Below are positions 1 to 64,000 of a stretch of 64,000 bases of DNA, one piece after another. Numbering within the stretch: position 1 is the first letter of the stretch; each line of letters opens with the position of its first letter. The notes beneath the pieces are model-generated. The model searched no databases and had not been told where the DNA came from. It was given only the letters and a program-made list of their open reading frames with translations. The translations under genes and the position numbers were made by a program. The DNA comes from Naegleria gruberi (taxonomy: Eukaryota), in NCBI GenBank assembly GCA_000004985.1, contig GG738846.1; one strand, 5' to 3'.

Positions 1-1144
1 ACGATGTTGAAATTTGTGTTGGTAATAATTTTCCAGAATTATCAGATACTCTATTATTCTTTACATGAATGGTATGGTAAGGTACAAGTTCGAAAGCTAT
101 TGTCTTAAAATCAATCTCCAAAAAGGTTATTTTTACAAAAATTGTAATCGAATCCAATACTGAAATTGGACGTTGTTCTCTATAGGTACCATAATATTTA
201 AACGTATTTGATTCCAATAAATTATTAAAGTTTACAAGCAATCCATTCAAATTCAAATTATATGTAATATTTTGAGTGTTATCAACTAATCTGAATAGAC
301 CCAGTTGGGAAACTAGATAATCATAATTATTATATTTTGGTATAAAGAAAAATGGGAAAAGAGGCTTGAAATCAAACCAATCATTTTCTAGAGTGAGTAA
401 ATTTACATCAATATTTCTTTGGAAAGCTAACTTTTCATCTCTCATTAGTGAATTGACCAAATAGACTTGTTGAGATGAGTTTGTTTTTGCTTCTTTCAGA
501 TCATTCTTAATGTTTTTCAGTAAACTTTCAACTTGTGCTTTTGAAACTTGAGTAGTTTTAAATGTTATACTCTCATCATTGGATTGATGAATGTGAGAAA
601 CCAATTCTTTGGTTTTTGATTTAACTTTACTAGCAGAATCATCGGAATCTGTTGAAGAAGAGTGCATATCCTCATCACTTGATGAAAATGATTTCTTGAA
701 TAATTTTCCAGCAATCTTTTTTGGTTTTTCAACTTTCTTTTCCACATTTTTATGAGATGATGATGATGGTGAATCACTGCTACTACTACTATCGGATATA
801 ATCTCTGTTTTTATATTTTCTTTTTTAAATAATTTTCCTCCCTTGCTATTATTTACTTCTTTGTTATTCTTATTATTATCATTTAATTTACTATCACTCT
901 TATTTAATTTGGTATTATTATTATTATTATTATTATTAATATTATTTAATTTAGAATTATTTGTACTAGAATTATTATTACTTGTTGTTGTAGAGTGAGC
1001 CTTGTTATTATTATTTAACACCATTTCCTCATCAGAAGAAGATTGCGTTTTATCCAAAGGTTTTTCCACATTTTTCAGATGAGGATTCACCCTATAAAAG
1101 TCTCCCAATTTTCTCTTTAATTTCTGAACAGGATTTTCTAACAT
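1..1144 (-). CDS. Hypothetical N/S-rich protein, partial: the start codon is in the window and the C-terminus runs off the left edge
   Basis: Manual reverse-complement translation from the ATG at 1144..1142 (MLENPVQKLKRKLGDFYRVNPHLKNVEK...) stays open to position 1 with no stop. It is absent from the ORF track only because no stop lies in the window. The encoded poly-Asn tract comes from the (ATT)n microsatellite. Confidence 0.5.
   Translation of the reverse strand, partial: MLENPVQKLKRKLGDFYRVNPHLKNVEKPLDKTQSSSDEEMVLNNNNKAHSTTTSNNNSSTNNSKLNNINNNNNNNNTKLNKSDSKLNDNNKNNKEVNNSKGGKLFKKENIKTEIISDSSSSSDSPSSSSHKNVEKKVEKPKKIAGKLFKKSFSSSDEDMHSSSTDSDDSASKVKSKTKELVSHIHQSNDESITFKTTQVSKAQVESLLKNIKNDLKEAKTNSSQQVYLVNSLMRDEKLAFQRNIDVNLLTLENDWFDFKPLFPFFFIPKYNNYDYLVSQLGLFRLVDNTQNITYNLNLNGLLVNFNNLLESNTFKYYGTYREQRPISVLDSITIFVKITFLEIDFKTIAFELVPYHTIHVKNNRVSDNSGKLLPTQISTS
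913..939. repeat. (TTA/ATT)n trinucleotide microsatellite inside the CDS, encoding poly-Asn on the minus strand
   Basis: The tract tattattattattattattattatta is visible directly. Confidence 0.8.
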
Positions 1145-1312
1145 TTTTTTATCATAATTGTTTTTATCAATTCCAAATAAACTCTGAAGCACAATACTCT
1201 ACACTGTTCAATATTTTCGATATTATGATCATGATTAGACAATGAATATTTTATAACAAGATTACCTGAGTGATAGGATCATCTCTTTATCAAGCCTTAT
1301 GCATTTGAAAAA

Positions 1313-3279
1313 ATGAAACAACACCCAATTTCGGGCCTTAACAATTCTTCACGTAGTATTAGTAATAATAATAAGAATTTGAGAGCATCACAACAACAAC
1401 AGGGTGGGGAAAATGATTCATACAATCTTAATAGGAGTGGATTTAGTGCGGTAAGCATTCGATCAAGTCAGACATCTTCAGTGAAGAGTTATCATGCTCC
1501 TTCTTCTGAAGCCTTCATCAAAGTGGTCATGAAAATGGTTCGCATCATCATCAGCATTTAGGAGGAGCAAATATTGTGAGAGGAGGTGCTAGTCTTTCAT
1601 CTTCGGGACGTAATAATTTATCTTCATATTTTGAGGTGGACGATGATGAGGAAGAGGACTTGTTGAATAATTCTACCACAACGCCTCAACAACAAAACAA
1701 TGAAAAGATGATGGAGGAAAATCTTGAAATTGGATCATTGAATACGAGTCAAATAACAAGTACTGCCAGTAATTATTCAAACTATCCACCATTGGCCAAC
1801 AATTCATTCAGTACTAATCCTCCACTTGTGGAATCATTGAAAAACTCAAAGAAAGCAGCTTCACACCAGCAACATGACAAGATTTTGAAACACTTTTATC
1901 AGGAGAGTGATGAAGAATCCATTCCAGAACCGAGAGTTTATTCTCCTCAACAACAAAAGCAACAACACTCATCACCACAAGCTCCTCTTTCTCAAACACG
2001 GTCTGTCTCTTCAAAGACATCTTCAAAGAAAAGTAGCAGTAACAAACACAACCCAATGCTGGAACATCAACCTCCTCAGCCATTTCCAATGTTTCCAAAT
2101 CCATACCAATTCTTTCCAAACTTTAATTATTACCCATTCTTTCCACCGCAATATGGTGCCAATATGAATGCAGACGCTATTACGGAAATGCAAAAACTCT
2201 ACCCAAATGTACAAGCCAGTAATGATACATTCATTACTGAAAAGTCGGTCGAAAGCTCCTCGTTCTTTGAGAAGGATCAATTGTTGGATGTTTTAATATC
2301 GGAGAGTAAGCAAATGAAGTCGGTAATTGAGCATCAATCCGAATTGATTAATGTAATTTTAAAAAAGTTGGATGAAGTGAATGGAAAACTGGATGTATTA
2401 AAAGCCCAAAATAGGGATAAAACCAACCAGGTCAGTAATACAAACTCCCCAAATACAGCCTCTCTTAAATCATCCACAAGATCCACAAGCAAACAACCAA
2501 TAGATGAGACAGACCTTAATAATCACTCCAAGACCAGCAATAGTATGATTAACAACACGAGCCACTATCAATTCCATACTGATAATAGCATTCTCAAGAA
2601 ATCACCTCCAGCCTCTCCTGTTAAACCTGCCACTGCAACAGTTTCAAATAGCACTGAATCGTTTAGGTATGCAAATTCAATTCCTAGCCCTTCAAACTCT
2701 CCAATCAAGCCAATTTCAAAAAGTGCAACTCTATCTCCAAAACCAAATAGTCAGAGCCCTAACAATACAAGGTTATCAACCAACTCATCTACCAATCTAT
2801 ATGGCTATTCTAGTCCACTTGTAGATTATGGGTCAAAGCATTCAACACCAAAAACAAACCACCATTTAAATTCCTCGATTTCAAATCTCAGAGATTATGG
2901 AAGTTCAAAATCAAACTCACCATCCAATCACTTCTTTGAAAGTGTCAGTAAGAAGAAACCAATGATATCACACGATATGGATGATTCCTTATTGAATAGC
3001 AGCAAAATGACTGACTCTTTAGATTTATATTCTCATGCTGACGATTCTTTTGTTTACAACACCTCATATGTGAGCAGTTGCAGTTCAACTCCTCCAGAAC
3101 CATTTTCCACTGACATGCAACGATATCTGCATGAAAACATCCTCTCGGGTAGTACCTCTAAGAAGGATAATGTCAAAGATTCGGATAGCACCTTTGTTAA
3201 AAAGAAAGATTATTCCAATTATTCGTCTTCACCTAACGCAAGCATTCCTCTAAAGAGTTTTTCTAAAATTGATGTGTAA
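1313..3279 (+). CDS. S/N/Q/P-rich low-complexity protein with one coiled-coil-like segment. The two track ORFs (1313..1561 in frame 2 and 1576..3279 in frame 1) are very probably one gene.
   Basis: The ATG at 1313 opens a serine-rich ORF. The downstream ORF's reported M is GTG, and its frame is open back to 1510 (SLHQSGHENGSHHHQHLGG...). The two frames overlap over 1510..1558, so a 1-nt indel near 1507-1510 or the candidate intron 1451..1554 would join them. I recognise no conserved domain. Confidence 0.45.
1451..1554 (+). other. Candidate intron (GTAAGC...CAG, 104 nt) that would join the 1313 ORF to the 1576 ORF in frame. It is weak because its composition is coding-like rather than AT-rich; the alternative is a frameshift.
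   Basis: Length mod 3 = 2 restores the frame. The donor is gtaagc at 1451, and the acceptor AG ends at 1554. Confidence 0.25.
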
Positions 3280-3291
3280 TAAACCAAAATT

Positions 3292-5400
3292 TTACTGGAA
3301 TATGTTGGAATGATCCAGGTCTCTGTCATCTGACATTACTGAAGATTGATCCTCTCCATTATTTTCATAAAGTCTTTCATAGTTCTTGTTCAATCTATTT
3401 CTGTAAAAGTGGTTATTTTCATCGAACAAGACGTTCCATTCCTTATTATCTATGCTAATTGGTTTTCCATAGTCATCACTTGTTGAATAATAGAATGGAT
3501 AAATGCTGAGCTTGTCCTTGTCAATGCCCTTCCAGACTACAGACAATAAACTTCCCTTTGTAAAATTGTTCCAAAATTGCAAGTCGTATGAATTCGAAAT
3601 ATTCTCATCAAGAGCTTGTCCAAAAATATTAGTGCTGCTTCCACTAGTGTTACTATCAACTGAGGTGGCATCTGGGCTAATGAGGCTTTCATTGTAGTGT
3701 TCATTCACTGCCTGCAAAGGGTTTACATCCTTTAATAAGTGTTGAGATGGACCTCTAATGAAACCCAATGGAGTACAAGTAAAATGAGGATGGAAATTAA
3801 CTTGCAATACAGCGAGTAAATGTGAATCCTTGAATGAAACAATTAAGCGATTGTGATTTAACACAATTTGATTGATAGTACCACAACAAACAACATTATT
3901 GTTGGTATATTGTGAGAGCGGTACTTTGGAATGGTAAGTGTAATTGACAGCGCTATCGACCTTTTTAAATAAGCCATTATTCTTCAATACATGAATGCAA
4001 TCCGAATCTTGTTCAGTCAAGAACAAGTATTTTGAATTGTAACAAATAGATTGGATAGGCTTATTGAATGAAGACCACTTTTGATTGTTCCAAGTGTATG
4101 TATTATAAATCCTGAATACGTTACTTTGATGACTGACAAGTAAATGTTCATCATTCAAAAATACGCATTTTCTAACACCTCCATTCAATCTTGTTATGGT
4201 ATCAAAGAGAGTCCAATCGTTATTAATGAACTTGTAAATTCTGATAGTATCATCATGCTTACTAGAACTAACAAGCATTTCACCATCTGGACTCCACGTT
4301 AATTGATCCACACTAGTTGGTGTTTTAATAAAAATACACACTCCACGCCTAGTTAAGTTCATTCTCCTATTGACATCCCATATTATTATTCCTTTTTCAC
4401 ATCCAACAGCTAGAATAGACTCAGTATAAGTATTAGGATCCTTATTCGAAGATGTTTGAACAATTGGTTTCCATTTGATAGTATTAACACGATATTGGAA
4501 TTCATGTGTCAAAACTTGGCATGACCATTCCTCATTAATAACATTGTAAAAATAAATTGAGTCATCTTCAAATGTTACAGCAATTTTCATAAGATAAGGA
4601 TGCCAATCGTGACACTTAACGCCTTTTTGACTTATATCGGATGATGTATTTGAATCTCCATTGGAGTAGTAATATGTAGAATTGAATAAATAGGTCGGAA
4701 TGTAATTAGTGACAGTTTGAATATATTCACAAACAGTGTCATAAACTGATTTGTAATTAGTGTCATTCTTGATAATACCATTGTACTTGTTATTATTGTG
4801 ATTGTGAGGTATCATAATGTTTGGATAAATGACACCTCCTCTATTACAATAGAAGGATATCAGTGAATCATTCAATGATTGAATGTGTATTAATTCTCCT
4901 TCAATTTCACCAACTGTTAATTCCCCACCTTGTTTTGTCTTTTTTAAATGTGAAGGTGAAATCGGAGTGTAAGCTTCATTCATAATCAATGAAGATGCAT
5001 CACCACTCAGCTTGTTCTTTGGTATAATAATATTATTATAATTCAAAAATACATTTTCAAAATTATATTCAACCTTATCATTATTTTGAATCATTGTATT
5101 ATTTAATTGTAGGTATGGAAATTCGCTTAGGATGGTATTATTATTTTCATTATTAAAAGGTGTTTGTTTTTTAGCACTGTTATTGGCTAGTATTTTCCCC
5201 ACTGTAGGAGAGGGTTTTGTTGGTGTGAGCGTTAAATTACTCAGAGGGTGATTTGGATTATTCTTGTAGGAATTTTTCTTCTTGATGGGTGTCGATGATG
5301 GAGCAACGAATGATGTTGATGATACGGAATTTGAAGGTATTTCCTCATCATTAATAATTTCATCTTCATGAAAGAAGGAAACATTCATGTGCTTACTCAT
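3292..5400 (-). CDS. WD40-repeat protein, probably a homolog of the nucleoporin Aladin/AAAS
   Basis: This is a 702 aa ORF with a true ATG. Segments DWHPYLMKIAVTFEDDSIYFYN, ILAVGCEKGIIIWDV and LTWSPDGEMLVSSSKHDDTIRIYKF follow the WD-repeat pattern and spacing of human Aladin ([23 protein letters not shown] / VLAVACQSCILIW / [25 protein letters not shown]), as recalled from memory. The N-terminus is N-rich and low-complexity. Confidence 0.55.
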   Translation of the reverse strand: MSKHMNVSFFHEDEIINDEEIPSNSVSSTSFVAPSSTPIKKKNSYKNNPNHPLSNLTLTPTKPSPTVGKILANNSAKKQTPFNNENNNTILSEFPYLQLNNTMIQNNDKVEYNFENVFLNYNNIIIPKNKLSGDASSLIMNEAYTPISPSHLKKTKQGGELTVGEIEGELIHIQSLNDSLISFYCNRGGVIYPNIMIPHNHNNNKYNGIIKNDTNYKSVYDTVCEYIQTVTNYIPTYLFNSTYYYSNGDSNTSSDISQKGVKCHDWHPYLMKIAVTFEDDSIYFYNVINEEWSCQVLTHEFQYRVNTIKWKPIVQTSSNKDPNTYTESILAVGCEKGIIIWDVNRRMNLTRRGVCIFIKTPTSVDQLTWSPDGEMLVSSSKHDDTIRIYKFINNDWTLFDTITRLNGGVRKCVFLNDEHLLVSHQSNVFRIYNTYTWNNQKWSSFNKPIQSICYNSKYLFLTEQDSDCIHVLKNNGLFKKVDSAVNYTYHSKVPLSQYTNNNVVCCGTINQIVLNHNRLIVSFKDSHLLAVLQVNFHPHFTCTPLGFIRGPSQHLLKDVNPLQAVNEHYNESLISPDATSVDSNTSGSSTNIFGQALDENISNSYDLQFWNNFTKGSLLSVVWKGIDKDKLSIYPFYYSTSDDYGKPISIDNKEWNVLFDENNHFYRNRLNKNYERLYENNGEDQSSVMSDDRDLDHSNIFQ

Positions 5401-5585
5401 TTTTTTAATAAATTCAAAAATTAAATTATTTCATCAATTCATATTAATTATTATTAATAATTGATGATGATAAAGGAGGTTCCAATAATTGGATAATGCA
5501 ATTAATTCTCATTGTCAATTATGAGAAGGTTAATATTTAATAATAGCTTACAAAAACATTTCAAAATCTAAATTGAAAAATTCGG

Positions 5586-8500
5586 ATGAAAAAAATGTTC
5601 GCCACTGGTCCCACATCATCTTCAACAACACGTGAATCATCAGGTCAAAACAATGATAATGATACCACAAGAGTCTCATCAACACATATCATTGTTACAC
5701 CCGATACAACTTTTCCTACTTTCCAACTTTCCAATACTCTCCATTCTACAGTCCCACAACAAACAATTGACAAGAGAACAAGTTATAGCGCACTGGAGGA
5801 GAGAAAGAGAATTAGAGCAAAGAGGAAACAGTTTAATAATTATCAACAACAAGAAGGACAATCTACAGAAGAACCAACATATCCACCAGTGAATAAGTCG
5901 TCTTCATCATCGTATTATCAAAATTATAATGACACAATTCAAAGACCAATACAACCTCCAACAAGATCTGTGATTACAGAGGAGGAAATGAACAAGGATT
6001 TGGCAACCTTCAAGAGGCAAATAAAGAAGGAAAAGAGGGAGAAACAAAGAGTTTCAAAGAAAAAAGAAAACAATTTTAATCCTCTGGAAAGTAATATTAC
6101 CATTGATAATAATTCCGAATCAAACGATAAAGCTTCATCATCAGTAGCTTCTACTAGTAGTAGTAATGTTACTGCAAGTAACATCTATGACAGGAAACAA
6201 AGAAACAAGAAGGAAAAGAAACCTAATGATTTTAGGAGGGTTAAAAACTACTTCCCTCCAGTTCCAGAAGGACAACAATTGAATGTTCAAGGCCCTCGTT
6301 TAATTGAATCTCAACCAGAATCTTTAAGTGCCACAACTAACAAGCCTTCAACAAGAATTAGAGAAAACAAAAGGGTAAATAGCCAAGCTATACAAAACAA
6401 TTCAATTGAGAGCTCTGTGACTTTACCTGTCGAAAAGTTACCAAAAGCAAAAACCAAGAAGGAAAACCAGTTACTTCCTCAAATAGGTCAAATCAAATTG
6501 AACAATGAACAACATACAAATACTAAACCAAAAGCTATGGATTCACTTCCTATTCATGAATTTTCATCTTCAATTATCAATTCTATTGAAGAAAATCAAG
6601 TCACTGTCATAACAGGTTTCACAGGTTGTGGAAAGAGTACTCAATTACCCCAAATCGTTTTGAAACACTATATTGAGAATAGTAATACACACCGTTTGAA
6701 AAAAATCAAAATTGTTTGCACTCAACCAAGAAGATTAGCAGCTACTAGTTTAGCTAGAAGGGTCAATAATGAAATGAAGTCTTATTTGGACAAGAATGGA
6801 TTGAATGAATTGTTCAAAGGAAGAATTTCTGGTCATATAATTGGTGGAGAGGCAGTTTTAGATCATAATACACCAATTGTTTATGCCACAGAAGGATGCT
6901 TGACTCAAATCATCATGGGTATGCATTCTTCATCAACATCAAGCTATGAAAATTTTCATAATGAATTTTCACATATAGTACTAGACGAAATTCACGAAAG
7001 AAAAGTCGACACAGATCTCCTTCTTTATTTTGTGAGAGAAATTGTCAAGGTTAATCCTAAAATTAGAATCATTTTGATGAGTGCCACACTCTCACAAGAA
7101 AAGATTTGTAAATATTTTGAGAGTTACCTTAATATGGATATCTCATCCGCAAAGAACAATGGACAAAATAATGGGGGAAATGGAGAGGATGATGAGCTTT
7201 TCGTTTCAAACATAGAAAAGAAGGTTCCTGCAATTCATATTCCTAGTGGATGTTATCCCGTAACTGAAAACCACATTGAAGATGTGATTACCCTTTTATA
7301 CAACCCTGTTTCTAATCCTCTCCCAGAGGAAGAATTATTGAGCAAGCAGCAATTTGCTCCCTTGCTTTCTAAACCATTGAGAGCCAGCATAAAACCAGAG
7401 AGAAGAATTTTAGGAGCCCGTCTTATTGAATACCTACACGTACGTTATCCATTAAATCAATCCATACTAGTATTCCTTCCAGGTATGATGGAGATAGAGG
7501 ATTTCGCTGATGATTTGACAGCTAATTTTATTGGAGGGGCTTCAGCAGTTGACTGTCCATACGATATTCATATTCTTCACTCCCTCATCGCAGAGCAAGA
7601 ACAAGAAGAATCCCTTTTACCACCAAAAGAAGGTAAAAGAAAGGTTATTCTCAGTACTAACATTGCCGAGAGCTCTATCACTGTTCCAGATGTTGTTATT
7701 GTGATTGATTTTTGTCTATGTAAAGGCAAATATTGGAATGAAAATTTTAATTCAGAAGTTATGGGACTTGATTGGGTTTCCAAAGATTCTTCCAAACAAA
7801 GGAAGGGAAGAGCAGGTAGAGTTTCTCCTGGTATTCTTTTTAGAATGATTACAAGAGACGAGTATGAAATGTTAGATGACTCTGTCGTACCAGAAATACA
7901 GAGAAAACCTCTCTCTTCTGTAGTTTTGCAAATACTCATGTTCAATGGAGCTTACGTTGATGACCCAACACAATTCAAAGGTTTACCTAAGAATTACAAA
8001 ACTCCATCAGAAGTTTTGCAAAAGTGTCTAGATCCTCCAAATCAAAGTTTGTTAGAGCAGGCTTACTATCAACTTGAATCACTTGGAGCCATTGTGAATC
8101 ATCAATTGGGAAATTCTCAAACTGATTCCAATAGTGTTGTGAATCAATATGAATTAGATGAAGCTTACTTGGTTACTAGCATCGGAAAATTCTTTTCTTT
8201 AATTCCAACCGAGTTAAATGCAGCCTACCTTTTACTAATTGGTTATTCATTGAATTTATTACCAGAGTGCATAATTATTGTTTCCATATTGTCCAGATCA
8301 GTGCCAATTCTTGCCTTCTCATCTTTAAAGCTTCTAAGCGCAAGAGCTATTTATTCATTTGATAATGGATCTGAGAGTGATTTAATTGCTGGATTCAATG
8401 CTTATAACCGCTTCAAACAACTTCAAACATTGAGGAGAGATCACAAAATAACTCCCAGCCAATTTAATAGTCAACTGGCCAAGGAAATGCTTGCTCTGAA

Positions 8501-11408
8501 GAAGATGATTGAAATTGATTCTTTAGTGTTACAAATTTCTCAATCTCTCTACAGAGCCTATGGTATATTTATTGAAAACCTTACTCCGCATGCTATCAAA
8601 CACTCAAGGCAAGAAATTAAACCTATTCAATACTCAACTGATAAGGTGCTCAGCACTGAAAAGATGAATATTATTAAGGCACTCATTGCCACATTGTACT
8701 ATGAACAATCAGTGAAGGGAGCTCTCAAGAAGGAACACAAGTCACTCAAAGAAATTGAATGCAGCTTGCAAATCAAAGATCAAGCCCTTTCACTCACAAA
8801 TAGTGATGAGATGCAGAAAGTTTTCTCAGAACTTTTCCATAAATTTGACGGAGGTGTTGTTGATTGTACAAAGATCAAGTTCCAATCCGATAAGAAGATT
8901 AATCTCGCCTATAACCTTCCTGTATCTGATTCATCATTTGTGTTGCCACTTACAGAAGCTCAAAAGAAGGACCCACTTTTCCCAATTAAATTGCTACAAC
9001 GTATGATCAAAGGTAGTTCACAAGAATCAAAAGAAAAGAAAAATCAAACACTTGATTATACACAGGTGAGACAAAGTTTGCTTTCAGTGAGGGATGATGA
9101 CCAAATTTTTGGTATTTTCAGAGGACTTCCAGGTGAATTGATCAAGTCCCATGGATTGAAATTCAAAGCAATGTCTTCAGCATTTGATAGAAAGATTTCA
9201 TTTATTCATCCACAATCAGATGCAATGAGAAAACAAAGAATAATCATTTCTAGAGATTCTGTTTCTCACCCTTGGGTTGATTTAACAATACCAGAAAAAA
9301 TTCTCGTCTCTGGAAGTGTATCAATCAAGGATATGACCATGTTACTTGATAAGAATACGACACTTCCTGACATTGAATTTTTTTATGAAATGTCCTTAGT
9401 ATTATTCTTGCCTTTGATTTATCCAAGAAGATTTTGCCTTTTCAAACCAAAGTATGGCGATCAAACATTTTGCCTCATATCAGAACTCTTTGAAAAGATG
9501 AAACCACATGAGAAGACTGAATACGTTCAAAATAAGATTAATCTTGATTTGAATGCTATCTATTTAATTTCTAGTGGTGTTAAAAACTTTGACTTGGTTT
9601 TACAAATTCTGAGAAGTTCCATCCAAAAGAAGATTACTGAATTACTAGCCAATCAACCAGTTGTTGATGTTGGTCTGTTATCCGTTCAAATAACTGATCT
9701 ACTCAATAATGCCAAGAATTACCTTTCTCACAAAGGTTACAATAGAAACATCGCCAAAATTATCTCCGTCTTACCTGCAGAAGATGAAGCTGTGGGAGGA
9801 GATGATGAATCATGTGGTGATCACATTCTTAGAACTAGTAGTTTCCAAAGAATTTCTCAAAGAATATTGAACCTATTGTCTAAACAGTGTCTTCTTTCTC
9901 CTGATGATCCACCTGTCGAAATCAAAAAGAAGGGTAAAACAACTATAGAAATAAGCTGTTCATATGATTATCAATACCTACAAGCCAAATATCTCTTGTT
10001 GCGAGAGATTAACAATGATTATGCTGTTTTTGCACATCCAAAACAAGCATTTGTATGCTTGGAAGTTGAGAAGAATAATTTGAAAGACTTTTTATCATCA
10101 ATGGTATACTTTTCAAGTTATGAGGATAAATCTGGAAAGAATAGAGAATTCTATACAATCAATAGAATTCCAGCAACCAAACGGTTAAATATTAGCATAG
10201 ATGAAGGTAAAGAAGGTAATAATGTAAGAAAATCATTCAATACCAAGATGAAATCTGACAAGCTTACTAATGGAGGATTTCTTCTTCAACCTTTTACACG
10301 CTCGATCTCAGCAGATGCTTTCAGAGAAAAAATTCCAGCCAATAGCAGCAATGATGAATACATGCAAGTGTATGCATACTTTGGGAAACAAGTTTTTTAT
10401 CAAGCAAAGGCAGGAGCAACAAAGATTCACTCTCAACAAAAGGGAGTAACATTTGAGTCACTTAGAAAGATGAAGATTGGTAACGATAATGATGTCAAAA
10501 CTCTATTCTTACACTTTATAGATGCAAGACGTCAGCCTGATTCTTCTCTAATTTCAAACTTCTTACTTTCCAAGAAAGCAGAAAATAAGGAAAGTGTATT
10601 CTCCAACAATCATTACTTTAAGAGAATTCTCGTTGATAAGAATCCAGTTTTGGGAAAGCAAAAGGAGTACATTTCACTCAATATTGTAGACATGGACAAG
10701 AAGGAGAGATTTACAATCTTGCTCTACCTCGACAGAGAACAGACCTACAAGGATGAAAATACTGACTTGGTTAAATGTTCTATGCAAAGCTGGAGAAGAT
10801 CTGATACCAAACTGATTTATTTAGATTTTGTCTCTCCAATACTTGTACAACCAAATGATAATGCTGAAACAATATCGAATAAGAATGAAAATACATTGGA
10901 CGTGAGATTTTCCAAAGTTACTCACTCTAGAACTATCAAGGAAGGGTTTAGAGATTTAATTCCAGCATCCATCCAAGAGTTGGAGTCAAGATTGTGGTAC
11001 AATGAGAGCGACTTTACACTTTATTATTGTTATGAGAAGGATGATTCTATATTATTTGCCAATCTGAATGATTTGAATTTGTCATTTGGCAGTACATTGG
11101 AAAATGATGAGTTGTGCAAATTGAGAGCTGAAACACCACTTGCACGTCTCTCAATCGATTCTATTCACTACGATATCAAGGAAAATTTGCACTTTAACGA
11201 TATTAAGATTCAATTTAAGAATAGAACCGACATTTCACATCCAACCCAAAGAAAATCTTTCACTACCCTTAGGGTTTGTAGCCATCAATTACAAGGAGCT
11301 TTAGGTAAAACTTTTGATAGGTCACAAGTGAAAGAATTCATGCAAATGATTCTCTCTTGGAAGGATTTGATGAATGAAAGTAGTTTGAAAACTCTAGAAG
11401 AAGAATAA
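5586..11408 (+). CDS. Giant DEAH/DExH-box RNA helicase (1940 aa) with a low-complexity N-terminal region of about 330 aa and an extension of about 1000 aa beyond the HA2/OB region
   Basis: Helicase motifs: I GFTGCGKSTQLPQ, Ia TQPRRLAA, II DEIHER, III SAT, V TNIAESSITVPDVVIVID, VI QRKGRAGRVSPG. An HA2-like segment follows at about 8.0-8.3 kb. No known domain is recognised in the last roughly 1000 aa. Confidence 0.8.
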   Translation: MKKMFATGPTSSSTTRESSGQNNDNDTTRVSSTHIIVTPDTTFPTFQLSNTLHSTVPQQTIDKRTSYSALEERKRIRAKRKQFNNYQQQEGQSTEEPTYPPVNKSSSSSYYQNYNDTIQRPIQPPTRSVITEEEMNKDLATFKRQIKKEKREKQRVSKKKENNFNPLESNITIDNNSESNDKASSSVASTSSSNVTASNIYDRKQRNKKEKKPNDFRRVKNYFPPVPEGQQLNVQGPRLIESQPESLSATTNKPSTRIRENKRVNSQAIQNNSIESSVTLPVEKLPKAKTKKENQLLPQIGQIKLNNEQHTNTKPKAMDSLPIHEFSSSIINSIEENQVTVITGFTGCGKSTQLPQIVLKHYIENSNTHRLKKIKIVCTQPRRLAATSLARRVNNEMKSYLDKNGLNELFKGRISGHIIGGEAVLDHNTPIVYATEGCLTQIIMGMHSSSTSSYENFHNEFSHIVLDEIHERKVDTDLLLYFVREIVKVNPKIRIILMSATLSQEKICKYFESYLNMDISSAKNNGQNNGGNGEDDELFVSNIEKKVPAIHIPSGCYPVTENHIEDVITLLYNPVSNPLPEEELLSKQQFAPLLSKPLRASIKPERRILGARLIEYLHVRYPLNQSILVFLPGMMEIEDFADDLTANFIGGASAVDCPYDIHILHSLIAEQEQEESLLPPKEGKRKVILSTNIAESSITVPDVVIVIDFCLCKGKYWNENFNSEVMGLDWVSKDSSKQRKGRAGRVSPGILFRMITRDEYEMLDDSVVPEIQRKPLSSVVLQILMFNGAYVDDPTQFKGLPKNYKTPSEVLQKCLDPPNQSLLEQAYYQLESLGAIVNHQLGNSQTDSNSVVNQYELDEAYLVTSIGKFFSLIPTELNAAYLLLIGYSLNLLPECIIIVSILSRSVPILAFSSLKLLSARAIYSFDNGSESDLIAGFNAYNRFKQLQTLRRDHKITPSQFNSQLAKEMLALKKMIEIDSLVLQISQSLYRAYGIFIENLTPHAIKHSRQEIKPIQYSTDKVLSTEKMNIIKALIATLYYEQSVKGALKKEHKSLKEIECSLQIKDQALSLTNSDEMQKVFSELFHKFDGGVVDCTKIKFQSDKKINLAYNLPVSDSSFVLPLTEAQKKDPLFPIKLLQRMIKGSSQESKEKKNQTLDYTQVRQSLLSVRDDDQIFGIFRGLPGELIKSHGLKFKAMSSAFDRKISFIHPQSDAMRKQRIIISRDSVSHPWVDLTIPEKILVSGSVSIKDMTMLLDKNTTLPDIEFFYEMSLVLFLPLIYPRRFCLFKPKYGDQTFCLISELFEKMKPHEKTEYVQNKINLDLNAIYLISSGVKNFDLVLQILRSSIQKKITELLANQPVVDVGLLSVQITDLLNNAKNYLSHKGYNRNIAKIISVLPAEDEAVGGDDESCGDHILRTSSFQRISQRILNLLSKQCLLSPDDPPVEIKKKGKTTIEISCSYDYQYLQAKYLLLREINNDYAVFAHPKQAFVCLEVEKNNLKDFLSSMVYFSSYEDKSGKNREFYTINRIPATKRLNISIDEGKEGNNVRKSFNTKMKSDKLTNGGFLLQPFTRSISADAFREKIPANSSNDEYMQVYAYFGKQVFYQAKAGATKIHSQQKGVTFESLRKMKIGNDNDVKTLFLHFIDARRQPDSSLISNFLLSKKAENKESVFSNNHYFKRILVDKNPVLGKQKEYISLNIVDMDKKERFTILLYLDREQTYKDENTDLVKCSMQSWRRSDTKLIYLDFVSPILVQPNDNAETISNKNENTLDVRFSKVTHSRTIKEGFRDLIPASIQELESRLWYNESDFTLYYCYEKDDSILFANLNDLNLSFGSTLENDELCKLRAETPLARLSIDSIHYDIKENLHFNDIKIQFKNRTDISHPTQRKSFTTLRVCSHQLQGALGKTFDRSQVKEFMQMILSWKDLMNESSLKTLEEE

Positions 11409-11524
11409 ACCCAATCTCCATCACAAACTCTCCCAGTCAATTTATTCCATGATATTTCCTTTTTAATCAAAATAAATAGTCTATTCAATAATAAAACAAT
11501 AATATTAATTATTGATTTAAAAAA

Positions 11525-13372
11525 ATGTTCACACTCTCCCAATGTTTAAACTGTCATGATTTTTATCATCCGACCAATTTGTACAGTCTTTGCATATTGA
11601 AAAAGGGACTTTCAAACAATTCTATTCCTTCCACAACAAGTAATCAACAACAATCACAACAACAGGAAGCAAACAAGGAACATTCCTTCATATTTACAGC
11701 AACGAGTAATAATATCTATGTCTTGTTAGATTCCGATGATCATCAGCAACAATTATCAACCTCTCCTACTTCAATAATTAATATATTAAATAATTCTAGC
11801 AATAATACTACAATTAACAGTAATATTGCAAATAATAATAATAAGGATGTATTTATTCAACGTGAATTTCCCATTCAAGAAATTCCAATTTATAATATTA
11901 GTAGAATTCCAGCAGACTCTCAGATAATTTCCATCTCAGCCTTTAATTCTAATTATGATAAGAGTAAGCTAGTGTTGGGAGTTACATTCACACAACCAAT
12001 TAATACTAGTATTAATACATCATTGGATAATAGTGAACAAAAGAGAAAGTATATTGATGATGATGAAAATAGAGATGAGGATCAATATTCGTCATCGTAT
12101 GATTCTGGAGGTGGAGGTGATAGTACAGATGAGGATTCGGAAATGAATACTATTCATTCAAAAAAGAAAAAGAAGAAGGTTAATACAAGTGGAGGTGGCT
12201 CTTCATTTGTGTCACATTCAAAGATGAATGAAAATGAAGAGAATGAACAACAGAATCAACAGAATCAACAATTTAATAATTATTTCTACATTTACTTGTT
12301 GGATATTGATGAAATTGTGAATAATCATAATAATATCAAGTACAATTCATTATTGTACAGTAGTAATATTAATACACAAAATCAAACCAAGCACAAGTGT
12401 ATTCAAACATTCTCTTTAGGATATGTTCCATTGAAGTTGAGCACTCAAACAACAACTCTATATCCCAATTTACAAAAATACTCAATATTTGTCATTTGTG
12501 GAAGTGATAAGAATTTTCATTGTTTTTCTGATATTATTCTCACTCCTCAAAATAATTCAATCCTTCTCAAATTATTTGACCTTCCTCTCTACACTAGGAA
12601 TAATGAATATGCCAGTAATATTAGACATTATTACAATAGATTCAATGAAAATTTATTTATTGAATATGATTTTATTATACCAGGAGGTGTACCAGGTTCT
12701 GTCATTGATTTTGATTCTAATAATAACTTATTGGTCATGGGATGTCAAAATGGTTTTGTGAAAATTTGTAAAGGTGCCAATCTTGAACTACAGTTCATGT
12801 TGAATAGTCCAATTAGTTCTGTAAAAATTTTAAACTATACACCTACAGAGTTGAGTTTGTTGGTGGGTGAATCTGTTGGTAGGGTTGTCCTCTACAATGT
12901 TCCCCTCACTTCCTTTGTCAAGGATAATAATAATCAAATGGTTCCCTCCACTCCCTCCATAATCAATAATACCAATGAAATAATGACCAATATCCAATCT
13001 ACTGTTATTTACAGTGACGAGTTTGGAGACTCGATTACATGTCTCTATGCCCAACCTTACAGGTGTGGCATTACGGATATTTATATTGGTACCTACAATA
13101 GAAAACTAATTGTCTACCAATTTGAGAGTAATACATGCATTTACAAATGTACCTATCATTTTGAATATCCAATACAATACATTGATTCATTGGACATTAA
13201 TAATGATGGAGTGAAGGAAATTATCATTTGCACCATGTTTGAAATTCAAATATTACAACCTGACCTTACCTCTATTGCCAATTATATCAAGGAAAAGTTA
13301 AAACTCAATAATGCAACATTGCCAACAGAGACAACTAACCACCACCAATCCATAACCACTACCTTAGAATAA
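11525..13372 (+). CDS. Kaptin-like protein (KPTN, a KICSTOR complex component), a tentative homolog
   Basis: From memory of human KPTN: [22 protein letters not shown] resembles [38 protein letters not shown] resembles [25 protein letters not shown] resembles DGPISRVIV, and [16 protein letters not shown] resembles DVDLDGRPEVLVATYG. An N/Q-rich insert is present. Confidence 0.5.
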   Translation: [615 protein letters not shown]

Positions 13373-13736
13373 TCAGAGTGATAAAATGACCTACCCTTTG
13401 CAACGTTCAATACCACCGTAATGCCCTTTTTGTAAACTTTTGAAACATTCTTGCGTGAGGAGTTCTTATCTGAAATGGCCTTTGCAAAAATCATTATACA
13501 AAGATCTATTTAATAATTGCATTCATTTCAATACAATCAGTTGACAGGCATGCCACATAAAATGTTCTTTTTTCAGAACCCAAACCTCATGGCCAAATCA
13601 CTATGAAAATTGATTATTAGTGAACCTTCTTCCAATCTTTTTTTAAACTCCGGACTTTTTATCATTGCCTTGATTTTTTATTATGGTGAGCGCTTGTTTG
13701 GTAGGACTTGTTTGCAAGAAATAAAAAATAAATAAG

Positions 13737-16004
13737 ATGGCTACGAGTACGGGTAGATTCATTGCCGTCGTTTTAATGATGACCCTGATGATGGTTAGCA
13801 TTATGAATGGTTCGGAAATTCCTTCATCATACTTTAAAAATGTTCAAGGACCTCCAAGTGAATTTGCTAATTTTGCTGATCCAACACCAGCCGATGCTTC
13901 ATTGGTATCAGATTCTTTCATGATGGAAATTGCTCTCCAACAACAAGGAGACAAGGCTTCATGGCAAGGAATGATTCCAGTTGACTCTTTGGATCATGTT
14001 GCTATTTCTATTGTTGGTCCTGATGCTAAATACATGAATTTGAGAGTTGTTAATATTGATGATGTCGTTGTTAACGAATTACAAGAAGCTAACATTGAAA
14101 ATTATAATCAAGCTATTAAAGCTAAAAATCACGTTGTAAATACATGGATGGGTTATGATAAGCATAGCTCTGTTCCAGCTAAAGTTTTCAACTTTAATAA
14201 CAATGATCAAGTTAAGACTGGAGATTGGATTATTGAAGTTAGTTTGGATTCTCAAGCTCCACAAGCTGTTCAACAAAAGTATCAATCTAAGAAGGATACA
14301 TCAAAGGCTGACTTGATGTTGATCATTTATAATAGTAGCCCATTGACTGCTCATACTCAATCTATCAATATGAATGCTGTTCTTGGTGAAAAGATTGGTT
14401 TCATTACTCGTGTTACTGACAAGACTGAAGCTGAAAAGAGAGAAAGAATTGGTGTCAAGTATGTTCCAAAGGCTATTCCAGCCGAAAGTTTCGAACATAT
14501 TGAAGCTGAAATTGATGTTCAATATCCTGATGGAAAGGAAGACATTGTTCCAATGCACTCTACTTCTTTTGCTGGTATTCAAGCTTTGGAACACCAAGGT
14601 GCTTTCAGTGGTGAATTTGTTGCTACTGAAAAGGGTATTTTCCACTTTAGAGTTGTTGTTAAGGGTGTTGTTGGTGCAGAAATGAGAAAGACTCTCTTCA
14701 AATCTGCCAAGTTTATTGATCCACAATCACCAAAGATTACCTTTATGCGTACCACTCAACACATTATTGCTATTGTTGATAAGGAAGTTCAATTGGTCAA
14801 GGATGGTGCTCTCGCTTCCTTTACTCAAGCTGATGAAATGATGACTGTCAATTTGCAAGCTAAAAAGTTGTTGCCATCTGCTGAACCAAAGAAGTATAAG
14901 GCCTTTGCTGAAGTTTGGGCTGTTTCCAAGACTGATGCTTCCAAGCTTGTCCCAGTTTGTTACACTCTTGGTATGACTATTTCTTCTGATTCTCAAGAAC
15001 TCGGTAAGGATTATGTCAGTATTCCATTGCAATTCTCCATGAAGTGGTTGTCAAAGGCTAACGCTATGCTTCCATTGACATTGAAGAATATCAAGATTCA
15101 AGATGTTGACACCTCATCTGCTATTAGTGAATTGGATGAAGTCTCTTCAATTGAAACTCACAGTCTCTTGATTGATACTGAAACCAAGAAGGTTAATCAC
15201 AGACTCACTGAAAAGTCCATTGTTCACTCATATATTAACGATCTCTTGATGGATAAGTATGCTTTTGAACAAGTTACTGAAACCATGTTGATGGGTCCAA
15301 GACCAAAGCAACTCACTCTCAAGGCTAGGGCTAGAAATAGCAACCATAAGGTTATCCTTGTTCACGGTTATTGCTCTGCTGGTGATCCATTCACTGCCTC
15401 TCACTTCCAAAATGCCATTGTTTTCAGCGATCCAAACCAATCTAGAAGCAATGACAAGTTTGCTCAAATGATTTGGGAAGTTGCTAAGGATTTGGATTCA
15501 TTCGCTGTTGTTGCTCACAGTCAAGGTGGTATGGCAGGTGTTCACTTGTACACTTTCTATTGGTCAACTGCTGATAATATTCCAACCAATGCTAACATTA
15601 GACTTTTGCAATCTGTTGGTACTCCTTATGGTGGTTGTTCTGCTGCTGGTTCCATTGCTAACCTTGGTAAGGTCTTTGGTGCTGGATGTGGTTCAAATAC
15701 TGATTTGAGTCCTGATGGTGCTTCAAAGTGGCTCAAGACTATTCCAGAAGCCTCTCAAAAGAAGGTCTATTATTACACTACTCAAAATAAGAAGGATGGT
15801 TCCTCATGTCACTCCATGATGGACTGGATTTTGTACAAGCCAAACGATGGTACTTCTGAAATTAGATATACTTCTGCTTTGACTTCTGCTAACAATATGG
15901 GTTTGAAGTACGGATGGTGTCACACTACTGACATGAATTATCCACCTCAATGTACTGATCCAGATCGTAATGCTGAACTCAACAAGTATGCTAACGGTTT
16001 TTAA
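13737..16004 (+). CDS. Secreted protein with a C-terminal class-2 lipase-like alpha/beta-hydrolase domain and a large N-terminal domain of about 500 aa
   Basis: A cleavable hydrophobic N-terminus (MATSTGRFIAVVLMMTLMMVSIMNG) is present. HKVILVHGYCSAG...VVAHSQGGMAG...SVGTPYGG resembles the Bacillus LipA (Lipase_2) nucleophile elbow AHSMGG. Codon usage differs strongly from neighbouring genes (GGT/GCT/TCT/AAG/TTC rich), consistent with high expression. Confidence 0.65.
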   Translation: MATSTGRFIAVVLMMTLMMVSIMNGSEIPSSYFKNVQGPPSEFANFADPTPADASLVSDSFMMEIALQQQGDKASWQGMIPVDSLDHVAISIVGPDAKYMNLRVVNIDDVVVNELQEANIENYNQAIKAKNHVVNTWMGYDKHSSVPAKVFNFNNNDQVKTGDWIIEVSLDSQAPQAVQQKYQSKKDTSKADLMLIIYNSSPLTAHTQSINMNAVLGEKIGFITRVTDKTEAEKRERIGVKYVPKAIPAESFEHIEAEIDVQYPDGKEDIVPMHSTSFAGIQALEHQGAFSGEFVATEKGIFHFRVVVKGVVGAEMRKTLFKSAKFIDPQSPKITFMRTTQHIIAIVDKEVQLVKDGALASFTQADEMMTVNLQAKKLLPSAEPKKYKAFAEVWAVSKTDASKLVPVCYTLGMTISSDSQELGKDYVSIPLQFSMKWLSKANAMLPLTLKNIKIQDVDTSSAISELDEVSSIETHSLLIDTETKKVNHRLTEKSIVHSYINDLLMDKYAFEQVTETMLMGPRPKQLTLKARARNSNHKVILVHGYCSAGDPFTASHFQNAIVFSDPNQSRSNDKFAQMIWEVAKDLDSFAVVAHSQGGMAGVHLYTFYWSTADNIPTNANIRLLQSVGTPYGGCSAAGSIANLGKVFGAGCGSNTDLSPDGASKWLKTIPEASQKKVYYYTTQNKKDGSSCHSMMDWILYKPNDGTSEIRYTSALTSANNMGLKYGWCHTTDMNYPPQCTDPDRNAELNKYANGF

Positions 16005-16141
16005 GTAAAGTATTTCTAGTTTTAAATAAATCTAAGTTTTTGTGTGAAATGTATTTTTTCTTCTTAAAGAACTTTTGTTTCAATATTGTTAAGGCAAACC
16101 ATTTTTAAATTAACAACGTTCATTAAAACAATCACAAAAAA

Positions 16142-16765
16142 ATGAGTTTACGACCAGAATTCACCAGACAAGACAGCCTCTCATCTTCCGTAAGCTATGA
16201 AGATGTTGATGACGAGCCTTCCCCATTTTCATCTTCCGAAGTTGATCAACAACAATTTGTGCTTGATAATAATTCATTGTTAGAGGCTAGATTTTCTATT
16301 GAACATGTAAAAACTGTCCTATCGCAACTCTACAAACAATTAACATGTTTTAATATTTTCATCATGATTTTAGTGTACATAGTAATCGTATCTGCAAGTT
16401 CCATATTTTTCTTTTTTGTTGCGTCCACAGATGTGAATTATGATGATAATGTTTACAATAGTATGAACACATTCGAATATCTGCACTATTCATTTACAGC
16501 CTCAAGAAGAATTCTGCACTGGAAGAGACTATTGATCGTGATTGCATTCCAATTATTTGTATTTATTAGTCATTTATCATTCTTCCTCACCTTCTTCCAA
16601 TATTGCAAAAACAAATACGTGCAAGGACCTCTAATCAGAATGGAACATTTGAAAACAATTTACAAGCAAAAATTGTTCATTGCTGTTTCCTTAATAACTC
16701 TCACGAGTATGATTAGTCTCTTCTTACTATCTCCTAATATTGTTAATTGGCTGTTTGGACTCTAA
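16142..16765 (+). CDS. Hypothetical small multi-pass membrane protein
   Basis: 207 aa with a true ATG, an acidic N-terminus, then 3-4 hydrophobic helices. The stop TAA at 16763..16765 overlaps the stop of the convergent gene. Confidence 0.45.
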   Translation: MSLRPEFTRQDSLSSSVSYEDVDDEPSPFSSSEVDQQQFVLDNNSLLEARFSIEHVKTVLSQLYKQLTCFNIFIMILVYIVIVSASSIFFFFVASTDVNYDDNVYNSMNTFEYLHYSFTASRRILHWKRLLIVIAFQLFVFISHLSFFLTFFQYCKNKYVQGPLIRMEHLKTIYKQKLFIAVSLITLTSMISLFLLSPNIVNWLFGL

Positions 16766-18123
16766 TTTTCAGTTCCTTGCAATGGTTGTGAATAAAACTT
16801 ATTATCCAAATCAGTTTCATGTTTTTTCAAGTTGATAAATTGATCATTCTCAATTACATTCTTGTAATAGTGATTGACAAAGGTGAGGAGATTGTTAAGA
16901 ATTTCTAAAAACTTGTCATTGGACATGTAAATCAAGTGTAATAATTTAGGTGAGGCAATCTTTTCAAATATAAATATACAAAATAGTAAAATATTGAGAT
17001 AAATACTCGTGATGGTCCAAAATAACTGATTCACAAATGATTTTGGTATTTGCATGAGATTTTTCATTCTCAAATAAACTGAAAGAATCATGTAGAAATT
17101 CTTTGGATTATTATTTCTAATCTTGGCTAGTAATCTGGCAACAGTGAGCTTTGCATTGGTTCCAATTCTGAAATACTTCCTAAAATTTAACATTAAATCC
17201 GAAAGATGATTCTCCAATTTGGACAATTCAATTACAATAATCGGTTTGATAAAAAAATTGAATCGATCATGTACATAGGTTACAGTTAATAGAGTTAAAA
17301 TTGCTAATGATTTGATAATGTTCAATAAAATTTCCACAAACAGAATAATCATACTAGAAGTAATTGGTCTATCAATAGTTGTATAATATTCTGGTTTGAT
17401 TTTTTCATTTTCAGAACTCTTCTCATTAAAATCAATCCCATCACTATTACTGCTCGCATTAAATAATTTAAATAGCATCTTATCAATACTATATACTGTA
17501 TTATTAGTATTACTACTAGCATTATTATTTACATTAAAATTCTGTTTTGATGATGGATCATCCTCTTCCTCAATTGGTAGATCAAATCCAACACTTGATG
17601 ATTTCTTCTCCTTTTCCTTTTTTGAATTTTCTTTATCTAATAACTTCATATTGTGATGATCATCTTCATCAACCATTTCCAAAACATTGTAAACACTCTT
17701 TATAAAATTGGTCAATTTGTTCACTGATTGAAATGGATGTAATAATATCTGTGAATCATATTCATTATAATATTTAGCCTTTATCCTTTCATTACTATTA
17801 ATATTGTGAGAAAATAAATTATGAAGAATTGGAGCATTGGTTGAAATTTTGAACAAGTGATGATCTAATAAATCAATCTTATTTTCCTTTAACTTGTTGA
17901 GAATTTTCGTTCGTAATTCCTGATTTTTAATGGGTTTCAAGTGTGAGAGGAGTTGAACAAGTCTTCTCCTTTTCGAATAATCGGATGGTGGTGTTGTTGA
18001 TGATGGTATTTTGTATGTTGATGATGGTGTCGATGATGAATCCGAGTGTTGTGAATGTTCATTATTATGATGTTGTTTATCAAATGAGTGAGGATGAATT
18101 GTTAAGAGATCAAATAGGAACAT
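16762..18123 (-). CDS. Hypothetical protein with a C-terminal two-helix membrane region
   Basis: 453 aa with a true ATG at 18123. The N-terminal half is H/S/N-rich and low-complexity, with hydrophobic helices near the C-terminus. The stop is TAG, the reverse complement of 16762..16764. Confidence 0.5.
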   Translation of the reverse strand: MFLFDLLTIHPHSFDKQHHNNEHSQHSDSSSTPSSTYKIPSSTTPPSDYSKRRRLVQLLSHLKPIKNQELRTKILNKLKENKIDLLDHHLFKISTNAPILHNLFSHNINSNERIKAKYYNEYDSQILLHPFQSVNKLTNFIKSVYNVLEMVDEDDHHNMKLLDKENSKKEKEKKSSSVGFDLPIEEEDDPSSKQNFNVNNNASSNTNNTVYSIDKMLFKLFNASSNSDGIDFNEKSSENEKIKPEYYTTIDRPITSSMIILFVEILLNIIKSLAILTLLTVTYVHDRFNFFIKPIIVIELSKLENHLSDLMLNFRKYFRIGTNAKLTVARLLAKIRNNNPKNFYMILSVYLRMKNLMQIPKSFVNQLFWTITSIYLNILLFCIFIFEKIASPKLLHLIYMSNDKFLEILNNLLTFVNHYYKNVIENDQFINLKKHETDLDNKFYSQPLQGTEN

Positions 18124-18198
18124 TTTTTAATTATTAAATGATAAATTTAATATTTAAATAATAATTCAAATAATTATTATTTTAATTAATAATTAACT

Positions 18199-19116
18199 TT
18201 ATAAAACACTTTCTTTACATAAAAATTCCTCTTGTTGATCTCTCACACGTTGTTCTTCTCTCTTTCTCTCTTTACACTTTTTACACCAATCTTTCAATTC
18301 TTGAATGAGATTCTTCTTATCTTTGAATCTTCCTCTACGATTCACCAAATCAGTTCCACACTTGTAATGAAGAATAACATGGCTATTATGAATGGGTTTC
18401 TTAATTACAATACCCTTATTGTTACTATTACTCAAGCTTGAATCTATTGTTTTACTGACATTATTCATTGATAATGATGGTGCAGTATTATTGATACTGC
18501 CCTGTTGTTGTTCATTGTTGGTGGTGGTAGCATTCTTCTTTTCAAAATTAGACAAATACCATCCCCTAGTCATGGAATAGAGAGAGGCTGATTTGTTATT
18601 GTTATTTGGATAGCCTGGTAAGAGCTCTTCGAGATCTAATTTACGACCAAATACATTGAATTGTACATTATTATAGTTAGTGGAGGATGAGGTAGCATTG
18701 TTTGTTGTGGAATTGTAGAGAATTGGAGAAACTGGAGGATGATCATAATTCATTATGGATGAGAGTGATGAGGATTTGTGCAATTGTTGTTGTTGCTGGC
18801 CTACATTATTTGGTCCACTATTATTCAAGCCTAGTGTGGAAACATTTGGTGTTGTTGTGGTACTACTAGTTGAGTGATGATGCATTGGATAGGGTGAATA
18901 GTGATGATGAAGTGGTTGTTGTTGTTGAGGATTCGAATTCATCACAATTGCACTACCCAGTGCAGGAAATGAAGAAGGTGGTGGAGGTGGAGGAGCCAAA
19001 GCTGATGATGATGATGATGGTGCAAACATTGTCTGTTCCATCATCATTGTATTGGGTGCTATTATCGAAGAAGATGAAGAATGAGGGATAGCGGTTGAAG
19101 ATGGTGGTTGCATCAT
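18199..19116 (-). CDS. Hypothetical S/P/Q/N-rich protein with a basic, Cys-containing C-terminus (possible nucleic-acid-binding tail)
   Basis: 305 aa, starting ATGATG. It has polyS, polyP and polyQ tracts and ends ...HYKCGTDLVNRRGRFKDKKNLIQELKDWCKKCKERKREEQRVRDQQ. I recognise no family. Confidence 0.45.
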   Translation of the reverse strand: MMQPPSSTAIPHSSSSSIIAPNTMMMEQTMFAPSSSSSALAPPPPPPSSFPALGSAIVMNSNPQQQQPLHHHYSPYPMHHHSTSSTTTTPNVSTLGLNNSGPNNVGQQQQQLHKSSSLSSIMNYDHPPVSPILYNSTTNNATSSSTNYNNVQFNVFGRKLDLEELLPGYPNNNNKSASLYSMTRGWYLSNFEKKNATTTNNEQQQGSINNTAPSLSMNNVSKTIDSSLSNSNNKGIVIKKPIHNSHVILHYKCGTDLVNRRGRFKDKKNLIQELKDWCKKCKERKREEQRVRDQQEEFLCKESVL

Positions 19117-19325
19117 TTTATTTTAAAATAAATGTCTAACGGCTATGAACGCAAATCAATAAGAAAACGCGCTAAATTTTAAAAAAAATTAAAAAACATT
19201 CTAAGGAGATTTGCAATAAATAATTTGGATTGAGGATCATTCAGTCACTCATTCTTTGAAATAATAAGAATGAAATGTTTGATGAATAAATAATATTTGA
19301 TTTTTATAAAAATAGAACAAAAAAA

Positions 19326-20615
19326 ATGTCAATACTCGAAGAACAAAACACACTCCCATTCTCTGAACAAGAATCACCAGAAAATTATCTTTATTTTCTT
19401 ACCACAGTTAATCCAACAGATTTTATTAATACGTCGGAGAGAGGAAGTAAAATTGTAAAATTATTTTCGGAACACTTTTTACCTTTGCCCTTCTCATCGA
19501 ATGAGGATGGATCTGACTTGACAGAGGAAACAACAGTAATTTTACTTGTTCCATACTTTATTGCATTGGGAACTTTGCAAATTAGACAGGAAAATACTCA
19601 GCCATTCAATATGGAATTGCATCAAAAAAATAGAAAGATTCAATTGAAACAAGCAAATGAATATTTTTGTAAATTTTTAAATTTGGCTTTACAATATGAT
19701 CAGGTTAATGATGATTACCTCTCTTGGGTATTGCCTCATACAATGAATAGGGATGATGATGAGGAGGAACAAGTTGCAAAATCTACCAAGAAACAGGATA
19801 AGGCATTCGAACAATTGATGAATGACAGAAGTCAAATGGTATTGCGAATGAAGACAAAGAATGCCTTAGCACAGGAGTTATTTTCAAACGTTGAGGAAAT
19901 GTCTGAATTGGAAATTTCTAGATTATTGTCGAGTGTTTCTCTTGGAGAGGATTCAAGCAAGAAGGTTTCAGAACAAGTGAAAAAGAAAATGTTGAACATT
20001 AGAGATTATATTAACTTTTGCGTTCTAGACACTTTGGAGAATTTAGCTTCCAACAGTAGAGAAGAAGGAATGCTCAATGCAGTTTCTGCTCGTCCTTCCA
20101 TGCCTCAACATCCTTCCCAATCGTATCAACAACAAAGTGGTTCAACATCAGGACAACCAATTTCCCATCTTAAGGCTACATCTATTAATGATGTTCTTAA
20201 TAACCGTGGGGTTCTCTCACAAATGGGCTATAATATGATCTTACTTCCAAATAATAATGGTGGCAATACTGGAAACAAGTCAACCAGTAGTGGCAATTCA
20301 TTACAAAAGAAGGCACTCGCCAATCAGTCCATTCAATCCAATATTATCAATAATAGAACAACAAGAGAGGATATCAAAAGTAGAGTGTTTGGATCCTATG
20401 TTCCTGGACCAACAGTATCTCTGGAAGAGTTTGCCCGACAGGAATGTATCGACATGCACCAAAGAGAAGAAAAAGACAAGCAATTCAAACAAGAACAGAC
20501 TCAAAAGAAGAAGGATGACGAAGAGGAAGAAGATGAAGAGGAATTGAAAAAGAAGAGAGTGTGGGAAGATTGGAAAGATGATCATGTTAAAGGTTCTGGT
20601 AATATGAGAGATTAA
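19326..20615 (+). CDS. tap42: TAP42/alpha4 (IGBP1)-like PP2A-regulatory protein
   Basis: The C-terminus EEEDEEELKKKRVWEDWKDDHVKGSGNMRD* matches the human alpha4 tail (...[21 protein letters not shown]). LLVPYFIALGTLQ resembles LLVPAFQGALTMKQ. Confidence 0.65.
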   Translation: MSILEEQNTLPFSEQESPENYLYFLTTVNPTDFINTSERGSKIVKLFSEHFLPLPFSSNEDGSDLTEETTVILLVPYFIALGTLQIRQENTQPFNMELHQKNRKIQLKQANEYFCKFLNLALQYDQVNDDYLSWVLPHTMNRDDDEEEQVAKSTKKQDKAFEQLMNDRSQMVLRMKTKNALAQELFSNVEEMSELEISRLLSSVSLGEDSSKKVSEQVKKKMLNIRDYINFCVLDTLENLASNSREEGMLNAVSARPSMPQHPSQSYQQQSGSTSGQPISHLKATSINDVLNNRGVLSQMGYNMILLPNNNGGNTGNKSTSSGNSLQKKALANQSIQSNIINNRTTREDIKSRVFGSYVPGPTVSLEEFARQECIDMHQREEKDKQFKQEQTQKKKDDEEEEDEEELKKKRVWEDWKDDHVKGSGNMRD

Positions 20616-21430
20616 AATACATCATAATAATTTTCACTCTTGACCACAATCAATGAAGGTTTGAGACATGTTCTCACAAATTCTACAACTTGTTTCACAG
20701 CTTCCACCATTCTATTTCCATTAATATCAATAAACACTTTCAATTCACATGATGGGTTACCATATTTATATCGTCTCCAAACTTTGGAAATGCTTTTTTG
20801 TTCCATTTCATCCAAACAATTGGACCACCAAAATTCAATCTCTGGATATTTCTTTTTAGTTTCCTCAATATAATCCTTTGAAATATCCAAACACAATAAT
20901 TTTGCACAATTTTCAAATAATATTTTAGAGGTATCACCACGAGCAGAACCAATCTCAATCACAAAGTCTCCCGATTGCATTATTGGATCAACACCTCCTT
21001 TCTGTTGCTGTACAAAATCATACGATTTGAAAACTTGTGTTTTTGCAAGCATTCGGAAATCTCTTGTATCTCTACAAACAATCACCTTTTCTTGATGCAA
21101 TAAACTCATGATGGGAATCATCTTGCTTGGAGAGACATGATAACAAGACTGATCTTTACAATATTGAATTTTATATTTTCCAACAAATTCACTCCTCTCA
21201 CTTTCTACCACCTTGTTTACAACTCTGGCAATGGAGTATACTTTTTTCCCTTGAATTATCCATACTAGATTATATTTTGAAAATAGATATTCCTCATTGG
21301 AAGTAATTAATTGGTGATCAAAATTATTATATTCCACTTTTCCGAGATTATATAAAATTAATCCATCTTTTACTCCTTTCATTCCATCGTCATTGTTATT
21401 TTGATGAGTAATGGAAGTTTGTTCCACCAT
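20612..21430 (-). CDS. FtsJ/RrmJ-like SAM-dependent 2'-O-ribose methyltransferase domain protein with an N-terminal Tudor/PWWP-like region of about 110 aa. It appears to lack the C-terminal catalytic-Glu segment.
   Basis: RDFRMLAKTQVFKSYDF...GDFVIEIGSARGDTS...LLCLDIS...FIDINGN...SLIVVKSENYYDVF* aligns with E. coli RrmJ RSRAWFKL...VVDLGAAPGGWSQ...IIACDLLP...VMSDMAPN...SFVVKVFQGEGFDE. The K-D-K residues are present, but the ORF stops where RrmJ continues for about 35 aa including the E. The stop overlaps the TAP42 stop. Confidence 0.5.
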   Translation of the reverse strand: MVEQTSITHQNNNDDGMKGVKDGLILYNLGKVEYNNFDHQLITSNEEYLFSKYNLVWIIQGKKVYSIARVVNKVVESERSEFVGKYKIQYCKDQSCYHVSPSKMIPIMSLLHQEKVIVCRDTRDFRMLAKTQVFKSYDFVQQQKGGVDPIMQSGDFVIEIGSARGDTSKILFENCAKLLCLDISKDYIEETKKKYPEIEFWWSNCLDEMEQKSISKVWRRYKYGNPSCELKVFIDINGNRMVEAVKQVVEFVRTCLKPSLIVVKSENYYDVF

Positions 21431-22170
21431 TTTTTTTGATCAGAAAAAAACTTGTCGTTACAATAATTTCATATTGGGAAGTTCCAAATTTGAAATCTTA
21501 ATGAACTTTAAAGCAAAAATGCAACTCTCTTTCAAATGGACCTTAATTTAAAAGAAAGTTGGTTTCGAATATGATATTGATGTCTAACGATGGTAACACT
21601 GAACCACCAAAGAATGAAATCAAATCCACTAACATTTATTTTGGTCTCGTTCCAGGTGTTGACATCAGTATCAAGATTTTGGTTTAAGTTAATATTTGTA
21701 TTGTTCCACACTTCCTTTGCTTGTTGAAGGACAGGATATCTAAATGTTCATGTTGCATTTTAACAAATTACCACGAGTAACTTCGTTGATAATTAACTAT
21801 CAAGGTTGATAATGAACACATATGAATCTCTCATATAAGGAATAAAATTGCACTTTTTACAATTTGCTTCCTCGGCGTATTGTCAAAAGCAGCTGCATGA
21901 ATGGGTTGTCTGTCCTTATTAGTACGGGTGTGCAAACAATGAGTCGGGAAATCTTCGGGCCACAACCCTACACAATACATGACCTTTACATTGTTACAAA
22001 AATACCTTGGATTTGTAGATAAGATATACAATGACGGCTATGTTTAATAATTAGAATTTAATTAATATTATTCAATTTAGAATGATCAAAGTTATGAGGT
22101 TTGGTGTGAAGATTACTGAAATCTCAAATAAGTATGCACAGATAATTTTCAAATTTTTGCCGAAGATAAT

Positions 22171-22190
22171 TCCTCTGGAATCCTCTGGAA
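22171..22190. repeat. Tandem 10-mer (tcctctggaa x2) in the long intergenic region
   Basis: The repeat is visible directly. Confidence 0.7.
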
Positions 22191-22822
22191 ATGGTTGCAA
22201 GGTATTGACCGACCATACGAATTAAGGGGTTGAAAAGCAAGAAATCCTGCCACATCACTTAGATACCACTATTTCACTGTGGCTTGAGGATTGTTATTAT
22301 TGAATAGATCGACTGCTGTCGCCTAGTAGATGCATTGAGTGGAGTTAGTGGCGAAGAGATATTGCCTTCCACAATCATCATTGATAACCGTCCTTTAAAT
22401 TCTTCAACCTCAACATGAGTGAATATACTTTGTCATGTGGTATAATATATGAACTTTGTACTTAGATGCCGCTTGCTCCTGAAAGCTACTTTAACTATCA
22501 TCTCAATGTAGTGGTGCATTGCAAGGGGTTCCAAATAAGTTGCACCTCCACTAAACAAAGTGTTGCACAAAAGTGGCTGTCTGGTTGAGCACAATCCAAG
22601 CTAAATTAAAAAAAAATCAATATACCCTATCGCTTATTGCCTCAAAAAATTGTTTTCCTTCATCACACAGTAAAAATACATCATCCTTAAATCTACGACA
22701 AGGACAATTTTCAAAACAACATTAAAAACAACAACAATCAACTCTTGAGCATTTCCAACAACAATTACGCAGTCTAGTTTATTATATTCATACAATCATC
22801 TTCATTGTTGGGAATTTAGAAA

Positions 22823-25561
22823 ATGGGAATCAATAAGGTTACACCAATAGAGAATTTTCCAACTCCCTCCTATAACAACCACACGTTGGATCCCAACGCT
22901 TGCGAATTGCAGGAAATATCATCAAATGGATCTTTTAATTATTTACAATCATCAATAGGGAAATTGAGTGCTAGAAGTTTTGATGTGAGGGCCGTTACCA
23001 AAACTTCCTTCTCCAACACTATTCATGTCTCAAGCAAACGGATGGGGAGACCAGATACACCTCCCCCGAACGACCTCAAAAGTATAATTCCCTGGTTCAG
23101 ATATAATTGCTTAACACTGGCTAACTTGGTGATTGTGTTTGTGCTCATATTTATATTATTGTTCTGTATTGCTTTTGCCTTGACCATTGTGCTCTTCACA
23201 GGTCATATTTCATCAGAATTGAGTTCGGTAACAATTGGTGTCATAAAATCCAAGGTGGATCTCTTTCTGAAGGAACGATTAGGTGTCGTAGAGACTGTTG
23301 CCTTTACTGCTCAACAAGATGTACGAATGCTTATCAATCAGTTTGCTTATTCCCCATCACCATTCTCCTCTTCTGCTCTCTCTTCCCATATCAGAGAATA
23401 CCTCTCCTCACGCTTAATTTACCACAACATTACCTCGATAGGGTTATATTTTGAAAATTGCTTGGGCAATGCAAACACTTCTTCCATGTACAAATGCCAA
23501 CTTGATCAATCAACAGATTTTGTAAATAGCTATATTTGGATGAATCAAACAATGAATTCAGATTTGAACACTTACCAAACAAGTGAACATCGAAATACAT
23601 CCATCACCATTGATACCTCCCAACCTCTTCAAACCATAGTCTCGAGTTCCACTAAAATTCCATTAAACTTTGAAGATTCAACTCTCCTCCACTCTGATTC
23701 CGCCTACCGTACCTTTTCCAATGCATTCTATTTAGATATGAAAGACAAACTTGTCAACCTGCCAGCCTATCAAGCTCTACAAGGTGTATGGTCACCATCC
23801 TCTAAAATAGATCCATCCAAATTTAATCTAGTCTTTACTGTGCCTATTTTTGATGCCAATAATTTGCAACTCTATGGAATAACCCAGGTGGAATATCCCT
23901 TACAAGCTTTGGCTCATTTAATGAGGACATTTACTTATCAATCAAAGGGTTACATTGTTCTTTCAGATTTGAACACTGAAAAAGTGGTTATTAGTTCTCT
24001 TCCAGATTCTTACACTCTTAAATCGATCTATGATATTAAGGAACTGAACATTGGTAAACTAATGACGTATCTCAAACAGAATTCCTTCCTCGATTTCAAT
24101 TCTGAAATCTCAGTCAGCGGAGTTGAATTTGAGGGGCTGGTCTACAATATGCTCAATACAAAATTCTCCTACAATAACGTTAACTTAGGGATGACCATTG
24201 TATTGGTCGATGATTCGGTTCAAGAATTCCACAATGATACCCTGTACTTGGCTATTTGTATTTCAGTTGGTTATGTAGTAATTGGACTTGTAATGGCTAT
24301 TATTTTAGGGTTCTTAATTTCGAAACCTCTCAAAGCATTGAGTGTTGAGTTTGGTCACATTAAGCACATGGACCTTGAGAAGGTTAGACAACACTTTTCA
24401 ATGTTTGGTGAATTCCAAGTTCTCTTCCAAAAGTTGGATGAAATGGTTGTTTGGTTGAATGATGTTCGTTCTTTCATTCCTAACAGTATCTTGATGGAAA
24501 TTAGAGGTGATTCAATTGACAATGATGTTACAGAGACTGAAATTGTTACGACAAACATCAATGTAAAAGACAAATTAGCAGAGACCAAAGGAAGAGCAAG
24601 TAGTGAAATTCCAGAAAACTCAATCGCTAACATTGCAAAGGGGTTCAAGACCTATCAAGAATACTCAGTTTTGTATATGCGTATCATGGACTTGGAATCA
24701 TTAACAGTTACCGAGAGAGCATTCTACTTTGAAAAGGTTCTTGAAATTTCATCAAAGATTGCAAAGAAAAACAATGGTGATATCCAATTATTGGATATTA
24801 GCAGAATACGTATTTACTATTGTGATCCAAATAATGAAAATGCCTCCAAAAAGGTGATTACAATGGCTTTGAAAATTTTGAGTGTTGTTGCTGATTTTAG
24901 CTCAACAATGGAGCAACAAGGAAAGTTGCCGTGCAACTTGATAATTTCAATCTCTACGCAGAAGGCTCTCGTTGGTAATATTGGTACTAGGGAGCATAGA
25001 ATCCACACCATTGTTAGTAGATCCATTTCATTGTGTGAACAAATGATGCTCATCGCCAAATCATTGAATATTTCACTTATTGTAGATTCTAACTCTTGTG
25101 CTGCAAACTTGGGAAACTATGTTTATAGGCCAGTTGACAGAATTTCAGTGGAAGACGATTTGATGGTTATTTATGAAATCTTTAGAGAAAATCAAGTAAA
25201 TGACCAAGAATGGATGTACGAACTGGATCAAAAGGAAAAGAATAGTAGCTACAATGAATATCAAAGTGCATTCCAAACCTTATTGAAGGGAGGACCCAAA
25301 ATTGAAGAGTACCGTGAAGCCATCTTGAAAGTTAGACGATTCAAAGGATCTAATGGTTTTGATCGAGATCTTACTGCTGACCATCTAATCTTTATGCTGG
25401 AAAGAGTTTCTGAAAGTTGTGAGAGAGGCCTTTCTGAAAAGTTGAGCCCACAATTCACTTCATCCTATCAATATTGTTCCAGAATATATACAGAATGGGA
25501 AAATAAGTTTGGTATGGATGTGCTGAAAATTAGACCAGTTGAAATTGTCAATAATAAATAA
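22823..25561 (+). CDS. Two-TM receptor-like protein with an extracytoplasmic sensor domain, a HAMP-like linker and a class III nucleotidyl cyclase homology domain, possibly catalytically degenerate
   Basis: TM1 is LTLANLVIVFVLIFILLFCIAFALTIVLF, followed by an extracellular region of about 370 aa, then TM2 YLAICISVGYVVIGLVMAIILGFLI. After it, YSVLYMRIMDLESLT...ALVGNIGTREHRIHTIVSRSISLCEQM follows the class III cyclase pattern (F.DI.GFT ... G.V.G.IG ... VN.ASR), but the positions of the transition-state Asn and Arg appear substituted. Confidence 0.5.
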   Translation: MGINKVTPIENFPTPSYNNHTLDPNACELQEISSNGSFNYLQSSIGKLSARSFDVRAVTKTSFSNTIHVSSKRMGRPDTPPPNDLKSIIPWFRYNCLTLANLVIVFVLIFILLFCIAFALTIVLFTGHISSELSSVTIGVIKSKVDLFLKERLGVVETVAFTAQQDVRMLINQFAYSPSPFSSSALSSHIREYLSSRLIYHNITSIGLYFENCLGNANTSSMYKCQLDQSTDFVNSYIWMNQTMNSDLNTYQTSEHRNTSITIDTSQPLQTIVSSSTKIPLNFEDSTLLHSDSAYRTFSNAFYLDMKDKLVNLPAYQALQGVWSPSSKIDPSKFNLVFTVPIFDANNLQLYGITQVEYPLQALAHLMRTFTYQSKGYIVLSDLNTEKVVISSLPDSYTLKSIYDIKELNIGKLMTYLKQNSFLDFNSEISVSGVEFEGLVYNMLNTKFSYNNVNLGMTIVLVDDSVQEFHNDTLYLAICISVGYVVIGLVMAIILGFLISKPLKALSVEFGHIKHMDLEKVRQHFSMFGEFQVLFQKLDEMVVWLNDVRSFIPNSILMEIRGDSIDNDVTETEIVTTNINVKDKLAETKGRASSEIPENSIANIAKGFKTYQEYSVLYMRIMDLESLTVTERAFYFEKVLEISSKIAKKNNGDIQLLDISRIRIYYCDPNNENASKKVITMALKILSVVADFSSTMEQQGKLPCNLIISISTQKALVGNIGTREHRIHTIVSRSISLCEQMMLIAKSLNISLIVDSNSCAANLGNYVYRPVDRISVEDDLMVIYEIFRENQVNDQEWMYELDQKEKNSSYNEYQSAFQTLLKGGPKIEEYREAILKVRRFKGSNGFDRDLTADHLIFMLERVSESCERGLSEKLSPQFTSSYQYCSRIYTEWENKFGMDVLKIRPVEIVNNK

Positions 25562-25605
25562 TCTACTTCAAGTTTAGATTAATTTTGTTAATACTTTGAC
25601 TTATT

Positions 25606-28600
25606 TTATTGGAAAGCAACTTCAACCTTATCCTCATTTACAATTCTCTTTCTTTGATAAAAGAGCATGTAAGCATTTGAAGTTTTCAATTCCTTCTCTG
25701 TAAGTGGCGAAACAGACGAATCGTTGAAACAATACCATCTACTATCTTCACAATTTTTAGCATATGAATAATAGTGACCACCATAGAGACCTCCTGTATG
25801 ACAACTGATAGCAAATAAATCATAGAGCATGTGGTCTTCTGGCTTTCTAACCATATAATCACTCAAGTCAAGATTATAGATTGGATAATCAACAAGTGCA
25901 TTCACTTTCTCCCTACCAAATCTATTAAAACCAAATCTCTTGAGATGGATAATTAAAATTTCAGGGCTAGACCAAACACAACACTGTTTGAATGCACAAA
26001 CATGTTTCTTACAATCAGGGCAATACCATTGGTCTCTTTCTCCGAGTTGTTCCATTTCACTATTCAATTTCAAACAATCGTCCAGACTAATGTTTTGAGA
26101 TCGAGGGGCCTCGTTAGTAATATTTTGTTCTGCAACATGAACGGTTACTGTTTCTTTAGTTTTCAACATTTTAACATCAAACCAATCAACAGAGAAATAA
26201 TAATTATCCTCCTGTTGTAAGTATTCCTTAACCATATCATCTCTATCATCATAAAGAATTGGAATGCCACATGTATCATTTACAACCTCAACAGACTTGT
26301 CAATAACTGTAAATTTAAATGGAATATTGGCTGGATCAAAGGCAGGGAAAAGTGTCTGACGTAAAATTTCAATTCTTTCAGCAAGAGGATATTCTTGTCC
26401 ATCCTCTTTGGTCGGTTGTAAATTAGTTTCAGGGTCTTCTGGTGATTTCTTGGCTACTCTTTGTAAATGAGACCAAAGAATATCATAAAAGTCCTTTGTG
26501 GAAATTTCCTTCTTTACGAATAATACAAATGGAATACCCACACTCTTGAATTTTCCCTCTTCGGAAGGGTATCTCTGTCTTATTGGAATAATTAAATACT
26601 TCTCAGGAGAGTAATCATCTGGAACATCAGCACATAATACTTTTGGAGTTGATTTGGCGTTAGGATCAATAATCTTAACACTATCATTAAAAGAGAATTG
26701 TCTTCCAATAGAAAATCCAGCCATGGCAAAGAATTGGAGTTTTTGTGGGTCTCTTCCACTAACTTTAGCAAATTGAGTGGCAAGTACTTGAACAGTTGAT
26801 TGCTTTGGTAACTCGACAGTATATTTAGTTGCTCTTCCTCCATTTTCTGTATTCAATAAAATTACATCCAATCGGTGAGGCATTGATTTACCAACAGGAA
26901 CTGAAAGATACTATATAAGTGTAAATAATTATTCAATTTAAAAAAATCCTTACCATAAATGGGTCAAACTTGACTGAAATCTTGTTACAAACTTTGAATA
27001 CATATTAGCAATAAAATACAAATAACAAACTTACCATTACAAATAAGAGTAGACTTGAGTTGTCCTTGAAATAAATCTACAATTACACTATCATTTCTCT
27101 TCAAATGTTGTTCCCAAGATTCTTTTGCAATCACTTCATCAGGTCGTCCGTCATAATCCTTTGCTTCAATATATGGTTTGTTGATTACCTTGTTTAAATC
27201 TTCATGTAAACCATCCAATAAATATGATGTCAATTCTTGAGAGTCGTGTTGATTATAGCCAGAGAATTGAGGGGCAAATTGACTGATGGCATACTTAAAG
27301 TTGGTTGGAGTAAAGTTGGCACCACCACTCCACATTTCTTTAATGAGAGAGGCAAAGTTATTAGCAAGTTTACCCTTAGTTCCCAATGGATTGCTTGTAT
27401 TGATATGCTTTGCATAGAGTCCACTTATAAAGTAATTTTTAAGAGGTACAGTGTTAGAGAGACATTGAATAGCACTGTTCATAAAGCACGTATTACCCAA
27501 ATTTCTCAATCCACACAAACCTCTCTTTTTACTCTTACCTGAGGCAGGAGTTGCAATACCAAATGTACTAAATGAATAATCCTTGATACTATCCCAAATT
27601 TCACTTAATTTACTTCTCTTTTCTTCGTCATCTTCATCTTCCTCTTCATCACTAGCATCGTTTGATTCTTGCTTTTTTTTGAAAATTTCAAGTGGAAATT
27701 CTCCACCATTTTGTTTAAACTCAAAAACGATACTTTGTCCATCAAAAATTAGAGCTTTTTCAAGAGTTTGACTCTCACTGTCAGCAATGGCACTGGCGCT
27801 TGAATCTTCCTTTCGCCACATTCTGCAGTTTTTCAAAGTTGATGTTTTCTGAATTATTGTACTTTCAAAAAGAACACAACCAAGCATTTTCAAATCCTTG
27901 GTAGCCAATTTTTTGCTTACTTGAATTGTTGTCTTGGTATCTTTCATGATTGTTCCCTTTTCATTGACCATATAAATATTGAGAATATATGGATGAATTT
28001 CTACACGTCTCATTTGATTATTTTCCAAGCCATCCACAATAACTCTTCTGACGATTTTTTGACTATTATTAATTTCTCCATACCAATGGGCTAATAAATC
28101 ATAACTCTGTATAATTATTAGTAGTAATTATTATTATAATTAGTTTGACAATAGTATTATAATAAAACTAACCTCCTCGGAAACAAACTCAAAATCTTGT
28201 CTTGTAATATCTCTTTTAAGAACTGTTGTGAATAGAACAGAACCATCTCTTGTAAAATTGGTAAATTCTGGTACTAATGGATGTTTTAAACTAAAACCAT
28301 TATAAATGAGAACTTCTTGAATAATGTCACTATTGTCAATTGGACCAGGAGCAGGAGATTTTTTATGTGATGTTTCCTTGTGTTTCTTCTTTCCAACATT
28401 TTCATTTGGATAATTTACATATTCTTTCCAAATCTTGAACCATGATGAAGAAATAATTACAAATGTGCTTCCTGCTTTAAAAGGTGACTTGTTTTCAATT
28501 GATTCTATTTTTTCCCTTTGTTTTTTAGCATCGGGTTTTGTGTAACTCGTCTTTTTACTCTTACTCTTGGCAGTAATGATCAGAGAAATGCTTCCTTTTT

Positions 28601-28979
28601 GTTTGGCTGGAGCATTTGCTGTTGTTGTTGGGAGATCTTCATAATCTTCCGAGTCATCCTCTCCATTGGTACTGCCATTTGTCTCGCTCAATGCTGATGA
28701 TGGAGGTGTAGTTCCATCCTTTTCATCTCCACCATTACTCGTTGATTCATCGGTTTCTGGTGAATGAGTATTTGTTGTAGTGGTGGTGGTTGTCGTATTA
28801 TCCATGCTATTATTATTTGCTTCTTCTTGTTGTGTTTTTGTATCTGAAGAAGAATCGGAATGTTCACTATTATTGTTGTGGTGGTTATTCTGGTGATGAT
28901 CATCGGTCATTGAATTTTGTTGTTCATCACCTCCTCTAACCTGCTTCTCACCATTAACTTGTTGTGTGGTTGAGTTCAT
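25606..28979 (-). CDS. Ubiquitin carboxyl-terminal hydrolase of the USP4/11/15 type (DUSP-UBL-USP architecture). Four exons: 28979..28173, 28106..27035, 26973..26954 (20-nt micro-exon), 26910..25606.
   Basis: The DUSP motif is [19 protein letters not shown]...[10 protein letters not shown]. The Cys box is [21 protein letters not shown] and the His box is [19 protein letters not shown]. The exon junctions reconstruct the conserved [13 protein letters not shown] motif (compare USP15 [12 protein letters not shown]). The true ATG is at 28979; the track's M at 29015 is a TTG. Confidence 0.65.
26911..26953 (-). other. Intron (43 nt, GTAAGG...TATAG) in the USP gene
   Basis: Removing it joins the micro-exon ...FDPFM to YLSVPVGK in frame, restoring a USP-family motif. 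Confidence 0.5.
26974..27034 (-). other. Intron (61 nt, GTAAGT...TTTCAG) in the USP gene
   Basis: There is a canonical donor directly after ...STLICN G. The intron is AT-rich. The downstream micro-exon encodes VKFDPFM. Confidence 0.55.
28107..28172 (-). other. Intron (66 nt, GTTAGT...TACAG) in the USP gene
   Basis: It joins DFEFVSEE to [11 protein letters not shown] with the same spacing as USP15 (...DYILLPTE|GWNKLVSWY). Confidence 0.6.
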
Positions 28980-29352
28980 TTTTTTGTAATCGAAAACATT
29001 GGGTGTTGTTGTCAAAATTTGAATGGATAAGAAGTTGTTGTACTATCTTTTGAGTTTAATTGAATGATGATAATGGAATTGTTCTTTTTGTGTTTTAGAT
29101 GCATCACTATATTATCATTATGTGGTAAAAGAAATAGAGATGAATCAATAATTAAATCTGTAATTTAAATTGATTTTTAAAGAGGAGGAACTTATTAAGT
29201 GTAAAAACAATTCATAATATTCGATTACTATTCATATCAAATAATTTAAAATAATATTTTAATCTTATTGAAAAATAATTAATTCATCAACTTCATTTTT
29301 ATTAATAAAAAATACATCAACAACAACCTAGGATATTTAATTAACTATCGAG

Positions 29353-29775
29353 ATGAACAAACCAGAAGCACACGAACTTTTCGATCTTGAAGGTGAAATC
29401 AAGCTTCGTGAAGAGAAGATTGAAAAGATGCCAAATGCTGCTAATTTTATTGTCAACAAGGAAGATCACACTCTTGGAAATATTATTAGAATGCGTTTAC
29501 ATGAGGATAAACGTGTTTTATTTGCCGGATACAGAAATCCTCACCCTCTGGAACATCACATTGAAATTAAAATACAAACAACCGATGATATTGAACCAAG
29601 AGATGCTCTCGTAGGAACAATAGATTCTCTGATTAGAGATTTTAATTATATGAAGAGGGAATTTAAACATGCTGCTAAGGAAATTAATAATAATTTTGTT
29701 GCCTATGATGATGAACATGACGATCATCACGGACATCACTATGATGAAGATGATGGTGTTGAGGATTTCCAATAA
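29353..29775 (+). CDS. rpb11: DNA-directed RNA polymerase II subunit RPB11 (POLR2J-like) with an acidic, His-rich C-terminal extension
   Basis: [43 protein letters not shown] closely matches human POLR2J [44 protein letters not shown]. Confidence 0.75.
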   Translation: [140 protein letters not shown]

Positions 29776-29983
29776 TTTATTTAATTTATTATTAATGATT
29801 TGGCGAAACACATTAATTTTGATCTTCTCTAAGTCTTGTAAAGTTGTATTTTTCACATTCTTCCATAAATCTTAATATCAATTATAGAAATTACAATTTA
29901 ATTTTCTTTTTTTTAATATCTATTGGAATAATGTCATCTTTATAAATACATTTTTTTACTTAATTGTACAGCTTGTATTAAAT

Positions 29984-31346
29984 TTACACGTTTTGGGCCT
30001 TCAAAATTGAATCAGTAACACTTGAAATAGATTGGAGAGTTGATCTAATAGTAGAGTCCCAAATTTGCAAGTTTTCAGCTCCACTTTCAAAGTAAATAAT
30101 ATTATCAATTTGATCAATTGAACCAGGCATACGTTCTTCAGAAATCATCTTGGAAGCAATCTTTTCAGCTTCAGCAGCAGAAATTCTAAGCAATGTACCC
30201 AATTCATCAAATGTAATATTGTTATAAATCTTACTGGCAGCCAACAAGTTGTGTTCAATAATTGAGCTTTCGAGAGTTGTCTTTCCTTGAGCATCAGTAG
30301 CCTTGTGGTGTTCCTTCAAGTGTTTTTCAATAGCCTTAACTTCGTGTGGACGAAGGATTCTACCCAAGAACATCTTTTCCAAAGCAGAGAACAATTCTAA
30401 ATGAGTACAACGTTCATCCTTGAAAAGAGTGGCCAAGACACGAGAACGATCTGGACCAGCTTTGGCTAAAATAGCACAAACAGCAGCATTATTCAAAACA
30501 GACAATTGTTCAGCTTCAATAACCAAGTGAGATGTCTTGTAATAACGACGAGCAGCTGTCAAAAAGTCTCTCTTCAAATCGGAGAGAGTAGCAAAACAAA
30601 AACTGTGCATAACTTGCAAGTTTTTGTCACTAACTTCATCTACATAGTGGCTAACCTTGTTAACATAAGTTTCGGCATAGGCACTTTCACCTGCACCCAA
30701 ATAAAGTTGAGCAACTTCCAAACACAATGCAACACCAGCATTGGAATCATTTTGTAAAACAGCATCAAATTCAATTGGTGTAAGTTGTTGGGCTGCCTTG
30801 ACAAAATCTTGATCAATTTCTCTAATATCTCTAGAGAGTTGCTTTCTAATTGTGATATTGGCATCAAAAAATGTAGAATTAGCCAAAGGTCTGATGAGGT
30901 CAATGGTTTCCTCGGCAATCTTCATTCTCAATTTAGCATCTTCAATTGTGGAAATTTCATTAGCATAAGTTTCCATAGCTTGTCTGCTGACAATTGTAGG
31001 AATACTACTATCAGAGACTATTTTGATGATGATCAAAAGGATCCGTGTTGTTATTGTTATATTTAATTATGAACAATTATGCCGATATCAATAATAATTA
31101 TAATATATTCGTGATGATGATCGCAATTATTTGTTGTCAAGTGATCAAATTTTAATATTAAATACACAAGATCAAAAATATTCAAACACTCTAATTACTC
31201 TATATCGCTAATTACTTACGATGTTTAACCAATTCAATCAAACCAGCTTTATCACCCTTGCCAATCTTGTCTTTGATAAAGTTTTGATATTCGGTCACAC
31301 GCTTCTCAGTTTCTTGAATGGATGCGATAGCAGAGAGTGAACTCAT
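29984..31346 (-). CDS. csn4: COP9 signalosome subunit 4 (CSN4, PCI domain). Two exons: 31346..31220 and 31017..29984.
   Basis: [14 protein letters not shown]...[59 protein letters not shown] matches human CSN4 nearly motif for motif. The upstream exon [23 protein letters not shown]...LVKH is joined through a 202-nt GTAAGT...AG intron. The track start at 31036 is a TTG inside that intron. Confidence 0.7.
31018..31219 (-). other. Intron (202 nt) of CSN4
   Basis: The donor is GTAAGT after ...GTT AAA CAT C, and the acceptor is ...AAAATAG. The phase-1 junction gives ...[17 protein letters not shown], aligned to CSN4 ...VSLVISRQ. Confidence 0.6.
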
Positions 31347-31673
31347 TTTTGTGTTTCTTTGCAAGTTGAAAAATTCAAAAATAGAACACCAAGCCGAACA
31401 TCTGAAGAAAAACCAATGGCGTTGACTTTACCAATGATGTGTGGTGAACATGCAACTTGAAATAGTTTTGTAAAGCAATCCTCTTTTCATGGGAATAATG
31501 AAAATACTCTATTGTAGTCGTATTCTCAACCTATCATCATGTAGCAGCATTATTTAACATATGCCATTAATAATTGCAACACGTGTTTTATAGACAACTA
31601 TTAATTTTGAAATTTAATAATAATCATCATCACAAAAATACAACAACAAGGAAGAGAAGGAACTCATCACACA
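31347..31673. promoter_or_regulatory. Divergent promoter region shared by CSN4 (minus) and ALG13 (plus)
   Basis: The position between two divergently oriented start codons is inferred only; no motif was verified. Confidence 0.3.
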
Positions 31674-32177
31674 ATGAAAATATTTGTCACTGTCGGAACA
31701 ACACAATTCGAGGATTTAATTCAATTAATTTGTAAGCCATCTGTGTTGCAGGTATTTTACAATCAAGGCTACACTCACATTACAATTCAGATCGGTACTG
31801 GCTCTTTCGAACCACCATCACAATGTCCAATCAAGGGAATGACTTGGGAGTGTTATAGGAAAAAACCATCAATTAAGGAGGATATTATTTCTGCTGATTT
31901 AATGATTACACATGCAGGTGCAGGAAGTATTTTCGAAACACTTAAACTTGGAAAAAAGTTAATTGCTGTTCCGAATGAGAGTTTAATGGGTAATCATCAA
32001 TTAGAATTGGCCAAGGCTTTGGAAGGAACTGGTAATTTAATTTCTGCTCGTATTTGTAATTTTGAACAAGTAATTTCAGATCCATCTATCTTTCAGAAAA
32101 TTTTAACTTTAAAACCAATGAATTTATCAAATACTCAAGCCTTTCCAAATATTGTGGAGGAAACTTTATTAATCTAA
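31674..32177 (+). CDS. alg13: UDP-N-acetylglucosamine transferase subunit ALG13 (glycosyltransferase family 28 C-terminal domain)
   Basis: MKIFVTVGTTQFEDLI...DLMITHAGAGSIFETL...LMGNHQLELAKAL matches human ALG13 MKCVFVTVGTTSFDDLI...DLVISHAGAGSCLETL...LMNNHQLELAKQL. Confidence 0.75.
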   Translation: MKIFVTVGTTQFEDLIQLICKPSVLQVFYNQGYTHITIQIGTGSFEPPSQCPIKGMTWECYRKKPSIKEDIISADLMITHAGAGSIFETLKLGKKLIAVPNESLMGNHQLELAKALEGTGNLISARICNFEQVISDPSIFQKILTLKPMNLSNTQAFPNIVEETLLI

Positions 32178-33195
32178 ATGAAATGATATCATAATTTGTT
32201 TAAAATTTCTTTTTCGTTAAACTAAAGAAATTTTCTTTTTCAACATTTAGTTCAAGTGAGATCTTCTTGTTTGAGTTGTTTAAATACTCAACTAAAGCTC
32301 ACCAACGATCGATCAAACAAAATAAAAAAAACAAAAGTAAACAAAGAAACATAGATTCATCACTTAAAGGTAAACAGAATAGTTCTTCATTTTAAGAATG
32401 AATTGTTTGTATTAAAGGAACCAATAATAAAACATATTCTTTACAATTAACTCAGATCAAAACAAAAGATTCGGTAATTTGAATATTGTAGATCTTTATT
32501 AAGGTGCAACTAAAAAACATATGGCAAGGTTATTGGGATTTTGTTTTTTTCTAAAGAGATTCAACAAATTGATTTTTAGTGGAACATTTATAAGACACAT
32601 GGAAACAACATATTCCTCTAACAAATTATGAAAACCAAGTGTGTGAGTTTGTAAATTAGTTTGTTTAGTAGAAAGTATTATCTAGCACACCTGAAAGTGG
32701 TTAGGGAAGAATTGGTTTTCAATAATGAAGATTTTGTTTTTTCTTAATTTTTGAAATAATTGTTGTGTTTTATTGGTACTTTCTTTAGATTAACGTTAAT
32801 GAGTTAAACATCAAATGATTTACCATACTTTTACAATCTTAAACACTAACAAAAAATTTATCAACCTAATTCTTAATTTACGGTTGGTACTTATTAGAGA
32901 TCTTGAATTATTTTGTTCTTTCAATATGATTTTCTTATAAAATCAATTAAATTTAAAAAGGTTCACCAATTTTTGAATTACAAACTCATCAATATAAATG
33001 TTGTGGTATTGAATTTAGAGATGTAAATTTTGAATACAACGTTCCTCTTTTTATTTCAATGTGTGTAGTCTTTTACGTTTATCTAAAATATAAATACATC
33101 TTGTGTTTTGTAATTGGCAAATTCAAGTTTCAATTTTGTTGAAGAAAATCTTTTTAAAAATTAAAAAAAATCATTATCCAACAGAAAAGAAATTA

Positions 33196-35123
33196 ATGAT
33201 GACGTCAAATCATTCATTTTCACTTGGATATTTAATGATTCTTCTCAAAGTAACAACAGCAATACTGTTACTTCTTGGCAACATTTCTCATGCTAAAATT
33301 GTTCAAGTTCAAGTTTTATCTAGACATTGTGATCGTTCTCCAGTTTCTCAATATCAAATTCCGACGGATCCTTGGGATTGGCAAGGATTTTTAGCCAAAT
33401 ATTCGTATAGTGATGGTGTTTCTCCTTCAATTCAGATTCCTTTCGGCCAAGGACAATTAACTGGACTGGGTCTTCAACAATGCTTTCAAGGTTTGTTTTT
33501 TGTTTCGAATAATTATCATGTAACACTCAATGAAAACTAGTTGGTAAACATTTTAGAAATAGATACTTGTCAAGATTTATGAATAATACCCAGAATAATG
33601 GTATGTTAATATCTCTGATAATTTAAATTCAATTCGGATAATTGTCATCACATAAAGGAGTGAATGAAAATCCAAATGTCATTAGTAATTTAGTTTATCC
33701 ACAAAACAATCAAATGGATACCACCACTGCTCACTGGAATCCTCAGGACTTTCGTTTCTATGCTACCAATTATGATAGAACATTATTTTCAGTATTCAGC
33801 ATTGCACAAGCAATGTTTCCGAATGGATATGGACCACTGAGCGATATTTCATTGAATGGACAAGTGAATGCAATGCCACAAGGAATGCAACCAATTCCAA
33901 TTCATACTCAAACATCAACCAATGAAATTTGGATGTCTGGCTATGGCAAATGTCCAACTATTGATCTCAACAATGAGGAAAATCAACAAAGTAGTGAATA
34001 TTTGAAAATGATTGCCGATTTTAAACCATATTTGAAAATTATTTCTAACTTGACTGGTATTCCATTTGAGAATGGGTTGATTACAATGAATAGTCAAAAA
34101 TCATTCCTATCAAACATTTTCTCGAATACTGAAAGCAAAGATGAAACAAGAGTTCCATTCTACAAATATCTTGCTAGCCCAGAAGATGCTCCAACACAAC
34201 AAGAATCCACACTATCAAGCTATCCACAATTTACAACACCAATTGATTTTTCAAACTTCTACTTGGTTTTGGATTTACTCAATGTTCAATACTCACACAA
34301 TCAACTCAATTTGAAGGGAATTTTGGATATTTGGGAAAAGATTCTACAAATTGGAGATGCTTCAACCTATAGTACCTTCTCAAGAAAGGTTCAAGGCACT
34401 TTGGGAGGTGGTCCACTCGTTCAAAAGATGATTGTTGAAATGGAAAAGATGATTAGCTCTCTCAGTGGTTTGAAGGCAGACAAGCAAGCAGATAATTATG
34501 GAGCTGATCCTGATGAAAGTAAGACAGTTCCATACAAGTATGTTCATTACAGTGCTCACGACGTGACAATCTTATCCCTTATGGCTGCTCTCAAACTCTC
34601 TGATGACTATCCTCAATTGAGAGCAATTCCACCGTATGGATCTCAAATCTTATTTGAACTTCATCAAAGTGACAATGTACCAGCTGGTCAAAAACCAACC
34701 CTTGACGATTTTTATATTAGAATCAGATATAATAGAGGCTTTTCTGATGATAGTTTCACAGAGTATAGTTTGATTTCTCTGGCTGGAACTGGTTGCAAAC
34801 CAGGAAAGGATTCTAATTTCAATTGTTCCTATTCTAATTTCAAGAGTGTTTGTCAAGCTGATGCCATTCCAAAAGATTGGTGCTCTGAATGCAAGAATAC
34901 TAAGGCAGACATTTGCGTTAGAGCTTTATATGAAAAGGAAAGATCACTAACTACTATCATGCTTGTAATTCTTCCAATCATGGGAGGTTTATTATTGATT
35001 CTTTTGGTCTTAATTGCCATCATTCGTTTGAGAAGCAGTAAACTGTCAAGAATGGTCAGAGGAACAGCTGATACCACAACCATCAATAGTGAAAGTGCAA
35101 CTCTCTATCAAACTCTTCATTAA
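33196..35123 (+). CDS. Histidine acid phosphatase (lysosomal/prostatic-type) with a signal peptide and a C-terminal TM anchor. Three exons: 33196..33490, 33541..33600, 33658..35123.
   Basis: Signal peptide MMTSNHSFSLGYLMILLKVTTAILLLLGNISHA. The catalytic motif is RHCDRSP, a variant of RHGxRxP, and a downstream HD motif occurs in YSAHDVTIL. The splice-joined sequence reads ...QLTGLGLQQCFQVGKHFRNRYL..., and the C-terminal TM is LTTIMLVILPIMGGLLLILLVLIAI. The track start at 33103 is upstream of the first ATG. Confidence 0.6.
33491..33540 (+). other. Intron 1 (50 nt, GTTTGT...AACTAG) of the acid phosphatase gene
   Basis: Phase 1; the junction is consistent with the downstream exon. Confidence 0.5.
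33601..33657 (+). other. Intron 2 (57 nt, GTATGT...AAAG; an alternative acceptor 3 nt downstream is also in frame) of the acid phosphatase gene
   Basis: GTATGT donor, AT-rich, and the frame is restored into exon 3. Confidence 0.5.
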
Positions 35124-35381
35124 AATCAATTCAATTTCTCAATTAGATGATTCTTGAATATTAAGTCATCACACTTCTTATTGTTGACAAATCTCTTTGT
35201 GTGTTACTACAGCAACAATACGACTGGAAGATTCAAAAATTTGAAATGGTTAATTTCTTTTTTAAAAAATATCAACTAGAAAAAAAACATAACACTACTC
35301 GATATTTCCTCTCTCGATTTTTAATACACTACACATATTATTATTTTCAAAAAGTAGTAGTAAGGAATTAGAGAGTAAAGA

Positions 35382-38300
35382 ATGTTTGAAGGAATTGCTT
35401 CGAGCATTATTGTTAAACTCCTCGGAGATTATATTGAAAATTTAGATAGTAAATCTCTTAAAATTGCTGTATGGAGCGGAAGTGTTAATCTAACCAATCT
35501 AACGTTGAAAGCTTCGGCTTTGGATACATTTGATTTACCAATTTCTGTCGTACAAGGATGTGTTGGTAGTATTGATGCATCGATTCCTTGGCAATCCCTT
35601 TCTAGCAGTCCTGTGATTGCCAAAGTGAGTGATGTCTTTCTGGTTGTTCAACCAAAAAAGTGTGATAAGGTATGTATTATTTGCAATTAGGATTCTAATT
35701 ACTTGTTCGATTTATATAAATATATATTTAATAATGTAATTATTGAAAATAATTTGGAAAATATATTTGGATTTACAAATTTAACGTTTGTTTGGATTAA
35801 TTTCTTCTATCATCAACAAACTGAAAATGTTAATTTTCCAAATTTATTTTACTTCTTCTTTGGATTAATACCCTATAATCTATTATTATCAACTATGCAA
35901 TATTATTATTTGTTAATATTAATCTTACTCACTTGATAGTATGATGAACAATCGGAGAAGGCTAGAGCATTATTGGCCAAACAAAGAAGTCTTCAAAACC
36001 ATGAATTGTGGAAGGAACAACAAGAGGCTGTGGATGACATCAAACAAGATAAAAAGACAGACGATAAACAAGGGGATACTTTTGTTTCTAGAATGACCGA
36101 AACTATATTGAATAATCTTCAAGTGGAAATTTCCAATGTACACATTCGTTATGAGGATGGTTCCAATCCAAAGAATCGTATAGTTTTTGGTATTACCATG
36201 GAAAAACTGTCCTTGAAGAGTTGTAATGAAAATTGGGAGGAAGTTTTTATCAAGACTGTCCAAGCAGCTTTCTACAAGAAAATGTTACTTCAAAATTTAT
36301 CGTTCTATATGAACAATAATGAAATTGAACTCTTTTCAAAATCTGGAATGGATACTAAGAAATTCTCTCTCCATATGAAAAAGATTATCACTGAAAACAA
36401 GTTCTACAGAAGATTTATTGTAAGTCCAATTAATGGAGAAGCCAAACTTGTCATGCAAAAGGAAGGAAATATCGATATGAGCAAACCTACAATGGTGGCC
36501 AATTTGGAATTAGACAATGTAAATTTATGCCTCGATGACAGACAATATAAGAATCTACTCTCAACTCTTGAATATATGAGTAACTACTCACGATTTGAAA
36601 GATTTAGACATTTGAGACCAAAGACAGATTACAAATCGGAAGAAAAGGGATTATGGTGGGAATATTTAATCAATTCTGCAAAGGATATTGTAGAGAAACA
36701 TCACTTTACTTGGCAACAAATTGAGGAACGTAAAAAGCAAAGAAAGGAATATATTGAACTCTTCAAGAGAAGTAAGGAATATCCATGGCAAAAAAAGCTT
36801 TCTGATTCGGAGAAAAAAACTCTCCATTCACTGGAAGACAAGATTGATTTTGAGGATATTATCTTTTACAGGGAGCTGGCCTATGAAGAATTAAAAATTG
36901 AAAAGCAAAAGAATAAGGCATTCCTTACAAAGAACGAAAAATCCTCTGGATGGTTTGGTGGTTGGTGGGGAAGTAAACCCTCAACTGCTACTCAGGAATC
37001 GTCTTCTGGAGAAGAATCACCAACTGCTTTTGAATTTACAGAAGAGCAACGTGAAGAGTTACACAAGACAATTGGTTACAATGCCAAGGAAAAGGCTCAA
37101 TCCATAGAGCTACCAGCAGATTATGTATCCTATCAAATTAATTTTTACCTAAAGCAAGGAGAACTTAAACTTAGAAATGCCAGAGTGAAGAGTAGTGATC
37201 CAGATTCAGCCATTGTTAAAGGTGCCTTTAATAACTTTAGAACCGAGGTTGGTGTTAGAGCTCAGGGATCTGTCATTGTACGAGTGACATTGGATGATTT
37301 TGAAATTACAGATCATTTCTCTGATGTGACACAATTCAAAAAGATTCTCTCAAGAAGAAAGCAAGTTGGCCATTTGGCAGAAATTATTGTGGAAAATAAG
37401 CCTCTAGATGGTGAATCAGATTTGAAGGTGCAAATATTGCTTCAACAAGTTGACATTGCACTCAATGTTCCTCTAGCTCAAAAAATTCTCTCCTTCTTTA
37501 TCATTCCATCAAATTTGGACTTTTCTGCACTTCAAAACCTTGCTAAAAAGCAATTTGAAAGTTTACAACAACAAGCTCTCACACAATTGAAGGTTGCTTT
37601 GGAATCTAAAATGTTAATTGCTTTGGATGTGTTAATTTTGGCTCCAACATTTATTATTCCTATCGACTATAAGGATGAAAACTCTAAAATAGTATTACTC
37701 GACTTGGGTAAATTGAAATTCAAGAGTGATATTGATAAGAAAGAAAGAGAAAGGAGAATTAAGAATGAAACTGTAGAAGAAAAAGATTTTTATGATAGAT
37801 TCGACCTTGAACTTTCAAATATCCAAGCAGTCATTACAGATGTTCCAAGCTATAACAAACAAACAACGACAAATTCATTCCAACTTATCGAAAAGGTTAA
37901 TATATTTACCAAGTTGGGTATTCTCATTACAAACGATACCAACTATGCTGGAACTAAAATTGAAGGAACCATTCCTTCTATTAAGGTTAACCTTTCTCCT
38001 CTAGCTATGAATACCATTGTTAATGTAGCCAACAACTTCCTTGTTCTAGTGGATAATCCAACTGGTAACAGTAAGGAAGATGTTGAAATCAAGGGTGCAC
38101 TCAAGATCAAATCAGACCTTTTGACAAATGGTGAATTTAAACCATATTGGACTGAAGTGACAGAAAATGGTAAAATCATGCTCTACACCACAGAAAATGA
38201 TATGAAACCTTCAGGATGTATTTATATCGATGATAGATCCATTGAATATCAATTATCTGACAAAAATCCAGATTTAACAGAGAACCAACTGGCTATTGTA

Positions 38301-41300
38301 ATTCCTCAAGAGTCTGGTCCTACAACTGTAATCTTTGAAGCCGAAAGCAAAACTTTACTTGACAAGTGGTTTACCTTAATGTCCACCAAGAATGTTAACA
38401 AAAAGCTTAGTTTCGAATTGAGCAATAATGAAAAGTCTCATAATGAAGAGGAAAAACAAAAGAATGTCAAATTGAAACTCAACTTTAATTTGGGAGAATT
38501 CTGTGCCTCCCTTATTTATAACAAGAAGGTTGGAGAGAATGAATTCACTGAAATGCCACTAACAGATATCAAACTTCAAGATTTTGGTGTTGATATGGCA
38601 ATAAGACACTATGATACCATTATGAATTTTAGTTTAAAGACATTTACAATTAGTGACAAGACCACAACAGCCACTGATAAGTACATTTTAACATCAGATT
38701 TGCAATCAGATAAGAAACTTGCTGATCTTACTCTTATCCAAGTATCAGATCCTCTCTCTGAACATTACAAGAGAAATGCCGATTTATTGTTGGAGTTTGT
38801 TTTCCACAAGATGTTATTCAACTTTGATCCTATGTCCTTAACTACCTTTTTAATGTATATTTATGATGTTTTGGATTTGACTCAAAAGATCGAAGCAAGA
38901 GTTCCAACCATCACACCAACCGAAATGAACAAGAAATTTGAAAAACGAGACAAAAACAGAAATAGTATGGATTTGCATGCTAATTTGTCTGAGGTAAGCC
39001 TTGCATTGGTTCAGGAAGACTTTTCCAGCTTTGCCACTGCTACAGTTGCAGATGCTGATGTTTCATTCTCTATGAATGATTTGGGATTATGTGTAAAGGG
39101 TACAGTTGGTAACTTGCTTGGAATTGATGACTCTAATGATGGTACTATCTATAGAGAAATTGTTGGTCTCTCCACAACTGATCAAAAGTCTCTCATTACT
39201 TTTAGCTATATCCAAAATAATGAAAGACCTGAAAATGTTGCCCCAACTCAACCTTATTATAACAAGTTCTTGAAACTTGTTTTGGAATCTGTCAAGATTG
39301 TCTACTTGAATCGTGTTATTGTCAAGCTTCAACATTTTATGCAGAATGGTCCTCTTTGGGATGCCCTGGCTGCTGGAGGTAAAAAAGTTTCTGAATACTC
39401 TAAAGACTCAGTCTTGAAACAATATGAAAGTTTGGAACTTTTTAGTTTGGATGTTAAATTGGTTAATCCTCTCGTAATTGCTCCAATGGCTTACAATAAT
39501 CCAGATGTTATTGTTGGTAACTTGGGTGAAATTACTGTTAGAAACTCACTTACTCAGAGAGAAGACTGTTGGATTGAGCTCTACGCCATATCCTTCACTC
39601 AAATGAATTTGCACACTATTACCAGTGTTAACAATAAGCAATTTGTTGGTGGTATGGATTGGTTGTTGGATGTTGAAAGACCAGTCGTAAACCCTCTGCA
39701 CAAGGTTCCAGGAGTATTCGTAAATATTGCTGTTTCTGATGTTGCTATGAATCTAACTCATGAACAATACCAAATGATTTTCAAAGTAGTGGATGGTAAT
39801 GTGAATGATAACGCTGGATTTTCTTCGTCAAATGAAGCTCTTACCAATGAGACTAAGAAGACTGAAGATAAGGTTCTCTCTGAATCTGATGCCAAAATTA
39901 CAGATCTCATTGTCAAGGTTAAATTCTCCAATCTTAATTTGACAGTTTTAAGAACAGCCGATGATCCATTGGCCAGATTGAATATGTACGATCTCAATGT
40001 TGATGTGAATACAAAGAGAAATGGATTGTCTGTAACAAAAGTTTCAATTCATGCAACAGATGCCCATGATTTGAGAAAGCAATCCGATAGTTACTTCAAG
40101 ACTTTTGTCGACACTAGAGAGGAGGAAAATTCTCAACACTTTATCAATGTAGACATTTATAACGATCCTGAAAAGTCTCTGGTAAAAGTAGATGTCAAGA
40201 TGGGCAATCCAAGAATTATTTTCGTTCCAGATATTGTATTCGAAATCCAAGACTTCTTTGTGACCATGAGACCAGAAAAGGGTCCAAAAGGAAAAATTCT
40301 TACCTATGAAACAATGCCATCAGGTGACATTCATATTAATTCTGACTTGACTTTGGGTCTGGATTTGTCACTTTCTCCAGTAAGAAGATTAGTTGTACAC
40401 AAGACTGAATCTGGTGTTGTCGAAGTTAATGGTAATGGTCATACTATTGATTTACCATATGATTCCGTATTCAAGGTGGATGAAGGTATGATTTTAAAGC
40501 TTGTCAATGTAAAGATTAAGAAGCAGTCAGACAAGACCTTGGAAGATTATGCAGAGCTTGGTGAAAAAGCCAAAATTTCTACTAATAATAGTGTTGTTTT
40601 TGTTGGTGATACGGATATTGAAAAAGAAGATAAGGCTACCATTGTAGTTGTATCAATTGACAATCCTAACGTAATGTTCCCAGTTAAGCCAAGCGATCCT
40701 AACAGTAGATTGATGGTTCTGAGATCTAAACTCAAATTCAAGATGGAAACAAGCGCTAACAAACAAAGCATTGTTGTAATGATTTCTGAAATGACAATGT
40801 TTGTTGACAGCTTCAATTCAACAATTATTTCAAAGAATAACATTCTCGAACCTCTCTCTCTTGATTTTGAATACTTGTCAAGTACTGAGCCACAAGCTGT
40901 GCACAATGATATCAAGGCAAGAATTGATGGCAATGTGAGGTCTAGAATCTCCTATCAAGATGTCAAGATGATAACCGAAGTGGTAAATCATTTTACTGAT
41001 GCAATGAGCAAATCGAAGAAGGAAGAAGTTCCTATTGCCTTTGAAGATGTTGAATTATCTGATGATTCTGGATCAGAATCTGAAGAAGAAGAATTTTCAG
41101 AAGCTAAGGATGAAACTGAACATATTGATGGTCAATTCGTACTTAATGACTATGTAGAGTCAAGAAATAACCTAGCCGTGATACCAACTGTTGAAGAGAA
41201 AACTAACAACAAGACTACAAACTTTTTATTCAACTTTGACATGACACCAGATCAATCTGTATCCATCCTAGTGGTAGACGATGTAAGAGGTTATGATATA

Positions 41301-44300
41301 CCATTAATTACTTTTACTATGAGAAAAGTTCACTTGATTGAAACTAAAATGACTCAATTGGGCGACACTTCCTCTATTAAGGCCAAGTTGATTGGTTACA
41401 TTCAAGCTGATTATTATAACTTGAAGATTGCCTCTTGGGAACCAATTCTTGAACCTTATGGTATTGAATTCCTCTTTAGAAGAAAGCCAAATACAAAATC
41501 AGCAACTCCAAATGTAGACAGATTTGAAATTAGAGATTTGGATATTCCAAAATACAAGCAAATGTATCATCCTGAAGAGTTTGATGGTTTATTGTTGAAT
41601 GTTACCCAATCAATGATTACTACCGTTTCTTCTACAGCCAAGTTGTGGAAAGATGAATTTTATACAGAAACAAAGGTATCAAAGAAGTTTGATCCATACT
41701 GTATTAGAAATCATACAGGTCATATTATCAAATTAATTTTCCCATACAATACTCAACTCCAAAAAGCAGACATGTACGAGATTGGAACTGGTCAAGAAAT
41801 GAACTTTTCTCTACCAGAAGATAAAACCAAAACTGCTCATCATGCCATAACAATTGATGTTCCTGGATTTAACAAATTACAAGTTGAATTGAAACAAACT
41901 GGTAAACTCCATATCAAGAATAATAAGAATGAATTTTGTATGGTTGATAATGATTTGAAAGAAGGTAGAAAGATTATAACTATCAGTTCTGGTATTCAAA
42001 TTAGAAACTTGTGTACTATGGATTGGGAAATTGGTTCTCTCAACATCTCCTCCAAGATGATTACCAGCTTTGGTATTGTTAATCCAAAGGAATATATTGG
42101 TATTCCACTGACATCTGTATCAGAAGGAATTCTTTGTATGAGACCTTGTATTGGAGAGGGCTATCAATGGAGTTTACCATCTGGTGGTCTCAAATTTACA
42201 GAATTACTCAAACTCTACAAGGGTAGTAAGAATGTCACTATTACAAATCAAAAGGGCCCTAACATGTTTGCTGTTGTGAGAACCAACTTTGCCCTCGATG
42301 CAGACTATCAACAATTCAGAGAAAAGTATGCCGAAAATCCACTCTTGTATCAAAGATTCTACTGTACTCTTGATATCAAACCACCTTTGGCAATTGATAA
42401 TACTCTTGGAAAGACTGTCGATTTCACAATTATTGCTCAATCACCTCAATCAAATGAAAGAACAGTTGTACAGGAAGGTACCATGTTGAAGGGTGAAAAA
42501 TTATTTGTCTACTCTACAGAAATGAATAACAACATACTCATAAGAGTAAAGGTTGAAAAGGAATGGGTGACTAAAGAATTGGGACTTATCCATTTGGCAA
42601 AGAGAGACGGCACAATGACACAACAATCAACACATATCAATATTGAAAATTCAACAGGAAATTATTCACGTATTTACATTGACTATTCTGAAGTGAATAC
42701 ATCTGCCTACCGTGAAATTATTCTATTCTCTCCATTCTGGATTGTTAATCACACTGGAGAGAATGTAGGAGTTAGAAATTCTTCCACAAGTAACAAGCCA
42801 TTCATTGTTCCAACTGGTGAAACTTTAATGTATGCAGAGACTTATGATCGTGAAAAGATTAGCATTACATGCAACGATTCTGCACCAAGTCCAGCCTTCT
42901 CATTAGCTTCAAGTTGAAGAGAAAGAGAAGATCTACAATTGGCGAGAATACTAAACCATCTCTTACTCATGCAGCCTCTTCAGCTAGTATGATGGGAGAA
43001 GGACAAATGAGTGATTATACAGAGGAAGAGGAGGAAGATTTCAATTTATTCATGCTTGCTGAAATTAACCAAATTGGTGTGTCATTTATTGATAACTCTC
43101 CAAGTGAAGTTGCCTACTTGTTGTTAGGTGGATTGACGATGAGATATGCCACAACAGACAAACATCAATTTATTGAATGTGTGCTGTACAAACTTCAATT
43201 AGATCACCAAGATTATGAGGCTACCTATCCTGTTATTTTATGTAATGTTAATGAGGCAGGACAAGAATTTATTCACTTTAGTTTGTGTAGATCTGTTGAA
43301 AACAATACCAATGTAAATACCTTCCCATACATGTCATTAATGATGAGAGAAGCTCGTTGTGAAATTGACTACCTCTTTATTTCCAAGTTTGTGAAATTGA
43401 TAGGTATCTTGTCAACAGACCAAGATCAAAACAATGAAGCTGATGCTCAAATTGCTGAAAGAATGACCAAACCTGTTGAAATTCCAAAGTCTGAAGCTGA
43501 TGCTGAAAAGTTCTACTTTGAAAATCTCGAATTGCACCCTGTAAAGATCCATTTGACATTCAAACTCAATCAAGCAGAAGATGATAGTAATCCACTTTTG
43601 ATCTTGTTTAAATCTGTTGGTGTCACTCTTACAAGAATTGATAATGCTCCAATGAGATTTAACTCACTCATTCTTAGCCATCCGTTCATGACACTCAATG
43701 CACTTATTGATAAGGTTAAGAAACACTATATTCGTCAAGCCACAGTCCAATTCTACAAGATTTTGGGTTCTTTGGATATTATTGGTAATCCAGTTGGATT
43801 GTTCAGTGATATTGGTACTGGTGTCGTTGACTTTTTCTATGAACCTGCCTCTGCCATCACAAAGAGTCCTGAAGAATTTGCCAGTGGTTTAGCAAAGGGT
43901 TCTATGAGTTTATTGAAGAATTCAGTCCATGGTATTGGTAATTTTACTTCAAAACTTACAGGAAATGTTGGTAATGGTATTGCCTTTTTGACATTTGATA
44001 AGGAATACAATCAACAACGTGACAGACAAGCCAATCAAAAACCAAAAGATATTAAGGAAGGTTTGGCATCTGGAGCCAAGTCTTTATTCCGTGGTATTTA
44101 TGGAGGTGCTACTGGTATTGTTATGCAACCTGTAAAGGGTGCTCAAGAAGAAGGTGCTGTTGGTTTTATTAAGGGTGTTGGCAAAGGTATTATTGGTATT
44201 CCTCTCAAGCCAGTTGGTGGTATTATTGATATGGCAACAAGAACTGTTGAAGGTATCAGTAACAGTAGTACTACACTCTTCACTCGTGTCAGGTATCCTA

Positions 44301-44740
44301 GAACTCTGGCTGACAATGGTGCTGTTTTAAGATATTCATTAACAGATGCTTATGCCAAGTATCTTACTGTCTCTATTGATGATGGTGCCTATGCAAAGAC
44401 CAACAAAGCTGTCTATTACATGCCAGATTCAACAAAGGCTGCTGTTTACTTGATTACTGACAAGTTTATTTTGAAGGTGGACCCAGTTGAAAAGAAGGTA
44501 AAATGGAGAATGCAACTTTCCAAGATTATGAAGGTTGAATTGGTTTCAGAACCTACCGATGCCATTAAAGTGGTAAGCAATGAAAGAGAAAAATCAATTT
44601 TTGGAACTTCAGGAGCAAACATTACGAGATTATTAGATTCATTTGATAAGGAATATTTACACAGATTTAAGAACAAGCTTAATATTGAGTTATCGAGAGT
44701 TTTCAAAGAACAGCAAGAGTTTGACGTTGTAGATTATTAA
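35382..44740 (+). CDS. vps13: VPS13-family lipid-transfer protein of about 3030 aa. Exon 1 is 35382..35669 and exon 2 starts at 35940. The reading frame breaks between 42863 and 42917 and continues in frame 2 to 44740.
   Basis: The N-terminal chorein domain is MFEGIASSIIVKLLGDYIENLDSKSLKIAVWSGSVNLTNL..., and VHIRYED is conserved. A C-terminal ATG2_C/VPS13_C-type block FFYEPASAITKSPEEF...IKGAQEEGAVGFIKGVGKGIIGIPLKPVGGIIDMA matches human VPS13A FFYEPYQGAIQGPEEF...IKGAQKGGAAGFFKGVGKGLVG...GGIIDMA. Confidence 0.8.
35670..35939 (+). other. Intron (270 nt, GTATGT...GATAG) in VPS13, the longest intron in the window
   Basis: The donor follows ...KKCDK directly. The intron is extremely AT-rich. The acceptor precedes YDEQSEKARALLAKQRS..., which aligns with VPS13A. 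Confidence 0.7.
42863..42917 (+). other. Frame discontinuity in VPS13: the frame-0 stop TGA is at 42915..42917, while frame 2 opens from 42863
   Basis: Inserting one T in the TT at 42914/42915 gives a continuous ...AFSLASSLKRKRRSTIGENTKP... Confidence 0.6.
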
Positions 44741-44816
44741 AATAAAACACTTGTATTATTATTATTTTGAGAATTCCACTTTAAAAAATCATTAAACAAT
44801 AAATCTTGATGAGGTA

Positions 44817-45125
44817 TTATTGTTGATATTGGAAAGCATTTTGCTCAATCATTTTATCCAATTCGAATTGAATTATTTCCGTTTTGTCTTCCATTACAAA
44901 TAAATGGGTTTCATCAAGGTCAAAGAGAACAATTTCTGTTCCGATATTTAAATTGAACATCATTCCGATCATAAATATTCCAAGCATTAGATGATTAATG
45001 TATTGAAAGTTAGTAAAATAAACAAATCCATGCATACCATTGTTGTACTTTTTGTTCAGATACAATACAAACTCCTTGATTGCCGGATCACATTCTAACA
45101 ATACTCCACTGATGGCGTTTACCAT
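44817..45125 (-). CDS. gtf2h5: General transcription factor IIH subunit 5 (TFB5/p8/TTDA). Two exons: 45125..45038 and 44935..44817.
   Basis: MVNAISGVLLECDPAIKEFVLYLNKKYNN-E-IVLFDLDETHLFV...MIEQNAFQ matches human GTF2H5 [26 protein letters not shown]...FIIQDIDDTHVFV...LMDQNAFS. The 102-nt intron has no stop, so the track ORF reads through it. Confidence 0.65.
   Translation of the reverse strand: MVNAISGVLLECDPAIKEFVLYLNKKYNNGMHGFVYFTNFQYINHLMLGIFMIGMMFNLNIGTEIVLFDLDETHLFVMEDKTEIIQFELDKMIEQNAFQYQQ
44936..45037 (-). other. In-frame 102-nt intron (GTATGC...AACAG) in TFB5
   Basis: If retained, it inserts a hydrophobic 34-aa segment absent from TFB5 orthologs. Splice signals are present. Confidence 0.55.
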
Positions 45126-45323
45126 TTTTTTTAAACTTGTTTTAAAATTTGATTATAATTTTGAAATAATTTTGAATTAATGGATTTGATGAATGCAAGT
45201 TGTGTGAAAATAAATGAACACAATTTAGAAACAAAGAGAGAATTAATTTTACAAAATAATTTATCAATAGTTTTAATTTACAACTAGTTGATCCTAGTAA
45301 ATTGCATCAAAAGATGACAAAAT

Positions 45324-45599
45324 TTAGAAAGAACAAGTGGCAGTCTTTCCTTGTTCAACACTTTGCACAGTTTGTTGTCCTTGCAAGGATTCAAAAACTT
45401 TAACATGAACGTGTTCAGAGTCACCAACTTTAATCTTCAACTTGTGATTGATTCCGGCAACAACTTGAGTAGAATGAGCAATAACTTCAAAGATATCAAA
45501 AGTACGAGCAGTGATTTCTTCTACTTTAGCCTTGATGCTTTGAGCAAGGGTTCTTGATTCTTCAGTGATTGGTTGATTGTGTGCACCGCCGGCCATCAT
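45324..45599 (-). CDS. Cystatin A/B (stefin)-type cysteine protease inhibitor
   Basis: 91 aa starting MMAGG, with an N-terminal conserved Gly and the QVVAG motif (STQVVAGINHKLKIKVGD...HVKVFESLQ), compared with stefin B SQVVAGTNYFIKVHVGD...HLRVFQSLP. Confidence 0.7.
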   Translation of the reverse strand: MMAGGAHNQPITEESRTLAQSIKAKVEEITARTFDIFEVIAHSTQVVAGINHKLKIKVGDSEHVHVKVFESLQGQQTVQSVEQGKTATCSF

Positions 45600-46199
45600 G
45601 TTGTTGTTTGTATTTATGGAATATTTTTTAATTGTTTTGAAAAGAAGCTTAACGGAAAATCAGAGAGATTTTTATACCCAACGGAAAGATAAGAATAGAT
45701 TTTAAGAAGGAATTAAGAGTTACCTTGTGAAATGATTTCCTTTCGAATGGATGTTACCACTTTTTGTGTTCATCATGCAAGTGATTGAAGGTTATCAGGA
45801 ATTACCAAGGACCTTGAATTTGTCACCAAGCTTGAGAACGGATTCAGGTTAAAATGAATTTGATTTTTTAAAAAATAAAACCATAATTTTATTTAAAATT
45901 GATTTGCCGTTCAAAGCCAATCAGTAATTTTGTTCCAATTTTGATTAGATGATGTATACACATTTATTAAACCCAGTTCACTTTGAAGATTATGTGAAAA
46001 CAACACTTTCCTAAGTAACTAATCTGATCAACTTATTTATTGCCTTAAAAAAGAAAATTATGTTTCAATTCAAAAAATATGATTTTAAACTTTTTTCAAG
46101 TAAACTTTCAAAATTAATGTTGAGGTGAGTTATGGAACTTAAAATAATAGCCTAAATCTCAATGATAATAGATGAAAGTTTAAATAATTTTATTATAAA

Positions 46200-47225
46200 T
46201 TACTTCTTGGTTGTCTTCTTTGTAACTTCAACCTTCTTCTTCTTTGGCTTTGGTTCTGCTACTTCTTCCTTCTTCTTTTCTTCCTTAGTTGACTTCTTAG
46301 TTGTGACTTTCTTAACAACAGGTTCTTCTACTTTTTCTTCAACCTTTTCTTCAACTGTTTCTTGTTCTTCTTGTTCCTCTTCTTGTTCTTCCTCTTCTTC
46401 TTGCAATTCTTCCTTGGTTTCTATCAACTTTCTCTTCTTGATTGTTGGTTGAGCTGAAAGGATATCATGGAACTTTTCTTCAGCATGTACAATTGCTTTC
46501 TTCAACTTGTCTGTTGTATTAGTCAAGAGAGAAGTGGAAGAAATTTCACCATCGGCTTTAGTGGAGAGAGCTTCTTGCAAAATCATGGCAATCTTGTCAA
46601 TATTGACATCTTGTCCGAGACTAATTGTTTCCCTCTTAGACTTGCCTTGTGATCTAATCACAGCATTTTGAGTATTACTCTTATCACCGTGAATATGTAA
46701 TTTACCTCTCATAATTAAATTGGCCAAAAGAACTTCACCTTCACCAATAGTGGTCTTTCCTTTAGAAATAGTAATAACATTGGCAATATAGAGTAAGTTT
46801 GTCAATGAAAATTCGATATGTTCCTTCAACATTGGGAGAGCTCTACTACCGAATGTATATGACTTTTGTGATGGTAATAAGTCCACAAGCTTATCGGAGT
46901 GGAGAACTCTCTTAACATTATCTCTCAAGATGGTTTCAGGAATTAAACACTTTCCGGAGGCTTGCAAAACCTTCGAATGGAGTTCAGTCTTTGTGTATTT
47001 TCTTCCTAAAACATTAATGAGTAATTCTGATTTTGGTTTTCTATTTAAACGTCCTTTTGCGAGAGCTTCAGAATTTCCTTTCTTTTTTGTTGTTGTTTCG
47101 GCTGATGTTGTTGCTTCAACTGGTTTTTCAACTTCTCCAACCAGGTTGTTGAATGCTTCCATCATTGGGTCTTTTGATGGTTGTTTGGCTGGCTTGGACT
47201 TCTTAACTTTTTGCTTAGCTGGCAT
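46200..47225 (-). CDS. Lys/Glu-rich nuclear-type protein with a central region that may adopt an H2A-like histone fold (speculative)
   Basis: The N-terminus is basic, and the C-terminus alternates E-rich and K-rich blocks (EEEEEQEEEQEEQETVEEKVEEK...KKKKVEV). The centre, RALPMLKEHIEFSLTNLLYIANVITISKGKTTIGEGEVLLA, loosely resembles H2A AP.YLAAVLEYLTAEILELAGN...IIPRHLQLA. Confidence 0.45.
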   Translation of the reverse strand: MPAKQKVKKSKPAKQPSKDPMMEAFNNLVGEVEKPVEATTSAETTTKKKGNSEALAKGRLNRKPKSELLINVLGRKYTKTELHSKVLQASGKCLIPETILRDNVKRVLHSDKLVDLLPSQKSYTFGSRALPMLKEHIEFSLTNLLYIANVITISKGKTTIGEGEVLLANLIMRGKLHIHGDKSNTQNAVIRSQGKSKRETISLGQDVNIDKIAMILQEALSTKADGEISSTSLLTNTTDKLKKAIVHAEEKFHDILSAQPTIKKRKLIETKEELQEEEEEQEEEQEEQETVEEKVEEKVEEPVVKKVTTKKSTKEEKKKEEVAEPKPKKKKVEVTKKTTKK

Positions 47226-47537
47226 TTTTTTAATATAATTTTAGATTTAAAAATATTTTTGAACAATTGCAAAATTTTAAAAATTAAAGTTGTTGTGGTT
47301 TTCTCTTGAAAGGAAGTGTTCACTGGAAGTTTGAATGTCAATAGTTGAGTGCACATTTTCATATGAAAATGAGAGAACTAAGAGTTGGATTCAATAAAGG
47401 AATGTTTTCTCCCTTAGGAATGGTTCTTGGCTACCAGTAATTGCCAATATTGGAAAGTTCTCTTTTGCCTGATTAATATTAATTATTCTATCATTACAAA
47501 ATCAATTTCAATTATTTAATCAAAATCATAAAAAAAA

Positions 47538-49280
47538 ATGACAAACAAGAAAAAGCCTAATCACACCAATAAAACATCTTCCAAACCATCGACAATAAAT
47601 ATCACGAGTAGCAGCACAAATTCTCTGAATAATTCGAGTCAGAGTGTACTTTCCGAAGATCGATCGACCAATGTTTCAAAGGCTAGTAACATTTCAAAAA
47701 GTCAAAATACAACTCAGAGTCAGAACTCACAATCAAGGACCTCTTCTTCAAGTAGTAATGATGTAAATTCTATATTATCAAAAAGTACTTTATCAGTGGA
47801 ATCAAAAAAATCAATTCAAGTGGTTCCAAATAATTTTCAATCTTCCATCAAATTTGCTCCAGTGAATGAGAAATTGAAAGAGTTTTTGGTAACTATTGGT
47901 TGTTATTGTTATGAATTGTTTACAGAGGAGTTTGATATACTCCCAGAGGATACACTATTCGAAAATTTATCAACTCCTCAACAATTGAACATGTTGACTA
48001 ATTTTATTGTAAATTATGTTTGTTTTGATGTGAATGGTTCTGTAATGACCAGAAAATTTGTAAAGAAATTGGATAAAACTATTGGAGAAAGTTTAGTTTT
48101 TGATAAGGAGGCCTATCTGAACGATGCTGGAGATCGATTGAATAGTTTCATAACTTTGAGGTTTTTAATTGCATTTTTGAGGGGGAAATTGGAGATGGAA
48201 ATTGATATGTTCGGATATAAGGATTCAAAGCCAATTAAACGAGGCAATGATATCACTGTTGAAGATGTGATGAGAGTTGGTACTGTATTTTCAGCAAAAG
48301 AAAGAAGTGCTGTGAAAGATGTAAAGAAGAAAATGACAAAAGGAGAACAAGACTATGCTTTCACTGATTTCAAGGACCAATTCAACTCGAAGCATGATCA
48401 CAATAAGTGTTTTTTCAAAATTTTCAACTCTTATTTTGAAGATGTTCCTCCTGAAAAACGATTGTGTGATGAGCCTGAAGAAGTCAGATTCCATTTTAGA
48501 AAAACAATCGTTAATGCCTTGAAAGGTGTTGTTCCAATCTCTAAATTCAATGAATCACTATACAGATGTCAAGAAATGGATGTTTGGTTGACCGTATTGG
48601 AAATGATTTTTAATGGATTTGTAACTACCTTTAGTAGTGAGCTGTTTTTTTTTGTGGAAACCAATTTTGATCCTCTTGAGAAGGGTTGGATGGCCCTTGT
48701 CCAGTTTGTCAATCAGAACACTAAACTTTTCAAGAAGGTCTATAAGCCATACATGTATCATAGAGATTTGAACAAGTTGCAATACATTTTCATAGACAAT
48801 GATTTATTTAGTGGCAAGATGAATGAAAAAGCAGCAAACTTTGTTGGATCTGTTACGGACTATAATGCACAAGTATCTCCAAAACGTGATTCACAAGTTT
48901 ATTTCTCTATCTGTATTTATCTATTAATAATGGTAAAGAATGGTTTGAACATTAATAGTAGGCAAGAAAGATTGAGAGGTTTTATGGAAACTTTCAAATA
49001 CCACAAAGAAAACAAGTTGAAATTTTTGAATATTCACGAGCCAGAAAATATCAAAGTTTCCAACGATCTCAAACCTATTGTCGATCATCTTCCAACATGC
49101 TCATACTGTCGAAAGACTATGGAAACTGCCTTGAAATGCTCCAAGTGTAATTCGGTATTTTATTGCAGTACTAAATGTCAAACAAGTGATAGGCCAGAAC
49201 ACAAGCATTCATGTGCAGCTCTTTGTGAAATGATGGCCCTATCGAGTGCTGAACTGAAAATATTTGTAAAACAAAAATAA
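47538..49280 (+). CDS. MYND-type zinc-finger protein
   Basis: The C-terminus carries the MYND Cys pattern CSYCRKTMETALKCSKCNSVFYCSTKCQTSDRPEHKHSC. The N-terminus is S/N/T-rich. Confidence 0.6.
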   Translation: MTNKKKPNHTNKTSSKPSTINITSSSTNSLNNSSQSVLSEDRSTNVSKASNISKSQNTTQSQNSQSRTSSSSSNDVNSILSKSTLSVESKKSIQVVPNNFQSSIKFAPVNEKLKEFLVTIGCYCYELFTEEFDILPEDTLFENLSTPQQLNMLTNFIVNYVCFDVNGSVMTRKFVKKLDKTIGESLVFDKEAYLNDAGDRLNSFITLRFLIAFLRGKLEMEIDMFGYKDSKPIKRGNDITVEDVMRVGTVFSAKERSAVKDVKKKMTKGEQDYAFTDFKDQFNSKHDHNKCFFKIFNSYFEDVPPEKRLCDEPEEVRFHFRKTIVNALKGVVPISKFNESLYRCQEMDVWLTVLEMIFNGFVTTFSSELFFFVETNFDPLEKGWMALVQFVNQNTKLFKKVYKPYMYHRDLNKLQYIFIDNDLFSGKMNEKAANFVGSVTDYNAQVSPKRDSQVYFSICIYLLIMVKNGLNINSRQERLRGFMETFKYHKENKLKFLNIHEPENIKVSNDLKPIVDHLPTCSYCRKTMETALKCSKCNSVFYCSTKCQTSDRPEHKHSCAALCEMMALSSAELKIFVKQK

Positions 49281-49588
49281 TTAGAAACAGCATTAGTTTT
49301 ATTCCTTAGATTTCACATGAATGAATTTTAATAAAGGAATGTTTGTAAATCTTTGTTGAATCTAAATAATCTGTTGTTTTTGAGGTTGATATTGTTTCAG
49401 GTATTTAATTCAAATATATGGTGGGATAACACTTCCAACAATTGTTTCATTTAAGGAGGTAAATCAAAGCTGTGAAATGGTTTAAATATTTTTATGGAAC
49501 TAGGATTAACAATTTATTTTTTTATTTTTGATATTGGAGGAGTAGAATTTCTAGAAAACATACCATATGTATCGATAAATCTACAAAT

Positions 49589-51124
49589 TTAGTGAGTGGC
49601 AGCATGTTCAGAGTGACTTCCATGACCTTCTACGTGGTGTTGATGAATACCACGAGTCAAATAAAACCAGACAAGCCAAAACAAAAATAAAATCCAAGAA
49701 AGAGAGAACATTACAAGAGCAAAGAGATGCGGTGACTTGATACCAATAATATCGTTAAGTAATGGTGATGGAATCATAACACCCAATGCTTGACCAGCTC
49801 CAAAACCAAAGCAAATATCAAAAGCAGTAATACGACCCAAAAAACTATTTGGTGTCAAATGTTCAATTGAAGACATACTATAGACCCACATGGTACCACC
49901 AGCAGCTCCAAGAATAAAGTTAGCGGCAATAAACATGGATGCATGAACAGAGAAGGTCATTAAGGCAAAACCAACAGCCAACATGAAGAAGGAAACTAGA
50001 ATTACAAATCTAGTCCAGAAGGCACTTCTAACTGAACGTCTAATTCTATTACCCAAAATCAATTCACAAACCATTGGAGCAATACCAGAACCAACACCAA
50101 ACAAGCAGTAAGCAAATGTCATTGTAGCTTCAGCACTGTCAAATAATGTCAAGGTTGGGAATTCAGACAATTTAACATTGATAAATTCGACAGAAGCCCA
50201 AATCAATGCACCCAATAATTTCATGACAGTAAAGCTCAACAAGTATCCTTTTCCACTAAATAAAAGCTTGAAACCTTGATATAATTCAACAACACTGTGT
50301 TTGATAACTGGAATTGGCTTTGTTGGGAAATCTGCAGGCTTTGGAGGATTCAATTCAGGGAACCACATTAATGAAATGGTCAAAAGCAAGGCTAGAACAA
50401 AGAGTATTCCGTTAACAATAAAAGTGACAGTCAAATTAGTGAGAGTTGTGACAAAACCACCAATAGCAGCACCAGTATAAGAACAGAATAACCAAGTCAA
50501 ACTATCAAGAGCATTACAAGCAACCAGATCGTTGTGATCCACAACTAGAGGAAGTAAACAACCACGAGAAGCATCATAAAAAGCATTGATAAAGAAAATC
50601 AAGGCAAGAATGACATAGTAAAACCCGAACAATATTGGTGTTTCTTCAATTAAATGACTAAAAAGTAAACAAAAAGCAAGGATAGCTCTCAAAATATTCG
50701 CCACAATTAAAACTTTTCTTCTATCAAAAACATCGGAAAATACACCAGCAAAAGGCATAGCGAAACAGGAAGGAGCAAAGATACACAAAAATACAGCACC
50801 AGTGGCAAAACCAACATTGGATCTGTGTTCAACTTCGTATACAATACCAATTTCAGAGAAATAGTTACCCATACCAGACAAAACACCAGCCATCCAAATA
50901 ATCAAAAATCTCTTGTTGTGGAAAAGAAGTGAAATGTATGGATTACGAGCAAGTTTTGGTTTAGAACTATCCAAGTCCAATTGGGCATAGTTACCAATGG
51001 TATGTGGAGTTTCCATATTCATTTCAACATCAACAGATGGTCTGGATGAAGCATCCAAATCTACAGAAGAACGGTTGTTTTCTTCATCTAACCGAACCTC
51101 TCTCATATCGGCATCGGTCATCAT
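49589..51124 (-). CDS. Major facilitator superfamily (MFS) transporter
   Basis: 511 aa starting ATGATG, with about 12 hydrophobic helices and the MFS-like motif GVFSDVFDRRKVLI between TM2 and TM3. Confidence 0.65.
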   Translation of the reverse strand: MMTDADMREVRLDEENNRSSVDLDASSRPSVDVEMNMETPHTIGNYAQLDLDSSKPKLARNPYISLLFHNKRFLIIWMAGVLSGMGNYFSEIGIVYEVEHRSNVGFATGAVFLCIFAPSCFAMPFAGVFSDVFDRRKVLIVANILRAILAFCLLFSHLIEETPILFGFYYVILALIFFINAFYDASRGCLLPLVVDHNDLVACNALDSLTWLFCSYTGAAIGGFVTTLTNLTVTFIVNGILFVLALLLTISLMWFPELNPPKPADFPTKPIPVIKHSVVELYQGFKLLFSGKGYLLSFTVMKLLGALIWASVEFINVKLSEFPTLTLFDSAEATMTFAYCLFGVGSGIAPMVCELILGNRIRRSVRSAFWTRFVILVSFFMLAVGFALMTFSVHASMFIAANFILGAAGGTMWVYSMSSIEHLTPNSFLGRITAFDICFGFGAGQALGVMIPSPLLNDIIGIKSPHLFALVMFSLSWILFLFWLVWFYLTRGIHQHHVEGHGSHSEHAATH

Positions 51125-51589
51125 TTCGTTTTATATTATTGTTTTTTATAAAATCCTTTCAAAATCCTAAAATCAATCCAACAGAATCCACAATAGAAAA
51201 CGCGCAATAGAACCTGAGAGGTTTCAAGTATTTTTTTTAAAACAAATATTTTTTTAAATTCAATATTTCATTGTTTACGTTAGAGATAGCGCAAATGTAG
51301 GTGTCGTAACAAAAATGGAGAGGTATCCATACCTAGATAACAGCTCATGTTTCCGTTTGTTTTTGATTGAGAAAATTAAATGGAAAATTATTAGAAGAGT
51401 AGTATTCAGAGTTGAATTTCAATCACTATAATGAATAGTTAATCCCTAGTATTATTTAATTTTACATAACAAAGTTAAATTGTTTAATTCTAACTTTTGA
51501 AGTGGTGACCTAAATACCAAGACCAAATTCACACTTTTAATCATGGACTAAAGCTTAGAAATTGTAAATTATCAATAAATTTAAAAAAA

Positions 51590-52843
51590 ATGTCCTATCA
51601 AAGACAATTCAAACTCATGACCATGTTCGGAGCAACTTGTTTGCTCTCTGGTGGTGCAACATTTGTTTACAGGGGAATTAATGATGTTGATTCACCACTG
51701 TACTCTAAATTTGTGATGCCTCTCTTACACAAGATGGATCCCGAAGATGCACACAATTTATCAAAACTTGCCATAAAGTATGGAATTGGTCCAAAGGAAA
51801 AGAAATTAAAAGCAAATCAATATGGATTGGATCCACTCATTAGCTTACATACAAATTGTTTAGGATATCATTTTGAGAATCCTATTGGATTGGCAGCTGG
51901 ATTTGACAAGGATGCCGAATGTATGAAAGGAATTGAAAAGTTGGGGTTTGGTTTTATGGAAGTTGGAAGTATTTGTCCTCAACCACAACCTGGAAATCCA
52001 AAACCTAGAATTTTCAGATTGAATTCTAAAGTTTCCGATCCAGATGGAACAATTTTTGATACCATTCTCAATAGATGTGGATTCAATAGTAAAGGAATGG
52101 AAGTTTCGGATGAAAATTTGACAACCTATAGAAATTCATACCAGTCTCTTAATACATTCCCAATTGGTGTCAATTTGGGAAAGAACAAAACAAGTGCACC
52201 AGAAAGTATTGAGGATTATTTGATTGGTGTGAGAAAGTTGGCTAAACATGCAGATTTTTTGGTTATTAATGTCAGTTCACCAAATACCCAACATTTGAGA
52301 TCACTCCAGGAAAAGAGTTCCCTTGATACATTAATTGAGGAAGTTTCTACAGAATTGAAAAAACACAAAAACATTCCACTCCTTATCAAAATTGCACCAG
52401 ATTTGACCCTCGATCAACAACGTGACATTGCTTCATTGGCACTCAAACATTCCATTGGTGGTATCATCGTTTCCAATACAACTATTGAAAGACCATTTGT
52501 ATCGAGTGAACAAATTAATGCCATTCCAAATGGATCTGCTGGAGGTATGAGTGGTCGTCCACTCTTCAATCAATCCACTAAAGTTTTGAAGAATATGTAC
52601 AAATTAACAGAAGGTAAGGTGACACTCATTGGTGTTGGAGGTGTTTGGGATGGTTATGATGCATTACAAAAGATCCAAGCTGGTGCTTCACTAGTTCAAG
52701 TTTATACAGCTTTCACTGCTCAAGGTCCAGCTGTTGTTGGTAAAATCAAGAGAGAATTAGCTCAGTTACTTGCTGAAGGTGGATATGCCAGAGTTTCTGA
52801 TGCTGTTGGCTCTAAAGCCAAGTTTAGTAAATTGGAAGAATAA
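51590..52843 (+). CDS. DHODH: Dihydroorotate dehydrogenase (quinone), mitochondrial class 2 (DHODH)
   Basis: FENPIGLAAGFDKDAE...GFGFMEVGSICPQPQPGNPKPRIFRL...LNRCGFNSKG...IGVGGV are class-2 DHODH signatures. The N-terminal targeting/TM segment is MSYQRQFKLMTMFGATCLLSGGATFV. Confidence 0.8.
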   Translation: MSYQRQFKLMTMFGATCLLSGGATFVYRGINDVDSPLYSKFVMPLLHKMDPEDAHNLSKLAIKYGIGPKEKKLKANQYGLDPLISLHTNCLGYHFENPIGLAAGFDKDAECMKGIEKLGFGFMEVGSICPQPQPGNPKPRIFRLNSKVSDPDGTIFDTILNRCGFNSKGMEVSDENLTTYRNSYQSLNTFPIGVNLGKNKTSAPESIEDYLIGVRKLAKHADFLVINVSSPNTQHLRSLQEKSSLDTLIEEVSTELKKHKNIPLLIKIAPDLTLDQQRDIASLALKHSIGGIIVSNTTIERPFVSSEQINAIPNGSAGGMSGRPLFNQSTKVLKNMYKLTEGKVTLIGVGGVWDGYDALQKIQAGASLVQVYTAFTAQGPAVVGKIKRELAQLLAEGGYARVSDAVGSKAKFSKLEE

Positions 52844-52944
52844 ATTATTTCATATTAATTTTTTCATATTTAAATATTAATTTCATTAATTTTTTCGATT
52901 CCAATATTATGCTCCATTCAAATTACTACTATTATAATTGTAAA

Positions 52945-53292
52945 TTATTCATTATTCTTTATTTTCTTGGTTTTGTTTTCATCATCGTCATCCTTCATAT
53001 CATCGTCGTCATCCTCTCCATTCAAACCTTCATCCTCATCTTCGTCCGATGATCGTTGTTGTTTCTTTTTTGTACTATTAGTAGTCGTAGTTGAATTAAT
53101 TACTTGTTGTTGTTTCTTTCCCAAATCAGTTAATAAATTAACATCCACATCCTTCATAGATTGCATTGATTGTGTCAAAAAGGTGAGATCTTGCTTTTTT
53201 GTTGTTGATGATGATTCAAAAGATTGTTTGGAAGCAATTTTTGGTTCCGAATTATTATTGGTCACTGTGAGGGTTGATGTAATTCTTGGCAT
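52945..53292 (-). CDS. Hypothetical small acidic protein (115 aa)
   Basis: It has a true ATG and a C-terminus with D/E runs (DEDEDEGLNGEDDDDDMKDDDDENK). The overlapping plus-strand ORF is homopolymer-rich and looks antisense. Confidence 0.35.
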   Translation of the reverse strand: MPRITSTLTVTNNNSEPKIASKQSFESSSTTKKQDLTFLTQSMQSMKDVDVNLLTDLGKKQQQVINSTTTTNSTKKKQQRSSDEDEDEGLNGEDDDDDMKDDDDENKTKKIKNNE

Positions 53293-53547
53293 TTTGTTTA
53301 ATGTTGAAATTGTATTGTTTAAAAAACAATTAAATATATTATATTTTGATGATACTACAGTTTATTATCTAAATCAAGATAGTCAACTATGTATTAATTC
53401 ATCACAACACAACAATATTTGCTGTTCCTATTTAGTAAAGAGCAAAATTGTAAGCAAGCACAAAAATTTTCGTATTATTCAACAAACAAATTTCTGCTCT
53501 CCATTGTTTGCCTCGTTTTCTTCTTGATTGCCAACAAATCAAAAAAA

Positions 53548-55218
53548 ATGTCCAAACGAAACAGAGAAGAAATTACAAAAAGATATCTAGAAGATGCTGA
53601 TTATGATGACTCTGACGATGAAGACTATGAACCTTCCGATGAAGAATCACAACAAAAGATTAATCCAAATCAGAGTGGCAGAGAGAAAATTAAACAACTA
53701 CCTGAACATTTGAAAGGAAAGGCAAAGATTGAAGAATTGAATAAGATTCACTTTGACATTTTTACAAGTTTTGATCAAGATGATAATGCCAATAATAATA
53801 GTAATAATAATAATACAACTGATGATGATGAGTTGAGTCGTTGGGATAGAGAAAGATCAATCTTTTTATGTCAAAATATTTTACATGGAGATGAGGATGA
53901 AATGTTCAGCAGTGCTCGACTAGTTAGAACCTTTGCAACTCACATCTCTAAATTTGATAGTTTACAGGAACAAGTCATGAAGGAAGAAGATAATGATGAA
54001 AACAAGAAGAAGAAACAAGTTCTCCTCTCAATTCAATGCAGAAATAAGAGTAATATTGATGTTATACTCAAGTTCTTTATTGGTGGAGAGGCTTTAACAG
54101 AATTAGACACACAGGTTCCAAAAAAACAAATTGTGGATATACGTGGTTATGATGATATGATTGGAAAATTGAGAAGAAAATTACTAATTGATGCATATGA
54201 ACCAATGAATCAAAGCAGCAGCAGCTCAGCAAGTGGAAGTAACAGTGCTGGTGGTAGTAGTAGTTCCAACTCTTCAACCTATCTTAGAGACTATGGTTCG
54301 ATAAAAATTGAGGTTTATCAAGCCATTAGAGAAAAGTCAAAGATTGATTCTGATTATGAAGATGATTCTGATGAGGAAGAGGATGAAGAAAAGGACGATT
54401 TCATAGCAACTAGCTCATCAGAGGTTGAAAAACTGAGTCGTTACACACAAAACATGAAACAGCAAGAACGTTGTGGAATGCAAGTTTCATTTAAGGCTTC
54501 AAGAATTGAAAGACCAAAGAAAAAGGTAAAGAGGAAGGGAAAGAAAGCAAAGTTTGAAACCATTTTCGAAGAAGGACCTCTACTGTTCCAATCTGTTTAC
54601 AAGTACAGATCTTATTTGGGTTTCTTGTGTGAACTTCAAGAATATAATATTGACTTGGGAAAGACCAAAAACATGGCCAGAGGAAGATCATTAGATAATG
54701 AAAGTTCTTCCTCTGATGACGAATCTTCTTCCTCTGATGATGATGATGAAAATGGAATCAAGACAGAAGAGCAAGATGATGGCGGTTTTATTGATATTAC
54801 AGATGATGTTGAAGAACCACCTAAAATAATTCCAACAGTTTCTCTTGATAGTGATGACGAAGAGGAAACTGATGTCAAACCAACAGCTGCTGAACTCGAG
54901 AAACATGCCAAACAATCCTCAATCTGTCAAGCTTCAAGCAGTACATCCAGCTCAGCAATTCAACAGAGTAGTAGTGCCTACTCATTCAAAGAAACCATCC
55001 AAGATGTGGAGAAAAAGAATGTAGATAATTTGATGCGATTCATCAAACTCAATGATGAAACATTATACAATGAAGTTAAGGATATTTTCAAGAAATTTCA
55101 GGTTTCTGGAAGCAAATTGTTGAGTAGGACTCTTGATTACCCTAAAATGGGGGTGAGTGTTAAATACCAAATTAAGATTTTACAAATTGTAGATAAGATT
55201 ATTGATAATTCCATGTAA
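53548..55218 (+). CDS. Hypothetical acidic, Ser-rich nuclear-type protein (about 556 aa)
   Basis: The first ATG is at 53548 (MSKRNREEITKRYLEDADYDDSDDEDYEPSDEE); the track start at 53419 is a TTG. D/E/S-rich blocks and basic patches (KKKVKRKGKKAK) are present. I recognise no family. Confidence 0.55.
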   Translation: MSKRNREEITKRYLEDADYDDSDDEDYEPSDEESQQKINPNQSGREKIKQLPEHLKGKAKIEELNKIHFDIFTSFDQDDNANNNSNNNNTTDDDELSRWDRERSIFLCQNILHGDEDEMFSSARLVRTFATHISKFDSLQEQVMKEEDNDENKKKKQVLLSIQCRNKSNIDVILKFFIGGEALTELDTQVPKKQIVDIRGYDDMIGKLRRKLLIDAYEPMNQSSSSSASGSNSAGGSSSSNSSTYLRDYGSIKIEVYQAIREKSKIDSDYEDDSDEEEDEEKDDFIATSSSEVEKLSRYTQNMKQQERCGMQVSFKASRIERPKKKVKRKGKKAKFETIFEEGPLLFQSVYKYRSYLGFLCELQEYNIDLGKTKNMARGRSLDNESSSSDDESSSSDDDDENGIKTEEQDDGGFIDITDDVEEPPKIIPTVSLDSDDEEETDVKPTAAELEKHAKQSSICQASSSTSSSAIQQSSSAYSFKETIQDVEKKNVDNLMRFIKLNDETLYNEVKDIFKKFQVSGSKLLSRTLDYPKMGVSVKYQIKILQIVDKIIDNSM

Positions 55219-55256
55219 ATATATATGTAATAATTTATTTAAATGTAAATCTATAA

Positions 55257-55568
55257 TATGTTTCTTTAGATTCAGATTCTTCTTATCTGAGAATTTTGAG
55301 TTTATCTGGATGCGGAATTGATAATGACGATTTGAAAGTTATAGTAAATGGAATGATGAACAAGTTAGTGGAATTGTATCTGTCAGAAAAATCAAATAGT
55401 GATGTGAGTTGGGGTTGGGGGACTGCGGGAGCAAGGGGTACTAGAAAGTACATTGTACTTCTTTTTTCATTAATAAAAAATGCACTCAAGAAAAGATTAA
55501 AGAGACAGCACTTATTAAGGAGGAAGTTCATTATGTTGAGAAACTCGTTTGATATAGTGGAAGATTAA
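55257..55568 (+). pseudogene. Orphan ORF encoding an RNI-type LRR fragment, followed by a G-rich tract. It may be a gene fragment or an unplaced exon.
   Basis: YVSLDSDSSYLRILSLSGCGIDNDDLKVIVNGMMNKLVELYLSEKSNS follows the L.L..C.I.D..L..I......L..L.L..N repeat. No ATG start is present (the track M is a TTG). A GTGAGT lies at 55404, then ggggttgggggactgcgggagcaagggg. Confidence 0.3.
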
Positions 55569-55656
55569 CTAGTAATTCAGTTAGAAACAAATTTATCTAA
55601 TTTGGAACCCAGCATTTCTGAAAAAGTCCAATTCATTCTTTACAATTAAAGCACAT

Positions 55657-55914
55657 TCAAGTGTAATGAATCGTCGCAGCCTTAACACTTTGTAGTAAAT
55701 AATTAGCTTGTTCTCTGGTTTCTTCATCACAATCGGAATCGTTGGCTATAGCACTATACAATTCCGCTAAACAATCAGACAAGTCAGCAGGTTTTTGTGG
55801 TGTAGCAGTTTCTTCTGCATGAAATGATGATTCAGTACTAACTGGCATTTTAACTGGAGTGGCAATTATTGTGAGAGGGGAAATTTTTTTTGTTGAACTA
55901 AGTTTTTTAAGCAT
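55657..55914 (-). CDS. Hypothetical small protein (86 aa)
   Basis: The ATG is at 55914 (MLKKLSSTKKISPLTIIATPVKMP...SDCLAELYSAIANDSDCDEETREQANYLLQSVKAATIHYT). No homology is recognised; supported only by ORF length. Confidence 0.3.
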   Translation of the reverse strand: MLKKLSSTKKISPLTIIATPVKMPVSTESSFHAEETATPQKPADLSDCLAELYSAIANDSDCDEETREQANYLLQSVKAATIHYT

Positions 55915-55966
55915 GATGATTGTGATAAGATGTGGAGACAAAAGAATGCAGATAGTTTGATGCCAG

Positions 55967-56043
55967 CATTATACAAATGAAATTAAGGATATTTTCAAGA
56001 AATTTCAGGTTTCTGGAAGCAAATTGTTAGAGTAGGACTCTTT
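55967..56043 (+). repeat. Decayed duplicate of the 3' coding end (55061..55134) of the 53548..55218 gene
   Basis: cattatacaaatgaaattaaggatattttcaagaaatttcaggtttctggaagcaaattgttagagtaggactcttt matches cattatacaatgaagttaaggatattttcaagaaatttcaggtttctggaagcaaattgttgagtaggactctt, with about 93% identity and a few indels. It translates HYTNEIKDIFKKFQVSGSKLLE*. Confidence 0.75.
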
Positions 56044-56102
56044 CAATCCTTGTTCAAAATAGAAAGTATGTTCAGTTTCGTAAATGGTGTAATTGAAAAG
56101 AT

Positions 56103-58305
56103 TTATTCATCATGATCTGATGATTCATTCTCAACATCCTCCTCCATCATATCCATAATCACCTCAGCATCAACCTTTTCAGGATGATCAGTGAATGCCA
56201 ATTGTTTCTCAGCTAACTTTCTATAGACACCATTTTCATTGCGGAGTAAATCATCATGTTTACCCTTTTCCATCAAGTTACCCTTCACCAAAACACAAAT
56301 CATATCAGAATTCTTAATTGTTGACAATCTGTGAGCAATACAAATGGTTGTTCTACCGTGCATTAAGGTATCGAGAGCTGCCTGAACCAAAGCTTCTGAT
56401 TCTGTATCTAATGCAGAAGTAGCTTCGTCCAGGAGTAAAAGTTTAGGATTTTGAATTAAGGCTCTAGCAATGGCAATACGTTGTTTTTGACCGCCCGACA
56501 TTGAGACACCCTTTTCACCTAATAATGTATCATATTGTTCTGGAAGATCCATAATGAAATTATGACAATTGGCAAGTTTGGCAGCATTCATAATTTGTTC
56601 ATCTGTGACATTTTCCAAACCAACTGCATAGGCAATATTATCCTTAATGGTTGCAGCAAACAATACTGGTTCTTGAGTGACAATACCTAAATTTCTGTGA
56701 AGCCACATTGGATCAATTTCAGTAATATCAATTCCATCAATTTCAATACTTCCCTTATTTGGATTATAGAACTTTTCCAATAAACCAACAATGGTCGACT
56801 TTCCTGATCCAGATGGACCCACCAAAGCAACCGATTGACCAGCCTTAATTTCCAATGAGAAATTCTTCAATACTGTAATATTAGGTCTGGCAGGATAAAT
56901 AAAATCAACATTTCTAATGGAAATATTTCCGACCAAATTATCAATTTTCTTACCACCCTTAAATGGAATTTCAGGCACTCTCTTAATTACCTTCAACAAG
57001 TAAGTTTCACTCAATCTTGCTTTTGTAAAGTCTGGGAAACTTGCAGTTGTTTGAATCATACCCATAACTGACATGAGCATTAAACCAAAAACTTTAAAGT
57101 AATCTCCCAAACTAAGCTCATTATCAATGATCAAATTACCTCCGTACCAGAAACCAAGAGCGATAGTTCCCCACAATACGAAACCAACTAGATTTCAATA
57201 GTTCAAGTTATGAAAAAATGAATAAAACAAATAACCTACCAATCATAAATGCCAATCCAATAAAGAATGCCTTAAAAAATCCATAAAAGCTAACAATTTT
57301 CAATTGTGACTTGTATCTCAATTGTTCCTTAATTTCACCAGCCATTGATCTGACAGTTTTAATGGCACTGATAATTTCACTTGAAATGGCATAACCCTTC
57401 TCATTGGCATCATTGGTCTTTCTTGTGAATAATCTAATAATGACATCCAAAATAATAATAGTAAGGAAAATCAATGGTGTGGTTGAAATAATGACAAGTG
57501 ACATTTTCCATGAAGAAGTAAATGACATGATCAATCCACCAACTGTTTGAGCAGTATTCTGAATAATTGTTGATAATTTCAATGTATAGGCATCTTGAAT
57601 CTTGGCCACGTCATCACTCAACACACTTGTCAAGGCACCAACTTTCTTAATATCAAAGAATGCCATCTCCTGAGCAGTCAATGAATTAAAATATAATTCT
57701 TTCAATTTTTGTCCAACTCTTTCATTTGCCCAATTGAAAAAGAAATGTAACATGAAATTGGCAACAAAAGCACTTGCTGCAACAATTGTTAATTTCCAAC
57801 CAACTGTATTGACACCTTGTCTGATGGCTTCTGTGGTTACATTGGTACTTGTTAAAATATTAAGTAAATCACCAACAATAAATTGGATAAATAAGGAAAT
57901 TAATCCAGCACTATATTTGGTAATTCAAAATATTATTTAAAAATATTCAATGAATAATTAATTATATTAGTAATGATAGTAATATTAATAAAAAACATAC
58001 CCAACTGCACCAATAGTTCCAAAAAACATTAAAATTAAATTAAACCATCCAAATTTGGATAATAAATACAAGTGATCCTTTGCTCCAATGGATGGTTCTC
58101 TTGGATCATCGATTTCTTCATTCTTTTCAGATAATTCTTTCATTTGTGCTTGATATCTACGTTGTTTGATTCTTTTGAATGGATTTCTTGACAAGGAATT
58201 ATTCGAAACTCCTGCTTGACTTTCTGGAGGTGGTGCAGCACTTGTTGTAGTTGGCGTGCTTCCTTCCTCAACAACAGTTCCTGGCACAATTGATTCTGAT
58301 ATCAT
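56103..58305 (-). CDS. ABC transporter, ABCB-type half transporter (TMD-NBD). Three exons: 58305..58001, 57910..57240, 57187..56103.
   Basis: Walker A GPSGSGKST, signature LSGGQKQRIAIARAL, Walker B LLLDEATSALD and the H-loop IAHRL are present. The TMD carries ABCB motifs (AFFD....G.LTS.LS.D). Exon junctions have GTATGT/GTAGGT donors and phases that reconstitute ...GTIGAVG-AGLISLF... and ...FMIG-VGFVLWG... Confidence 0.8.
57188..57239 (-). other. Intron (52 nt, GTAGGT...TCTAG) in the ABCB gene
   Basis: Phase-1 junction; AT-rich. Confidence 0.55.
57911..58000 (-). other. Intron (90 nt, GTATGT...ATATAG) in the ABCB gene
   Basis: Phase-2 junction; AT-rich. Confidence 0.6.
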
Positions 58306-58436
58306 CTTCTTATTTCGAATATATATTTACAATAATTCTAAACTCTATTAGAAACTCGATAAAAACTTGTGTATTTGTGTTTGTTTTTTTTCAAATTGTC
58401 CTCAACAGAATCAATTATGAATCACATATTTAATCG

Positions 58437-58460
58437 CACTCACTCATGCTCACTCATGTG
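58437..58460. repeat. Tandem decamer (gctcactcat x2) in the divergent promoter region
   Basis: The repeat is visible directly. Confidence 0.6.
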
Positions 58461-58777
58461 TTGCTTAAACCACCAACAATCCGAATTTGGAGAGGAACCA
58501 ATTATCGGTAGTGGATTTTGAATCAAAAGCGGGCACTTTACCAATCCCCTCACTTTTGTCCACACCACTATCGTCATCATATCATGTTCAACCAAATGCG
58601 CATGCATATTCTTTCAATTGTTTTTTTGCATTGCTCGTTCTATTGGATTAGAGGGATTATAGAACAAATTCTGTTATAAACCCTTGCGGGTTGATTCTCC
58701 CGCCTCTGAAGTTGGAATTGTAGATTTTCCACAACAAACGTGTTTGAAAATTTTGGCGGTACTCGGACTTGAAAAAA

Positions 58778-60646
58778 ATGACTCAACGAGAGGATGAATT
58801 AAACATGTCCATTCATAATGGAGAAGATGAAGAAGAGAATGTTCTTCGAAAAACTTCAGAAGGAACAGATGCAAGTTCCGAAACAATGTTTCATCCGATT
58901 TCCTGTAATAAATGTAGAACGAATCATAAAAAAGTAGGTTGACTTTGTGTTGTTTGTTGTTATTAGAAATCCATTAGTGTGATAAAAAGTTACCAATGTG
59001 CTCGTATTGTGCCAGTAGAGGAATTGCTTGTGAAGTAAGTTTTTTTTAACTTTACAATAATTGTAAACCTTTTTAAAGTATGATAATCCTAGAAAGAGAG
59101 GAAAAGGCTCGGATCAGTATCCTCCAGAACCAAAAAAGAGAAAGATTAAAATTCAACCAGAATGGAAGGAAATTGGACTTTTGGATCCAAATTTACTTGT
59201 GGAATTTTATTATGACTACCTGTCGGATGGTTTAGCAGTTTTACCAAAACACAAATTTACTTATTTTGTAACGAATTGTTTGAATCAATTTATGAGAGTT
59301 TCTACGGAACCTCTTACATTGGAAACTAATGATTTAATCAAGTCAGAGGAGGAAATGAGAGGATTATATATAATGTATTCAGCCCTTCTGACTGTGTATT
59401 ATCAATTTCATGCCAAAACGGAATTGGCTACCCTCACTGCAAGTATATGTGAAAAGGAAATTACAAAACATTCCATAGAATGTTTTGAAAACTTGTATTT
59501 TGTTGCAGGTTGTCATACTATAGCTCTGTTTTTTCTCATTGAGGGTAGTCAAGAGAAAAAGGGAAAGTTTTTTGGACACTACGTAACTTATTTCTTCAAA
59601 ATGAAAGACAATATAGATGATATGGATGCTTTTGAGAAGAATTTTTATCATTCCTATTTGCTAATTAAGCACGTATGTGAACACGAACCTCCAAAAGATT
59701 TCAAGTCATTTATTAGTGGATTGCCACAGTTCTTCCAAGTACTGTCGGGAAGAAATATTGAGGATGTTGTAATACCAGAAGTTTGGGAATATTTGAAGAG
59801 TGCAGAACCTAATTCAGCAAATTACATGATTTTCAAACAATTATTGGAAAATGTCTTTCTTTTTGCGGATCAACATAAGAAACATATGATGACAAGTAAC
59901 TTGAGCAATGATTCAATTTCAAAGAATTATTTGGAATTTGAAAGTTTGATTAGGAATATTATTCATGATGGATTCAGATTGCTATTCTATGGAAAAATTC
60001 CTGAATTGGCTGGTGAACTCATTGAAGAAGTTGCTTTGAGAATTACTCTCCAAACTGAAAATGATTTATTCAAGTATGTTTTTGATTTTGATTTTGATTT
60101 TTACTAATATTTTCTTTTATTTGTTAAAATATATATAGACTTGCACTTCCAGCTGTAGATATTGGAATAAGAAAAGCATGTGAATTCCACTTGAAAGTTT
60201 CACAGGAAGTTGAGATGGGTCTACGTGACAGGAGATCTAGAATCAAAACCTCCTCAGGAAAGACAATCTCATTCGATAATTATTCACTTTTGGAAAAGGA
60301 TTTAAAGGCCATTAAATTATTGGCAAGTAGATTCAAATCAATTTACAATATTGATAAGGAACTCATTGCTAAATGTGAAGAATTTCTGAAAAGACAGGAG
60401 GAAAAGCAACAAACACAACCTTCCATAACCATGTTACCTCCTATTGATACTAATTTATTGAGACCTCCAGTACATATTGAATGGAATCATCATAATCAAG
60501 ATTCATTCTTGTCATCAATGATGGATTTTGTCAAACTAATGACACAAAATAACAATGGAAATATGTCATCACCCTCACCATCCAACTCTTCATTTGGTAG
60601 TGCAAGCAGCAGCGCTCCTTATGATCCTTGGAGTTTATTCCAATAA
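58778..60646 (+). CDS. Zn(II)2Cys6 (GAL4-type) binuclear-cluster transcription factor-like protein. Four exons: 58778..58933, 58978..59034, 59079..60073, 60139..60646.
   Basis: Splicing exon 1 (...SCNKCRTNHKK) to exon 2 (CDKKLPMCSYCASRGIACE) gives the full C-X2-C-X6-C-X6-C-X2-C-X6-C spacing. Donors are GTAGGT/GTAAGT/GTATGT, and the phases are consistent. A basic patch PRKRGKGSDQYPPEPKKRKIK follows. Confidence 0.6.
58934..58977 (+). other. Intron 1 (44 nt) of the Zn2Cys6 gene
   Basis: GTAGGT...CCATTAG; it splits the zinc cluster between Cys2 and Cys3. Confidence 0.55.
59035..59078 (+). other. Intron 2 (44 nt) of the Zn2Cys6 gene
   Basis: GTAAGT...TTTTAAAG; phase 0. Confidence 0.55.
60074..60138 (+). 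other. Intron 3 (65 nt) of the Zn2Cys6 gene, containing a (TTTGA)n run
   Basis: GTATGT...ATATATAG; the phase-2 junction joins ...ENDLFK to LALPAVDIGIRKACEFHLKVSQE... Confidence 0.5.
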
Positions 60647-60717
60647 AATTAATGTAAATATTAAAACTTAAGCCATACTGTAAAATAGTTACTTATTGAT
60701 AATTTGTTGTAAAAAGA

Positions 60718-62514
60718 TTATAAAGCAGGCTGTTTATTCATTTCTGCAGTGGATGATTCTCCCTTTGAATTACTATTAAACAGTCTGTTAACAGCTCTTG
60801 TCAACTTGTCTCCATAAACAATCTTGAAAGTTTCTTCCTTAAATGTCATATAGGTAGAGAATGACAATACAGCAAATATACAAGAATCTAGGAAAATATT
60901 CCTCACAACCCCATAAAACACTGAAATCACATCGTATCCAAAAGCATAGGTCAGTACACACAAAAATACCACCAACCAATTAGCAAGGAACAATACAGAG
61001 ACAATCAAAATAAACTTGGTAAATCTATACTCCAAAACACCTCCATTATTCCTCCTCAATGTCAAGAATATTTTGACTCCATAAAAAGAAAATCCAATCT
61101 CAAAGGTGAATAAATAAATCAATGCAAATATCGCCAACACAACCCACGCATAACCATAATACGAAACCGAAACGAAAACTATCAGTGCAATAATTAGGGC
61201 AATAATCAATGCCACATAAAATACTGCAAGAATAATCTTGTTAATTTTGGAGAGCTTTCTATTACTTGCATCTTTCCTCTGTGATAGATCAATAATGTGT
61301 GACCACAAAATAACCATTGAACTATATCCACACAAAACACAAATTGCACTAATAGCTCTAAAAACTCCTCCAAAATAGGCAAGGAAAAAATCGTGAACTC
61401 CTGAAAAATTGAATAAAAACCTGAAAAAGTTTTCTAAAAATCCAGCAAACGCAGAAATGCAAAACCAAATAATTGGATGACTGACAATATCAAACAAGTG
61501 TCTGGTAAACCACAAAATAGTTTTGAATCGATTAGTTTCTTCAATATTGGTCATCATTTTCTTTTTAAATGAAACAATTCGCTCAGCAATTCTTGGAATG
61601 AAAACAAATAATATCAAAAAGAAGAACAAGCCAACATAGAGCAATGCAAAAAAGATTGCTGCATAGAAATAAGCCATTGGTGTCTGATATCGATGATAAA
61701 AATCATTACAAACAAATCCAAATGAAGAATATTCAGTCTGATAATCACACCAACATAGATAGGGAATATTCATTCCTATTTGTAAATTGAGAGAATTAGA
61801 TTGATTGAAAAATTCACTCTGTAATCCATATCTTTGAATGATGGGTTTGAAATAAAATTCAAAAAATGTTGGAAGTGAAACATTCTTCAAGTATAAACTT
61901 CTAGAAATGGTCGAATCTAAACTATATAAATAATTATAAAAAGTATTCTTAAAATAGTCTGATATTAAAAATGTATGATCAAATAATGGCACATTCACCA
62001 AATTATTCGAATTTCCATTACAATGTGATTGAATCACATGTTGATATAAACTAATTGATTGATTAAAAATGTTAAATATTGAACAAGTTCCATAATTTGA
62101 TTCTAAAAATTCAATTGTATCTGTTGAATTACAATATAAACAATAATTTACAATTCTCGATAATTCTATCAATGTTGACTTGTTTGTAAAATCCCAAAAA
62201 TTAAATTCACAAAGTTTTTCACAAGCAATAACAGCATGATTGGAAGAAGGTGAACAGAAATTTTCAATGGGTGTGTCAAAGGTGAATAATTTGGTAAAAT
62301 AATATTCATTGACTGGATTTAAATCGAGACATTCATGGAGTGGATAGTTTAATTTATCTAATAATTGATATTCGAAAGTTTCGTTAGTATTTTGGGGTTG
62401 CAATAAATGATTGCATAGAGATGATGAAGCTGTCATCATGATGACTAGTAACATCACATATTGCGCTCCGACATGGATTCTTGAAATATTTCTGCATATT
62501 GTGAAAGCTGTCAT
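60718..62514 (-). CDS. Seven-transmembrane receptor-like (GPCR-like) protein with a Cys-rich N-terminal ectodomain of about 270 aa
   Basis: It has a signal-like N-terminus (MLLVIMMTASSSLC) and many Cys in the ectodomain. Seven hydrophobic helices run from AYFYAAIFFALLYVGLFFFLILFVFIP to NIFLDSCIFAVLSFSTYMTF, followed by a short cytoplasmic tail. Confidence 0.55.
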   Translation of the reverse strand: MTAFTICRNISRIHVGAQYVMLLVIMMTASSSLCNHLLQPQNTNETFEYQLLDKLNYPLHECLDLNPVNEYYFTKLFTFDTPIENFCSPSSNHAVIACEKLCEFNFWDFTNKSTLIELSRIVNYCLYCNSTDTIEFLESNYGTCSIFNIFNQSISLYQHVIQSHCNGNSNNLVNVPLFDHTFLISDYFKNTFYNYLYSLDSTISRSLYLKNVSLPTFFEFYFKPIIQRYGLQSEFFNQSNSLNLQIGMNIPYLCWCDYQTEYSSFGFVCNDFYHRYQTPMAYFYAAIFFALLYVGLFFFLILFVFIPRIAERIVSFKKKMMTNIEETNRFKTILWFTRHLFDIVSHPIIWFCISAFAGFLENFFRFLFNFSGVHDFFLAYFGGVFRAISAICVLCGYSSMVILWSHIIDLSQRKDASNRKLSKINKIILAVFYVALIIALIIALIVFVSVSYYGYAWVVLAIFALIYLFTFEIGFSFYGVKIFLTLRRNNGGVLEYRFTKFILIVSVLFLANWLVVFLCVLTYAFGYDVISVFYGVVRNIFLDSCIFAVLSFSTYMTFKEETFKIVYGDKLTRAVNRLFNSNSKGESSTAEMNKQPAL

Positions 62515-62620
62515 TTTTTTTTGGAAATTTTGCTTGATTTTGAAGAACCGTTACAAATTTTGGCGTTTTACAACAATACCAATCATGAATGAAGTTCTAG
62601 CACACATTGTGCTGTGAGAT

Positions 62621-64000
62621 TTATTCATCATGTTGATGCAAACTTATTTGATTTTCCATTTTGGCCTTCTTAACTTGAGATCTTTGTCTGACAGTAGATT
62701 CCGATGAAGATTCTTCAAATCTAACATTGGATGATGAATTACTGCTACTAGTAGTATTAGTGGAGGTTAATGTTGCTGGTGGAGGAATCATTCTTTCAAC
62801 ATTGGCCATGGCAAGGTAAGGGAAGATGTGGACTTGAGCCATTTGGAGTGCAAATGCAATTGTTGGATTGGTTTCTGGATCTTCAATCAATTCTTGAACC
62901 TTTGTCTTGAGCCAAGTTTGGAAGAGGAAGACAACAACCACCAAAATAAGAATGAGGTAAATTGGATTTCTGATAATAGAATAAATTTCATCCCAACCTA
63001 AAACTACAAGTAAAATATAAACCCAATATGGAATATTGGCCTTATTTTGTTGAGCAATCAATTGAGCTCTTTGCACATCTCCGTAAATATTGTCAGTTCT
63101 CATAATATAATTCTCGTAGGCTCTAATACAGATATTTTCACTCATGATAAGGTTTTCTTCAAACAAGGACATGATATCCTTCTTTTCAACTTCATTTCCT
63201 TCATCAGTGTTAGTGGAGGACTCCTCAACCTTGACATGCTTCAAGACCTTTCGAATATCATCAGAAGCTGGGAATGCAAAATCACCAATACCTCCTGATT
63301 CATCTAACTTTGGTAAACGAAGGTGAATATCATCAAATTCACGATGATCTAATCTACAAAGGAAGAAAATATCAAGAATCTTGATGGCTTCTTGTCTAGC
63401 TTTGGTATAATCTTCCTTAATTTGCTCCATATTCTTCCAAGCTCTGAGAATGTTATTTTCATCTCTCTTGAATAAATCTTCAAATCTACTGGTGAGTGTA
63501 AGTGAGATTACGTTGGACATTTCTCTAACCTTGGTAACAATTTCATTTCTGGCAGCAACTCTAATTCTTGGTACAAATTTGGAACAATCAGCAATATCCA
63601 AGTCCTTGAGAGATTTGGCGAGATGCTCCTTTTCTTCGGTTACAACTTTGGTCAAGTAATTGGAAAGAGTAACCCAGAGTTTTTCAGTTGGTTTCGTAAC
63701 CCATTGATTAATATCTTCTCTAATGTGTTTCTTCATTTCATCAATTTGAATCTTGACAATCACTTCAACTTGTTTGTGTCTGTATTCTTCAATAATATTC
63801 TTAATTTCCTCTTCCAAAGATTCCAAGGATGGGTTAAAGTTGAATTGTTCATCAGAGTTCAATCCTGGATAGATGGATTCCTCAGCCAAACCAGTAAAGA
63901 AATTGGTGATATAGTCATGAGTTTGCTTTGTAGTATTGGTAAAATCATCAACAATTTCATTATCGTCAATCTTCTTTTGTACGTTGGAGAACATAAACTT
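62621..64000 (-). CDS. sey1: Sey1/RHD3 (root hair defective 3) family dynamin-like GTPase, C-terminal part only; the N-terminal GTPase domain lies beyond the right edge
   Basis: The long helical middle domain is followed by the characteristic TM hairpin IPYWVYILLVVLGWDEIYSIIRNPIYLILILVVVVFLF (compare RHD3 IPPWAI...LGFNEFMTLLRNPLYL) and an S/T-rich tail. The ORF is open to the window edge. Confidence 0.55.
   Translation of the reverse strand, partial: KFMFSNVQKKIDDNEIVDDFTNTTKQTHDYITNFFTGLAEESIYPGLNSDEQFNFNPSLESLEEEIKNIIEEYRHKQVEVIVKIQIDEMKKHIREDINQWVTKPTEKLWVTLSNYLTKVVTEEKEHLAKSLKDLDIADCSKFVPRIRVAARNEIVTKVREMSNVISLTLTSRFEDLFKRDENNILRAWKNMEQIKEDYTKARQEAIKILDIFFLCRLDHREFDDIHLRLPKLDESGGIGDFAFPASDDIRKVLKHVKVEESSTNTDEGNEVEKKDIMSLFEENLIMSENICIRAYENYIMRTDNIYGDVQRAQLIAQQNKANIPYWVYILLVVLGWDEIYSIIRNPIYLILILVVVVFLFQTWLKTKVQELIEDPETNPTIAFALQMAQVHIFPYLAMANVERMIPPPATLTSTNTTSSSNSSSNVRFEESSSESTVRQRSQVKKAKMENQISLHQHDE

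Follow-up and report, generated by a model that had tools for sequence, protein, structure and literature searches.

We describe a Naegleria gruberi gene that probably encodes a ligand-sensing pseudo-cyclase receptor, a two-pass plasma-membrane protein with both ends in the cytosol and a non-catalytic output. We put the probability of this reading at roughly 0.6, and hold with the same confidence that the receptor is a pseudo-enzyme whose ancestors were dCache_1-HAMP-class III adenylyl cyclases of the bacterial type. Sequence comparison places it, as a divergent member, in a large family that shares its defect and is found in Naegleria, Willaertia and related metagenomic eukaryote-like sequences.

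Gene, membrane topology and extracellular sensor

An ORF scan of the window (the whole 64-kb stretch of DNA analysed) bears out the uninterrupted reading frame reported in a preliminary description. Positions 22823..25561 on the plus strand, to which all coordinates below refer, form a complete ORF of 912 aa with its stop codon. The genome is only 35% GC, yet these 2.7 kb are intact, with 912 open codons. Translation may begin at either M1 or M74. The deposited gene model, a 669-aa 'predicted protein', starts at M244 (nt 23552) and corresponds to aa 244-912 only. The closest relative, P0002 from N. lovaniensis, is collinear with the 912-aa protein from aa 117, and the hhalign alignment to bacterial relatives begins at aa 95, TM1 included. 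The deposited model is thus N-terminally short, and TM1 and the first Cache module should be added to it.

The gene has no close ortholog in a word-indexed homolog search, which returned the 912-aa protein itself only; the same search with the family alignment found distant canonical cyclases only. The closest relative anywhere is merely 24-26% identical, and the window holds no tandem paralogs.

The protein consists, in order, of TM1, an extracellular dCache_1 domain of ~347 aa, TM2, a HAMP domain, a disordered linker, a cyclase-homology domain (CHD) and, at the C-terminus, a bundle of three helices plus a hairpin. This agrees with the layout first described, except that the extracytoplasmic domain is shorter than the ~370 aa given there. 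The N-terminal cytosolic tail (aa 1-97, 22823..23113) is predicted to be disordered (AF2 pLDDT <50 for aa 1-90) and does not align with relatives. TM1 (aa ~98-125, 23114..23197) has a Kyte-Doolittle window mean above 1.6 with a peak of 3.5 and aligns to bacterial TM1; in the AF2 model, which is a monomer, its helix runs on into the dCache stalk helix. TM2 (aa ~473-498, 24239..24316) was placed by hydrophobicity, the AF2 model and hhalign. The charge distribution fits an N-in/C-in topology.

Between the two helices lies the double-Cache sensor of the dCache_1 type (aa 126-472, 23198..24238), with a disordered insertion at aa 261-299. Profile homology to dCache_1 (PF02743), a double-PDC fold and a long stalk helix all support this assignment, and homology to the CHASE profile (PF03924) was not found. 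The 'CHASE-type' layout originally suggested is accordingly replaced by a dCache_1 sensor. The amino-acid-binding motif of dCache_1AA domains comprises Y121, R126, W128, Y144 and D173 in PctA numbering (Gumerov et al. 2022), and the D173N substitution abolishes binding in PctA. In our protein this motif is not intact: Y295, N300, F302, Y303, S327 and E357 replace Y, R, W, Y, Y and D, and Y295, N300, F302, S327 and E357 do not make up the dCache_1AA motif. Bacterial relatives keep it in 10 to 18 of 18 sequences, depending on the position. The family has a conserved pocket pattern of its own (Y, Q/T, Y/F, Y/W, Y, N), in which the consensus at R126, W128 and D173 (PctA numbering) is Q/T, Y/F and N; S327 and E357 depart from this family consensus as well.

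The sensor also bears on the comparison with Dictyostelium ACG (AcgA) made in the preliminary description. The two share a gross two-TM receptor layout, with an extracellular sensor followed by a cytosolic CHD. However, ACG proteins, in which CHASE is combined with an active cyclase, reportedly have no conserved counterparts beyond Dictyostelia (PMC4399386), whereas the heterolobosean protein combines dCache_1 with a dead CHD and has its nearest intact relatives among bacterial-type proteins. The domain assignment refutes orthology with ACG, to which we give next to no credence.

The HAMP-like linker proposed after TM2 holds up. No direct Pfam match to HAMP exists in the 912-aa protein; aa 494-545 align to the Pfam-HAMP stretch of the bacterial relatives P0147 (aa 353-404) and P0095 (28.8 bits, cut-off 25). 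The domain (aa ~494/499-550, ISKPLKALSVEF..., 24317..24472) has the expected two helices in the AF2 model (aa 464-514 and 529-549), a Pro in helix 1 and a Glu at the start of helix 2, and P502, S526, E530 and L545 are nearly invariant in the family. It is followed by a post-HAMP motif, F551-x-P553-(E/N)-S-(V/I) (aa 551-562, 24473..24508), in which P553 is invariant and F551 nearly so, and which matches the K-Y-V-P-x-x-L-V that precedes the CHD in canonical relatives. HAMP and post-HAMP motif are the best-conserved segments of the family.

A family-specific linker (aa 563-605, 24509..24637; pLDDT <50, a gap in hhalign) then separates the HAMP output from the CHD. In the family, P553 and G608 lie 29-92 aa apart (median 64), as against 19-20 aa in the 11 canonical relatives inspected. 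Because a disordered stretch of this length intervenes, rigid helical coupling as in canonical HAMP-cyclases is argued against.

Catalytic positions in a cyclase fold

The CHD (aa 606-790, 24638..25192) was delimited by alignments, AF2 and fold comparison. Its homology is marginal for the single protein but solid at the family level. Pfam and NCBIfam scans of the 912-aa protein gave no match even at E<=10, and domain assignments were therefore drawn from the family. With phmmer, the PDB entry of CyaB is matched at E 0.0064 by the whole protein and at 7e-4 by the domain alone. The family profile reaches E 1e-10 against PDB cyclases, with the best score for the C2 domain of soluble AC (sAC), and hhalign against 18 canonical dCache_1-HAMP-CHD proteins gives Prob 100 and E 4.6e-55, collinear over 661 columns. 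In addition, 21 of 61 aligned sequences match PF00211. The profile alignment against Guanylate_cyc (PF00211), CHASE and HAMP that had been proposed as a check thus yields no Pfam match for the protein taken singly and a clear cyclase relationship for its family, at which level a complete lack of significant cyclase hits, as was earlier considered, is not the case.

The fold agrees with this assignment. The AF2 model of the CHD (pLDDT >90) has the beta-alpha-beta-beta-alpha-beta arrangement and scores TM 0.77-0.80 in Foldseek, and the fold glycines and Asn are retained (G608, G709, G718, N719, G721 and G732). The structural neighbours include cUMP and cCMP synthases as well as 6yii ('Class III adenylyl cyclase-like ATP-binding protein') and 7sua, which are solved non-catalytic CHD-like proteins.

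All six canonical catalytic positions are substituted according to three independent alignment methods (MAFFT, BLASTP and hhalign). The first metal-binding Asp (Asp1) is replaced by R620 (24680-24682), the Lys by L656 (24788-24790), the second metal-binding Asp (Asp2) by S660 (24800-24802), the specificity Asp/Asn by I727 (25001-25003), the transition-state Asn by S736 (25028-25030) and the Arg by Q740 (25040-25042). Neither the two metal-binding Asp (FxDIxGFT and KxxGD), nor the substrate-specifying residues, Lys or Glu and Asp/Thr/Asn or Cys, nor the transition-state Asn/Arg (GDxVNxASR) were found. The substitutions already suspected at Asp2, Asn and Arg are confirmed, and the D, D, N and R whose presence would have contradicted that suspicion are all substituted.

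One position differs from the preliminary description, which considered the first metal Asp to be present by reading MDLESLT as FxDIxGFT. We reject this register. All three methods align YMRIMD to FSDIxxF, which puts the canonical Asp on R620; D623 (24689-24691) falls three residues downstream, on the Gly/Asn of GFT. Only with R620 as Asp1 does the interval to the Gly ahead of the KxxGD strand come to the canonical 35 residues, as counted by hand in ungapped family members. D623 is not conserved in the closest relative.

Since both metal Asp, the substrate Lys/Asp and the transition-state Asn/Arg are lost, the protein is expected to be incapable of class III synthesis of cAMP or cGMP. Missing canonical residues would not strictly exclude non-canonical chemistry, and the domain might in principle still act as a nucleotidyl cyclase or nucleotidyl transferase through other residues, with, for example, D623, E625 and D658 binding metal. 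These three acidic residues lie near the former metal site, and the CHD-fold cUMP and cCMP synthases among the structural neighbours are consistent with such an activity. Nevertheless, we regard it as very improbable, as six canonical positions are replaced and the candidate substitutes are not conserved in the closest relative. The pattern of loss across the family, described below, further weakens it.

A family of degenerate relatives

We assessed the best 149 representatives of the family (clusters at 50% identity), of which 134 were assessable; the names of relatives come from exact look-ups of 30 representatives. The set divides into 110 degenerate, 21 canonical and 3 intermediate sequences, with 15 too fragmentary, and no representative from rank 2 to rank 73 keeps more than 2 of the 5 catalytic positions scored. 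At least 110 related amoeba and metagenome proteins therefore share the defect, and they are not annotated as such.

Among the 44 closest relatives (Naegleria, Willaertia and metagenomes), none keeps Asp1 and none keeps the Lys. Across the 45-sequence CHD alignment of these relatives with our protein, Asp1 and Lys are both kept 0 times, Asp2 20 times, Asn 5 times and Arg once. The Asp2 position holds D, E or N in 35 of the 45, a count that, like the 20 retained Asp2 among them, would favour residual catalysis. On the other side, Arg or Lys is the commonest substitute for Asp1, and the FxDIxGFT phosphate-binding loop, GTxDKxxGD and GDxVNxASRLE motifs are lost across the family. The reading as a pseudo-cyclase or regulatory receptor is thereby strengthened beyond its first formulation, with six positions replaced instead of five and a loss that is family-wide.

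In place of these motifs, the family has new conserved residues: F605, K606, Q655, K684, R726, D755, P770 and R773. Our protein retains every nearly invariant family residue (P502, E530, L545, F551, P553, G608, G718, G721, D755 and P770). Elsewhere it diverges: S660 departs from the family D/E/N, and IAKGFK replaces the family LFKxGL.

The C-terminal domain (aa 791-912, 25193..25558; AF2 pLDDT 80.7) is a further family feature. Previously described as ~140 aa of unknown function, it measures ~120 aa and has partial homology to the canonical tail, since its first two helices and the TPR-like tail of the bacterial relatives are homologous. The family signature (Q/D)EWMYEL stands at its beginning; three helices then form a bundle (aa ~794-867), and a beta-hairpin modelled with low confidence follows (aa ~885-909). 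The (D/E)EWxYEL motif is found in 70 of the 110 degenerate proteins and in none of the 21 canonical ones. Foldseek of this domain against the PDB gave no match at E<1; the closest, a MIT three-helix domain, scored TM 0.64 with E 1.5.

Because the protein departs from the family consensus at several pocket and CHD positions and its nearest relative is so distant, it could be drifting. In the extreme case it would be a functionless relic, a recent pseudogene still free of stop codons; the unnamed and N-terminally short annotation, the lack of a close ortholog and the divergence at some conserved positions would fit. We consider this quite improbable, for the 912 codons are open in an AT-rich genome, the nearly invariant family residues are kept and AF2 is confident across the folded domains. 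The catalytic loss is moreover ancient, common to at least 110 diverged relatives with conserved motifs of their own. Signs that the gene is still under selection are the intact ORF, the retained fold glycines, the well-conserved HAMP and post-HAMP segments, the new conserved motifs and the confident AF2 model.

Proposed signalling role and known systems

We propose that the extracellular double-Cache domain would bind a small ligand, in a remodelled pocket that no longer fits the alpha-amino-acid motif, and that the signal would cross the membrane through TM2 into the well-conserved HAMP domain. The presumably dimeric pseudo-CHD, with the (D/E)EWxYEL bundle, would then provide a partner protein or nucleotide with a conformational or scaffolding platform. 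Our comparisons show the architecture, homology and fold, the replacement of every catalytic residue here and its loss across the family, and the conservation peculiar to the family; the catalytic inactivity, the dimerisation and the nature of ligand and output we infer.

The active sites of class III cyclases span the dimer interface: one subunit supplies both Asp, the second the Lys, the Asn and the Arg, so that a dead partner would disable both sites. The pseudo-CHD might heterodimerise with competent Naegleria class III cyclases and, under the control of its ligand, inhibit them or serve as their allosteric partner. In favour of this, the protein retains the CHD fold with the glycines of the dimer arm (GNxG, aa 718-721), the C2 domain of sAC that the family profile matches best is the natural non-metal-binding half of a pseudo-heterodimer, and Naegleria is known for its very large cyclase repertoire, at least 81 according to a pangenome study. 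We also looked for complementary half-sites (D-D only and K-N-R only) that could form active heterodimers, and found none among the 134 assessable representatives, except one D-D-only sequence. Because the family lacks this complementarity, which itself counts against the idea, a heterodimer could only inhibit. With a sensor and HAMP of their own, and at least 110 diverged representative clusters, these proteins look rather like autonomous receptors, and we think a modulator role unlikely.

More broadly, it is possible, if doubtful, that heteroloboseans (Naegleria and Willaertia) carry a large unrecognised class of chemoreceptors: bacterial-derived dCache-HAMP receptors with the cyclase domain and the (D/E)EWxYEL bundle as a dedicated non-catalytic module. 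Such receptors would couple the sensing of extracellular small molecules, for example metabolites of bacterial prey, to a cAMP-independent pathway, or sense nucleotides. A literature search confined to one library turned up nothing relevant on pseudo-cyclases or degenerate CHDs in Naegleria. The family amounts to at least 110 clusters at 50% identity of dCache-HAMP receptors that are invisible to Pfam thresholds and whose cyclase domain is dead throughout. If this holds, the counts of cyclases and Cache sensors in these amoebae need revision, and CHDs would be added to kinases and GGDEF/EAL domains among the folds that have been taken over for receptor signalling without catalysis in a eukaryote. 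The family would also supply a defined set of candidate receptors through which free-living amoebae and related pathogens may sense prey or the environment.

The closest intact relatives are dCache_1-HAMP-class III adenylyl cyclases of the bacterial type that carry a TPR-like tail, for example MGZ0173581.1 (P0095, from a Planctomycetales MAG), MBT5954377.1 (P0074, 'bacterium') and the metagenomic P0107, P0116 and P0147. They are collinear with the Naegleria protein from TM1 to the C-terminal helical hairpin and share the order TM, dCache_1, TM, HAMP, (K/S)(Y/F)xP motif, CHD and helical tail. They differ in keeping D-K-D-(D/N)-N-R and in scoring ~90 bits on PF00211, whereas the Naegleria protein is without the six catalytic residues and the amino-acid motif and has gained the linker (29-92 aa in the family), the (D/E)EWxYEL motif and a longer C-terminal bundle.

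Cache-containing cyclases have been noted before, with M. tuberculosis Rv2435c cited as one (PMC4822843). Using Pfam-level models, Upadhyay et al. 2016 reported Cache in one Naegleria protein only, a 'bacterial-type adenylate cyclase' (PMC4822843). That protein belongs to the same organism group and to the same Cache-plus-cyclase architecture class. Our protein and its relatives, in contrast, fall under the Pfam thresholds (0 matches here, 16-17 bits for P0004 and P0010) and are catalytically degenerate. The Cache set that was hidden from such models is therefore much larger.

Among domains that lack part of the active site, the C2 domains of soluble AC (ADCY10) and of mammalian tmACs still carry the Lys, Asn and Arg with which they complement a partner that binds metal, whereas the family lacks both halves. 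The protein of 6yii, from P. aeruginosa, is a soluble transcriptional regulator and not a dCache-HAMP receptor. LapD and other degenerate GGDEF/EAL receptors offer an analogy: behind a sensor that is periplasmic or extracellular come HAMP and then catalytically dead domains of the nucleotide-cyclase type, which serve as a conformational or binding output. LapD-type receptors belong to a different fold family (GGDEF/EAL versus CHD), are bacterial and have a known ligand, c-di-GMP. If our reading is true, the Naegleria family would be the CHD counterpart of these receptors and of pseudokinase receptors.

Gene model and genomic setting of the receptor

The receptor is encoded by 912 uninterrupted codons at 22823-25561 (+). 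From residue 244 to residue 912 it matches a 669-aa N. gruberi 'predicted protein' at 100% identity, and the window is thus N. gruberi DNA. It is AT-rich (GC 0.29-0.38, mostly 0.31-0.36) and carries eukaryotic genes for VPS13, an intron-split USP-type ubiquitin hydrolase, an Aladin-like WD40 protein and a zf-MYND protein. We found no receptor paralog elsewhere in the 64 kb.

Judging from homologs and an AlphaFold2 model, the public annotation of this gene is truncated at its N-terminus. The deposited 669-aa model begins at an internal Met (M244), leaving out aa 1-243 (window 22823-23551), in which lie TM1, its stalk helix and the beginning of the Cache domain. We predict these 243 residues to be genuine protein: they include a strong hydrophobic segment (aa 98-125, hydropathy), collinearity with the closest relative, an N. 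lovaniensis protein of 902 aa, begins at aa 117, and a profile-profile alignment with bacterial relatives begins at aa 95, TM1 included. Three antisense ORFs of 65-97 aa within the gene (24355-24648, 24817-25059 and 25261-25458, all (-)) are most likely chance ORFs, no sign of coding having been found in them.

The convergent USP/UCH gene (-) ends 45 bp from the receptor stop codon and apparently comprises two adjacent ORFs (25606-26883 and 26985-28037) separated by an intron of about 100 bp, with a UCH domain in the downstream ORF (E 3.8e-33) and a Cys-box-like 13-residue sequence in the upstream one. The VPS13 lipid-transfer protein (VPS13_N, _M, _VAB, _C) is spread over two (+) ORFs, 35973-42917 and 42869-44740, which overlap in different frames, implying a short intron or frameshift near 42.87-42.92 kb. 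In the 1940-aa single ORF at 5586-11408 (+), the sole recognisable part is a DEAD/Helicase_C core (aa ~329-746); the other ~1200 aa have no match in Pfam. Four ORFs of 272-755 aa (11525-13372 and 13737-16004 (+); 20612-21430 and 60718-62514 (-)) matched nothing in Pfam at E<=1e-5 and may be lineage-specific Naegleria genes.

Cyclase homology and catalytic positions

The domain layout is based on hydropathy, profile comparisons and the AlphaFold2 model, for which a 45-sequence family alignment was the input (pLDDT 75 on average; 80-96 in folded domains). The cytosolic tail at the N-terminus (aa 1-97) is disordered. TM1 (aa 98-125) runs on as a long stalk helix; the extracellular domain (aa 126-472) consists of two PDC modules, and aa 261-299 are a disordered insertion in it. 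TM2 (aa 473-498) leads into HAMP, modelled as two helices that end near aa 550, after which comes the conserved motif F-x-P-x-S-I (aa 551-562). A disordered linker (aa 563-605) connects this to the cyclase-homology domain or CHD, which is compact and alpha/beta (aa 606-790), and the C-terminal part (aa 791-912) has three helices with a weakly predicted hairpin. Charges flanking the TM segments are consistent with an N-in/C-in topology.

From the receptor sequence alone, the case for CHD homology is thin: neither Pfam nor NCBIfam gave any match, and phmmer against P. aeruginosa CyaB gave E values of 0.0064 (whole protein) and 7e-4 (domain alone). Once relatives are included, homology is unambiguous. 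Searched exhaustively with HMMER, a set of 1.84 billion representatives yielded 440 relatives at E<=1e-3 (28 at E<=1e-30), with ~25% identity and of the receptor's length class. The family profile matched PDB cyclases at E 1e-10 (sAC C2, CyaB, Cya2, RhGC, OaPAC, AC9), hhalign against 18 canonical dCache_1-HAMP-cyclases aligned 661 columns (Prob 100, E 4.6e-55), and Foldseek gave TM 0.77-0.80 at 2.4-3.0 Å. By homology and fold, the receptor belongs to the CHD superfamily.

The catalytic register was taken from three independent and concordant alignments: MAFFT L-INS-i with five canonical references, BLASTP and hhalign. On these alignments we read all six catalytic positions as substituted: R620 (metal Asp 1), L656 (substrate Lys), S660 (metal Asp 2), I727 (specificity Asp/Asn), S736 (transition-state Asn) and Q740 (transition-state Arg). 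The neighbouring motifs FxDIxGFT, GTxDKxxGD, MAFWGAP and GDxVNxASRLExxNK are likewise substituted. The preliminary description had the first metal Asp surviving, which the three alignments contradict. BLASTP, for example, places LFSDIADF of a canonical relative opposite LYMRIMDL, and only the R620 register yields the canonical 35-residue spacing from Asp1 to the Gly before the KxxGD strand (counted by hand on the MAFFT alignment, in those family members that are ungapped here). D623, that description's candidate for Asp1, instead falls on the Gly/Asn of the GFT loop, three residues further downstream, and is not conserved in the closest relative, which has Asn at that site.

The protein is a dCache-HAMP receptor whose CHD has none of the class III residues for metal binding, substrate recognition or transition-state stabilisation, each of them a mark of a catalytic member. 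The preliminary description is largely right, and its idea of a pseudo-cyclase receptor is supported. We infer that it would not synthesise cyclic nucleotides; residual non-canonical catalysis, ranked below a non-catalytic receptor, is highly improbable.

Family-wide loss and conserved features

Across the sequences compared, catalytic loss is a trait of a large unannotated family, not a private lesion. In a CHD alignment of the receptor and 44 relatives, Asp1 is kept in 0/45 (most often replaced by Arg, 12, Lys, 8, or Thr, 7) and the substrate Lys in 0/45, with Ile, Val or Leu there in 37; Asp2 is kept in 20, Asn in 5 and Arg in 1. Every representative ranked 2-73 has a catalytic score of <=2/5, and the first canonical D-K-D-N-N-R sequence, at rank 74, is bacterial. 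The best 149 representatives comprise 110 degenerate, 3 intermediate and 21 canonical sequences and 15 too fragmentary for scoring, and contain no complementary half-site sets able to form an active heterodimer.

Taxonomy was looked up for 30 relatives. The degenerate members that carry a name belong to N. gruberi (at least 5 paralog clusters), N. lovaniensis or Willaertia magna; others derive from JGI, ENA or Logan metagenomes, and some of these have ankyrin repeats at the N-terminus. Among the relatives checked, the closest intact ones are of bacterial or metagenomic origin, such as one from a Planctomycetales MAG. Some relatives with a degenerate CHD, namely the JGI metagenome proteins P0018 and P0072 (1153 and 1169 aa), bear the annotation 'ankyrin repeat protein/class 3 adenylate cyclase' and are extended at the N-terminus. 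They suggest a second architectural subgroup of pseudo-cyclases, whose source organisms are probably eukaryotic. P0018 reads DDWVNEI where DEWxYEL is expected.

The sensor, previously described as CHASE-type, proved to be dCache_1. A Pfam scan of the receptor alone gave no match, sensor domain included. In an alignment of the receptor and 60 homologs, 13 sequences matched dCache_1 and 4 MCP-like_PDC_1; CHASE is absent from the 25 listed of 27 matched families, so that at most one of the 61 sequences matched it. The family profile also matched 6mni and 6iop, both structures of dCache chemoreceptors, and hhalign showed collinearity with bacterial proteins scoring up to 63 bits on dCache_1.

The amino-acid-binding motif of dCache_1 consists of Y121, R126, W128, Y144 and D173 in PctA numbering, and D173N abolishes amino-acid binding by PctA (PMC8915833). 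Position by position, this motif is kept in 10-18 of 18 bacterial relatives. In the amoeba family the pocket shows a different but conserved pattern, R126 to Q/T, W128 to Y/F and D173 to N (30/45 aligned); the receptor has N300, F302, S327 and E357 at altered positions. Given the non-binding PctA mutant, the changed motif indicates that the ligand is probably something other than a free amino acid. The nearest canonical bacterial relatives in alignment A4 include P0074, P0095, P0107, P0116 and P0147; at each of its positions the motif is present in most of these relatives, which are thus predicted to be amino-acid-responsive adenylyl cyclases. Their C-terminal TPR-like hairpin terminates in a conserved P-x-D motif.

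The family keeps fold-determining residues (G608, G709, G713, G718, N719, G721, G732, A738, L741) and has newly conserved ones (F605, K606, Q655, K684, R726, D755, P770, R773), with conservation peaking in HAMP and the post-HAMP F-x-P motif. Immediately C-terminal to the CHD, (D/E)EWxYEL occurs in 70/110 degenerate but 0/21 canonical sequences. Between the post-HAMP motif and the CHD lies a variable disordered insertion of 29-92 aa (median 64); the canonical relatives inspected have 19-20 aa there. The C-terminal region is modelled as a three-helix bundle (pLDDT 80.7), and the TPR-like tail found in the bacterial cyclases aligns with the first two of its helices; Foldseek against PDB found no significant structural neighbour of the complete region. 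Such family-specific conservation points to a function kept but altered, and a drifting relic, also ranked below a non-catalytic receptor, seems quite improbable. The receptor itself is an outlier within its family.

Proposed output and known systems

As a non-catalytic receptor, the protein would bind its ligand at the remodelled Cache pocket and pass the signal on via TM2 and then HAMP. The pseudo-CHD, probably dimeric, and the EWxYEL bundle would form a non-catalytic output, either a binding platform or a nucleotide sensor. An inhibitory or modulatory heterodimer with genuine Naegleria cyclases ranks lower and is unlikely.

ACG proteins combine a CHASE domain with an active cyclase and are reported not to be conserved outside Dictyostelia (PMC4399386). 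The receptor has dCache and a degenerate CHD; we find no relationship behind the AcgA likeness proposed in the preliminary description, and ACG orthology has next to no probability. Upadhyay et al. (2016, PMC4822843) reported a single Cache-containing 'bacterial-type adenylate cyclase' in Naegleria; the family falls below Pfam thresholds and was therefore missed. In the literature searched, we found no account of Naegleria pseudo-cyclases. Solved structures of non-catalytic CHD-like proteins include 7sua and 6yii ('Class III adenylyl cyclase-like ATP-binding protein'); neither represents a eukaryotic receptor family. Catalytic loss at the level of a family is unexpected and testable, and the function is one we infer. 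Among known systems, the receptor resembles, in its looks and its working, a bacterial dCache_1-HAMP adenylyl cyclase whose enzyme has been turned off.

Follow-up and report, generated by a model that had tools for sequence, protein, structure and literature searches.

Yeast Vps13 and human VPS13A-D, which are bridge-like lipid-transfer proteins, are among the known proteins closest in kind to the one described here. In the VPS13 family, the VAB domain consists of a complete set of six repeats, and the C-terminal modules are encoded in one frame with the N-terminus. In yeast, VAB repeats 5 and 6 suffice for the binding of Pro-X-Pro adaptors, and the invariant Asn that is mutated in VPS13D ataxia sits in VAB repeats 5-6 (PMC7068118). 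The gene investigated here is a heterolobosean VPS13 paralogue, coding for a bridge-like lipid-transfer protein, and neither family feature was found in it: the VAB domain is incomplete and the C-terminal modules lie out of frame with the N-terminus.

The gene is located in a window of 64,000 nucleotides, which is the whole stretch of DNA analysed. Of ten long ORFs there, seven match Naegleria gruberi NEG-M proteins exactly (D2UZB9 to D2UZD5; scaffold of 1,001,995 bp). The organism is a heterolobosean; the original prediction had pointed to dictyostelid orthologues, which are the wrong comparison, and the orthologue from N. lovaniensis ATCC 30569 (PYSW02000055.1, L001 4008-14348; C9374_012143 and its neighbours) was used instead. 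The assignment to VPS13 was confirmed by Pfam, with VPS13_N, VPS13_M and VAB upstream of the frame break and VPS13_C downstream of it. VPS13_N (PF12624) was matched by exon 1 with E=3.6e-35 and by exon 2 with E=5.9e-122, the profile crossing intron 1 from position 93 to position 97, and an intron in the corresponding position is present in N. lovaniensis. Exon 1 is 97% identical to L001 4008-4292 of N. lovaniensis and is directly followed by the donor GTATGT at 35670, while exon 2 is 67-84% identical to the orthologue and extends, in VAB, through repeats 1-3 and ~60 residues into repeat 4.

In frame 0 (positions divisible by 3), the sequence is open from 35940 to 42917, with TGA at 42915-42917, and the upstream product including exon 1 has 2421 aa. 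This agrees with the predicted protein of about 2420 aa, and the break is real in the sequence as it stands. The open stretch of frame 2, 42863-44740, overlaps the frame-0 ORF by 55 nt. Its 625 open codons would arise by chance with P ~4e-24 (local off-frame stop frequency of 0.083), and the product from the ATG at 42869, two codons into the ORF, has 623 aa. The length, the frame and the VPS13_C domain (PF25037, E=9.8e-10) proposed for this downstream part were all recovered, but the proposed SHR-type block was not; Pfam gave VPS13_C only, with no VAB or SHR-type match in this ORF. The frame-2 ORF is 72-89% identical to L001 12512-14345 of N. lovaniensis, and the homology begins at SFKLKRKRRST. 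The features of the locus are listed in Table 1.

Table 1. Features of the VPS13 locus, numbered from the first letter of the window
Feature	Coordinates	Strand	Remarks
VPS13 exon 1	35382..35669	+	96 codons, ATG at 35382; Pfam VPS13_N profile positions 1-93
VPS13 intron 1	35670..35939	+	270 nt, GTATGT...TTGATAG, 19.6% GC
VPS13 exon 2, frame 0	35940..42914	+	Pfam: rest of VPS13_N (97-883), PH-like insertion, VPS13_M, VAB 52-323 of 570
Deletion junction zone CTTCTCATTAGC	42896..42907	+	placed by codon-by-codon comparison; 12 nt match both flanks, in different frames
Premature TGA	42915..42917	+	frame-0 stop
Frame-2 ORF, VPS13 C-terminal ~610 residues	42863..44740	+	post-VAB linker, ATG2_C-like region, VPS13_C; read in a different frame from exon 2

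A PH-domain match (PF00169, E=1.4e-5) was observed at 38082-38375 (+), between VPS13_N and VPS13_M, covering residues 715-812 of exon 2. In the conceptual protein, this PH-like domain is ~810 residues away from the N-terminus, and the N. lovaniensis orthologue gave a match too, flagged as weak. The VPS13_N profile match stops at the same point (profile position ~886) in a homologue from Logan (P0024). An internal PH domain so far N-terminal is outside the textbook VPS13 layout.

A query of 620 aa centred on the one-T repair of the break retrieved two N. lovaniensis proteins as the closest relatives. By tblastn with one of them, P0001, residues 1-577 corresponded to window 41271-42911 in frame 0 with 70% identity, and residues 835-998 to window 42905-43378 in frame 2 with 73% identity. 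Residues 578-834 had no counterpart anywhere in the 64-kb window, which rules out that the missing segment was relocated within it. Alignment of the repaired translation to an orthologue had been proposed as a check; with N. lovaniensis, colinearity was not restored, and the protein alignment contained one clean gap of 259 columns at the break, with flanks that were 71% identical. As compared with N. lovaniensis, 257-259 codons are absent from N. gruberi, and these encode two whole VAB repeats (5 and 6), the final portion of repeat 4 and a linker of ~70 residues. The VAB profile (PF25036, 570 positions) was matched by N. gruberi at positions 52-324 only, even with the one-T repair included, and by N. 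lovaniensis at 48-565. The corresponding ranges were 30-564 and 61-567 for two full-length transcripts of Pharyngomonas kirbyi, and 59-565 for a Logan homologue. Six VAB Asn motifs were found in N. lovaniensis (residues 144, 243, 398, 523, 619 and 732) and four in N. gruberi (residues 2017, 2116, 2247 and 2363 of the conceptual protein), and the junction at residue 2421 lies 58 residues beyond the fourth motif. A HMMER search with P0001 over 1.84 billion representatives yielded 631 homologues. Among them, every full-length homologue that matched both N. gruberi flanks (40/40) had extra residues at the junction, ranging from 211 to 1054 with a median of 257. These comparisons indicate that the 259-column gap is not an insertion in N. 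lovaniensis.

The 12-nt zone at the junction can be read in both ways. In frame 0, CTTCTCATTAGC is translated as FSLA and fits NFSLT at the left N. lovaniensis breakpoint; its frame-2 translation, LLIS, fits KLITQS at the right breakpoint and is followed by the conserved FKLKRKRRST. The tblastn matches to the two flanks overlap at 42905-42911. The sequence CTCA is present at both breakpoints in N. lovaniensis, which represents the undeleted state here in place of N. gruberi, and the two copies are 772 nt apart, a distance of the form 3n+1. The difference in tblastx offset across the gap was 784 nt, also 3n+1. A deletion of 3n+1 nucleotides would move the downstream codons to frame 2 and create the TGA, which is present at 42915 because the sequence after the deletion is read with a shift of one base. 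No long direct repeats flanking the segment were found in N. lovaniensis. The demonstrable microhomology is only the 4 nt of CTCA, and this is weak evidence for the mechanism.

From the sequence comparison, the frame break is the junction of an internal deletion of ~770 bases, either in an ordinary broken allele or through an assembly or cloning fault; it is not a one-letter error and not recoding. The reading that we prefer, with a probability of roughly 0.55, is a real and recent deletion allele. By the yardstick of N. lovaniensis, another species with ~70% identity from which the intact state was taken, ~772 nt would have been deleted at 42896-42907, probably by a microhomology-mediated event that left the present zone as a scar, and possibly in one haplotype. 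VAB repeats 5 and 6 would have been lost in full by this event, together with the tail of repeat 4 and ~70 linker residues. As its length is not a multiple of three, the ribosome would meet the TGA at 42915 after 2421 residues, and the ~610 remaining codons, with the ATG2_C-like region and VPS13_C, would be left out of frame. The allele is thus predicted to encode a C-terminally truncated VPS13 that is most likely non-functional. A recent pseudogenising mutation was among the options of the original prediction.

No other lesion was found in the gene, and its two flanks are equally conserved (70% and 73% identity to the orthologue). Since both halves are free of lesions and equally conserved, the event must be recent, if the deletion is real. 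An old, decayed pseudogene was rejected in view of the single lesion, the conserved flanks and the 625 open codons. Naegleria is described as being, for the most part, diploid and heterozygous (PMC9928731), and it is therefore plausible that a deletion in one haplotype was caught by the consensus. The intact downstream frame of 625 codons is equally expected if the true genome is undeleted.

The alternative that survives best, possible but doubtful, is that the junction is an artefact of the reference, produced by a deleted plasmid or fosmid clone in thin coverage or by a mis-join, and that the gene of living NEG-M is intact and in frame with six VAB repeats. Apart from the junction, neither half of the gene has a flaw and the two are conserved to the same degree, as they would be in a functional gene, and the breakpoints share the short CTCA; clones in E. 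coli can also lose sequence between short direct repeats. In addition, the junction found no independent confirmation in the sequences searched. On the other hand, the NEG-M consensus was derived from Sanger whole-genome shotgun sequencing of many clones (PMC9928731, Table 1), and a collapse by the assembler is unlikely, as in N. lovaniensis the segment is not bordered by long repeats. The assembly also agreed with an independent N. gruberi-like contig without any gap over 5.5 kb. This contig is from a soil/water metagenome in ENA (ERZ929261; run ERR1078381, PRJEB11402) and corresponds to window 22770-28308 with 99.78% identity, 12 mismatches and 0 gaps. Another contig of ERZ929261, over the cystatin gene at 45059-45901, encodes an identical protein with one synonymous mismatch, and its small indels and a diverged patch are confined to the AT-rich non-coding flanks. 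The contigs of this metagenome represent a second strain or haplotype, and offer a possible independent check of the reference.

By exact look-ups and homology searches, no contig from ERZ929261 or from JGI metagenomes reached the VPS13 junction, and the JGI metagenomes gave nothing either by protein alignment or with an exact 27-mer adjoining the junction. For the 9.4-kb gene (35382-44740), whole or in part, homology search retrieved no N. gruberi protein, including the searches with N. lovaniensis queries; the latter are the informative ones, because self-matches were apparently dropped by the search. Seven neighbouring genes are present in the same protein collection, and ten guessed gene models for the locus had no exact match in it. 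The locus is on the + strand, with the NAEGRDRAFT models EFC49924 and EFC49929 on its two sides. Either the reference annotation has no model at 35382-44740, or the model is absent from the collection. The homology matches included no N. fowleri orthologue, and a literature search on Naegleria VPS13 found nothing specific.

It is quite unlikely that a real deletion has left the gene functional, whether as a rod of 2421 aa, as two polypeptides with the second one started from the ATG at 42869, or by a cryptic intron that gives VPS13 without VAB repeats 5-6. The downstream 625 codons are open and conserved and have an ATG near their start, introns as short as 43 nt occur in N. gruberi, and frame-restoring GT..AG pairs are easily found. 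An 86-nt pair (42889..42974, GTCCAG donor) had been described as the only in-frame intron, but we counted 119 formal solutions, for example 42830-42906 (GTATGC donor) and 42913-42974. The accompanying judgement that such an intron is not credible was nevertheless upheld. The candidate introns have 37-43% GC, as against 15-21% in the four genuine introns that could be recovered from the window, in which the donors are GTAAGT, GTATGT, GTTAGT or GTAAGG. They would also cut out residues that are conserved in N. lovaniensis, namely YAETYDREKISI and SFKLKRKRRST; SFKLKRKRRSTIGENTKP, likewise inside candidate introns, is conserved as well. All 119 candidates failed on GC content, and every one of them removes conserved residues. 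As for a second polypeptide, an internal ATG 7 kb from the cap is not normally used on a eukaryotic mRNA, and a recent lesion explains the open frame equally well. That N. gruberi really carries and uses the allele, with a VPS13 rod lacking VAB repeats 5-6 and with C-terminal modules that are missing, separately expressed or rejoined by a cryptic intron, is in our estimation very unlikely; if true, it would provide a natural test of whether VAB adaptor binding is dispensable for a VPS13 paralogue.

The short introns of the window are represented by the gene of a ubiquitin hydrolase, XP_002682869 (-), which has introns at 26911-26953, 26992-27034 and 28107-28172 (43, 43 and 66 nt; 15-21% GC). 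Motifs like TACTAAT or GCTAAT were observed near the acceptor in two of these three introns.

A single-base indel at the TT of 42914-42915, whether introduced in sequencing or by point mutation, with the gene complete in all other respects, is highly improbable. One T inserted after 42914 joins the two ORFs without a stop and gives ...AFSLASSLKRKRRSTIGENTKP... as predicted, and the N. lovaniensis assembly has four such one-base breaks in the same gene. However, this repair is not seamless: 257-259 codons are skipped, and the joined protein lacks residues that are found in the orthologue and in 40/40 homologues, so that its VAB match remains 52-324 of the 570 positions. Moreover, the site has no homopolymer run beyond the dinucleotide TT, and the assembly was built from Sanger sequence (PMC9928731, Table 1). 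On these sequence grounds, a single-base lesion is refuted as a sufficient explanation, and what had been taken as a single-base break or homopolymer error is the junction of a ~772-nt deletion of 3n+1 type, with the C-terminal 40% of VAB gone. The four frame switches of N. lovaniensis (L001 ~5115, ~9910, ~12975 and ~13768) lose no sequence. Two of them were inspected and look like one-base deletions (ACA-ATG present as ACATG, and GCC-GTA as GCCTA), and the orthologue is annotated as four separate proteins. The NEG-M and N. lovaniensis ATCC 30569 assemblies are from Sanger and PacBio sequencing, respectively (PMC9928731, Table 1), and the N. lovaniensis switches are probably PacBio indel errors. 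Finally, programmed -1 ribosomal frameshifting or another type of recoding, already placed last in the original prediction, has a negligible probability, because only the geometry suits it (55-nt ORF overlap, -1 shift), while 42863-42917 contains no X XXY YYZ slippery heptamer, the downstream 126 nt (MFE of -25.1 kcal/mol, z = -0.25 against shuffles) fold no better than shuffled sequences, and the N. lovaniensis orthologue reads through here in one frame for 257 more codons.

A second frame break of the same kind had been suspected in a gene at 1313, and no evidence of a frame error was found there. At 1313-3279 (+), a long ORF of low complexity is open in frame 1 from 1510 (first ATG at 1708), and its beginning is overlapped by an ORF of 82 codons in frame 2 (1313-1561). 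Neither homology nor domains link these two ORFs, and neither simple model is present in the protein collection.

For annotation, a one-base repair or a drawn intron at this locus would produce a false VPS13 model without the adaptor-binding site, and users of the N. gruberi reference should treat the VPS13 paralogue here as a deletion allele or a local assembly fault. The value of the result is mainly in annotation and its general interest is low; no new biology follows unless the truncated gene is expressed and functional.

The N. lovaniensis orthologue shares with the N. gruberi gene the layout of exon 1, intron and exon 2 and the PH-like insertion after VPS13_N, with 67-97% amino-acid identity along the whole length. 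Unlike N. gruberi, it retains the full set of six VAB repeats together with the linker, 257 codons more. The four frame breaks in N. lovaniensis lose no sequence, whereas the one in N. gruberi loses 257 codons. The flanking genes are not syntenic: in N. gruberi, a histidine phosphatase is located upstream (33642-35123) and cystatin downstream (44817-47225), while VPS13 of N. lovaniensis is flanked by a protein kinase upstream and Y_phosphatase2/RasGEF downstream, and the two loci resemble each other only within the VPS13 gene. The VPS13 region is present a second time in N. lovaniensis (P0002; C9374_000683, on a 725-kb contig), with 93% identity in the matched stretches and many small deletions; this copy could be a duplicate in decay or a haplotig of poor assembly.

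As compared with yeast Vps13 and human VPS13A-D and their six-repeat VAB, the order VPS13_N, VPS13_M, VAB, ATG2_C-like region and VPS13_C is recognisable in N. gruberi, but the N. gruberi gene lacks VAB repeats 5-6, has its C-terminal modules in another frame and contains an extra PH-like domain. With deletion null alleles and young unitary pseudogenes, the N. gruberi gene has in common one disabling out-of-frame internal deletion, a putative short identity at the breakpoints, as seen in N. lovaniensis, and the lack of secondary decay. It differs from microhomology-deletion alleles in that no more than 4 nt of microhomology are demonstrable and the allele is known here from the reference sequence alone.

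What the first reader, a model, noticed from the sequence alone, without database searches (positions are those of the whole stretch)
55967..56043. Decayed roughly 77-bp duplicate of the upstream gene's 3' coding end, about 900 bp downstream
55967..56043 is about 93% identical to 55061..55134, which encodes ...TLYNEVKDIFKKFQVSGSKLLSRTL near the C-terminus of the 53548..55218 gene. The copy is preceded by a plausible acceptor (tgccag|CAT) and reads HYTNEIKDIFKKFQVSGSKLLE* in frame to a TAG. It is either a relic of a local segmental duplication or an alternative, shorter terminal exon of that gene.
Basis: seen in the sequence. Interest (0 to 1): 0.5.

Follow-up and report, generated by a model that had tools for sequence, protein, structure and literature searches.

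The report
Decaying gene-fragment copy in Naegleria spacer
A 116-base piece of a Naegleria gruberi gene's coding end was copied about 0.9 kb downstream into non-coding spacer DNA and has been decaying there at the neutral rate, so it is an ordinary dead gene fragment and not an extra exon.

Summary
The repeat is real and longer than reported. Window 55927-56042 (116 nt, + strand) copies 55001-55134 (134 nt), which lies inside the single-exon gene NAEGRDRAFT_77912 of Naegleria gruberi (CDS 53548-55218). There are 110 matches, 3 mismatches, three 1-nt insertions and one 24-to-3-nt replacement. It is the only non-self match in the 64-kb window (BLAST E = 2.5e-27).

A metagenome contig from another N. 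gruberi-like lineage (L001, 97.9% identical) carries both parent and copy at the same junctions. This rules out an assembly artefact and puts the duplication before the two lineages split.

Between the two lineages the copy differs by 4 substitutions (3.4%, against 3.75% at pooled synonymous sites) and by indels of 1, 8 and 1 nt. The parent segment differs by one synonymous change. The reading frame and stop codon of the proposed "exon" differ between lineages. The parent gene's own C-terminus is conserved to its stop in N. fowleri. The two clear introns nearby are about 55 and 95 nt, whereas an intron into the copy would need at least 749 nt.

Verdict: a neutral relic of a short local DNA duplication, probably repair- or replication-templated, lying between the ABCB gene's 3' end and an orphan ORF. 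Low interest.

The parts
53548..55218 (+). Parent gene NAEGRDRAFT_77912 (556 aa, hypothetical protein, single exon). It has acidic and Ser/Asn low-complexity runs and an all-helical C-terminal domain.
   Evidence: 100% match to the N. gruberi protein P0001 and 41% to the N. fowleri orthologue P0002, aligned end to end. No Pfam family is significant; the C-terminal 80 aa give only SAM_2 at E = 0.14.
55001..55134 (+). Parent segment (134 nt) of the duplication. It encodes (Q)DVEKKNVDNLMRFIKLNDETLYNEVKDIFKKFQVSGSKLLSRTL.
   Evidence: The corresponding peptide is present in the N. fowleri orthologue, so this is the ancestral copy. Only one synonymous difference (55120 T>C) separates it from lineage L001.
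55927..56042 (+). Decayed copy (116 nt), same orientation, starting 926 nt downstream of the parent's start. It lies in the spacer between the ABCB terminal exon and an orphan ORF.
   Evidence: Also present in L001 at 1226-1347. Between lineages: 4 substitutions and 3 indels.
55964..55966 (+). Site where 24 parental nt (55037-55060) are replaced by CAG in the window copy. This happened in two steps: a 13-nt deletion shared with L001, then a window-specific loss of 8 more nt plus a substitution.
   Evidence: Four-way alignment and the polarised table.
56029..56035 (+).
   Evidence: It is absent from the L001 copy, where that frame stays open to ...SILVQNRKYVQFRKWCN*.
56103..57176 (-). Terminal exon of an ABC-transporter (ABCB-type) gene. 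Its TAA stop at 56103-56105 is 60 nt from the copy.
   Evidence: PF00005 ABC_tran E = 5.6e-34. Upstream introns are visible. There are 14 synonymous and 0 non-synonymous differences from L001.
55657..55848 (-). Orphan 63-codon ORF (MPVSTESS...IHYT*). Its ATG lies 78 nt beyond the copy's left edge, read on the minus strand. It is context only and is not shown to be a gene.
   Evidence: It was called only by the gene finder on the metagenome contig (P0003). No homologue was found among 1.84 billion representative proteins. The longer 85/94-codon version in the window is frameshifted in L001 by a 2-nt indel at 55854.

Best explanation
This is a non-functional relic of a short, local, DNA-level duplication. 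In an ancestor of at least two N. gruberi lineages, 134 nt from the 3' part of the NAEGRDRAFT_77912 coding sequence were copied in direct orientation. The copy landed in the spacer about 0.8 kb downstream, 60 nt beyond the stop codon of the convergently transcribed ABCB gene. Since then it has accumulated substitutions at the neutral rate and frame-breaking indels independently in each lineage. It is neither an exon nor a gene. The way it was made is inferred, not shown. The most likely route is templated synthesis from a nearby sequence in cis, either during repair of a break in the spacer or through a replication template switch. Only a small internal piece of the gene was copied, and nothing from its flanks.
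For: SHOWN. (1) The repeat is real and unique in the window. (2) The CDS copy is ancestral, because N. fowleri has the peptide in its orthologue, and no paralogue exists that could have been the donor. (3) An independent metagenome contig (L001; 97.9% identity over 3.8 kb) has parent and copy with identical junctions. (4) Polarising by the parent: a 13-nt deletion, +A, A>G and G>A are shared by both copies and so predate the split. +C, T>C, A>G, an 8-nt loss with one substitution, and +A are specific to the window copy. T>G is specific to L001. (5) Between-lineage substitution divergence of the copy is 4/117 = 3.4%, against 20/533 = 3.75% at pooled synonymous sites (Fisher p = 1.0). The indels are 1, 8 and 1 nt. 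The parent segment shows one synonymous change. (6) The window copy has stops in the parental frame (TAA at 55926-55928, then TAG). The L001 copy is open but has no ATG. (7) There is no similarity beyond either end. No Rfam family matched and no RNA structure was detected (z = 0.51). INFERRED: the templated-insertion or template-switch origin. This rests on the small size, the cis location, the direct orientation and the internal end-points. Pol-theta end joining is a documented source of templated insertions (PMC7165422 and PMC2895639, titles and abstracts only).
Against: No microhomology or target-site duplication can be recognised at either junction (read). No empty site from an outgroup was available, so the mechanism of origin is not demonstrated. 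From my own knowledge, classical pol-theta templated insertions are much shorter (a few to tens of nt) and copy sequence within tens of bp of the break. This case, 134 nt from 0.8 kb away, fits a template switch or ectopic synthesis better than textbook TMEJ. Absence of transcription or function was not tested, because no RNA data were accessible. Rate estimates rest on small counts: 4 substitutions and 3 indels.
Confidence: 0.85

Rival explanations
1. The copy is the remnant of a larger tandem duplication. A unit of about 926 bp (55001-55926) was duplicated head to tail, and all but the first 134 nt of the second unit was later deleted.
For: The copy starts at 55927, which is where a second unit would begin if the unit were 55001-55926. 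The 884-nt spacer between the convergent 77912 and ABCB ORFs is much longer than the other convergent ORF spacers in the window, which range from -4 to 44 nt.
Against: Any pair of direct repeats can be described this way, so the coincidence carries no weight. No residual similarity exists to the right of the copy (56043-56102 vs 55135-55335; shuffle p = 0.88). Only 60 nt remain before the conserved ABCB stop, so an exact deletion of about 790 bp would have to be added to the story. It needs two events instead of one.
Confidence: 0.08
2. The copy is an alternative, shorter terminal exon of NAEGRDRAFT_77912, spliced in at 55967 or at the T-rich ...ttttttaag|CAT acceptor-like site at 55912.
For: AG dinucleotides precede 55967 and 55912. 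A GTGAGT in phase 0 lies in the CDS at 55153. In L001 the whole copy is open in the parental frame from 55912 onwards.
Against: Read-through of the GTGAGT is conserved in N. fowleri (KYQIKILQIVDKI vs KDQIKILQITNRI), so the gene ends at 55218. The frame, length and stop of the putative exon differ between lineages: 22 codons ending in TAG in the window, 42 codons in L001. The window copy has stops in the parental frame. The indels are 1, 8 and 1 nt. All parent-versus-copy substitutions are non-synonymous in the parental frame (read). The intron would be at least 749 nt, against 55 and about 95 nt for the two clear local introns.
Confidence: 0.03
3. The copy acts in antisense. If it is transcribed on the minus strand, as an extended ABCB 3' UTR or as the leader of the orphan ORF, it gives about 110 nt of RNA that is 97% complementary to the NAEGRDRAFT_77912 mRNA. 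That RNA could pair with the mRNA or feed an RNAi pathway.
For: The geometry allows it. The copy lies 60 nt downstream of the ABCB stop and 78 nt upstream of the orphan ORF's ATG, both on the minus strand. The 53-nt core is identical in both lineages. Naegleria has candidate Dicer and Argonaute homologues, although RNAi is not established there (PMC13315211).
Against: The copy as a whole evolves at the neutral rate. At 3.75% divergence, zero differences in 53 nt is expected by chance in about 14% of cases (my arithmetic). An AATAAA overlaps the ABCB stop codon, so a short UTR ending before the copy is plausible, although Naegleria poly(A) signals were not checked. There is no expression or small-RNA evidence.
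Confidence: 0.04
4. The copy is an assembly or sequencing artefact, such as a chimeric read or a collapsed repeat.
For: Two of the window-specific differences are single-base insertions (+C, +A), a typical error type in low-quality Sanger sequence. These two bases alone could be errors.
Against: An independently sampled and independently assembled contig (MEGAHIT, ENA ERZ929261) from a 2%-diverged lineage has the same insertion at the same junctions, with its own private changes.
Confidence: 0.005

Closest known systems
Partial (fragment) gene duplicates, i.e. unprocessed pseudogene fragments, as catalogued in many eukaryotic genomes (own knowledge)
   Same: It is a DNA-level copy of an internal piece of a nearby gene. 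It has no start codon and no promoter of its own, carries frame-breaking indels and diverges at the neutral rate.
   Different: It is very short (134 nt) and lies within 1 kb of its source in a very compact genome. No other such copy exists in this 64-kb window.
Templated insertions / filler DNA made during polymerase-theta-mediated end joining or microhomology-mediated template switching (PMC7165422 and PMC2895639, abstracts; size ranges from own knowledge)
   Same: A short stretch of nearby sequence is copied in cis into a non-homologous site, in direct orientation, with internal end-points unrelated to gene structure.
   Different: It is larger, and its template lies farther away, than typical TMEJ insertions. 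No junctional microhomology is recognisable, and the enzymes involved are unknown for Naegleria.
Cis/trans natural antisense transcripts and pseudogene-derived siRNA sources, as described for mouse oocyte pseudogenes and trypanosomatid/plant loci (own knowledge)
   Same: A gene-fragment copy lies where transcription of the opposite strand would make RNA complementary to the parent mRNA.
   Different: There is no evidence of transcription, small RNAs or sequence constraint here. The resemblance is one of geometry only.

Membership tests
Unprocessed partial gene duplicate (pseudogene fragment) | Significant nucleotide similarity to part of a functional parent gene, with the parent identifiable as ancestral | tested here: met
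   110/113 aligned bases are identical and E = 2.5e-27. The parent peptide is conserved in the N. fowleri orthologue, and no other paralogue exists.
Unprocessed partial gene duplicate (pseudogene fragment) | Loss of coding capacity: frameshifts or stops, and no start codon | tested here: met
   The window copy has three +1 insertions and stops in the parental frame. The L001 copy is open but has no ATG.
Unprocessed partial gene duplicate (pseudogene fragment) | Neutral evolution between lineages | tested here: met
   Divergence is 3.4% in the copy against 3.75% at pooled synonymous sites (Fisher p = 1.0), plus indels of 1, 8 and 1 nt. The parent segment has one synonymous change. The counts are small.
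Processed (retro-) pseudogene | 3' poly(A) tract, a copy anchored at the mRNA 3' end, and target-site duplications | tested here: not met
   The copy ends 84 nt before the parent's stop codon. It is followed by TCAATCC..., not an A-run, and no flanking direct repeat is present. Loss of introns is uninformative because the parent has none.
Simple tandem (head-to-tail) segmental duplication | Two adjacent full units with similarity along the whole unit | tested here: not met
   Similarity is confined to 134/116 nt, and flanks on both sides are no better than shuffles.
Pol-theta/MMEJ templated insertion | Microhomology between break ends and template at both junctions | tested here: inconclusive
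   None is visible at either junction in either lineage. However, the edges have diverged (a 2-nt indel at 55925) and no empty site is available.
Pol-theta/MMEJ templated insertion | Template located close by, in cis, and a short insert | tested here: met
   The template is 792 nt away on the same strand and the insert is 134 nt. This is at or above the upper end of the usual size range (own knowledge).
Alternative terminal exon | Splice signals, frame and stop conserved in relatives | tested here: not met
   The stop and the sequence just upstream of the acceptor differ between the window and L001, and the indels are not multiples of three.
Alternative terminal exon | Spliced transcripts joining the upstream gene to the exon | not testable with these tools
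   No N. gruberi transcript data are reachable. Exact-protein look-ups found no record.
Transposon-mediated gene-fragment capture (Pack-MULE/Helitron-like) | Fragment embedded in an element with terminal repeats or multiple genomic copies | tested here: inconclusive
   No convincing inverted or direct repeats bracket the copy, and nothing else in the window is repeated. Genome-wide copy number could not be examined.

The most novel reading that the evidence does not exclude
The fragment has been co-opted as an antisense module. Read-through of the ABCB gene, or the leader of the orphan minus-strand ORF, would carry about 110 nt complementary to the NAEGRDRAFT_77912 mRNA. This would couple the expression of neighbouring genes or seed endogenous siRNAs in an organism where RNAi is not yet established.
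Probability: 0.04. Interest if true: 0.45.

Novelty: new member of a known kind. Interest (0 to 1): 0.1.

Why it matters
It matters little on its own. It is a clean, dated example of a very short cis duplication of coding sequence in the compact Naegleria gruberi genome, with two lineages showing step-by-step neutral decay. It could serve as a small marker for strain phylogeny or as one data point on repair and template-switch scars in Heterolobosea. Practically, it warns annotators not to model an extra exon here. It also shows that the GTGAGT inside the 77912 CDS is not an intron donor.

Tried and rejected
- **Exact-protein look-ups:** queries for the 556-aa protein, the N. fowleri orthologue, DHODH and the 85-aa ORF found no record. 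The reference-genome annotation and the N. fowleri locus were therefore unreachable.
- **JGI metagenome scans:** the 32-nt core and the 77912 protein alignment both returned nothing, so no third lineage or empty site was obtained.
- **Further contigs:** look-up of the ABC exon product found only L001 again.
- **LRR-like ORF 55257-55403:** no close homologue, so it cannot be shown to be a second gene-fragment relic.
- **Orphan 63-aa ORF:** no homologue in the word-indexed search or the exhaustive search, so it is not shown to be a gene.
- **Parent C-terminal domain:** Pfam gives only SAM_2 at E = 0.14 and there was no PDB match. The single-sequence AlphaFold model has pLDDT 55, too poor for a fold search, so the SAM-like idea is left as a lead.
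- **RNA features of the copy and spacer:** the Rfam scan gave only a chance SCARNA7 hit (13.6 bits against a gathering score of 65), and minus-strand folding gave z = 0.51.
- **Excess change in the copy:** I first thought the copy was diverging faster than expected (Poisson p = 0.0007 against the regional average). I rejected this once synonymous sites gave the proper neutral benchmark.
- **Gene conversion of the L001 copy by the parent:** I considered and set this aside. A conversion tract would have to end inside the deleted segment, and the shared derived bases persist.
- **Literature:** searches for PRJEB11402 and for Naegleria genome structure gave nothing useful.

Full report
**Organism and setting**

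The window is Naegleria gruberi nuclear DNA. The ORF 53548-55218 is 100% identical to "hypothetical protein NAEGRDRAFT_77912 [Naegleria gruberi]" (P0001, 556 aa). Its only other relative is an N. fowleri protein (P0002, 41% identity, full coverage). To the left lies a dihydroorotate dehydrogenase ORF (51590-52843). To the right, on the minus strand, lies the terminal exon of an ABC transporter (56103-57176; PF00005, E = 5.6e-34). NAEGRDRAFT_77912 and the ABC gene therefore converge, with 884 nt between their stop codons.

**Checking the observation**

The repeat is real.
- The 53-nt core occurs exactly twice, at 55069-55121 and 55976-56028, with one mismatch between the two. It appears in none of 100 shuffles.
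- A self-BLAST of all 64 kb returns this pair as the only non-self match: 55927-56042 vs 55001-55134, E = 2.5e-27.
It spans 116 nt (55927-56042) against 134 parental nt (55001-55134).
- That alignment has 110 matches and 3 mismatches. It also has three single-base insertions in the copy (C at 55939, A at 55975, A at 56029).
- One 24-nt parental stretch (55037-55060) is replaced by CAG.
- Nothing beyond either end is similar: flank alignments score no better than shuffles, p = 0.88 on the right and 0.68 on the left.

**Which copy is ancestral**

The N. fowleri orthologue contains the corresponding peptide: TQDVTRKTVDELRTFIKLNDEELYNNIRNILSEKEISGSRFMSLS. It also aligns with the N. gruberi protein all the way to the stop (KYQIKILQIVDKIIDNSM vs KDQIKILQITNRIHQNSS). 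Two conclusions follow.
- The coding copy is ancestral and the spacer copy is derived.
- The gene really ends at 55218. The in-phase GTGAGT at 55153 is read through and is not used as a splice donor.

No paralogue exists that could have donated the fragment.

**An independent assembly**

A homology search with the small minus-strand ORF next to the copy returned a 63-aa protein from an ENA metagenome (P0003). Its contig is L001 (ERZ929261 / ERR1078381 / PRJEB11402, MEGAHIT k127_437737, 3821 bp).
- L001 aligns to window 53435-57267 at 97.9% identity, with 43 mismatches and 9 gap openings.
- It therefore comes from a different N. gruberi-like lineage, sampled and assembled independently.
- It contains both the parent (L001 2134-2267) and the copy (L001 1226-1347), with the same left and right junctions.

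This disposes of the assembly-artefact explanation. It also shows that the duplication predates the split of the two lineages.

**Step-wise decay**

Using the parent as the ancestral state, the four-way alignment and the site table sort the changes as follows.
- Shared by both copies, so before the split: a 13-nt deletion (parent 55045-55057), A>G (55966), +A (55975) and G>A (55982).
- Window copy only: +C (55939), T>C (55949), A>G (55955), loss of a further 8 nt with an adjacent substitution (55963-55964), and +A (56029).
- L001 copy only: T>G (55961).
- Parent segment: a single change in L001 (55120 T>C, TTG>CTG, synonymous).

**Rate of change**

For a neutral benchmark I computed Nei-Gojobori counts between the window and L001.
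- The ABC exon has 14 synonymous and 0 non-synonymous differences (pS = 6.2%).
- The 77912 CDS, without its Asn-run, has 6 synonymous and 3 non-synonymous differences (pS = 1.9%, pN = 0.23%).
- Pooled, pS = 20/533 = 3.75%.
- The copy shows 4/117 = 3.4% substitutions (Fisher p = 1.0 against synonymous sites). It also has indels of 1, 8 and 1 nt, none a multiple of three.

The copy therefore behaves as unconstrained DNA. Pre-split change on the copy (2 substitutions in about 113 nt, 1.8%) is about equal to the per-lineage change since the split. This makes the duplication young, roughly twice the age of the lineage split. That age estimate is my inference from very small counts.

**The alternative-exon idea**

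It ends at a TAG (56033-56035) created by the window-specific +A at 56029. In the parental frame the window copy has stops: TAA at 55926-55928, then TAG.

In L001 the same stretch is open in the parental frame for 66 codons: TKFFKHDECEDVEKKNVDNLRRFIKHYTNEIKDIFKKFQVSGSKLLSRTLSILVQNRKYVQFRKWCN*. This is because its two indels sum to -12. It has no ATG, and it ends at a different stop.

The sequence just upstream of the proposed acceptor (tgccag|CAT) is itself the product of the window-specific 8-nt loss; L001 has tcatcaag|CAT there. A frame, a stop and a splice context that all differ between two lineages only 2% apart are not what a used coding exon looks like.

The two unambiguous introns of the neighbouring ABC gene are about 55 and 95 nt (GTAGGT...TAG and GTATGT...TAG). 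Any intron into the copy would have to be at least 749 nt. It would also remove the most conserved C-terminal helix of the protein.

**Other readings tested**
- There is no Rfam family. The only listed hit is SCARNA7 at 13.6 bits against a 65-bit threshold.
- The minus-strand RNA of the spacer has no unusual structure (z = 0.51).
- It is not a retrocopy. The copy ends 84 nt before the parent's stop and has no A-tract and no target-site duplication.
- No bracketing terminal repeats suggest a transposon, although genome-wide copy number could not be checked.

**Origin (inferred)**

A single event copied an internal 134-nt stretch from 0.8 kb away, in direct orientation, into a spacer. The simplest explanation is templated synthesis during repair of a break, or a replication template switch. 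Polymerase-theta end joining is a documented source of templated insertions (PMC7165422 and PMC2895639; only their abstracts were consulted). From my own knowledge, typical insertions of that kind are shorter and more local. I could see no junctional microhomology, and without an empty site the junctions cannot be reconstructed. A tandem duplication of about 926 bp followed by deletion of about 790 bp is possible, but it needs two events and leaves no trace.

**Position and possible consequences**

On the minus strand the copy lies 60 nt downstream of the ABC gene's TAA. It lies 78 nt upstream of the ATG of a 63-codon ORF (55848-55660).
- That ORF has no homologue in either protein search. It is not among N. 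gruberi proteins known to the database, so it is an orphan ORF of unproven status.
- If minus-strand transcripts cover the copy, they would be antisense to the 77912 mRNA.
- Candidate Dicer and Argonaute homologues exist in Naegleria, but RNAi is not established there (PMC13315211).
- Neutral divergence of the copy argues against a maintained function. The identical 53-nt core is compatible with chance at this divergence.

I give this most-novel reading about 4%.

**Verdict**

It is an ordinary decaying gene fragment: a new instance of a well-known kind, of low general interest.

Noticed in passing
window 55257-55405 (+): An open frame, YVSLDSDSSYLRILSLSGCGIDNDDLKVIVNGMMNKLVELYLSEKSNSD, gives a sub-threshold LRR_6 match (E = 0.0031; 17.9 bits against a 23.4-bit cut-off). 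It is bracketed by splice-like signals (tttctttag| at 55269 and |GTGAGT at 55404). It sits in the 3' spacer of NAEGRDRAFT_77912. No close homologue was found, and both differences from L001 (55306, 55391) are non-synonymous. It may be an old LRR-gene relic or an unannotated exon.
   Followed up: partly
window 55657-55848 (-): An orphan 63-codon ORF (MPVSTESSFHAEETATPQKPADLSDCLAELYSAIANDSDCDEETREQANYLLQSVKAATIHYT) is 100% identical at nucleotide level in L001. No homologue exists among 1.84 billion representative proteins. The upstream 22 codons seen in the window are frameshifted in L001 by a 2-nt indel at 55854.
   Followed up: yes
window 55219-56102: The 884-nt spacer between the convergent 77912 and ABC ORFs is far longer than the spacers of the other convergent long-ORF pairs in the window: 12 nt at 3279/3292, -4 nt at 16765/16762, -4 nt at 20615/20612 and 44 nt at 25561/25606. 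The unusual length hints at decayed or unannotated genes here.
   Followed up: partly
window 55403-55425: A G-rich run, GTGAGTTGGGGTTGGGGGACTGCGGG, contains two TTGGGG units. L001 lacks one GTTGGG unit (6-nt indel at 55408).
   Followed up: no
window 56103-57176 vs 53548-55218 (compared with L001): Synonymous divergence between the two lineages is uneven. It is 6.2% in the ABC exon (14 synonymous, 0 non-synonymous) and 1.9% in NAEGRDRAFT_77912. The cause could be mutation-rate heterogeneity, codon-usage constraint or a recombination mosaic.
   Followed up: no
window 53435-53547, 55219-55256, 55406-55656, 56044-56102, 57177-57267: Non-coding DNA other than the copy is less diverged from L001 (8/552 = 1.45%) than pooled synonymous sites (3.75%; Fisher p = 0.02). 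This suggests constraint on the short spacers and introns of this compact genome. Counts are small.
   Followed up: no
window 53788-53819 and 54735-54737: There are in-frame length polymorphisms in low-complexity runs of NAEGRDRAFT_77912. They are a 9-nt indel with clustered substitutions in the Asn-run and a 3-nt indel in the Asp-run.
   Followed up: no
window 55153-55158: A consensus-looking donor GTGAGT lies in phase 0 inside the 77912 CDS and could tempt gene modellers. The read-through peptide is conserved in N. fowleri, so it is not an intron start.
   Followed up: yes
window 16762-16765 and 20612-20615: Two convergent long-ORF pairs overlap by 4 nt at their stop codons. This illustrates how tightly packed 3' ends are in this genome. 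The ORFs were not verified as genes.
   Followed up: no
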